Shown: one piece after another, positions 1 to 28,716 of the stretch | How the letters are laid out: each line of letters opens with the position of its first letter | Numbering within the stretch: the stretch's first letter is position 1 | NCBI GenBank assembly: GCA_016926395.1 | Contig: JAFGOT010000033.1 | Coordinates: forward strand, 1-28,716 | DNA length: 28,716 nucleotides | Source: Candidatus Woesearchaeota archaeon | GTDB lineage: Archaea; Nanobdellota; Nanobdellia; Woesearchaeales; SKGA01 | Reading direction: 5' to 3' | Translations under genes and position numbers: made by a program | The notes under the pieces: generated by a model | Database searches by the model: none | Seen by the model: only the letters and a program-made list of their open reading frames with translations | What the model was told of the DNA's origin: nothing

Positions 1-7
1 ATTATTT

Positions 8-31
8 AAAAAAAAAAAAAAAAAAAAAAAA
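8..31. repeat. Poly-A run of about 24 nt; poly-T terminator on the minus strand or homopolymer artefact
   Basis: Uninterrupted A run just downstream of the 39..611 minus-strand gene. Confidence 0.6.
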
Positions 32-38
32 TAAAAAC

Positions 39-611
39 TTATTCAGTTTTTGCTTTTGAATACAAAAAGCCAAATGCAGATTTTTTCTCTTTAATTTCTC
101 CATCCGCAGAAAGTTCAAATTTCTTAGTTTTTTGTGTTTTAAACATTCCTAAGAATTTAACTTCTTCTTTAGCTTTTATCATTGCAGCACCAGTTTCTTC
201 ATCAACAGTTACTTCAACACCTTCCATGTTTGCAAGTCTGTTTTGATATTGTTCTGCAAATTTATTCATGTTTTGTTCAAGAACAACTTTAGCGTTTTCA
301 TTTTTGACTTGAGTCATAGCATTAGCTAAACCTGTTTGTAGTTTAGCACCAGCTTCACCTTTTAACATCAAACCATCACCACTCATATCTTGAAGTTTAG
401 TTTGGACTTGATCCATTATTTGTTCTTGAATTAAACTTCCATTACCACCAACATCTTCAGGCATTCCTTCGCCCTTAGCACTAATTAATGTTGGAACAGC
501 TTTTTCCATTTCCGGTTTATCACCAGCACCTTCTGCTATAACAAAAGAAGACAGAAGAACTGTTAAAACCAGTAAAATTAACAATTTTTTCATTTGAATA
601 CACCTCAACAT
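39..611 (-). CDS. Secreted or surface hypothetical protein, 190 aa
   Basis: Signal peptide MKKLLILLVLTVLLSSFVIA (likely true start). C-terminal FLGMFK...GEIKEKKSAFGFLY motif of the type seen in DPANN exported proteins. Confidence 0.7.
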   Translation of the reverse strand: MLRCIQMKKLLILLVLTVLLSSFVIAEGAGDKPEMEKAVPTLISAKGEGMPEDVGGNGSLIQEQIMDQVQTKLQDMSGDGLMLKGEAGAKLQTGLANAMTQVKNENAKVVLEQNMNKFAEQYQNRLANMEGVEVTVDEETGAAMIKAKEEVKFLGMFKTQKTKKFELSADGEIKEKKSAFGFLYSKAKTE

Positions 612-697
612 AACTACTGTAGTATATAGTATTGCTTATAAATATTTTGCTTAATAGTTATAAATACTATTAAGAAGTGCAAAAAAAAGCAGAAAAA

Positions 698-1468
698 TTA
701 ATCCTCCTCTCTTTTTGGAACTACATACAACTTGTCAATCATCATCCCAAAAAGCAAAGCATCTTTCGCTTTCTTAGAAATATCAAAAGGCTCCAATGAT
801 TTTAAATCAGAAAAATAGTCCTCCATAAAATTAGATGCTAAAAGACCTCCCGTTTTCTCATAAAAATATTCTTCAGGAGATTCACATCTAAGATGTTTTC
901 GCATCCTATTCTCTAAAAAAATTCCTCTTTTTAGAGATTTTAACACTCCAAAAGAAATTGGATTAGCCTCATACAACCAAATAATATCGCCTACCGTTTT
1001 AACAGCACTTTTAGATATTAAAACATTTCCTGTTTCAAATTCATAAGCTCCAAGTTTAGAAACTAAAACACCTTCTTCTTGTTTTACTTCCAAATTAAAA
1101 CCAGCATAAATCCAATTATCAATTCCTCCTTGAGGTTTGGAAAAACCATGAATTTTTTGTTTGCCACCCCAAGATTCTTGAACAGTATCACCTAAATCTT
1201 TTTCTCCAAAACAAGTTCTTTCTAACAAGTCAAGTGCTTGCTTAGAAGTCTTGGCTCTAAAAGAATAATTAGGTTTAGAGTGAAGTTTTCCAATTATGTA
1301 TTCTTGATCCCCGCTCCCACCTATTTTTCCAGCATCAGGATTAGGTTCTATTATGGATGCTTTTCTTATTCTGTGAACACCATACTGCCAATCAAGTCTT
1401 GAAAGTTTAAAAGAATAATTAGGATTACTCCTAATCATTTCCGTTATATTTCGAAAGTTTTTCCTCAA
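698..1468 (-). CDS. Hypothetical protein, about 246-256 aa
   Basis: Long ORF directly behind the thyX stop, probably co-transcribed; no family recognised. Confidence 0.65.
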   Translation of the reverse strand: MRKNFRNITEMIRSNPNYSFKLSRLDWQYGVHRIRKASIIEPNPDAGKIGGSGDQEYIIGKLHSKPNYSFRAKTSKQALDLLERTCFGEKDLGDTVQESWGGKQKIHGFSKPQGGIDNWIYAGFNLEVKQEEGVLVSKLGAYEFETGNVLISKSAVKTVGDIIWLYEANPISFGVLKSLKRGIFLENRMRKHLRCESPEEYFYEKTGGLLASNFMEDYFSDLKSLEPFDISKKAKDALLFGMMIDKLYVVPKREED

Positions 1469-1469
1469 G

Positions 1470-2654
1470 CTAAATCAACCTCTCAAGGGCCTTTTTTCCA
1501 AAATTGCAAGCAGAAGTACAATCATAAGATGGAAAAGTACATCTTGGTCCATTAGCCAAGGGTTTTAATATTTCATGAATTTCAGGAACTTTACCTTCAG
1601 TATTAGCCAAATATAAATCAAGAGTTTTTTTAGTTTGATTTTGTATTTCAAGTTGTGCATGACCACATAATCGTTCATAAGCTTTAGAAACAAAATCTTC
1701 TACAGTTCCTCGTTCATTAATCATTAACATTGTTCCTTGAGGAAATAATTCCGCTACCGAATTAATATCATCATACCATTCATCTGCTAAATCACTTTTC
1801 TTCAAAACAGGATGTTCAAGAATAGGCGGAACAAAAAATTCATCTGGACATGCAGCAACACTTGAAATTTTTATTTGATAGTTTATTGTTCGATGTCTGT
1901 GTGCTTGAGCTAAATGTGCAAAACTTCCTTCATAGTTAACAGAATAAACCACATCAAAAACAGGATGATCAGGTAATCTAGTTTTAAACATACTTAGATA
2001 TCGCGATTTCGCGTTAGGATCTAATTCTTCTACATAGAATTTTTTTAGTTGTGAATTAAATTGGTGCATAGATACTTTTAGTCTTTTGTTAAAAGGAGTG
2101 TCTGCTTTGTGATGAATAAAATCATCAAACCAATGCATCAAATAATTTAATTGTCTAAAATCAGTAGTATATCCCATAGTTGTAGGTGTAAAAACAGAAG
2201 TTAGATATCTTGCATTTTCTTGTGCTAACTTAGTAACTTTTTTAGAATCTATTTTAGGATATTTTGTTGAGATTTCTTTTTCAAATTTTGGAAGCCATTT
2301 TGCATAAAGCTCTGATTCTTTTGGAGTAGGATTCATTTTCGTATATCTTGCAGATTTTTCAGAAGTCGTGTAAACTTTTTCATTATTAAGAATCATAGCA
2401 AGAATTTTTGGAATTCCAGTTAATAACAAATTGTAACTAGGATGACCATAAACGCTTTGGTGTCCATTATTCAAAGTCAAGTTTTTTCTAAAATCAGTTT
2501 TAGAAGAATCTTCGTTTTGTATATCTTCAAAAGTTTCACCCATATAACATATTCCTGCTTCATGAGCCCCAAATGTTAATGCATCTTTTTTAGATAATAC
2601 AAAACCAGGTTTTGTTGAACCAATTATTTCTACTTTTAATTTATCATTAACCAC
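1470..2654 (-). CDS. thyX: FAD-dependent thymidylate synthase, tandem two-domain form
   Basis: GHQSVYGH and TSEKSARY in the N-terminal half, AQAHRHRTINYQ in the C-terminal half; 394 aa, about twice a single ThyX domain. Confidence 0.9.
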   Translation of the reverse strand: MVNDKLKVEIIGSTKPGFVLSKKDALTFGAHEAGICYMGETFEDIQNEDSSKTDFRKNLTLNNGHQSVYGHPSYNLLLTGIPKILAMILNNEKVYTTSEKSARYTKMNPTPKESELYAKWLPKFEKEISTKYPKIDSKKVTKLAQENARYLTSVFTPTTMGYTTDFRQLNYLMHWFDDFIHHKADTPFNKRLKVSMHQFNSQLKKFYVEELDPNAKSRYLSMFKTRLPDHPVFDVVYSVNYEGSFAHLAQAHRHRTINYQIKISSVAACPDEFFVPPILEHPVLKKSDLADEWYDDINSVAELFPQGTMLMINERGTVEDFVSKAYERLCGHAQLEIQNQTKKTLDLYLANTEGKVPEIHEILKPLANGPRCTFPSYDCTSACNFGKKALERLI

Positions 2655-2782
2655 ATATAATCCCCCAAGGATTGTTCCTTAGGGAAGGACAACAAAATCA
2701 AAGTAATAAAATAATAAGAGCTGTTTTTTTGTCAAAATAGCAAATATCAGAATTAAATTAATAAAAAGAATAATAAAATAAA

Positions 2783-3655
2783 TTAAGCATCAAAATTATA
2801 CCAAGAACTCATTGAACCATCTTCAAACCGACCATTAAATAAGTCCGGTCGTTCTCGTTTGTGATGCATAAGAGTTTCCGCATTTTGAGCATCAAGAGAT
2901 TCTTTATTCATAGCAATATAATTTTTAAGACCATCATATAACGGAGCTAAAGTTATCTGTTCAAATTTAGTAGGAAGAACTTCATCTTTACCTCCAAAAG
3001 AATTTTGTCGCACATATTTTAATGGACTTGTAACACCATATTCAGATAACGCCACAACAAACCCCCCTTCAGCTAGAGTTCCCTCATATATGTCACCTTC
3101 TGGTTTCATCCCTTCAATGATTTTCTCTATTTCAGCCATATCAACTCTATTTGGATATTGATCTATAAATGTAGAAAATATATACTCAGAAACTCTAACA
3201 GGCCCCATATAAATAAACTCTTCCCCACCAAGCCAACTTCCTTCTGGAAATTTAAATTTTTGATTTGGTTCTTTTTCAACTTCTTCTAAAGTTATTCCTG
3301 CACGCTCTGCATAAAATTCTTTTGAACACCAAACTTGCTCCCCAAAATTATCTGCATCATGATATATTTCATCTAAAGTAGCAGGTCTTGGAACAGCCCA
3401 TAATTTTGAAATTAATAACATCGGTTGATTCATGTGTAGCGCATAAGTTCCCAAATCATCATTAACAACTAATCTATTAAATTCATCAATTGATTTACCT
3501 TGAGAATTAATATTATTTGACAAACCCATGTGTGGAAGCTCAATAGGTTCTAAATGAATATTTCCAACAAAATAACCTCCACTTAATCTTAAAGTGTTAT
3601 AAACTCCCAAAGGAAAGTCTTTATCAGTTAATTTCATTGTTGGATATTTTATCAT
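2783..3655 (-). CDS. Hypothetical protein, 290 aa
   Basis: Long ORF with a TATA-like element upstream (~3677); no family recognised. Confidence 0.7.
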   Translation of the reverse strand: MIKYPTMKLTDKDFPLGVYNTLRLSGGYFVGNIHLEPIELPHMGLSNNINSQGKSIDEFNRLVVNDDLGTYALHMNQPMLLISKLWAVPRPATLDEIYHDADNFGEQVWCSKEFYAERAGITLEEVEKEPNQKFKFPEGSWLGGEEFIYMGPVRVSEYIFSTFIDQYPNRVDMAEIEKIIEGMKPEGDIYEGTLAEGGFVVALSEYGVTSPLKYVRQNSFGGKDEVLPTKFEQITLAPLYDGLKNYIAMNKESLDAQNAETLMHHKRERPDLFNGRFEDGSMSSWYNFDA

Positions 3656-3715
3656 TTTTTTGCTTAATCAGCTCTCATTTATAAGTGTTTCTATTTGTTA
3701 CTACTTGTTAGTGAT

Positions 3716-4729
3716 TTAAAATGGTAAATCGTCCTCTGGCTCATTATTAGAAGACTCAACCGTCGCAAACAAATCATTCGACTGCTCCCGTCTAACATCC
3801 CAATGTTTTATACGATTAACAGCTTCAGAAGAAATTTTTCTTAAGAAAGTTCTGCCAAAAGAATGTTCTTTTTCTGTTTTTGAAATAGTGTCATAATTTT
3901 CAGTACCATCTAAAAATCTAAAAGCATCAGAATGTAATTTTCCTTTTGAAGACTTAACAGCCAATTCCGTAATATAAGGAGACATTTGCCCAAAGTCACC
4001 ACTATGATGAAAAAAGACAAAACCTTTTTGATGAAAAATATATCTTGCCCCCCCAAATGGTAGATGGTTCCCAGGAAGAATAGATCTATGATAATTAAAT
4101 CCTCCACCATTTTCATAAGTCCACTCCGGAAAATCAAGAGAAGCTAAATCAGAACGTACACAATAACGTGGATGAATATTACCTTCTAAAACAAAAGACT
4201 GTTTTGCAAAGTCAAAATAAGTAACGCATTTACCAACAACACCATAACTTTTATCATTAAGAACATTAAGCAAAGTATCGCCCAACGTTGCCTTCAAATT
4301 AGAGTTTTTAGAAGCTAATGGATTAAATGATGTAAAGTCAGGTTTTAAATCTTGATTAGATAAAAAATCCAAATAATCTAAAATTAATCGTTCATTAAAA
4401 TCACCTTTGGAAAAAGAGTCAAATAACTGTTTAAAAAATCCTGCAGAATATTTTTTCTGAAAATCAGGTGAAGAAAAATTCAAATCAATTTTATCACTCT
4501 TAAAACCATATTTACTAGCCAAATTTACTGCAGAAAAATAATTACCTTGCTCAACTTGCATATTAAATAAATTTTTAAAATAGTTTTTTTGATAAGAATC
4601 TAAAGCAGAATTTAAATCAGTGTCAGTTCCAACAATTTTTGTTAATAAAGAAACAACATCCCCATAAGATTCATGAAGAGCAATAATTTCATTCAATGTT
4701 TCTTTAGCATTCAAAATTTGATCATCCAT
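3716..4729 (-). CDS. Hypothetical protein, about 337 aa
   Basis: Likely start ATG 4729 (MDDQ) preceded by a GGTGA Shine-Dalgarno; the ORF track starts at a TTG at 4765. Confidence 0.7.
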   Translation of the reverse strand: MDDQILNAKETLNEIIALHESYGDVVSLLTKIVGTDTDLNSALDSYQKNYFKNLFNMQVEQGNYFSAVNLASKYGFKSDKIDLNFSSPDFQKKYSAGFFKQLFDSFSKGDFNERLILDYLDFLSNQDLKPDFTSFNPLASKNSNLKATLGDTLLNVLNDKSYGVVGKCVTYFDFAKQSFVLEGNIHPRYCVRSDLASLDFPEWTYENGGGFNYHRSILPGNHLPFGGARYIFHQKGFVFFHHSGDFGQMSPYITELAVKSSKGKLHSDAFRFLDGTENYDTISKTEKEHSFGRTFLRKISSEAVNRIKHWDVRREQSNDLFATVESSNNEPEDDLPF

Positions 4730-4834
4730 ACGTAAATCACCTAAACTACTTTGAAGAGATAACAAAGTTTAAATATAAAATAAGATTAACAATTTCTAAA
4801 TCAAACAATCAAATAAAAAAATCAATTTAACAAA

Positions 4835-5761
4835 ATGACAAAAAAACTAGATAAATGGGATTTGAAGATACTTTCTCAAATAGAATTTAACTATAGAAAA
4901 TCACATCAAGAAGTAGCTTCTAAAATAAAAAGATCAAAGGCTTTTGTCACATACAGAATTAAAAAAATGGAAGAAGATAGAATAATTTCTTATCAACCAT
5001 TAATTGACTATTCTTCCCTTGGATACACATATTATCGAGTAATTATTGAAACCCTTCTTGACAAAAAAGAACTAACCAAATATTTAAAAAAATCAACACA
5101 TACAGTTTGGCTCGTTGAAAAATACGACCGCGAGAATTTTGTTCTTGTATTAGCCGCAAAATCATTTGGTGAATTCCAAAATATATGGGAAGAACTTTAC
5201 GAAATAATTTCTCCATTCATTCTTACAAAAGATATTTCTCTAGCATACAAAGTGTATCACTTGCCTTGCTCTTTTTTAACAAACCACAAAAGAGATATTG
5301 AATACATAACAGGAAGCAGAGAAAAACAAGAAACAAACGAAATCGAAGAAAAAGTTTTAGAATTACTAACAGACAAACCAAAAATTTCCTGGCAAACGTT
5401 AGCAAAAGAAGCCAACATTGCATACAACACATTCAAAAAAATTGTAAAAACATTAAAAGAGAAAAATATACTGCTTGCATTTCAAACAATAATTAACAAA
5501 GAAGAATTAAATATTAAGCATTACAAATTATTTTTATCATTTGATTTCTCAAAGAAAAATAAAAATCAAGTTATTGAACTTCTTAAAACAAATAAAAATG
5601 TCGTATACATCACAGAAACAAGTTATAATTATGACTTAGAATGCGAATTATATACTGATTCTCAAGAAGATTTTGAAAAAGTATTAAGCAACATTAAGAC
5701 CAACTATCCTTTTCGTCGAATTGTAGTTTCTCAAATGAAGACGGAGGTAAAACTTGCCTAG
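4835..5761 (+). CDS. Tandem-duplicated Lrp/AsnC family transcriptional regulator (two wHTH+RAM units)
   Basis: LDKWDLKILSQI...S.AFVTYRIKKMEEDRII and a second unit EEKVLELL...ISWQTLAKE...LKEKNIL; YDLECELY RAM motif. Confidence 0.85.
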   Translation: MTKKLDKWDLKILSQIEFNYRKSHQEVASKIKRSKAFVTYRIKKMEEDRIISYQPLIDYSSLGYTYYRVIIETLLDKKELTKYLKKSTHTVWLVEKYDRENFVLVLAAKSFGEFQNIWEELYEIISPFILTKDISLAYKVYHLPCSFLTNHKRDIEYITGSREKQETNEIEEKVLELLTDKPKISWQTLAKEANIAYNTFKKIVKTLKEKNILLAFQTIINKEELNIKHYKLFLSFDFSKKNKNQVIELLKTNKNVVYITETSYNYDLECELYTDSQEDFEKVLSNIKTNYPFRRIVVSQMKTEVKLA

Positions 5762-6968
5762 AATGATACATTGCATTTCTTCGTTTAAACTCATTTAAAG
5801 ATGCTTCTGACATTCCAGCAAATTCTGAAGTTTTGTAAAGATAATTCACATAAAAAGGAGGAGTCATATCCTTTAATGCAATATAAGGAACTAAGCCTGA
5901 TTCAAAAGAGTTGTTAAATTCAAATTTTTCTGATTCTTCTTTTGCATATTTAATCCACTTATTGTGTTCAAAATGTTTTAATCTAACAACAACATCACTA
6001 TCAACATACTTCACATCATCCCTACTAGGCAAAAATAAATTGTTTGCAAAATTAAAAACTAAAAATTCAAACATTCTCTCATAAGGAATACAACCAGAAA
6101 AACCAATCGTTATTTTTGCAGGGTCAGCATCTCCAATACCAGCAGGAAAATAATAATGTTCACCATTAAATTCCACATGTTCATTCATCTGCTCCATATG
6201 CACCGTTTTACCAAATGACATGTAAGAAGCAAATAATTTTCCACCTAATATTTTATCAAGTCCAATTCCATTAACGAAATTTGGAAAGAAGTCTTCAACA
6301 TGTTTAGCATAAATATTTTCATCAGTAACATTATGTGCTTGCATAATAACAATATCTCCTTCATCATGAGTTTGTTTGAAAAATCCCGTTATCCCATCAT
6401 CATGAGTATAAGATAAACCACTAAAATTCATTGGAACATTATCTAAAGCAAGAGTAAGTTTTTTTGGTTTAACTGGCAAATACATTTCCTGAAAAGGATC
6501 ATCATGAAAATTAGAAAATTCAGCCATCATTCTAAAATCTAAAGATTCTATTCTTCTTGGTATTGGTTTAAAGGGTCTTATAAAATCCCTAAATAAATAA
6601 TTAGCTTGATCAAGTGCTTGTTTATTCATATCAATACCATAGATAGTTACAATTTGTTCTTGTTTTTCTTTAGGAATAGAAGTTAATAATTTATGTAATC
6701 GTTTACCATCAAAAGCTCCCCAATCAAATAAAACAGTAGGACCATCAATAGAATCATTTAACATCCTAATAACAACTTTATCCACCGAATCTTGATTTCT
6801 ATGATTTGCAGTATATTCAAATCCAGGATAACTAAAAAGAGTTGCAGTTAGCTGCTTACTTATATCAAAATGAGGTGCACGCCTATTTCCTCGTTCGGTT
6901 TCACGAACCCACTCTAAATAAGGACCTCTTAATAAGTCAAAGAATTCTTCTAGATGTTCTTGATTCAT
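5694..6968 (-). CDS. Class I SAM-dependent methyltransferase, EgtD/EasF (Methyltransf_33)-like
   Basis: LFDWGAFDGKR motif I, IYGIDMNKQAL motif II, LALDNVPMNF and EGDIVIMQ segments resembling the EgtD family layout. Confidence 0.6.
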   Translation of the reverse strand: MNQEHLEEFFDLLRGPYLEWVRETERGNRRAPHFDISKQLTATLFSYPGFEYTANHRNQDSVDKVVIRMLNDSIDGPTVLFDWGAFDGKRLHKLLTSIPKEKQEQIVTIYGIDMNKQALDQANYLFRDFIRPFKPIPRRIESLDFRMMAEFSNFHDDPFQEMYLPVKPKKLTLALDNVPMNFSGLSYTHDDGITGFFKQTHDEGDIVIMQAHNVTDENIYAKHVEDFFPNFVNGIGLDKILGGKLFASYMSFGKTVHMEQMNEHVEFNGEHYYFPAGIGDADPAKITIGFSGCIPYERMFEFLVFNFANNLFLPSRDDVKYVDSDVVVRLKHFEHNKWIKYAKEESEKFEFNNSFESGLVPYIALKDMTPPFYVNYLYKTSEFAGMSEASLNEFKRRNAMYHSRQVLPPSSFEKLQFDEKDSWS

Positions 6969-6994
6969 AAGTAAAAGTCATAAAAACAAAATCA

Positions 6995-7002
6995 TTTATA
7001 AA
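6995..7002 (-). promoter_or_regulatory. TATA box for the methyltransferase gene
   Basis: TTTATAAA about 27 nt upstream of ATG 6968. Confidence 0.55.
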
Positions 7003-7072
7003 TATTACTTACTTTATAGTGACAAATTAAATTAGTGCAGGAATATTTTATTTATAAACAAAACCATCAACC

Positions 7073-7080
7073 TTTATAAA
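7073..7080 (+). promoter_or_regulatory. TATA box for the rps19e operon
   Basis: TTTATAAA preceded by an A-rich BRE-like sequence; implies a 5' UTR of about 100 nt. Confidence 0.55.
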
Positions 7081-7107
7081 TAGAAACAAGTTCTTTACTT
7101 ATGTTTT

Positions 7108-7200
7108 ACATGATACGAACTTGATTCGACATGTGATAAATCGTTGAAACTAGCGGAATAGACCGTTAGAGCCCAAAACCCTGTTTTTGGCTGACGAGGA
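7108..7200 (+). promoter_or_regulatory. Candidate structured 5' leader (hairpin plus three-way junction overlapping the SD)
   Basis: Stems 7108-7112/7130-7134, 7141-7145/7193-7197, 7150-7156/7163-7169 and 7170-7179/7183-7192; SD GAGGA at 7196-7200. Confidence 0.45.
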
Positions 7201-7208
7201 ATAAAAAA

Positions 7209-7757
7209 ATGTTATACACAGTAGATCAACAAAAATTAGTGTTAGCAGTAGCAGAAGAGTTAAAAAACCATATCGAAATGCCAGAATGGGCTTTATTCGT
7301 TAAAACTGGTTCTCACAGAGAAACTCTTCCAAGAAATGCTGACTGGTGGTACATCAGAGCAGCTTCTGTATTACGTTACTGTAATATGAAAGGTCCTGTT
7401 GGTGTAAGTAAACTGCGAACCAAATATGGTGGACGAAAAAATCGAGGAATGGCTCCAGATAAATTCGCTCTAGCATCTGGTAAAGTTATTAGAGTAATTC
7501 TCCAACAACTTGAAGCAGCTAAACTTCTAAAACAAGACGTAGTAGGCACTCACAAAGGACGAGTCGCAACTCCAACTGGAGCCGCAATTCTTGTTAAAGC
7601 AGCAAAATCTTTAGGAAACGAAAAATCTGCAAAAGTAGCAACAAAAGCAACAACAAAAAAAGCAGAAAAAGTTGAAAATAAAACAGAAGAATCTGTTGAA
7701 GTCAAAGAAGAAACTAAAGTTGAACAAGCAGCTAAAGAACCTAAAAAAGGTGAATAA
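7209..7757 (+). CDS. rps19e: 30S ribosomal protein S19e with charged C-terminal tail
   Basis: PEWALFVKTGSHRE, WWYIRAASVLR, GPVGVSKLRTKYGGRKNRG, ILQQLEAAKL. Confidence 0.97.
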   Translation: MLYTVDQQKLVLAVAEELKNHIEMPEWALFVKTGSHRETLPRNADWWYIRAASVLRYCNMKGPVGVSKLRTKYGGRKNRGMAPDKFALASGKVIRVILQQLEAAKLLKQDVVGTHKGRVATPTGAAILVKAAKSLGNEKSAKVATKATTKKAEKVENKTEESVEVKEETKVEQAAKEPKKGE

Positions 7758-7759
7758 AA

Positions 7760-7933
7760 ATGGCAAGAAATATCTGTTCAGCAAAAAAATCTCGACTTGC
7801 AAAACTTGGTCGGCAAACTAGATGGGCTCCATTCTGGACAATTCCAAAAATCTATGGTGCTAACAAGAAAATTCATCCTGGACGTCACACAGTTGTGAAA
7901 CGAACATGGAAACGAGGAAGTACTAAAGTATAG
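7760..7933 (+). CDS. rpl39e: 50S ribosomal protein L39e, 57 aa (missed by the ORF track)
   Basis: Hand translation MARNICSAKKSRLAKLGRQTRWAPFWTIPKIYGANKKIHPGRHTVVKRTWKRGSTKV; canonical position between S19e and L31e. Confidence 0.92.
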   Translation: MARNICSAKKSRLAKLGRQTRWAPFWTIPKIYGANKKIHPGRHTVVKRTWKRGSTKV

Positions 7934-7942
7934 GTGAAAGAA

Positions 7943-8461
7943 ATGGCAAAAGAAACTATAAAACGATCCTACACAGTTCCTCTTAGAACTAAGTTTGCAA
8001 ACACTCCACGTTACAAACGGACTAACAAAGCTGTTCGTGTACTAAAAGAATTTTTAGTTAAACACATGAAAAGTGATAATGTAAAAATCGGTCCTAAACT
8101 AAACGAAACTCTATGGCAAGACGGCATAAAAAACCCTCCTGGTAAAGTCAAAATTGTAGCTACAAAAGATGACACTGGAATGGTTAGAGCTGAACTTGAA
8201 GGAGTTGAGTATGTTGACTTTAAAGTTCAAGAGAAAAAAGCAGATCCTACAACCCTAAAGGAAAAAATTGAAGCTAAACTTGACGGCGATAACAAAAAGA
8301 AACCTGTTAAGAAAGCAGACAAACAAGAATCTGAAAAACAGCCTGCTGTTAAAGAAACTGAAAAACCTGAAGAAAAAGTAGAAAAAGCTGAAACTAAAGC
8401 TCCTAAAAAAGAAGCAAAAGAAGAAGCACCTGCTAAATCTGAAGAACCTAAAGCTGAGTAA
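7943..8461 (+). CDS. rpl31e: 50S ribosomal protein L31e with long K/E/A/P-rich tail
   Basis: YTVPLR...PRYKRTNKAVRVLKEFLVKHMK...LNETLWQDGIKNPPGKVKI; AGGTGA SD before ATG 7943. Confidence 0.96.
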   Translation: MAKETIKRSYTVPLRTKFANTPRYKRTNKAVRVLKEFLVKHMKSDNVKIGPKLNETLWQDGIKNPPGKVKIVATKDDTGMVRAELEGVEYVDFKVQEKKADPTTLKEKIEAKLDGDNKKKPVKKADKQESEKQPAVKETEKPEEKVEKAETKAPKKEAKEEAPAKSEEPKAE

Positions 8462-8548
8462 AATCAGCTATTTTTTATTTTTTTATATATTTCTCAACCG
8501 ATTCTAAATAAATAAGATTTATAAACAACATCCACAGATATAGTTAGT

Positions 8549-9406
8549 ATGGCAATAATTACAAACATAGAACACGAACTGTTAATATCACTATATATTG
8601 CCACCACAATAATAATTTTCTCAATCGCACTAGATAGAGTTTTAAGATTCATAATAAACAGAAAAATAGAGAAAAGCGAAAGAGATCAAAAAGGTAACAA
8701 AACAAAATATCAATTTATCAAAAATTCTCTTACTGCATTAATCTATATTGTTGGAATTTCATTAGCAATCTATAACATCCCTCAACTTCGAGCAGTGTCA
8801 GTTTCATTACTTGCAGGAGCAGGTGTTATGGCAGTTGCAATTGGTTTTGCATCTCAACACGCATTATCTAACATCATTAGCGGAGTATTTATAGTTATTT
8901 TCAAACCATTTAAGATAGGGGATAGAATTAAAGTGGGGGCAGATGACCCTGGAATTGTTGAAGACATAACTTTACGACACACAGTAATAAGAACTTTTGA
9001 GAATAAACGAATTGTAATACCTAATTCAATCATAAGCGAAGAAAGAATAGAAAACTCTCAACTAGTAGATGATAAAGTTTGTAAATTTATAGAGTTTGGA
9101 ATTAGTTATGATTCTAATGTTGATTTAGCTAAATTAATCATGGAAGAAGAAGCATTAAAACACCCTTATTGTATTGATAACAGAACCATCGAAGAAAAAG
9201 AACAAGGTAAAAAACAAGTAGAAGTTAAATTAATTAGTTTTGGAGATTCATCAGTAAATCTAAGAGCATGGGTTTGGACTGAAAATCCAGGCAACGCATT
9301 TGATTTAGGTTGTGACCTTAACGAATCAATAAAGAAAAGATTTGATAAAGAAGATATAGAAATTCCATTCCCCTACAGAACAATTGTTTACAAGGATAAA
9401 AAATAG
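8549..9406 (+). CDS. mscS: Small-conductance mechanosensitive channel
   Basis: GFASQHALSNIISGVFIVIFKPFKIGDRI, VEDITLRHTVIRTFENKRIVIPNS, IEIPFP. Confidence 0.93.
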   Translation: MAIITNIEHELLISLYIATTIIIFSIALDRVLRFIINRKIEKSERDQKGNKTKYQFIKNSLTALIYIVGISLAIYNIPQLRAVSVSLLAGAGVMAVAIGFASQHALSNIISGVFIVIFKPFKIGDRIKVGADDPGIVEDITLRHTVIRTFENKRIVIPNSIISEERIENSQLVDDKVCKFIEFGISYDSNVDLAKLIMEEEALKHPYCIDNRTIEEKEQGKKQVEVKLISFGDSSVNLRAWVWTENPGNAFDLGCDLNESIKKRFDKEDIEIPFPYRTIVYKDKK

Positions 9407-9459
9407 TTTAAACAAGATTAAATAATAAAAAAATATTTTCAAACATATTTTCAAAGGAA

Positions 9460-10506
9460 ATGAAACATCACAAACACGCAAACAGAAAAATCGGACTTGC
9501 ACCAGGAACATTAGTTTATACAGGAACAGAAAAAGATTCTAAAGGAACAATTAGATTAATTGAATATAACAAAGATATCTACACTGAGAAAGAAAATGCT
9601 TCTGCTAAAGACATTCAACCAAACAACAATGTTAATTGGATTAATATAATAGGAATACATGATTTAGATTTAATTAACGCGGTGAGTGATAAATTTGAAC
9701 TACACCCCTTAGTTAGAGAAGATGTTGTTAGCACAAATCAACGATTAAAAATTGAGTCATACCCCGATTATATTTTTACAACACTAAAAAGCATCGAATA
9801 TAACGATAAAAGAATAGATTTTAAACAAATAAGTATAGTTCTTGGTAAAAATTATATAATCACATTTCTTGAAGAAGAAACTGAATGTTTAGAATACGTA
9901 AAAAAACGAATTGAAAACAAAAACGGAAGAATTCGAGAAAGAAAAGAAGATTATCTTCTTTATGCTTTAATTGATGCAATTGTGGATAGTTATTTTGTTA
10001 CACTAGAAAAAATAGGTGATGATCTTGAAGCATTAGATGAATCAATAATTCAAGAAGCTAATGAAGATAATTTTTATAAAATTCGTCAATTAAAAAAAGA
10101 GCTTACTTTCCTTAGAAAAACAATTTGGCCTCTAAGAGAGATTGCTAACTTTTTAGATAAAGAAGAACATAAATTCATAACTGAACAAACAAAAATGTTT
10201 GTTAAAGATTTATATGACCACACAATTCAAGTAATCGATCTAACAGAAACATACAGAGATTTAGTTGCGGGAAGTATAGACACTTATAATTCAGTTGTTG
10301 CAAACAGAATGAATGAAGTTATGAAAATATTAACAATCATATCAACCATTTTTATTCCAATAACATTTATTGCAGGAATATATGGTATGAATTTTGCCCA
10401 CATGCCTGAGCTTGCTTGGAAATGGAGCTATCTTGGAGTGTGGATAATTATTGTTTTAATAGTATTATTTATGATTCGGTTTTTTAGAAAAAAATCTTGG
10501 CTATAA
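9460..10506 (+). CDS. corA: Magnesium/cobalt transporter CorA
   Basis: GLAPGTLVYTG, LHPLVREDV...QRLKIE, YGMNF signature, MPELAWKWSY. Confidence 0.95.
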   Translation: MKHHKHANRKIGLAPGTLVYTGTEKDSKGTIRLIEYNKDIYTEKENASAKDIQPNNNVNWINIIGIHDLDLINAVSDKFELHPLVREDVVSTNQRLKIESYPDYIFTTLKSIEYNDKRIDFKQISIVLGKNYIITFLEEETECLEYVKKRIENKNGRIRERKEDYLLYALIDAIVDSYFVTLEKIGDDLEALDESIIQEANEDNFYKIRQLKKELTFLRKTIWPLREIANFLDKEEHKFITEQTKMFVKDLYDHTIQVIDLTETYRDLVAGSIDTYNSVVANRMNEVMKILTIISTIFIPITFIAGIYGMNFAHMPELAWKWSYLGVWIIIVLIVLFMIRFFRKKSWL

Positions 10507-10545
10507 AACAAAGATTTAAAAAACAAATTAACTCCAAAAAAAGGT

Positions 10546-11571
10546 ATGAGCAATGTTTATTTTATTCCAACTTCTAGTTTATACCAAACTACAGTAGCGG
10601 CTGAAAGATTATTAAAAACAGTTATTGAAAAAGAAAATATCCTGCTTGAACATGAAATTCCATTAAAAGTTCATTTTGGTGAGAAGGGCAACGAAACATA
10701 CATTCATCAAGAACAACTTATCAAATTAATTGATTTTCTAAAACTTCAAAATATTAAATCAGAATATATTGAAACAAACGTCCTATATCGTGGAGAACGT
10801 ATGAAAAGAGAACCACACATTAAATTAGCTAAAGAACATGGATTTACAGCCCTCCCAATAAACATTGCAGATGGAGAACAAGGAGAAGCAACAACAGAAC
10901 ACACAATTCATCAAAAGCACATTAAAGTTGCAAAACTAGCCTCGGGTTACGACAACTACAATCAAGTCATTGTTATTAGTCATTTCAAAGGCCACATGAT
11001 GGCAGGGTTTGGAGGGGCATTAAAACAATTATCAATGGGTTTTGCTTCACGTGCAGGAAAACTAGACATGCATGCTCACGCACACCCATTCTTAAATCCT
11101 ATTTCTTGCAAGAAATGTAACACTTGTAAAAACCATTGTCCAGTTGATGCGATTCACATAGGGTTTTACTCCAGAATAGATCCAAAAAAATGTATTGGTT
11201 GCGCTCAATGTATTGCTAATTGTCCATATGGAGTTATTAATATTAATTGGATGAGCACCAAACCAAAAGTTTTCCGTGAAAAAATGGTCGAATATGCATA
11301 CGCAGCACACAAAGACAGAAAAAATATTTATATTTCATTTGTTACAAGCGTAACTCCTGACTGCGATTGTATGGGTAAAAAAATGAAACCAATAATCCCT
11401 GACATTGGTGTTCTTGCCTCCGCAGATCCTGTTGCACTTGACAAAGCATGTTATGATTTAGTAGCTGATAAAGGCAAAAAATTTAACGGCGTAGAACAAT
11501 TAGAATATGCTGAAAAAATTGGAATTGGAACTCAGAAATATATTCTTATTCAAATAGAAAATAAAGAATAA
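10546..11571 (+). CDS. DUF362 family Fe-S protein with a 2x[4Fe-4S] ferredoxin domain
   Basis: LKVHFGEKGN, HFKGHMMAGFGGALKQLSMG, CKKCNTCKNHCP, CIGCAQCIANCP, CDC, DPVALDKA. Confidence 0.88.
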   Translation: MSNVYFIPTSSLYQTTVAAERLLKTVIEKENILLEHEIPLKVHFGEKGNETYIHQEQLIKLIDFLKLQNIKSEYIETNVLYRGERMKREPHIKLAKEHGFTALPINIADGEQGEATTEHTIHQKHIKVAKLASGYDNYNQVIVISHFKGHMMAGFGGALKQLSMGFASRAGKLDMHAHAHPFLNPISCKKCNTCKNHCPVDAIHIGFYSRIDPKKCIGCAQCIANCPYGVININWMSTKPKVFREKMVEYAYAAHKDRKNIYISFVTSVTPDCDCMGKKMKPIIPDIGVLASADPVALDKACYDLVADKGKKFNGVEQLEYAEKIGIGTQKYILIQIENKE

Positions 11572-11588
11572 AAAAGATTTAGAAAAAT

Positions 11589-12164
11589 CTAAATCTGATA
11601 TTTTTTATCAACAGAAAGACCTTTTTCTAACAAGGATTCAGCAATAATCTTTTTTGATGAAGCTACAACATTAGAAACATATATTTTACTTCGATTAGTA
11701 TAAGCACTTATTTCTTTGTATGTTAGTCCTTCATTAAAATGCATCCTAAAAATATCTCTTTTTTCATCAGGAAGATTATCAACCTCCCTATTTATCAAAG
11801 CAACTAATTGAGAATTATCAGAATCATCTACTTGTGAATTTGGATCAACTAAATTTTCATCAAAACAATACTCGCAAGAAACACTTTGATTATATTTATT
11901 AATCATCAAATTTCGAGATTTCAATAAAAGTAACTTGTAAGAGTCATATTCATTCTCTTGATTAGCAATTTTTGATTTTCGAGAATCATCCAAGAAATAT
12001 AGAAAAGTATCTTGAATTACATCCAAAGTATCATCGTTAGATAAAGAAAGAGAAGAAGCAAGATTAGATAACTCTTCATGAAGATCTTCACCATAACGAT
12101 TGTAGAGCTTACTTATTGAATCAACACGTGATTTTGCATTTGTTTCGGTTATTAAAGAGGTCAT
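11589..12164 (-). CDS. ECF (sigma-70 family) sigma factor-like protein
   Basis: Region 2-like LYNRY...DDTLDVIQDTFLYF...KSRNLMINKY and region 4-like LPDEKRDIFRMHFNEGLTYKEIS; AGGAG SD at 12171-12175. Confidence 0.75.
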   Translation of the reverse strand: MTSLITETNAKSRVDSISKLYNRYGEDLHEELSNLASSLSLSNDDTLDVIQDTFLYFLDDSRKSKIANQENEYDSYKLLLLKSRNLMINKYNQSVSCEYCFDENLVDPNSQVDDSDNSQLVALINREVDNLPDEKRDIFRMHFNEGLTYKEISAYTNRSKIYVSNVVASSKKIIAESLLEKGLSVDKKYQI

Positions 12165-12262
12165 TTTATACTCCTAAACAGTGATTAATTTAAAAACTTT
12201 CCTTTAGAAAAAACAAAAAAAGCAAAAAAAAGCAAAAAAAACAATTATTAAATTTGGTCCAT

Positions 12263-15200
12263 TTAGAAAACCCAAGATAGCCAGTTAATGAATTTTTTCC
12301 AAGTCCCTGCACTCACACATTGATCATTTGCACAGATACCGCTTGCACACTCAAAGCCATTCTCACAAGTCAAGTCACCATCTTTAAATGGAACCATATA
12401 TCCACCAGTACCACAATATCTTGCGTCTTTTCTAACGCCAACATCAAAACATTTTCCATTAACTAAACAACCAGTACAGTCAATTTCTGATTTATCAAAT
12501 TCAAATTGTTCTTTTGGAGCTTTTTCTTCTTTAGTGCCACAATCTTGTGGACAAGTTTCAGGAGTTTCTCCTAATCCTTTGTTTTCATGAACAAAACAAA
12601 CACCATCACCACATCTTGGAGTTTCTTTACAACAAGTTAAAGATGAACTCCCACAATCTAGATTTGTGTATTTTGGGTTATGTCCACAACCACGCTCAGC
12701 ACTAGTGCACACATACCCCGCCAATTCACACTCTGAAAAACCAGATTTTTTATCATCATCGGAGTTTTTATCATCAACTATTTCTAATGGTGTGTTTGCA
12801 CAGATTATCATTATTGATTGATGCGTTATAGGTTTGTGAACTATTTTTCGTCCATAAAAATAGTAATTAGTTTCGTTTTGAGGACCCATGTTTGCAAGAG
12901 AAATTTTTCTTCCAGTGTTTATCGTGCCTTCATAACTTGGTGAAACATCATCATTAAATCCATCAAAGAAAAAATCCATTCCAGTGTCGCCATTCCAAGA
13001 ATAGCCTGAACCTGCAACAACATAATATCCATCACCAAATTTAATTAGAGTTGGTTCTGTTAAAGTTACTTCATCAGTACAATAACTAGGTGCTGGAAGT
13101 ACAGGTGCATCCAAAGGATTTGATACGCAAGCGTCATCCTTACAATCACACACAACAGGATCTACAAGAATGGAACCATCAGGACCACAAGTTGTTTCCA
13201 TCATATAAGGTCCTTGATCAGTAGGTTCATCATAACTAGTTCCACAAAAATCAGCTTTCATCCCAACAACATCGCCTGTTTCTATGGAAGTAATTCTTGC
13301 CCACCCTCTTGTCATAATATCATCATTATCGCTGTTGTAACAAGTAGTTTCATCACGATAATAAAGAGGAAGATTAGTTGCAAATCCAGCAGCATTTGGT
13401 TTTCCATCATTAACGTAATTATATTCTATATCAAGCCTGTAACTTCCTGAAACAAAATTACTTGGAATATCAATGTTAAAACCAAAATGTTGCTCATTAA
13501 TACAACTTGGACAAACAGGTACGTAAAAATTTCTAGTCTCATTTGCAAGTCCTTCTAAAACAAAGTCAATTCCAGTTAATTGAAAATCATTTGTTGGCGC
13601 TGTAGTTTTTACATAAACATCAACTGGAAAACTAGTCATGTCATGATCCAATAATAAATGATCTTGACCATATATTTTTACATCGAATTTAACAATAGGA
13701 TTTTCTACAACAACTGCGTTACAATCAATATCAGACATGTCAGCAGTTGCAACAGTCAAAGTATTTTGAACTGAGTTGTAATAAGATACTTTTAATTCAT
13801 CTCCTTCTTGACAAACTAGACTATAACCTGTGTGAACCGAACCACCAAGCCAATCCGTATTAAAATCAACTGGTTGATTATCAATATACACATCACTATA
13901 TATCATAAAAGTATCAAATTTAATCATACCATCTTCTACTCTTAAGTTATTAATCTCAGGACCTTCAACAACATTAGGGTCCTCATTTATTGCATTGCCA
14001 TCAATATATATAGTCACCCGATTGTAATTGTTATTCTGTCCTGCATAAAGTATTGAATCAACATAGAAAGTATAGTTAGTTCCTGGAACAACAAAATATT
14101 CACAAGCTTCAACATCAAAAGATTCGCTTCCCGAACCAGAATAAACATTGAACGTCGCGTCCTCTTTACTATCAACAGATTCTAATTCTAATTCAAAACC
14201 ATTTACTAAAGTTACTTCTTGACTTTCTCTAAATTCTAATTTTTCTTTATCACCAGAGTAATAACAGTTTCGAATATCTTGAGTACCTTCTTTAACTGCA
14301 ACAGTCGCTTGTTCATCACCTTCATGGCCTAAATATAAGACTTCATCACCATTAGCAGAGTCGAATTCAAATTCTTCACAATAATCAACGTATTGAACAT
14401 CTCCACCTAAATTAACTTTAATAGTATCATCTTCAAAGTCAAAAACTTGAAGCCAAGTTCCATAAACATCGTCTTCAACTTCACCAGGAGTTAAAGTATA
14501 AACTGTATAATCATCTTCATCCTAACTTGGAAAATCAGACAAATCGCAATTAACAGGGACATTAGTATCTTCAAAAATTAATGCTGCTTGATTTTCAGGA
14601 CAACCTTCTTGATAAGCAACGTCAACAAGAGAAACTTTGTAATCATTTGCATCTTCAAAGATTTCGTAGTCGCCTTTAGATATTACTTTTGTTTGTCCAG
14701 CAACATCAATTATGGCTGCATCAAATCCAACACGAACTAAAGTTATATCTCGACCATCATAAACCATCTCGTCTCCTTCTGTTGCAACAACAACGTCAGA
14801 GTTGTAAGTATTATCATCAAGAGATGGACATTCAGGTTGGACTTCATATAGACATTCATAAACTGGTTTTGTAGAAGAGTAAGATTTTAGGTTTCCTCTA
14901 TCTTTCCGGTCACCAATTAATTCATCTCCAATATATTTTACATCAACAGTGTGAGGATAGAATTTTTTACAATAATTTATTCTTAGAGCATCAGTTGCTC
15001 CAAGTTCTGCACCAGAAACACCATCAAGATCAGTGAACCAAATATCTTTTGCCATATCGTAATGTTGATTTACTTTTCCTTGCCAAAAAGAAACTTTTGG
15101 AACTTTTTCCCCATAATTTGGAGCACCCCAACCATCTTGAGGATTAGTTATTTCTTCACAAAAAAATCGTACTTCATAGTCGGAACAATAACCGCCATTT

Positions 15201-15562
15201 TGTTCAGCGTTGACACACCAACAACCAGTTTTAGTAGTTGCATGAACTAACTCTCCTGTTAAATTCCAAGGCATATAATCTGTTTTTCGTCTACATTCAA
15301 TATTTAGTGGTTGTTCTCCACCACAAATAGTTTCAGCTCCAAAACCATTTATATCCTCATAATCACCCGCACCACTTGGATTATCTCTATCAAGCCAAGT
15401 AGTCCAAGCGCCACTTGTTTCAAAATTTACAGAAACAACATTGCCAGTTATTTTACCTGAAAAAACATCGCCTAAAAAGCCAGCACTAACAACACTAAGA
15501 CTTACAATGAACATAAACAATACCACAAAACTAAGAATGAATTTTTTCACCATATTACACAC
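12263..15562 (-). pseudogene. About 1099-codon Cys-rich surface protein gene interrupted by one in-frame TAG at 14522-14524 (nonsense allele, sequencing error or readthrough)
   Basis: ORFs 14522..15562 and 12263..14017 share a frame. The 168 codons between them are open and protein-like (DEDDYTVYTLTPGEVEDDVYGTWLQVFDF...) and contain no start codon before GTG 14017. Confidence 0.8.
15158..15406 (-). other. Mucin-2/CILP-type WxxW domain within the surface protein
   Basis: WTTWLDRDNPSGAGDYE...ICGGEQPLNIECR...GCWCVNAEQNGGYCSDYEVRFFC matches the Mucin2_WxxW pattern as I recall it. Confidence 0.8.
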
Positions 15563-15622
15563 CTTAAATATACAAAGTATATGAAAAAATAGGAAAAAAT
15601 CATATTTAAATGTTTCTTAAAC

Positions 15623-16372
15623 TCAATGAAGTAAAAGTATAAAGTAAAAGAAAAAAACAATCGTAATCATAAATATCGTTGATTCCTTCCAAAGTGTTTC
15701 CCGCCCATGTTTATGTAAACTTGGAACAAGGTCTGATAAAGCAATGTAAATAAAACCACCAGCTGCAATCAATACTGCAAAAGGAGCAACTCCTTGAATA
15801 GCATCTAATGCAAAATAACCTAAAACTCCACCAAGCACTGCACTAAGAGCAGAATAAAAATTAAGCATCAAAGCTTTTATTTTTGAATAACCACTATGAA
15901 TAAGAACTGCAAAATCTCCAAATTCTTGAGGAATCTCATGAATTAAAACAGTAAGTGTTGTAAAGATTCCAGTTATAGGATTTATTAAAAATGCACCTGC
16001 AATTAAAAGTCCATCAATAAAATTATGAACAAAATCACCATATAAAACAAGAGAACCTGAAGCCGATTTTCTCTCACAATCCCCATGTTCACGCCCACAA
16101 TGATGCCAATGAATAAATCGCTCAACTAAAAAAAAGAGTAATATTCCCAAAAGAACAAATCCCATCAATTCATGACTGTGAAATCCTGCACTTTCAAGTC
16201 CCTCAAGACTTTCAGGAATCATATCAAAAAAAGCTACTGCTAAAAGTGTCGCAGCTGCAAAAGTTACAAAATAATGTAATTTTTTCTCTATATGTTTTGA
16301 ACCAAGAATAACACCAACAAAGCTAGTTAAACTAACTAAAATCGTTGCAATTATTATATAGAGTAAAATCAT
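15623..16372 (-). CDS. ZIP family zinc/metal transporter
   Basis: AAATLLAVAFFDMIPES, HWHHCGREHG loop, GDFVHNFIDG, HEIPQEFGDF; likely start ATG 16372. Confidence 0.93.
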   Translation of the reverse strand: MILLYIIIATILVSLTSFVGVILGSKHIEKKLHYFVTFAAATLLAVAFFDMIPESLEGLESAGFHSHELMGFVLLGILLFFLVERFIHWHHCGREHGDCERKSASGSLVLYGDFVHNFIDGLLIAGAFLINPITGIFTTLTVLIHEIPQEFGDFAVLIHSGYSKIKALMLNFYSALSAVLGGVLGYFALDAIQGVAPFAVLIAAGGFIYIALSDLVPSLHKHGRETLWKESTIFMITIVFFFYFILLLH

Positions 16373-16491
16373 AGCGTTAAGGAAAGAATAATTCATTTAA
16401 AAAGGCTTCTTTGTTGTGAAACAAGAAAAAGTGGTTAAAAAAAGCGAAAAAAGGAATAAACTTTATAAATAAAGGGAATTTTTTACCATGT

Positions 16492-16932
16492 ATGAGTGGT
16501 AGTTTAAGAAAAATAGCACAATATGTAATGGTACCTGTATTGCTAACCAGTCTTAGTTCTCATTCCTTCGTTCAAGAACCAGATAAAAGAGTTCTAAACA
16601 CAATCGATAGATTAATTGAAGAAGGATACAATCCACTACCATGTACCAGTCCAGAATGTGCAACTCATTTATGGAAAAAAACTGCAGATGGAAATTATGC
16701 AAATGTCCATCAAATCGATTCAACACCATACTTTGCAGAAGTAATAAACCAAAGCAACATTGCTGCAAACAAAAAATCAGGCGGTGTAGCTCAAATGTTA
16801 AGTCAATTTCCTGAAACAACATTAGACGAAATTGATACTAACGATGATTTCAAAATCACTAATTCTGAAATACTAGCATATAGAAGAAAACTTATAGAAG
16901 AAATAGAAAATAAAAAAAGAAAAAATCTATGA
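16492..16932 (+). CDS. Exported protein with a single EF-hand-like loop
   Basis: N-terminal hydrophobic stretch; DTNDDFKITNSE fits the DxNxDxxIxxxE loop; TTTATAAA at 16462-16469. Confidence 0.6.
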   Translation: MSGSLRKIAQYVMVPVLLTSLSSHSFVQEPDKRVLNTIDRLIEEGYNPLPCTSPECATHLWKKTADGNYANVHQIDSTPYFAEVINQSNIAANKKSGGVAQMLSQFPETTLDEIDTNDDFKITNSEILAYRRKLIEEIENKKRKNL

Positions 16933-19900
16933 AACATAGATTACTGGTTTTTTTGTTTCCAAACCTAAATCATTACCAAGTGCAGTCAATGAAGGTAAGA
17001 CATAAGTATATCCTCCTCTAAATCGGGAAGTGTCCCCATTGTAACAATTTAATTCAGGATCTTCTGTTGCCATTAAACTTACAAAGTGTTGTTCTCCGGA
17101 ATTTGCACCTGAATAACCAAAACCAGCTTCTTTTAACGTAGCATATTCATCCTCTGTTAAAAAATACCTAGAATCAATTGTTTCAAATAAAGGTATTTCT
17201 TTACCACCAAGCTCATCAACCACAACAGTTAATTGATCGGTTAGTAAATCACTAGCACCTAAATATTTAGTAGCCAAATCCATTCCTTGAGAAACTTCAC
17301 TGAACAATTTAGTTGAAGCTAACTTAAATCTTGGGTAGATTGTAACAGCCATATAATTTGAAACTAAAACATTCTTCTCAACAGTACTTAAGTCAGGATA
17401 TTTAGAATTTAATTCAGCCATTATTTCTGCATTAATATCTTCTTGAATTGTTCGTTCAGTTAAGATGTTCGGTTTCTTTTCCCCAGTAACATCATCAACA
17501 ACAGAATAAGGTCTACCTTCAAAGTCCAAATCAATAATTAGTGAACCATCGTCGAATACATCACTTTGTATCCAAACTTGAGCTGCGACATCATAAGGAT
17601 AATAAGTTTCCATATCAACAGCAGACAGTTTATCTGGTCGCATCAGAGAAGCTAAAATAGAGTCTCTAAAGTCAGGGAATAAAGTTTTCTCATCCTTTGT
17701 CAATCTATCAAATTCAGATTCCCAGTTAGATCGTTCAGTGTTTAAGTTAGGCGTATTAATACTAGATAAGTTAAGTCCGCCTATTTTAGATTCATCAGTT
17801 ACAACTGCACCTCTAAACCATGCAGAACCACCATAGTAAAAAGGATTTGAAACAACCCAATAATCAGATATTTTTTCATTCCAATCAGATCTAGGTCTTA
17901 AATCTAGAATTTCATAACCAGTTTGTAGATATAAAAGAGAGTTTGGTTGATTGTATTTTCCACCAAGTTCATTTCCTTTAACCATACTAGTTCTCATTCC
18001 AGTAAAATATTCTGAAGTTAACTTAAAATTTAATATACCATCTTCTAAGATTTTTTTGCCTTTAATTGGTTGAACAAAACTTCCAACATCAACATCAACA
18101 TCAGGAGTACTAGATCCGTCAATTTTTCCTTTAGTTTCTTTTGACGCCAATTTAGAATTTAAAGCATCCAAATCATAAACGTATCTCAATCTTAAAGTTG
18201 AAGATGCTGAAAAAGTATTAGTTTCTCCACCACCTTCTTTTTTATCAAACTTATCAACAATTTCAAATCTCACCAAAGCATCTTTGTAAAAAGCAGTTGC
18301 TTTTCGATCAACTTTATTAACCAAAGTGGTTGAAGCATCCAGACCAGGTACTTCAACTTCACAGATGTATAAATCAAGAGGTTTAATACCATCCACATTC
18401 AAAAACATTTGGAAATCGTCTTCAGAGTAAACATCTCCTTTTGATGCTTTTTTACATTCTGTAAAACCTGATTTTTTATAATCAGTTGGAGTTCCAAAAG
18501 AAACAACTTTTCCAGGAGTGTATGATAACTCAAAACTACCAGAACCAGTAGATATAGCGCTATATGTTCCTGAACTTTTCTTTGCTCTTTTCTCTTTAAG
18601 TTTTTCAGAGAAAGATTGATATGGACAGTAAGATTCAAACTTGTTAAATTTTAAACCAGGAAGTTCCAGTTTTATTTTCAATTTAGGATCTCTTTCAAAA
18701 ACTGTTGAACCAACAACATTTTCAATACATCCATCAACCGCTAAATCAATTAAAGTTGCTTCAACAAAAACAGGCTCACTTGAAGCTACTAAAACAGTAG
18801 CTTTTTTCGAATTACCATCAGCCAAAACAGGAATAATATTTGATTGTGTTGAGAAATCTGATTTTAAAGCAGAAGACCACCATTCAAACACACCGTCTTT
18901 CATTGATTTAATTTTAACACGATCATTAACAGAGTTTAAGAAAGCAACATCTGACTGTTTTATTGCAGAGAATAAAATCATTGGTCTTGATTCTTCTAAT
19001 GATTTAGATACAGGAACTAAATCTGCAGCACCTCTAAAATTCTGTTGATTCATAACAGTTGATAAAGGATCACCTAACAATCTAAACTTATTATCGTAAC
19101 GACTTTGAGCTCGTTCTAATAAGGTGTCTGCTTCACAAGATCCTCCAGAAATACAAGATTCCAATCTAGACTCAGAAGGGACCCATTTTATATAATTTCC
19201 AAATAAAACAGATGGAAGTTCACCAGTTTTAAGGTTTGTTTCATAAGGTCGTCTTAGAACTCTTAAGAAAAATTGGCCTTGATTAGATTTAATAGAATTC
19301 TCAGAAGAAGAAATATAAATTCCTCGAGAACCTTCTCTTAAATATCTAAGCGCTAAAGGCGGTTCGTTAGAGTCAAAATCTAAAAGATTAGCATTAGTTT
19401 CAAAAAACATCAAGTTATTTTTAGATTTTTCATCAACACCTAAAGTAGGCATTCCTTTCAAACCACCATCAACATCTTTATCGCCAAGATAATAAAAAAT
19501 ATCATAATTCATGTAATTAAATTCTGTTTTAGTACAATCAGAAGATTTAGATATTTCTTGTTGAGGAAGGGAAATTAAATATTTATCTTTACCATCAACG
19601 GTTTCTTTTGTTACTCTTGGAGATTCTTTAATAGATACTTCAAAATCAACACGTCGATTAAGTCTCATCAAAACTTCTTTTCTAAGATAATCACAAGTAG
19701 CATCTGAAAAATCATCATCCAAAAGTTTACATTTGTCCCAAACAGAATCAATATAATCTTGAGTTAACTCATGAGGTTCAAAAGTTAATTTATTAGGAAC
19801 AATATAATCAGATAAATATAAGTCTATATCTTCTTGGGTTAAGTTACGTGGTTTTTCTTCACCATTAGCTTCAGAAACAATAGTTCCTGAGAAACCATAA

Positions 19901-22119
19901 TCCTTTAGTAGTTTTTCAACAGCATTTGCTCTTCTTTGAGACAAATCTTTGTTATATTCATTAGTTCCATCAGCATCAGTATTTGCAGATAATTTTATAC
20001 TAATCAAATTACTAGTTCCTAATTGTTTTTCTAAAGAATTCCAATCATCAACAAGTTTTTTAAGTTGTCTACTTGAGACATCAAGAACTTTATCTTTATC
20101 ATAATCAAATTGAATATCCATTGAAAAAGCATCTAAGTACGGAAGTCCTTCGCTATTCTTTATGTTCTTTGAATCTTCTTCTTTTGAATATATTTGAATA
20201 CTGTTAGATTTAGCATTACAAATTTGTTCTATGAACATAGGTGTTATGGAAATAGGATCAGAAGGTAATCTTTGATCACCAGCAAAATTACTTAAGTCTT
20301 GCCATACAAACGGATCAGTAAATCTAAAATCAGAAGAAGTTGTTGTAGCTAGACCAACACTTAATTTTTGTTTCACATTATTATCATAAAAACGACCATA
20401 AACCAAACCATCATCATTTGCAAGATTAGAATCAGTATATCTGGAATGAAGGTATCCATTAAAGAAACTTTTAGTAACAAGAGCAGCTGTATCTCCAGGA
20501 GTCAAACCAGTTAACCATCCAACTCGAGTAATATCCCAAAACAATTCTTGTTTATCAGCTAAATTTTTGTAAGATTTATCTGCTAATAAATAAGGTTCAG
20601 TGGTTATTTGAAAAAACTGATCATTATAAAAAAATGGAACAGTATAAGGATTTCCAATAACACTTACAAATATTTCCTTAGAATCTTTTATATTATCCTC
20701 TTGTCTAAATATTTTTTGTTGCCAGAAAAGATTTCTTAATGAATTAATTAAAACATTAGATTTACCCTTAAGACCAAAAAACGAATATGTCAAATCAGAG
20801 TTTAAGCTATTTTCTTTGGAAACATCCGCTAAAAAAATACCGAGATCTTCATTAAAATTACTTACAACCAAATCTGCATCTCCTCTAAGAGGCATTAAGA
20901 TTCCACCTCTAACAGCTGCAAAATATGGAACTACTAAAGAATCTCTACAAAAAGTAGAAGGCGCTTTAGATAGTCCAGATGTTTCTTTTAAGTATTCAGA
21001 ATATTTAGTTGAACAAAAACCATCAATATCTTTTGGGTTATAAACTATCAAGTGATCATCAATTCTTTGTTTTACATCACCAGGGTTTAAAGGAGTAGCA
21101 TATTTTCTTTTGTAGCTTAAAAGTTTAGTTTGAAATGAATATAACTTTGCAGCATTAGTATTCAATTCAAAAATAGATTGCTCCATGAATTGACTTGGAT
21201 ATTTGTTAGTGCCTTTGTATTTTTCCTGTATATTTCTAAAATTTGTTGTGAAATTCGCGGCATCAGAAGAAGGATAAAGTTGAGTTAAAGAACTTGCCTG
21301 ATCATTTACAACAGTTATTATCTTAACATTAGGAGTTCGATCAGCATAAGTTGGTAAAAAATAAGCATAGTTTCCAAAATATAAACGTTCATTTGAGGAA
21401 ACAAAACGATCAACACCATCAATTAATAAAGGAGCATTCAAAGTTGATGCAATTGTAGAAGCAATTATAGCTGCATCGTAATTATTTTCTGAAACAACTA
21501 ATAATAAATTTTGAGATGGAGTGTTAGTGGATCCTGAATTTTTAGTTGCCCATCTATTAATGTAATCAGAATTGTCCATACAATAAACAGATTCATTCTT
21601 ATAAGACGCAAAGAAACTTTGCTTGTTTTTAGATTCATCACAAAAAGAGTTTTTCCCAAAAGCCAAAACAGCATCATAAAGTCCATTCTCTAACAATTTT
21701 CTAATAGGATAGTAATCTCCCTCATGAACAACACCAAAACCCTCATAATCTGAGATTCTCAAAGAACCCTCGCCAGAAGAAGGACGATATAATTGGATGT
21801 TAGTAGCTAAAGTGGTTGCTTTTAAAACCGATTGCCAATCACTAGAATCTGCAATAATAAGAAGTCTTTTCCCAGAAAGATCTTCATCATAACCCTTCCA
21901 TGAAAAAGTGTTTTGATTATTTAGAAAAGAAGTTCTCGCTTCCTCATCAGCAAACCATTTTAAATCAGGGGTTTGATAATCGGGAGTTGACACAACGCCT
22001 TGAGAATTTATATTATCTAAACCTGCTTCAAAATCAGATTCAGTTAAAGCAAAGGTTAAACCCGCTGTTAAAATCACAAACACTAATCCTAAAAATACCA
22101 ACTTATTATTTACCATCAT
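16927..22119 (-). CDS. 1730-aa secreted multidomain protein: CWB2-like repeats, C25 peptidase-like scaffold and inserted OmpA-like domain
   Basis: Signal peptide; NYDAAIIASTIASTLNAPLL; IGNPYTVPF, RVGWLTG, LLGDP; NTDADGTNEYNKDLSQRRANAV...NGEEKP...NRRVDF; AGGAGA SD. Confidence 0.8.
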   Translation of the reverse strand: MMVNNKLVFLGLVFVILTAGLTFALTESDFEAGLDNINSQGVVSTPDYQTPDLKWFADEEARTSFLNNQNTFSWKGYDEDLSGKRLLIIADSSDWQSVLKATTLATNIQLYRPSSGEGSLRISDYEGFGVVHEGDYYPIRKLLENGLYDAVLAFGKNSFCDESKNKQSFFASYKNESVYCMDNSDYINRWATKNSGSTNTPSQNLLLVVSENNYDAAIIASTIASTLNAPLLIDGVDRFVSSNERLYFGNYAYFLPTYADRTPNVKIITVVNDQASSLTQLYPSSDAANFTTNFRNIQEKYKGTNKYPSQFMEQSIFELNTNAAKLYSFQTKLLSYKRKYATPLNPGDVKQRIDDHLIVYNPKDIDGFCSTKYSEYLKETSGLSKAPSTFCRDSLVVPYFAAVRGGILMPLRGDADLVVSNFNEDLGIFLADVSKENSLNSDLTYSFFGLKGKSNVLINSLRNLFWQQKIFRQEDNIKDSKEIFVSVIGNPYTVPFFYNDQFFQITTEPYLLADKSYKNLADKQELFWDITRVGWLTGLTPGDTAALVTKSFFNGYLHSRYTDSNLANDDGLVYGRFYDNNVKQKLSVGLATTTSSDFRFTDPFVWQDLSNFAGDQRLPSDPISITPMFIEQICNAKSNSIQIYSKEEDSKNIKNSEGLPYLDAFSMDIQFDYDKDKVLDVSSRQLKKLVDDWNSLEKQLGTSNLISIKLSANTDADGTNEYNKDLSQRRANAVEKLLKDYGFSGTIVSEANGEEKPRNLTQEDIDLYLSDYIVPNKLTFEPHELTQDYIDSVWDKCKLLDDDFSDATCDYLRKEVLMRLNRRVDFEVSIKESPRVTKETVDGKDKYLISLPQQEISKSSDCTKTEFNYMNYDIFYYLGDKDVDGGLKGMPTLGVDEKSKNNLMFFETNANLLDFDSNEPPLALRYLREGSRGIYISSSENSIKSNQGQFFLRVLRRPYETNLKTGELPSVLFGNYIKWVPSESRLESCISGGSCEADTLLERAQSRYDNKFRLLGDPLSTVMNQQNFRGAADLVPVSKSLEESRPMILFSAIKQSDVAFLNSVNDRVKIKSMKDGVFEWWSSALKSDFSTQSNIIPVLADGNSKKATVLVASSEPVFVEATLIDLAVDGCIENVVGSTVFERDPKLKIKLELPGLKFNKFESYCPYQSFSEKLKEKRAKKSSGTYSAISTGSGSFELSYTPGKVVSFGTPTDYKKSGFTECKKASKGDVYSEDDFQMFLNVDGIKPLDLYICEVEVPGLDASTTLVNKVDRKATAFYKDALVRFEIVDKFDKKEGGGETNTFSASSTLRLRYVYDLDALNSKLASKETKGKIDGSSTPDVDVDVGSFVQPIKGKKILEDGILNFKLTSEYFTGMRTSMVKGNELGGKYNQPNSLLYLQTGYEILDLRPRSDWNEKISDYWVVSNPFYYGGSAWFRGAVVTDESKIGGLNLSSINTPNLNTERSNWESEFDRLTKDEKTLFPDFRDSILASLMRPDKLSAVDMETYYPYDVAAQVWIQSDVFDDGSLIIDLDFEGRPYSVVDDVTGEKKPNILTERTIQEDINAEIMAELNSKYPDLSTVEKNVLVSNYMAVTIYPRFKLASTKLFSEVSQGMDLATKYLGASDLLTDQLTVVVDELGGKEIPLFETIDSRYFLTEDEYATLKEAGFGYSGANSGEQHFVSLMATEDPELNCYNGDTSRFRGGYTYVLPSLTALGNDLGLETKKPVIYVS
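19630..20121 (-). other. OmpA-like (OmpA C-terminal / Pal / MotB) peptidoglycan-binding domain, about aa 667-830
   Basis: IQFDYDK, xTDxxG, YNxxLSxRRAxAV, GEEKP and NRRV motifs all present and in the correct order. Confidence 0.85.
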
Positions 22120-22135
22120 AATATCTCCTTAATTA

Positions 22136-22900
22136 TTAACTTGAAAATAAACCATGAAATGAGAACACATAAGATAACTGTTCATTCTCCAATTCATTCA
22201 AATAAAATACCAAATCGCCATCTCTTTCAGGAGTTATCATGTAGACAAACCCTCTTTGAGTAGCATAACTAACACCCGGTTCGTAAAAAAAATCATAAGG
22301 TTGAATAGGATTTAACAATAAATCAATTGTATGATATATTGAACCTATATTAGAAGCAAAAGTATAACTAACAGGGCCTTGAGTTTGGGTAGCGCCTGTT
22401 GAATCAGTTAAAGTAGCATGAGTATCAACCGTTACAGTAATCTCTCCTTCTTCAACAAAAGTCTTTAAATCAACCAAACTATCATCATAAATTAAATCGC
22501 CTTCTAAATATTTTGAAAATATTTCAAATCCATCTATACAACTAATAACCTCATCACGATAATCTTGTGCATATCTATCTTGAAGTTCCTGTTTCGTTGG
22601 TAACGTTGAAAGTCCACTAAAATAGAAATAAGGAATATTTTCTCGAATCATATTTTTATTTTGAAGATAGAAATGATTTGCTAAAACAGAAGTAGGAGTC
22701 TCTTTGAAAGTAGATTCTAAACAACTTTTTGTATATGTTTCTAAACTCCTTGGCGTTACAGAACCATCAGCAGACAATAAACTCGTATCAAAATCTTGAA
22801 CACCTTGCCGTTCAGATGTAAAATAGAAGACTGCTAGAACTCCTACAAGTATTGCAATTCCAACAATAACTAACATAGTAATTTGACCTTTCTGACTCAC
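22136..22900 (-). CDS. Class III signal peptide (archaeal type IV pilin-like) protein, 254 aa
   Basis: MSQKG|QITMLVIVGIAILVGVLAVFYF; TATA at 22935-22942; 16 nt from the next gene. Confidence 0.75.
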   Translation of the reverse strand: MSQKGQITMLVIVGIAILVGVLAVFYFTSERQGVQDFDTSLLSADGSVTPRSLETYTKSCLESTFKETPTSVLANHFYLQNKNMIRENIPYFYFSGLSTLPTKQELQDRYAQDYRDEVISCIDGFEIFSKYLEGDLIYDDSLVDLKTFVEEGEITVTVDTHATLTDSTGATQTQGPVSYTFASNIGSIYHTIDLLLNPIQPYDFFYEPGVSYATQRGFVYMITPERDGDLVFYLNELENEQLSYVFSFHGLFSS

Positions 22901-22949
22901 ACTAACTCACAAGGTTAAAAACTAAAGAAAATGGTTTATAAATGTTTGC

Positions 22950-24035
22950 CTAACTAAGATCAAACTTTTTCAAAACTATTTCGCCTTTCTTAAACTTAAA
23001 TTCGTAATCACCATCATTAAGTCCAGCTACCTTAGAAACCACTTCTGGAAGCAAAACTCTATTTCCTCTAAAGTCAAGATTAGTTATCAAAGTGTTAATT
23101 TCAACATCTACTCGCTCTAGGTTTTCCATCATGAAATCTTCGGCTCCTCGTTTTAGTTCTTTTCCTCTTTTCTTAGAAGTTTGTTCATGTAAAAATAAGG
23201 CAATTTTATCAGCAACATCAATACCTGTATATTGAGTTATTCCTTGAAGACCAGGGCTTACATTTAATTCAATAACTAAAGGACCTTTAATTTTTGAAAT
23301 AAGAAGATCAACTCCACAAATAGGAGCTCCTATTGCTTTTGAAGCTTTTATCGCCACTCGTCTTGATTCTTCATCTAAGTCTATTGCTTCTCCAACACCA
23401 CCAGCATGAATATTAGATCGCACTTCTCGTTTGTTAGCCACTCGTTTGTAAGCAGCGACTACTTTGTCACCAACAACAAAAGCACGAACGTCAGTTCCAC
23501 CTGTTTCAACATATTCTTGAATAATGAAGGGTTGTCTTAGTGTTGATAAAGCATCAAGTATGGAAGATGCACTTGCAAACGAATCTGCAAATAAAACACC
23601 TTTTCCTTGCGTTCCTTGAGGGAACTTCATAATAATAGGATAATTTAATCGTTCAAGCATTTCTCTTGCTGCTGCAATAGTTGATGCTAAGTGAGTTGTT
23701 GGCATAGGTATATTGTTTCTTTGAAGTTCTAATTGAGTTAGAAGTTTATCGTGCGCTACAACAAATGCTTTATCTTCTAAAGGTAAGTAAGTAACACCAT
23801 CTAAAAGAACAGTTAAGGATTGTAATAAGTTTGCGTATCGAAAAGAACCTTTTGCAAATAAACAGTCATAAGATTTTAAGGGTTCTCCTTTGTATAAAAT
23901 CTGAGCTTTTTTCCCACTAAAATTAATTTCTAAATGTCTAATATCAATATCATCCACTTCATCAAAATATTTTTTCATAGCATCTATTGTCCATTTACTC
24001 GAGTCACTTCCTAAACTCACTACTGCTGCATTCAT
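22950..24035 (-). CDS. rimK: RimK family ATP-grasp alpha-L-glutamate ligase with C-terminal AbrB-like extension
   Basis: DKLLTQLEL...IPMPTT, YPIIMKFPQGTQGKGV, IIQEYV...DVRAFVVG, RSNIHAGG, GVDLL, IELNVSPG. Confidence 0.88.
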   Translation of the reverse strand: MNAAVVSLGSDSSKWTIDAMKKYFDEVDDIDIRHLEINFSGKKAQILYKGEPLKSYDCLFAKGSFRYANLLQSLTVLLDGVTYLPLEDKAFVVAHDKLLTQLELQRNNIPMPTTHLASTIAAAREMLERLNYPIIMKFPQGTQGKGVLFADSFASASSILDALSTLRQPFIIQEYVETGGTDVRAFVVGDKVVAAYKRVANKREVRSNIHAGGVGEAIDLDEESRRVAIKASKAIGAPICGVDLLISKIKGPLVIELNVSPGLQGITQYTGIDVADKIALFLHEQTSKKRGKELKRGAEDFMMENLERVDVEINTLITNLDFRGNRVLLPEVVSKVAGLNDGDYEFKFKKGEIVLKKFDLS

Positions 24036-24406
24036 TTTCTAAACATTCTCGTTTTTCTATTTGGATCAATTAAGAATCCGCCTTTTCTTAAAATATTTTT
24101 ACCAATCAGGATAGGGAATCGCATATGAGTCCGGTTTGCAATCGTAAAGTGTTCAGTCACTGTGTGTCCTGCAATTTCAACAGTTATGTCAACAAAGCCC
24201 CTTTTTTCTGTTCCATTTGCATTTTTTACAGTTGTTTCTCCAATAATTGGCCCAAGACCAAGTACAGGAACTAAAGATTCATCAATCGAACTTTTTGTTG
24301 CTCCAGTATCTACCTTCGCTTTAAAAATAGCATTTTGCTTCTTTCCTTGGAGCATTACAGGCTCTATAAGCCCGATTATTGCTTTTTCACCTAACTCAGT
24401 TGACAT
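24032..24406 (-). CDS. RimK-associated retropepsin-like protease (RimB / DUF785 type)
   Basis: AKVDTGATKSSID, R..M..PILIGKN; 4-nt ATGA overlap with rimK; likely start ATG 24406 (TATA 24429-24436). Confidence 0.85.
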   Translation of the reverse strand: MSTELGEKAIIGLIEPVMLQGKKQNAIFKAKVDTGATKSSIDESLVPVLGLGPIIGETTVKNANGTEKRGFVDITVEIAGHTVTEHFTIANRTHMRFPILIGKNILRKGGFLIDPNRKTRMFRK

Positions 24407-24535
24407 GATTGTTCTAAACACAAATCCCTTTATAAAGCTTCGCGATTATTTAAAAAAGAATTAAAGAAGTAAACAAAAAAATAAAAAATGCAATCTAAAG
24501 AATTGCAACATAACAAGCAAGTATGTTTAACACTC

Positions 24536-25252
24536 TTAGAGTATTGCTAAATCATCCTTTGAAACACTATCACGTTCGTTTTCAACAGCATGCCGGAAAA
24601 CATCTTCCATGTTTTCTAAGAATCGTCTTGTGTTTTTGAAAGATTTTTCGTAAACAGATTTAATTAGATCATCGGTTATGAATTCATCATTACCATCCAA
24701 TCTACTTCTTGCAAGTTCAACTGCAGATTTTACATCTAAAGGTTTCAATTGAATTATATTTTTTCCAATTCGTTCTTTTAGATTTGCAGAAATTCTTGAT
24801 TCTTCTAATGATTTGTCAATGAACAAAACAGAACCAATATACCCTTCATCAAAATAATATTCAATTTGTCGGCAATCTTCAGCATTTATTTTTGCAGTTT
24901 CATCCACAATTAATAATACGTTTTTTGCTTTCACACCAAATACTTTTTTTAATCCAGTACTAGCACCTTTTAGAAGAGACGAGTAATTGAATGCTCTATC
25001 ATTTCTATTTCTAGAAATGTATATTACTTTTTTTCGTCCAGAGAATTCATTAATTAAATATCTTAGAATAGTTGTTTTTCCAAGGCCAAAATCTCCTTCT
25101 AAAAAATACATTTCATCTTCAGTTAAAGAGTCAACTAATTTATCCACTTCTTTATCATAACCAACTACTTCGTCATCGAAGAAACCTGGTTTTATTGTAA
25201 AGGGATTGTATGCGTACCCTAATTTTTCGTACCATAAAAGTTCTTTAGGCAT
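24536..25252 (-). CDS. ExeA/GspA-like P-loop ATPase (paralog 2), 238 aa
   Basis: WYEKLGYAYNPF, Walker A GDFGLGKT, Walker B LLIVDE; true start ATG 25252 with GGTGA SD, overlapping the upstream stop. Confidence 0.75.
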   Translation of the reverse strand: MPKELLWYEKLGYAYNPFTIKPGFFDDEVVGYDKEVDKLVDSLTEDEMYFLEGDFGLGKTTILRYLINEFSGRKKVIYISRNRNDRAFNYSSLLKGASTGLKKVFGVKAKNVLLIVDETAKINAEDCRQIEYYFDEGYIGSVLFIDKSLEESRISANLKERIGKNIIQLKPLDVKSAVELARSRLDGNDEFITDDLIKSVYEKSFKNTRRFLENMEDVFRHAVENERDSVSKDDLAIL

Positions 25253-26243
25253 TTGCTTCACCTTTCTTTGATTTTTTTGATTTGTTTTGTTTTGGCTCTT
25301 CTTCAACACTGCTTTCAAATTCTGCCTGACATTCAGGACAAGAAACATCGTCTTGTTTTACGATTGCACCGCAGTTTCCACAAAACATATCATAAACAGG
25401 ACACCGGTAATACTCACCAATTTTCATTAGTTTGTTTCCTTTACTATCCGTCATTTGTTCTTCAGCATCAATAACATCTGCTCCAAGAGAAATATAGTAA
25501 TCAGTTTCATCTTCTTCATCAAGTTTATCTTCTATTACTTTTAGATGAGCTTTTTCTATTTTTTCAGCTTCTTCAAAATCCATTTCTTCAAACACTCGAT
25601 GTAGATTTAGAAGGAATTGTTTTGGATTTTTTCCTGACTTTTCAAAGATTTCTTCTACTTGTGCTTTTGTAATAAGTGAGTCACTTTCATTTGGATCTTC
25701 ATCAAGTCTTGAGAATGCAAGTTCAACAGCTTGTTCTTTTGTTAAATGCTTTATTTTAATAATTCTTCGTCCAATTCTATTTAACATGCTTTCTGGGAAA
25801 CCAACTTTTTTAATTGATTCACTTGAGAAAATTACACTTTGTAAATACGCATTGTCAAAAAAGAATTTTAGTCGCTCTAGATTTACTTGAGATAATTCTG
25901 CAACATTATCAATTATTAAAATCATATGTTTTGGTTTTTTGTTAAAGACTTTTCCTTTAACACCATTTTTGTTCTGAAGTAGCTCTTCAACATTAAGATT
26001 TTTCTTTAATTTTGCTGCATTAACATAAATTATTCTTCCTTTGAAATTTTTTATGATTTCTTTTAAGAATTTAGTTTTGCCAGAACCTGCAGCTCCTTCA
26101 ACAAAAACCATTGACCCACTTCGAACATAATAAAGAACATCCTTTACTTCATCTTCCAAGCCAATAAGGTTTGTATTTTCATTTAAAGGATTAATCAGAA
26201 AAGGGTTTTCGTAGTAACCTAATTTTTTATACCATGTTTTCAT
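25245..26243 (-). CDS. ExeA/GspA-like P-loop ATPase (paralog 1) with C-terminal zinc ribbon
   Basis: WYKKLGYYENPF, Walker A GAAGSGKT, Walker B ILIIDN, CGNCG...CPEC. Confidence 0.75.
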   Translation of the reverse strand: MKTWYKKLGYYENPFLINPLNENTNLIGLEDEVKDVLYYVRSGSMVFVEGAAGSGKTKFLKEIIKNFKGRIIYVNAAKLKKNLNVEELLQNKNGVKGKVFNKKPKHMILIIDNVAELSQVNLERLKFFFDNAYLQSVIFSSESIKKVGFPESMLNRIGRRIIKIKHLTKEQAVELAFSRLDEDPNESDSLITKAQVEEIFEKSGKNPKQFLLNLHRVFEEMDFEEAEKIEKAHLKVIEDKLDEEDETDYYISLGADVIDAEEQMTDSKGNKLMKIGEYYRCPVYDMFCGNCGAIVKQDDVSCPECQAEFESSVEEEPKQNKSKKSKKGEANA

Positions 26244-26491
26244 ATTACAACACCATACTTTATTTATTATTATAAGCGGAAATTATTGCTATATAAACTT
26301 TTTGCTTCTCGCGAGTAACAATCGATAGTTCTTACTTAAAAAAGTTAACAAATCCGCTTTAATTAGATAGATAAGAACTCTTTATCCCTATAAAACGTTT
26401 TCGCCTAAGAAAAAATGCTCAACAATCAAAGATTATCAGCACATTGTAAGAAATGCACGCAATTAAAAATTGCACAATTCTTGGAAAACGT

Positions 26492-26534
26492 AAAATAAAA
26501 AATAAATTCCGCTCACAGATTATCTGATTGCGGA
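26492..26534 (-). terminator. Hairpin plus U-tract terminator candidate after rpoE'
   Basis: TCCGC/GCGGA and CAGA/TCTG stems followed by a T-rich run on the minus strand. Confidence 0.4.
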
Positions 26535-26542
26535 TCGCTTTT

Positions 26543-27097
26543 TTACTCAGCTGCTGGTTTAATTTTTAAGTCTTCTTCAAACCAATCAACTTTTCCAAGT
26601 CCTGGTTGACGCATAGTCATACCAATCTTTGGGTTAGTAATATCTTTAAAGGACACTGCAACAATTTTTGCGAAACATTTGTCACCAACTTTTAATGTTC
26701 GTTTAGTTTCTTTTCCAGCTAGAACTTTTTCCTTACTAAAAGATACAAAGTCATTCATTGTTTGACCAATATGAACCATTCCTTCAACTGGACCAAGAGT
26801 GACGAATGCACCAAAATCAGTGATGTCTTTTACTTTACCAACAACTGTTTCTTGAAGTTCAGGTAAGTAAGCTAAAAGCTCAAACTTAGCTTTGTAAAAA
26901 GCAGCGCCATCTCCAGGAACAATAATTCCTTCTTCAACGCCAATTAAATCAATAACATCAATAACATATCCTAAATCTTTAGAAATATAACCTGCAAATT
27001 TTGCTTTAACTTGACCAATTACTGCCAAATCTAATTCTTTTGAGAATTCTGTTGGTGGAACTCTAATATAATCTTGTACTTGAACTGCGTAAAACAT
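26543..27097 (-). CDS. rpoE1: DNA-directed RNA polymerase subunit E' (Rpo7)
   Basis: DYIRVPP, GIIVPGDGAAFY, DITDFGAFVTLGPVEGMVHIGQ, KIGMTMRQPGLGK. Confidence 0.96.
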   Translation of the reverse strand: MFYAVQVQDYIRVPPTEFSKELDLAVIGQVKAKFAGYISKDLGYVIDVIDLIGVEEGIIVPGDGAAFYKAKFELLAYLPELQETVVGKVKDITDFGAFVTLGPVEGMVHIGQTMNDFVSFSKEKVLAGKETKRTLKVGDKCFAKIVAVSFKDITNPKIGMTMRQPGLGKVDWFEEDLKIKPAAE

Positions 27098-27199
27098 TTT
27101 CTTTTGCCTCCTTTAACCGTGTGCAGAACTCTGAACACAGATTACTGCTGTGGTTTGGATTTGTCTTGCACGAATAGAAATGTGCTCAAAACCCTAGTT

Positions 27200-27619
27200 T
27201 TAGACCTTTTCTTTGATTACTACGTGCGAATTTTGCCTAGTAATTAAGACCTTAGCCCCTTTTTTGTCAACTCTGCGTTGAAGATTTGCATCCATTGTCG
27301 CTACATAAACGCCTTTTTCAGCGATTGCAACAATTGCATCATCGACATACTCAGAGGAACTTTTCAGCGTTTTTAAACCTTTTTGTTGAATTAAGATAAA
27401 AGCAAGCTTCGCATTGAACTTATCAGCCCCTTTTGTTCGACCTTTTGCTTTGCCATCCATTATGTTTTTTAACTCAATTAAAGTTTGATCAATATAATAT
27501 AACTCATAGGGTTCAACTATTACTCGCTCTATTTCTGTAAATATATCAACACCTTTTCCTAGTTGCAGTAAAAAATTGGTGTCAAGTATAACCTTAGCTT
27601 TTTTTGTGAATAAACCCAT
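27200..27619 (-). CDS. PIN-domain nuclease (Fcf1/Utp24-like)
   Basis: VILDTNFL, VDDAIV, VATMDANLQRR; conserved position upstream of rpoE' in archaea. Confidence 0.88.
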   Translation of the reverse strand: MGLFTKKAKVILDTNFLLQLGKGVDIFTEIERVIVEPYELYYIDQTLIELKNIMDGKAKGRTKGADKFNAKLAFILIQQKGLKTLKSSSEYVDDAIVAIAEKGVYVATMDANLQRRVDKKGAKVLITRQNSHVVIKEKV

Positions 27620-27736
27620 AATAACCTACAAGCAAGAAGGCATTTATAAATAATTGGTTTAGTTATATTTAAAAGGGAGATGTAATTTACCAAGCCATAC
27701 ACGAATCAATGGTTCGGTAATTTATGGTGAATTATT

Positions 27737-28423
27737 ATGGCAATCAAACAAGGAGATTTTATCGAAATTGAATATACTGGAAAATTAAATGACGAATCTA
27801 AAGCAGTTTTTGACACTACAAACGCAGAAGTTGCTAAAAAAGAAGGATTATTTGACGAAAAGACCAAATATGGTCCGATGATTATTGTTGTTGGAGAACA
27901 ACAAGTTATTCCAGGTCTTGATAATGCATTAGTTGGAAAAGATATTGGAAAACATAGTTTTGAAATTGCTGACATCGATGCTTTTGGTAAAAAAACAGCT
28001 AGTAAAATTCAACTAGTTCCTGCTAAAGTATTCACTAAAGAACAAATCAGACCATTCCCTGGACTTCAGGTTAATATTGATGGCCAAATCGGAACTATCC
28101 GAACTGTTAGTGGCGGTCGTGTTATGGTTGACTTTAATCACCCATTATCTTCAAAAGATGTTGTTTATGATGTTGAAGTTAAAAGAATCATCACAGATAA
28201 AAAAGAACAAGTTACAGCGTTCTTTAATTTAATGAACTTCCCAGTTGTTAATATTGAAGCAGATGAAAAACTTGCTACAATCACTGTTGCTTCGGCTCTT
28301 CCTGAAAATCTAACCCTTCCTTTAGGAGAAGATATCAAACGATTAACAAATATCGCTTCAATTGAATTCAAAGTTAAAGAATCAAAAAAAGAAGTTAAAA
28401 AAGAAGAATCTAAGTCAGAATAG
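27737..28423 (+). CDS. Long-type FKBP peptidyl-prolyl isomerase (SlyD-like)
   Basis: GDFIEIEYTG...FDTT, VIPGLDNAL, GGRVMVDFNHPL. Confidence 0.93.
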   Translation: MAIKQGDFIEIEYTGKLNDESKAVFDTTNAEVAKKEGLFDEKTKYGPMIIVVGEQQVIPGLDNALVGKDIGKHSFEIADIDAFGKKTASKIQLVPAKVFTKEQIRPFPGLQVNIDGQIGTIRTVSGGRVMVDFNHPLSSKDVVYDVEVKRIITDKKEQVTAFFNLMNFPVVNIEADEKLATITVASALPENLTLPLGEDIKRLTNIASIEFKVKESKKEVKKEESKSE

Positions 28424-28645
28424 ATTTAGTGAATTTTTATTTTTATTTTATTTATACAAAACTTTAAATAAAACCAACATAAAAAAGGTAACTAATATGC
28501 ACATGTTCATCCTATTCAAAGAAACTGTCTTTAGCGTACTCGTGCGTTAGTAAAAACTCATTCTCATAGAAACAAAAATATCAAACTTTATTTTTTATCA
28601 TAATAAACAATTCAAGTAAAAACAAAATTTGGAGAACAAATTAAA

Positions 28646-28716
28646 ATGGAATTACCTCAAAAATACGACTTCAAAGAAATAGAAGCTAAATGGAAAGCTT
28701 ATTGGGATAAAAACAA
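28646..28716 (+). CDS. valS: Probable valyl-tRNA synthetase, 5' fragment running off the window
   Basis: MELPQKYDFKEIEAKWKAYWDKN resembles the ValRS N-terminus; LeuRS not fully excluded; GGAGA upstream. Confidence 0.65.
   Translation, partial: MELPQKYDFKEIEAKWKAYWDKN

Follow-up and report, generated by a model that had tools for sequence, protein, structure and literature searches.

The window analysed here, the whole 28,716-nt stretch of contig JAFGOT010000033.1 from a Candidatus Woesearchaeota archaeon (assembly GCA_016926395.1), contains an ORF encoding an intact, strongly diverged homologue of the bacterial ECF (group 4) sigma-70 factors. The ORF lies within an insertion of approximately 14.5 kb, and the features of the locus are as follows.

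8462–22949, no strand: lineage-specific insertion of ~14.5 kb between the L31e gene and rimK, holding the sigma-like gene and absent from six same-genus genomes
11589–12164, reverse strand: ECF sigma-like ORF of 191 aa (ATG 12164–12162, TAG 11591–11589); the orthologue in the independent Logan assembly L015 (from SRR22535648) agrees with it in length and N-terminus
11865–12149, reverse strand: sigma2-like domain, aa 6–100 (AlphaFold helices 7–38, 43–58, 60–67 and 72–100; superposition on SigL sigma2)
11865–11876, reverse strand: CxxC motif (C97, C100) where the last sigma2 helix ends; the protein has no other cysteines
11826–11864, reverse strand: acidic sigma2/sigma4 linker, aa 101–113, the fastest-evolving segment (pLDDT about 55, pN/pS 1.1)
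11625–11825, reverse strand: sigma4 domain with helix-turn-helix (HTH), aa 114–180, recognition helix aa 160–180 (PF08281 and PF04545 above cut-off, fold match)
11592–11624, reverse strand: C-terminal tail KGLSVDKKYQI, aa 181–191, nearly identical in both lineages and modelled with low confidence
12171–12175, reverse strand: AGGAG within the conserved CTGYTTAGGAGT, 6 nt before the ATG
12189–12196, reverse strand: TATA-like box TTTTTAAA, with 24 nt between its last base and the ATG, conserved in L015
12207–12242, reverse strand: oligo-T tracts behind the upstream gene (stop 12263–12265), resembling an archaeal terminator, a function predicted from sequence

Direct reading of the sequence confirmed the 191-aa length and the coordinates which the initial annotation had given to this ORF. 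That annotation had also described segments resembling sigma regions 2 and 4. The region 4-like segment was borne out by the proposed search with PF08281, as the HTH of sigma4 (region 4.2, aa 126–165) passed the Pfam gathering score (28.3 against 25.7 bits), and PF04545 also matched region 4 with 26.5 bits at a gathering score of 24.1. The region 2-like segment fared less evenly: Pfam Sigma70_r2 (PF04542) did not match the protein even at E ≤ 10, but full-length, sub-threshold alignments with ECF models and an AlphaFold model speak for its presence. A genome-wide search with PF04542 also found nothing. TIGR02985 aligns with the protein end to end (E 1.1e-12, aa 18–177 on positions 4–161 of 162), and the alignment with the superfamily model TIGR02937 spans positions 3–163 of 165. 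Since the score against the latter (34.5 bits) falls below the curated cut-off of 42.9, the protein was filed as a diverged relative rather than as a threshold member. Its architecture is of the two-domain type, four helices followed by a linker of ~13 aa and four further helices, with sigma1.1 and sigma3 absent (no r1 or r3 matches). One further candidate relative, P0003 (3037 aa), matched aa 68–106 in 15 stretches with a summed score of 121 bits and was judged to be an artefact of summing over repeats.

The AlphaFold2 model of the protein has a pLDDT of 86. Residues 6–96 superpose on the sigma2 domain of SigL (6tyg_F) with a Z score of 10.5 and an rmsd of 2.3 Å over 82 residues (VIA-align), and the sigma4 domain superposes on region 4 of sigmaE bound to −35 DNA (2h27_D) with Z 10.8 and an rmsd of 1.5 Å over 69 residues; these scores should be read with the caveat that the alignment used for folding consisted mostly of bacterial ECF sigmas and that helical folds reach middling Z scores easily. 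The initial annotation would have been contradicted by a lack of a sigma2 fold, and the predicted fold does match that of SigL sigma2. The predicted domains likewise superpose on those of Escherichia coli sigmaE (1or7, 2h27) and Mycobacterium tuberculosis SigL and SigH (6dv9, 6tyg, 5zx2), with a linker of comparable length. The protein differs from these structurally characterised ECF sigmas in its low identity to them (16–20%) and in the replacement of the −35 contacts of sigmaE, and its cell presumably offers no bacterial core enzyme. The fold search was the informative one, with a single-sequence search of PDB sequences returning only weak and partly spurious matches (NleB, TFAM).

Most of the positions conserved in ECF sigmas are kept, namely D48, Q51, D52, F54, Y76, L79, N85, N89, L131 and P132 as well as R136, F139, G146, L147, Y149, E151, I152, V163, N165 and K172. 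The block SLSLS.DDTLDVIQDTFLYFLDDSRK in sigma2, equivalent to region 2.1/2.2, is identical in both lineages at 25 of its 26 residues, the exception being N43/D. The family alignment agrees with the earlier reading that DTLD stands in place of the ECF DAED motif, as aa 45–48 occupy the position of the consensus (d)AED. A diverged recognition helix had also been claimed; its sequence, YVSNVVASSKK, does differ from GTVKSRL, but it is less aberrant than was suggested, the nearest family (Bacteroidota-type ECF) having TVenQi..A.K. The residues through which sigmaE contacts the bases of the −35 element (R171, S172, F175 and R176) correspond to S164, N165, A168 and S169 in the archaeal protein. A set of 73 nearest homologues was used for comparison of the recognition helix, charge and CxxC, and R or K was found at the position of sigmaE R176 in 38 of them, so that this contact is not universal within the subfamily. 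The CxxC is conserved in L015, with no CxxC of any kind in the 73 homologues. The protein is also unusually acidic (pI 4.8), with a charge of −2 on sigma4 and of −5 on sigma2, the latter below that of all 73 homologues. A proteome-wide, halophile-like acidity was rejected as the source of this value, as the other nucleic-acid binders of the window, such as the Lrp-type regulator and the ribosomal proteins, are basic.

Upstream of the ORF, the TATA-like element and the AGGAG sequence (12175–12171) reported by the initial annotation are both present and are kept with identical spacing in L015, the sole orthologue. The distance of the TATA-like box to the ATG is that of the TTTATAAA boxes at other genes of the window. 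By the usual TATA-to-start distance, AGGAG may lie upstream of the predicted transcription start. The gene is flanked downstream by a convergent DUF362 gene and upstream by a gene for a 584-aa Cys-rich protein without a Pfam match, which agrees with the earlier statement that it has no adjacent anti-sigma gene. FecR and zf-HC2 domains were sought throughout the 82.5%-complete genome and none were found. A co-transcribed anti-sigma factor is typical of the ECF family, though not strictly defining.

The contig carries genes for S19e, L31e and Rpo7, with TBP and TFB encoded elsewhere in the same genome, and the bacterial-specific C-terminal domain of the RNA polymerase alpha subunit was not found in the genome. 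In six same-genus genomes the S19e-L31e pair directly adjoins rimK, with a gap of 100–166 nt in three of them. S19e served as the synteny anchor; DUF362 was uninformative in this role because the congeners hold only paralogues of 30–35% identity. Besides the sigma-like gene, the insertion encodes MscS, CorA, DUF362, the Cys-rich protein, a WxxW protein, ZIP, a 146-aa ORF, a 1730-aa OmpA-domain protein and a 254-aa ORF. No integrase, capsid, terminase or tRNA gene was found within it, and no att-like repeats were found at its borders, the sole shared 10-mer being the TATA motif.

The initial annotation had considered that this segment might prove to be bacterial contamination, and an assembly or binning error that linked a piece of bacterial DNA to archaeal sequence could be suspected given the bacterial type of the protein and a bin which is only 82.5% complete. 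This explanation can be regarded as effectively refuted and a chimeric contig was rejected. Archaeal markers are present to either side, and the six congeners are colinear with both flanks, so that a chimera would require two joins compensating for each other. The order MscS-CorA-DUF362-sigma recurs in the independent assembly L015. In addition, the GC content is uniform (0.28–0.34), the contamination estimate of the bin is 0.95%, and archaeal-type promoters (TTTATAAA-type boxes) are present on genes inside the insertion. Mis-binning of such genes was also excluded by Castelle et al. (PMC8204110).

The orthologue in L015 is the single close relative, syntenic and 69% identical. The dN/dS between the two genes is 0.215 at a dS of 0.97, with values of 0.03–0.10 for the neighbouring genes, and the sigma-like gene evolves 2–6 times faster than its neighbours. 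Within the sigma2 core (aa 43–100) pN/pS is 0.20. The gene is under purifying selection, but this selection is relaxed. Searches of 13 same-genus genomes and of 399 further genomes from the order did not find the gene, a search of genome contigs gave no further orthologues, and a search of metagenome contigs gave one match only (L035, 24% identity). A sporadic and decaying presence in relatives had been named in the initial annotation as a finding that would refute it. The presence is indeed sporadic; decay was not observed, and a pseudogene was rejected, as both lineages carry an intact copy and dN/dS is about 0.21.

Transcription is initiated with TBP and TFB in archaea and with sigma factors in bacteria, where region 2.1/2.2 of sigma grips the clamp helices of beta-prime. 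The reading preferred here, with a probability of roughly 45%, is that the protein is an exapted sigma-derived transcription regulator which would act inside the archaeal cell and not as a classical sigma factor. In such a mechanism the most constrained surface, the equivalent of region 2.1/2.2, would dock on a protein partner, for which the best candidate would be the homologous clamp coiled-coil of archaeal Rpo1. The docked protein could then compete with TFE, Spt5 or TFB, or modulate them, with the HTH of sigma4 supplying a DNA contact of altered specificity. The CxxC at the junction of sigma2 and linker might confer redox or metal control and so stand in for the missing anti-sigma factor. 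The more specific proposal, that the sigma2 surface docks on the archaeal clamp coiled-coil and that the sigma module has been rewired as a regulator of the TBP/TFB polymerase with a CxxC switch, is decidedly speculative, and would, if true, mean that elements of bacterial and archaeal initiation work together in a functional hybrid.

An exapted regulator is favoured by the homology and predicted fold, by the retention of most conserved ECF positions, and by the archaeal setting of the gene, as judged by markers, synteny, L015 and TBP/TFB. It is also favoured by a TATA box which L015 shares and whose position matches that at neighbouring genes, by the dN/dS together with the 25/26-aa block of sigma2, and by a CxxC that is both conserved and unique. 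Against it stand the dispensability of the gene at genus level, given that it was not found in 13 congeners or 399 further genomes of the order, its faster evolution than that of its neighbours, a pI far on the acidic side for a DNA-binding protein, the replaced base-contact residues, and the mostly bacterial alignment behind the AlphaFold model. The sigma2/sigma4 linker has a role in bacterial ECF sigmas (PMC6411747). It can be inferred from that work that the path of an ECF linker would clash with the B-reader of TFB on a TFB-using polymerase, and this predicted clash also counts against the reading.

Somewhat unlikely, but to be taken seriously, is a dispensable import, acquired horizontally with or into the variable island and having a minor or conditional role (e.g., as a generic HTH protein) or undergoing slow loss, with no specific link to RNA polymerase. 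The restriction to two lineages, the location in an insertion that six congeners lack, and a dN/dS 2–6 times that of the neighbours are all in keeping with such a history, as are the loss of recognition by Pfam r2 and the score below the TIGR02937 cut-off. Sigma genes also show a patchy turnover within the genus, full-length ECF genes being found only in two genomes (G010 and G012) with no detectable relation to the gene described here. However, a dN/dS of 0.21 at a dS of about 1 represents long-lasting purifying selection, and the frame, N-terminus, C-terminal tail, CxxC and promoter have been kept despite near-saturated synonymous sites.

The source of the gene was considered by comparison with bacterial and phage sigmas. 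The Bacteroidota ECF sigmas are FecI-like members of sigma/FecR/TonB-dependent-transducer modules. Models of this group (TIGR02985, Sig70_bacteroi1; NF058625, sigma_PG0214) score best, and the best named homologues belong to it with 23–35% full-length identity and the same length, two-domain layout and style of recognition helix. The protein differs from FecI-type ECF sigmas in scoring 48.4 bits where the cut-off of TIGR02985 is 126.4, and in having an archaeon as host. Unlike the top-match cluster P0153, which has both, it has no FecR or TonB-dependent receptor beside the gene or in the genome. In a quick IQ-TREE tree of 71 rows, the protein and its L015 orthologue were joined at 99% on a stem of 1.21 and fell into a polytomy that includes three ECF genes from the order, outside a 95%-supported clade of 40 rows holding the matches named Bacteroidota. 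Given this placement, a Bacteroidota origin is a best-score lead only.

The same relatives, together with the large secreted or adhesin-like proteins of the insertion, one with an OmpA-type peptidoglycan-binding domain, could suggest an effector or decoy that is delivered to, or acts on, the RNA polymerase of a bacterial partner (e.g., a Bacteroidota host or prey) and redirects or blocks its transcription. This is scarcely probable, given that a Bacteroidota donor has no tree support, that key −35 contacts are not kept, and that proximity to surface-protein genes is not conserved, L015 having a TPR protein upstream instead. Moreover, no signal peptide or secretion-system gene was evident in the sequence and Pfam scans of the window, and the known DPANN hosts are archaea (PMC8204110). 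A viral or mobile-element origin, in which a phage-type ECF-like sigma was left by, or is part of, an integrated element, is very unlikely and was set aside. In its favour, the protein has a full-length match to PHROG 1740 (phage RNA polymerase sigma factor; E 3.8e-11, aa 7–188), whose members also stand alone, are diverged and lack anti-sigma partners; by language-model features the protein lies closest to viral (Uroviricota) clusters of ECF-like type in the Atlas; and the gene sits in an insertion. The Atlas feature scores may, however, reflect AT-rich composition, and neither tblastn of 50,697 phage records (INPHARED) nor a search of IMG/VR contigs recovered a relative. The insertion also lacks the viral hallmark genes, tRNA and att-like repeats noted above.

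Returning to the exapted regulator, it should be noted that, contrary to what the initial annotation had implied, bacterial-type sigma genes in such archaea are not in themselves new. The sigma-70 family fam00359 was described in DPANN archaea as "particularly prevalent in Woesearchaeota", and sigma-70 genes without anti-sigma factors had already been published for this group (Castelle et al., 2021, Front Microbiol, PMC8204110). The present gene resembles them in being a bacterial-type sigma on a genuine DPANN chromosome with no anti-sigma and with TBP and TFB present. A diverged ECF sigma-like gene in a small DPANN archaeon is thus an unusual new example and not a new phenomenon. It differs from the canonical archaeal copies, which pass the r2 and TIGR02937 thresholds that it fails, and from the order's other sigma genes in being far more acidic, in its unique CxxC and in being an orphan by profile search. 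A profile of the protein found only two sigma4-only matches of 23.6 bits among other sigma genes in 400 genomes of the order.

As a test case the protein has the advantages of being small and stand-alone, with one orthologue for comparison and a clearly defined most constrained surface, which is the clamp-gripping part in bacteria; the unusual charge and the CxxC are both easy to mutate. The locus also documents a route by which such genes arrive, namely a variable 14.5-kb insertion beside a ribosomal-protein operon. Sigma genes persisting under selection in many DPANN archaea hint at reuse of the sigma module on or beside the archaeal polymerase. ECF-model matches above the TIGR02937 cut-off were found in 85 of 200 genomes of the order (81 of 196 without four unpublished genomes), and those sigma-family genes that were inspected are set among archaeal housekeeping genes, which argues for some function of such proteins in these cells. 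No anti-sigma genes were found downstream of the canonical ECF genes in related archaea, where the neighbours encode RadA, a Ski2-like helicase, a MiaB-like enzyme, a nucleotidyltransferase and a PolB-exo-like protein. RpoD-like genes with regions 1.1–4 also occur in the order.

The sigma-like gene lies on archaeal DNA, where the following features were located (positions in the window):

7209-7757: S19e
7934-8461: L31e
8462-22949: block of about 14.5 kb between L31e and rimK, missing from this position in six genomes of the same genus
11589-12164, minus strand: sigma-like ORF of 191 aa
11865-11876: CxxC motif closing the last sigma2 helix, formed by C97 and C100, the sole cysteines of the protein
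14522-15562: Mucin2_WxxW-domain protein of 346 aa (PF13330, 70 bits)
24536-26243: two paralogous STAND/AAA-type ATPase genes of about 30-35% mutual identity, overlapping by about 100 nt
26543-27097: Rpo7/E'

The contig also carries genes for an Lrp/AsnC regulator and ThyX, and the genome (1.02 Mb in 40 contigs, 82.5% complete, 0.95% contamination) encodes both TFB and TBP. The bacterial contamination considered in the initial annotation is thus contradicted by the gene content of contig and genome. In six same-genus genomes (G001, G003, G004, G005, G008 and G013), the S19e-L31e operon directly adjoins rimK, a retropepsin-like gene and two ATPase genes, the gap between L31e and rimK being 100-166 nt in three of the six. 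As the two blocks are adjacent in these congeners and about 14.5 kb apart here, the sigma-like gene was placed within a lineage-specific insertion, together with genes for MscS, CorA, DUF362, a 584-aa Cys-rich protein, the Mucin2_WxxW-domain protein, a ZIP transporter, a 146-aa ORF, a 1730-aa OmpA-domain protein and a 254-aa ORF. GC content was uniform, no tRNA gene was present in the window, no integrase was detected and no att-like repeats were found at the insertion borders.

The TATA-like element previously proposed for the gene was borne out. The last base of its TTTTTAAA box lies 24 nt from the ATG, TTTATAAA boxes occur at the same distance on other genes of the window, and the box with the following CTGYTTAGGAGT is kept at the orthologous locus on L015, a contig of an independent Logan assembly. 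Given the TATA-to-start distance typical of archaea, the transcript would begin about 2 nt ahead of the ATG, so that the AGGAG would fall outside the mRNA; since CTGYTTAGGAGT would lie upstream of this start, its role may be that of an operator or promoter-proximal element, not of a Shine-Dalgarno site. It should also be noted that CTGYTTAGGAGT, between TATA box and ATG (window 12165-12200; L015 1190-1235), was kept between lineages with near-saturated synonymous sites.

Of the two sigma domains named in the initial annotation, only the C-terminal HTH passed Pfam cut-offs (Sigma70_r4_2, 28.3 bits against 25.7; Sigma70_r4, 26.5 bits against 24.1), with no Sigma70_r2 match in the 191-aa protein even at E<=10. 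NCBIfam models aligned end to end and yet scored below their cut-offs: the Bacteroidetes-type sigma-70 model TIGR02985 gave 48.4 bits (E 1.1e-12; aa 18-177 on positions 4-161/162), sigma_PG0214 46.6 bits and the ECF superfamily model TIGR02937 34.5 bits (cut-off 42.9). As curated ECF thresholds were failed for region 2 and the whole protein, it is described here as a diverged relative with ECF architecture rather than as a threshold member. Searched exhaustively with phmmer, 1.84 billion representatives yielded 202 proteins at E<=1e-3, nearly all of 165-220 aa and matching over their full length at 23-35% identity, with those named being Bacteroidota or Bacteroidales 'RNA polymerase sigma-70 factor'. 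The best E value outside its own cluster was 3.5e-9, setting aside P0003, a 3037-aa protein matching aa 68-106 in 15 stretches (121 bits in sum), each with a pattern like EYD..K...VSC.Y..D.NL; this match was treated as a repeat-summed artefact, probably of chance similarity.

For AlphaFold2 modelling, the query and its orthologue were aligned with 73 of the phmmer matches, an alignment dominated by bacterial ECF sigmas. The model (mean pLDDT 86) consists of four helices at aa 7-100, a low-confidence linker at aa 101-113 and four helices at aa 114-180, and ECF sigmas, among them SigL (6dv9_F) and sigmaE (1or7), made up nearly all of its top Foldseek matches in the PDB. Residues 6-96 superpose on SigL sigma2 (6tyg_F; Z 10.5, 2.3 A, 82 aa), so that the sigma2 fold, on which the initial annotation depended, is present in the model, and residues 115-184 match sigmaE region 4 in complex with -35 DNA (2h27_D; Z 10.8, 1.5 A, 69 aa).

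Most positions conserved in the nearest homologues are kept (D48, Q51, D52, F54, Y76, L79, N85, N89, L131, P132, R136, F139, G146, L147, Y149, E151, I152, V163, N165 and K172), with W58 replaced by L, T162 by Y or V, Q166 by V or I and R175 by A. The sigmaE residues contacting -35 bases, R171, S172, F175 and R176 (Lane and Darst, 2006; PMC1540707), correspond here to S164, N165, A168 and S169, as mapped by superposition and the common GL(S/T)Y.EI motif. These substitutions alone are not decisive, as the basic residue at the R176 position is kept in only 38 of 73 homologues. The protein is acidic (pI 4.8, net charge -9), with a sigma2 charge of -5, below all 73 homologues (median +2.9), and a sigma4 charge of -2, near the 8th percentile; acidity is not a general trait of the proteome. 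Both this charge and the changed recognition helix speak against a classical reading of the -35 element. The CxxC is kept in the L015 orthologue, and any CxxC is absent from all 73 nearest homologues.

Presence in relatives is sporadic, a pattern that the initial annotation had named, together with decay, as counting against its reading. Among 5.8 billion clustered proteins the sole close relative was P0002 (191 aa, 69% identity), encoded on the 4.6-kb contig L015 in the same MscS-CorA-DUF362-sigma order with a TPR protein upstream. The protein query found no match in 60 relatives, 13 of them of the same genus; a two-orthologue profile, run on 400 genomes of the order, gave only two matches, both confined to sigma4 and at 23.6 bits, and a metagenome scan gave one match at 24% identity. 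The decay raised alongside sporadic presence was not seen: the reading frame is intact in both lineages and under purifying selection, 2-6 times more relaxed than its neighbours.

Nei-Gojobori estimates between the window and L015
Sigma-like: dN 0.208, dS 0.965, dN/dS 0.215
CorA: dN 0.117, dS 1.113, dN/dS 0.105
DUF362: dN 0.044, dS 0.897, dN/dS 0.049
MscS: dN 0.052, dS 1.608, dN/dS 0.033

Constraint was tightest at aa 43-100 (pN/pS 0.20), which holds SLSLS.DDTLDVIQDTFLYFLDDSRK, the region 2.1/2.2 equivalent, identical in both lineages save one position. The linker was the least constrained segment (pN/pS 1.1), and the two lineages also share a conserved C-terminal tail, KGLSVDKKY(Q/R)I.

Sigma genes as such are common in the order: 85 of 200 genomes scored above the TIGR02937 cut-off, often with multiple copies and with tandem arrays; the tally takes in four unpublished genomes, all positive (G128, G137, G147 and G198; 81/196 without them). 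In a control set only 10 of 14 genomes passed, confirmed by the sigma2 model PF04542 to be the bacterial ones. The sampled genes were either canonical ECFs, with regions 2 and 4 above cut-off, or RpoD-like proteins of 371-516 aa with regions 1.1/1.2, 2, 3 and 4, and their tightly linked downstream genes were archaeal housekeeping genes, not anti-sigma factors. Within the genus, full-length ECF genes were found only in G010 and G012. This distribution and the lack of anti-sigma factors match Castelle et al. (2021; PMC8204110), who described sigma-70 genes as 'particularly prevalent in Woesearchaeota', ruled out mis-binning and saw no anti-sigma factors. The phenomenon is therefore already published, contrary to the novelty first implied, and what is seen here is a diverged orphan variant, carried on a genomic island and unusual in some respects. 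Sigma genes of these two kinds were noted at L005 (G056:C3), L007 (from G198), L009, L011 and L013, some of the RpoD-like ones in tandem arrays such as the four TIGR02937 matches at G056:C3:16405-20160; locus L008 is from G128.

Best scores point to Bacteroidota-type ECF sigmas, the top-match cluster shows a typical sigma-FecR-SusC-like operon and the nearest Atlas structures are from Bacteroidota. Such an origin is not confirmed by the tree, where query and L015 join on a long stem without supported sister, outside the main clade of Bacteroidota-named matches and in a polytomy with some of the order's own ECFs. PHROG 1740 and Atlas feature similarity are the only pointers to a viral source; no close relative of the protein appeared in genome, viral and phage collections.

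The analysis thus shows an intact protein of sigma fold, kept by selection and encoded behind an archaeal promoter element in a cell that has TBP and TFB. No bacterial polymerase subunit was in view, bacterial alpha-CTD, FecR and zf-HC2 domains were not found in the 82.5%-complete genome, and no anti-sigma factor was found. The observation made in the initial annotation accordingly stands, with its interpretation supported only in part. Bacterial sigma-70 factors bind the core mainly through region 2.1/2.2, which grips the beta-prime clamp helices; the archaeal homologue of these helices, the Rpo1 clamp coiled-coil, is bound by TFE and Spt5. Because the region 2.1/2.2 equivalent is the most constrained surface here, this coiled-coil would be the best candidate partner. 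We tentatively favour, at a probability of about 0.45, a sigma-derived regulator acting inside the archaeon, perhaps through this contact, with the CxxC as a possible switch independent of any anti-sigma factor. On the archaeal polymerase it would be expected to act as a competitor of TFB, not as a mere addition, since the path of the ECF linker, like that of the TFIIB B-reader, runs through the active-site cleft and RNA exit channel (PMC6411747). The main rival, a weakly constrained and dispensable import, would fit the relaxed dN/dS and sporadic presence and sits less easily with the intact frame and the long-lasting purifying selection; it is considered less likely. Effector, viral and artefact readings are minor, the last facing the archaeal contig and the retained orthologue.

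Among the neighbouring genes, the Cys-rich and WxxW proteins were called surface proteins; the Mucin2_WxxW module is best known from animal mucins, and a 43%-identical fragment of the 346-aa protein lies at the end of L037, from a same-genus genome. The paralogous ATPase pair adjoins rimK in all six same-genus loci examined. One in-frame TGA was present in each of two same-genus S19e matches (G009:C61:2659-3102 and G011:C31:88-519), near the start of the S19e C-terminal extension.

What the first reader, a model, noticed from the sequence alone, without database searches (positions are those of the whole stretch)
16927..22119. Giant archaeal surface protein carrying an intact OmpA-like peptidoglycan-binding domain
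Seen: a 1730-aa protein with a signal peptide contains, at about aa 667-830, all OmpA C-terminal motifs in order (FDYDK, NTDADG, YNKDLSQRRANAV, NGEEKP, NRRVDF). The Asp of the xTD motif and the Arg of the LSxRRA motif are retained. Established: these residues bind the diaminopimelate stem peptide in OmpA, Pal and MotB, and DPANN archaea make no peptidoglycan. Inference: an exported murein-binding module may let this archaeon attach to bacterial cell walls as a host, prey or scavenging substrate. Characterised DPANN hosts are archaeal, so this would be notable. A ~60-aa insert with a Cys pair lies between GEEKP and NRRV.
Basis: partly seen in the sequence, partly recalled or inferred. Interest (0 to 1): 0.85.

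Follow-up and report, generated by a model that had tools for sequence, protein, structure and literature searches.

The report
Archaeal dead-protease adhesin with murein-binding module
A tiny Woesearchaeota (DPANN) archaeon that appears to make no cell wall of its own exports a 1730-residue protein built on an inactivated gingipain-type protease fold, into which a complete bacterial-type OmpA peptidoglycan-binding domain is inserted; it is a concrete candidate for how such archaea grip bacterial cell walls.

Summary
Window 16927-22119 (-) encodes a 1730-aa protein whose only hydrophobic segment is N-terminal. It has a genuine OmpA-like domain at aa ~657-832: Pfam PF00691 is above threshold, and the fold matches OprF, Pal and AbOmpA at Z 11-13. 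The Asp715/Arg730 pair, equivalent to the diaminopimelate-binding pair of AbOmpA, is kept.

The contig is archaeal and not chimeric. Its relatives are titled Woesearchaeota/Nanobdellota.

New here: the OmpA domain is nested inside a gingipain (peptidase C25, caspase-fold) domain, and CWB2-like repeats precede it. OmpA-less relatives keep the catalytic GHG/ACS motifs. All five OmpA-bearing members have lost both, yet they keep the OmpA signature residues invariant at about 25% overall identity.

A pilin-like gene sits directly upstream in all three congeners that carry the gene. The same genome encodes an NlpC/P60+SLT murein hydrolase. No Mur ligase, PBP or SEDS gene was found.

Murein binding is inferred, not shown. 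The general idea, that Woesearchaeota giant proteins target bacterial walls, is already published (Castelle 2021; Vigneron 2022). NCBI already names an ortholog 'OmpA family protein'. I rate this a new variant of a known kind, of moderately high interest.

The parts
22136..22900 (-). Upstream partner gene of 254 aa. It has an invariant KGQIT motif followed by a hydrophobic helix, which resembles a class III (type IV pilin-like) signal. It ends 16 nt before the giant gene.
   Evidence: The same two-gene arrangement is found in G005 and G008. The alignment shows M1 K4 G5 Q6 I7 T8 invariant. Paralogs lie beside other giant genes in this genome. There was no Pfam or NCBIfam hit.
22045..22119 (-). 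N-terminal signal peptide or signal anchor, aa 1 to about 25. It is the only hydrophobic segment in the protein.
   Evidence: Hydropathy scan. Cleavage was not tested.
21100..21921 (-). CWB2-like N-terminal region, aa about 67-340, with the motifs SDWQSVLKATTLA and NYDAAIIASTIASTLNAPLLIDG.
   Evidence: hhalign against C25-bearing relatives gave probability 99.9%. Relatives P0034 and P0036 give weak Pfam CW_binding_2 hits. VIA-align matched the C. difficile CWB2 proteins Cwp6, Cwp8 and SlpA at Z about 10 with about 250-260 residues aligned. The ESM Atlas gave a lead only.
20152..21060 (-). First half of the gingipain-like (peptidase C25, caspase-fold) domain, aa about 354-656.
   Evidence: VIA-align matched RgpB 4ief_B at Z 15.2 and Kgp 4rbm at Z 14.1, over model 293/295..968, which is aa 352/354-1027. 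hhalign gave E 2.4e-32.
19624..20151 (-). OmpA-like peptidoglycan-binding domain, aa about 657-832, nested in the C25 fold. Asp715 and Arg730 are retained.
19663..19848 (-). Insert of about 62 aa inside the OmpA-like domain, aa 758-819, between the GEEKP strand and the NRRVDF strand. It is predicted helical and contains Cys797 and Cys809.
   Evidence: helices at model 703-760, low to moderate confidence. The insert is poorly conserved, with 1 invariant residue of 62.
19039..19542 (-). Second half of the gingipain-like domain, aa about 860-1027, with the catalytic dyad lost. DIFYYLGD880 replaces the xxGHG motif and ETN908AN replaces the xACS motif.
   Evidence: Alignment A4 with the OmpA-less members P0027 and P0029. 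hhalign gave probability 96%, E 3e-9 against P0027/P0029, and those two gave probability 100%, E 1e-48 against the C25 set. The gingipain structural match spans this part.
16927..19002 (-). C-terminal region of about 690 aa with no recognisable family or fold. It is collinear in the orthologs but weakly conserved.
   Evidence: Pfam, NCBIfam and the Atlas gave nothing. 11 of 691 residues are invariant. This part was not folded.

Best explanation
The gene encodes a Sec-exported, non-catalytic surface protein of a Woesearchaeote. Its order is: N-terminal signal or anchor, CWB2-like repeats, then a gingipain-type (C25) caspase-fold domain that has lost its His/Cys dyad. This dead protease domain serves as a scaffold. 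A complete bacterial-type OmpA-like domain is inserted into one of its loops. About 690 residues of unknown fold follow.

The most likely working part is the OmpA-like pocket (Thr714-Asp715 ... Arg730, plus the NRRV strand). In bacteria this pocket clamps the free D-centre carboxylate and amine of meso-diaminopimelate in uncross-linked murein stem peptides. The archaeon appears to make no murein, so the ligand would be foreign: exposed DAP-type peptidoglycan of monoderm bacteria, of damaged cells, or of wall debris. The protein would therefore act as a murein-binding adhesin or tether. It probably works with the pilin-like protein co-encoded directly upstream, and alongside the genome's NlpC/P60+SLT giant hydrolase.

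Shown: the domain architecture, the nesting, the loss of the catalytic dyad, the conservation of the OmpA signature, the synteny and the genomic background. Inferred: export topology, murein as the ligand, cooperation with the pilin-like partner, and the biological role (attachment, predation or scavenging).
For: The OmpA domain is confirmed by profile, by sequence and by fold.

Across five members that share only about 23-30% identity, the invariant residues are T714, D715, Y722, N723, L726, S727, R730, G753, E754, P757, L820, N821, R822 and R823. The OmpA core and its last strand are the best-conserved parts of the protein, at 45% and 53% mean identity against 32-41% elsewhere. The Asp/Arg pair equals AbOmpA Asp271/Arg286, which bind diaminopimelate (PMC12108004).

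Gingipain RgpB and Kgp align on both sides of the OmpA domain, at Z 15.2 and 14.1. OmpA-less relatives keep the GHG and ACS motifs, while all OmpA-bearing members lack them. So the binding site is under selection while catalysis was given up.

The pilin-like gene is conserved upstream in three genomes.

The same genome holds a 1369-aa NlpC/P60+SLT protein and a 525-aa SLT protein. No Mur ligase, PBP or SEDS gene was found.

The nearest OmpA sequences that carry a source name are bacterial: Bacteroidota and Desulfobacter, at 36-48% identity.

Published precedent: giant SLT proteins of Woesearchaeota and Pacearchaeota were proposed to bind or degrade bacterial walls (PMC8204110; PMC9723730), and archaeal PG hydrolases with PG-binding domains kill bacteria (PMC12352652).
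Against: There is no binding data.

Peptidoglycan of diderm bacteria lies under an outer membrane and is out of reach of an external adhesin.

OmpA-like domains also occur in other Nanoarchaeota, in OmpA+vWA lipoprotein-like proteins and in multi-TM proteins. This could mean that these archaea have an endogenous ligand for the domain.

The genome is only 82.5% complete, so the absence of wall synthesis is not proven.

The 62-aa insert and the final strand are modelled with low to moderate confidence, so pocket accessibility in the nested context is unverified.

The family is patchy, present in 3 of 14 congeners searched, so it is accessory rather than core to the lifestyle.

How the protein stays on the archaeal cell is unknown.
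Confidence: 0.5

Rival explanations
1. The OmpA-like domain binds a non-murein polymer. This could be the archaeon's own surface glycan or S-layer glycopeptide, so the domain would anchor the giant protein to its own cell. It could also be the envelope of an archaeal host, for example pseudomurein, whose gamma- and epsilon-linked residues also expose free alpha-carboxylates.
For: About 4% of sampled genomes of the phylum carry OmpA-like domains. Some are in multi-TM membrane proteins and OmpA+vWA lipoprotein-like proteins, which look like residents of the cell's own envelope. The protein has no C-terminal anchor, so some domain must hold it on the cell. An earlier scan note reports a FemX-like aminoacyl transferase in this genome's glycan operon (e1-4529534, unchecked). 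The characterised DPANN hosts I know of are archaea.
Against: The conserved residues are exactly the bacterial DAP-binding signature. The other wall-related domains in the genome, SLT and NlpC/P60, are murein-specific types. CWB2-like repeats are a better candidate for anchoring to the cell's own surface. No pseudomurein-binding family was detected in this protein.
Confidence: 0.22
2. The protein captures soluble muropeptides or wall debris for scavenging, as a nutrient source, rather than mediating attachment to living cells.
For: The genome is small, about 1 Mb, and DPANN archaea are described as depending on other organisms for resources (PMC9723730). Murein hydrolases are encoded in the same genome. 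From prior knowledge of bacterial OmpA-like domains, they bind uncross-linked stem peptides, which are abundant in debris.
Against: A 1730-aa multi-domain protein with a pilin-like partner looks more like an adhesin than a binding protein feeding a transporter. No transporter gene is adjacent.
Confidence: 0.15
3. The OmpA module is a structurally tolerated relic of horizontal transfer, or a purely structural insert with no ligand. The protein would then function through its other parts.
For: The family evolves fast and is patchily distributed. Related proteins work without the insert (P0027 and P0029).
Against: The OmpA signature residues are the most conserved positions of the protein across about 25%-identity members, while the host domain's catalytic residues decayed.
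Confidence: 0.08
4. Assembly artefact: bacterial DNA joined to an archaeal contig.
For: The domain type is bacterial, and the genome is a MAG.
Against: GC content is uniform at 0.27-0.36 across the contig. An independent assembly contig shows the same neighbouring genes. Collinear orthologs lie in two other MAGs from other samples. The OmpA domain is embedded inside an archaeal protein family whose flanking halves match each other.
Confidence: 0.02

Closest known systems
[quoted passage not shown] 2021, PMC8204110; also Vigneron et al. 2022, PMC9723730)
   Same: These are giant exported proteins of small-genome Woesearchaeota that carry a bacterial murein-directed domain. They have been proposed to bind or degrade bacterial walls. 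One such protein (NlpC/P60+SLT, 1369 aa) is present in this same genome.
   Different: This protein has no hydrolase domain. The murein-directed module is a binding domain (OmpA-like), and the scaffold is a dead C25 peptidase. It shares no detectable sequence similarity with the other proteins of this genome.
Bacterial OmpA C-terminal-like domains: OprF (5u1h), Pal (1oap, 4g4v), AbOmpA (3td3/3td5), PorE (6top)
   Same: The beta-alpha-beta-alpha-beta fold is the same, at Z 11-13. All signature motifs are present, including the Asp and Arg that bind diaminopimelate.
   Different: The host is an archaeon without murein. The domain is nested inside another domain rather than terminal. It carries a 62-aa helical insert before the last strand (two inserts in the G005 and G008 orthologs). 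It faces outward from the cell rather than into a periplasm.
Gingipains RgpB/Kgp and PorU (peptidase family C25, caspase fold)
   Same: The fold of aa about 354-1027 is the same, at Z 15.2 and 14.1 with 265 residues aligned. Relatives of the family hit Pfam Peptidase_C25 (24 of 39). Like gingipains, these are large surface or secreted multidomain proteins with adhesin-type extensions.
   Different: The catalytic His and Cys are replaced (D880 and N908). An OmpA domain interrupts the fold. The Pfam C25 model does not hit this protein itself.
CWB2 cell-wall-binding triads of Clostridioides difficile Cwp6/Cwp8/SlpA (PF04122)
   Same: There is structural similarity at Z about 10 over about 250-260 residues. 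The motif 'aDAxxaaxxAaxxnaPlLl' is shared. In both cases the region sits in a surface protein next to an enzyme-type domain.
   Different: There is no Pfam hit in this protein itself. The repeat number and the ligand are unknown. This host has no teichoic-acid-type polymer known to me.
Modular archaeal peptidoglycan hydrolases with PG-binding domains (PLoS Biol 2025, PMC12352652)
   Same: These are archaeal secreted proteins that carry bacterial PG-binding modules acquired from bacteria, and they act against bacteria.
   Different: Those proteins pair a binding domain (PG_binding_1, LysM) with an active catalytic domain. This protein has binding only. 'OmpA' does not occur in the main text of that paper; its list of qualifying domains (S10 Table) was not opened.

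Membership tests
OmpA family / OmpA C-terminal-like domain (PF00691) | Profile match above the curated threshold | tested here: met
   33.2 bits against a cut-off of 27.2; 38.6 bits in the genome search.
OmpA family / OmpA C-terminal-like domain (PF00691) | Beta-alpha-beta-alpha-beta-beta fold including the final RRV strand | tested here: met
   VIA-align gave Z 11-13.3 with 100-115 residues aligned over model 598..773. Foldseek gave TMt up to 0.77. The last strand is modelled at only moderate pLDDT.
OmpA family / OmpA C-terminal-like domain (PF00691) | Asp of the TD motif and Arg of the LSxxRA motif (AbOmpA D271/R286), which contact diaminopimelate | tested here: met
   D715 and R730 are present and invariant in the 5 family members. 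Their role in AbOmpA is described in PMC12108004.
OmpA family / OmpA C-terminal-like domain (PF00691) | Non-covalent binding to peptidoglycan | not testable with these tools
   This needs a pull-down or ITC experiment with sacculi or muropeptides.
Peptidase family C25 (gingipain-like) | Caspase-like fold of the catalytic domain | tested here: met
   RgpB at Z 15.2 and Kgp at Z 14.1, with 265-266 residues aligned at rmsd 3.9-4.5. hhalign to C25-bearing relatives gave probability 99.9%.
Peptidase family C25 (gingipain-like) | Pfam PF01364 match | tested here: not met
   There was no hit in the protein or in the genome. The control genomes also gave no hit, so the genome search is weak evidence. 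24 of 39 relatives do hit the model.
Peptidase family C25 (gingipain-like) | Catalytic His (GHG) and Cys (AC) dyad | tested here: not met
   In alignments A4 and the hhalign output, His aligns with D880 and Cys aligns with N908. Both are lost in all five OmpA-bearing members and kept in P0027 and P0029. The protein is therefore a pseudo-peptidase and not a working C25 member.
CWB2 cell-wall-binding repeat (PF04122) | Profile match | tested here: not met
   No hit in the protein or in the genome. Only weak hits were seen in relatives: P0034 at 25.8 bits and P0036 at 21.8 bits.
CWB2 cell-wall-binding repeat (PF04122) | Rossmann-like repeat triad fold | tested here: inconclusive
   Cwp6, Cwp8 and SlpA matched at Z 9.7-10.4 with 248-260 residues aligned, but the aligned range overlaps the first half of the C25 domain.
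Archaeal type IV pilin-like proteins (class III signal peptide), tested on the upstream partner gene | Short charged N-terminus, a K/R-G-Q/A/S cleavage motif, then a hydrophobic helix | tested here: met
   The sequence MSQKGQITMLVIVGIAILVGVLAVFYF has K4 G5 Q6 I7 T8 invariant in 4 homologs. This is motif level only; there was no profile hit.

The most novel reading that the evidence does not exclude
This protein, presented with its pilin-like partner, is the host-recognition adhesin of a Woesearchaeote that lives on, or preys upon, monoderm bacteria. A protease scaffold was disarmed and refitted with a stolen bacterial murein clamp. It would be the first defined molecular handle for an archaeon-on-bacterium episymbiosis, and would allow the bacterial host to be fished out with the recombinant domain.
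Probability: 0.3. Interest if true: 0.85.

Novelty: new variant of a known kind. Interest (0 to 1): 0.6.

Why it matters
Whether any DPANN archaea live on bacteria is an open question, raised only from hydrolase-domain annotations. This protein adds a pure binding module with a well-understood ligand pocket, and that pocket is conserved while the surrounding enzyme was inactivated. It gives a small, expressible domain of about 180 aa with predicted knock-out residues (D715, R730). That domain can be used for pull-downs with DAP-type, Lys-type and pseudomurein sacculi, and as a labelled probe to find the partner organism in the source community. It is also a clear example of domain nesting (OmpA inside a caspase fold) and of a pseudo-enzyme reused as an adhesin scaffold.

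Tried and rejected
- The word-indexed search of the whole protein against 5.8 billion proteins found only the protein itself. The exhaustive HMMER profile search was needed to find relatives.
- There are no paralogs in the protein's own genome.
- The tree of OmpA domains (86 rows, 88 columns) was unresolved. It neither supports nor rejects a single origin of the domain in the giant family, and it names no donor. A single insertion is inferred only from the identical insertion point.
- Direct hhalign of the post-OmpA half against the C25 set was weak (probability 7%). The link holds only through the OmpA-less members P0027 and P0029 and through structure.
- Foldseek on the 981-residue model returned only OmpA hits. 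The gingipain and CWB2 matches appeared only with VIA-align wide.
- The first small AF2 model did not place the NRRVDF strand. The larger model did, at moderate confidence.
- The ESM Atlas gave only a weak CWB2 lead for the N-terminus and nothing for the C-terminus.
- Pfam and NCBIfam gave nothing for the pilin-like partner.
- A literature search for the sample accession found only Cuatro Cienegas papers that contain the string C1M08, which occurs in the isolate name of the G008 MAG (C1M08_52); I did not open them.
- I did not run complex prediction, because the report does not claim a demonstrated interaction with the partner.
- I considered and rejected a CPR bacterium as the source. The contig carries the archaeal ribosomal proteins S19e and L31e, read from the translations.
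Full report
**Observation.** The minus-strand ORF at window 16927-22119 translates to 1730 residues. A 63-residue stretch between the last two holds Cys797 and Cys809. The only hydrophobic segment is the N-terminus. Pfam OmpA (PF00691) scores 33.2 bits against a gathering score of 27.2. NCBIfam models for Pal, PorE, YiaD, PA1041 and OmpA hit aa 665-764 at about 1e-10. The best solved relative by sequence is the peptidoglycan-binding domain of OprF (5u1h, E 2e-10). An AF2 model of aa 650-845 has a confident core (pLDDT 80-90 for aa 666-751) and matches OprF, Pal, AbOmpA and PorE by Foldseek.

**Organism and authenticity.** The window is a whole contig of a 1.02-Mb, 40-contig genome, 82.5% complete with 0.95% contamination. 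Reading the translations, it carries the archaeal ribosomal proteins S19e and L31e. GC content is uniformly 0.27-0.36. Contigs carrying orthologs are titled 'Candidatus Woesearchaeota archaeon' and 'Nanobdellota archaeon'. An independent Logan assembly contig shows the same neighbouring genes. Two congeneric genomes have collinear 1584-aa orthologs at 23-28% identity. Chimerism with bacterial DNA is therefore very unlikely. In the own genome I found no Mur ligase, no PBP transpeptidase and no SEDS protein. Given the incompleteness, this supports but does not prove the absence of murein synthesis.

**What the protein is.**
- An exhaustive HMMER search with a profile of the first ~1190 residues found a small family: P0025/P0002, P0003, P0026, P0028, P0087, P0027 and P0029.
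- The same search gave two clouds of weaker hits, one on profile positions 75-232 and one on 600-680, the OmpA domain.
- Of 39 relatives taken mostly from the first cloud, together with P0027 and P0029, 24 carry Pfam Peptidase_C25 downstream. Two others give weak CW_binding_2 hits.
- Profile-profile comparison of the three orthologs with these relatives gave probability 99.9%, E 2.4e-32, over aa 67-562.
- In the family alignment, two members without any OmpA segment (P0027, P0029) show the C25/caspase-type motifs NGHGS/KDHGS and VHACST/ADACST. At the same columns P0001 has YLGD880KD and ETN908AN, and the other OmpA-bearing members likewise lack both His and Cys.
- The post-OmpA half of the OmpA-bearing members matches P0027/P0029 at probability 96% (E 3e-9). 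Those two match the C25 set at probability 100% (E 1e-48). The direct comparison was weak.

An AF2 model of aa 60-1040 (pTM 0.63) was compared with 48,161 PDB representatives.
- The best matches are gingipain RgpB (Z 15.2, 266 residues aligned) and Kgp (Z 14.1). They span model residues 295/293-968, that is aa 354/352-1027, on both sides of the OmpA segment.
- OmpA-like domains match residues 598-773 (aa 657-832) at Z 11-13.3.
- C. difficile CWB2 proteins Cwp6, Cwp8 and SlpA match residues ~20-473 at Z ~10.

The resulting architecture is: signal or anchor, CWB2-like repeats, then a gingipain-like fold interrupted by a complete OmpA-like domain and stripped of its catalytic dyad, then ~690 residues of unknown fold.

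**Selection.** Among the five OmpA-bearing members, the OmpA core and its last strand are the best-conserved parts, at 45% and 53% mean identity to P0001 against 32-41% elsewhere. The invariant residues are the family signature: T714, D715, Y722, N723, L726, S727, R730, G753, E754, P757 and L820-N821-R822-R823. D715 and R730 correspond to AbOmpA Asp271 and Arg286, which bind diaminopimelate (PMC12108004). The binding pocket has been kept while the host enzyme's active site was abandoned. This is the strongest argument that the OmpA module is the functional heart of the protein.

**Context.**
- A 254-aa gene ends 16 nt upstream of the giant gene. Its N-terminus (MSQKGQITMLVIVG...) has an invariant KGQIT motif followed by a hydrophobic helix, as in class III (pilin-like) signals.
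- The same pair of genes is found in both orthologous loci.
- Paralogs of this small gene sit next to other giant genes in the genome.
- The genome also encodes a 1369-aa NlpC/P60+SLT protein and a 525-aa SLT protein. This agrees with earlier scan notes on that locus, which I re-tested only at the Pfam level.
- The family is accessory: it was found in 3 of 14 congeners searched, and not in the sister genus.

**Distribution of OmpA-like domains in the phylum.** PF00691 hits occur in 18 of 401 sampled genomes and in 13 of 280 genera. By my reading of the translations, about six are OmpA+vWA-like lipoprotein-type proteins and about five are multi-TM proteins with an OmpA domain and a coiled coil. 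Others include binding-protein fusions and one MotB-like protein. So the domain is rare but recurrent in these archaea. This weakens the uniqueness of the finding and leaves room for an endogenous ligand.

**Origin.** Among the nearest sequences, those that carry a source name are bacterial OmpA family proteins (Bacteroidota, Desulfobacter), at 36-48% identity over about half of the query. A domain tree was unresolved, so no donor can be named. A single insertion is inferred from the shared insertion point.

**Mechanism.** The best-supported reading (about 0.5) is a non-catalytic, exported adhesin whose OmpA pocket binds foreign DAP-type murein stem peptides. The CWB2-like repeats and/or the pilin-like partner would hold it on the archaeal surface, and the genome's murein hydrolases could expose or process the substrate. 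The rivals are:
- binding of an endogenous or archaeal-host polymer (0.22);
- muropeptide scavenging (0.15);
- an inert relic (0.08);
- an assembly artefact (0.02).

**Comparison with the literature.** Castelle et al. 2021 (PMC8204110) and Vigneron et al. 2022 (PMC9723730) already proposed that giant SLT-domain proteins of Woesearchaeota and Pacearchaeota bind or degrade bacterial walls. A 2025 study showed archaeal PG hydrolases with PG-binding domains killing bacteria (PMC12352652). None of the three mentions OmpA in its main text, and searches for OmpA-like domains in Nanoarchaeota/DPANN found nothing relevant. Six papers contain both 'DPANN' and 'gingipain'; judged by their titles and abstracts, none concerns a DPANN gingipain-like protein. 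NCBI's pipeline already names the G005 ortholog 'OmpA family protein'. The finding is thus a new variant of a known kind. It is a new binding-type module and a new architecture (OmpA nested in a dead gingipain fold) within an already proposed DPANN-versus-bacteria theme.

Noticed in passing
window 14522-15562 (-): A 346-aa secreted protein with a strong Mucin2_WxxW domain hit (PF13330, 70 bits) and a weak APP_N heparin-binding hit. This is a domain best known from animal mucins, found here in a Woesearchaeote.
   Followed up: no
window 11589-12164 (-): A 191-aa protein with Sigma-70 region 4 hits (PF08281 at 28 bits, PF04545 at 26.5 bits) in an archaeal genome.
   Followed up: no
window 12263-14017 (-): A 584-aa Cys-rich protein with no Pfam or NCBIfam hit. 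It lies next to the WxxW protein and may belong to a surface-protein cluster.
   Followed up: no
window 22950-24421 (-): A RimK-type ATP-grasp ligase (164 bits) overlaps a 129-aa Zn_protease/retropepsin-like aspartyl protease. This is the known RimK-associated protease pairing, and it lies just upstream of the pilin-like gene.
   Followed up: no
G000:C19:28721-33527 (L023): A paralog of the pilin-like partner (258 aa) sits directly before a 1342-aa giant protein that contains an Isochorismatase domain (PF00857, 40.5 bits). This is a second 'pilin-like + giant' pair. Further pairs are on contigs C31, C4 and C15.
   Followed up: partly
L016:7266-8462 (G003), L017:7226-8413 (G039), and L029, L033, L034, L036: A recurrent type of ~330-440-aa lipoprotein-like protein in Nanoarchaeota, with an OmpA-like domain and a C-terminal part that I read by eye as vWA-like (not tested against Pfam). 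In G003 it lies next to a gene that looks like a tyrosine-recombinase integrase, also read from the translation only, which hints at mobile-element carriage.
   Followed up: partly
L038, L039, L041, L032, L035 (G242, G392, G319, G281, G161): Nanoarchaeota membrane proteins with several hydrophobic (putative TM) segments, a Gly-rich linker and an OmpA-like domain. Three of them (L038, L039, L041) continue with another hydrophobic segment and a long coiled-coil tail. This is a second archaeal context for the domain, and its ligand is unknown.
   Followed up: no
G000 whole genome: This 1.0-Mb genome encodes 27 ORFs of 900 aa or more, one of them 5841 aa long (C11:46238-63763). That is an unusually large share of giant proteins.
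   Followed up: no
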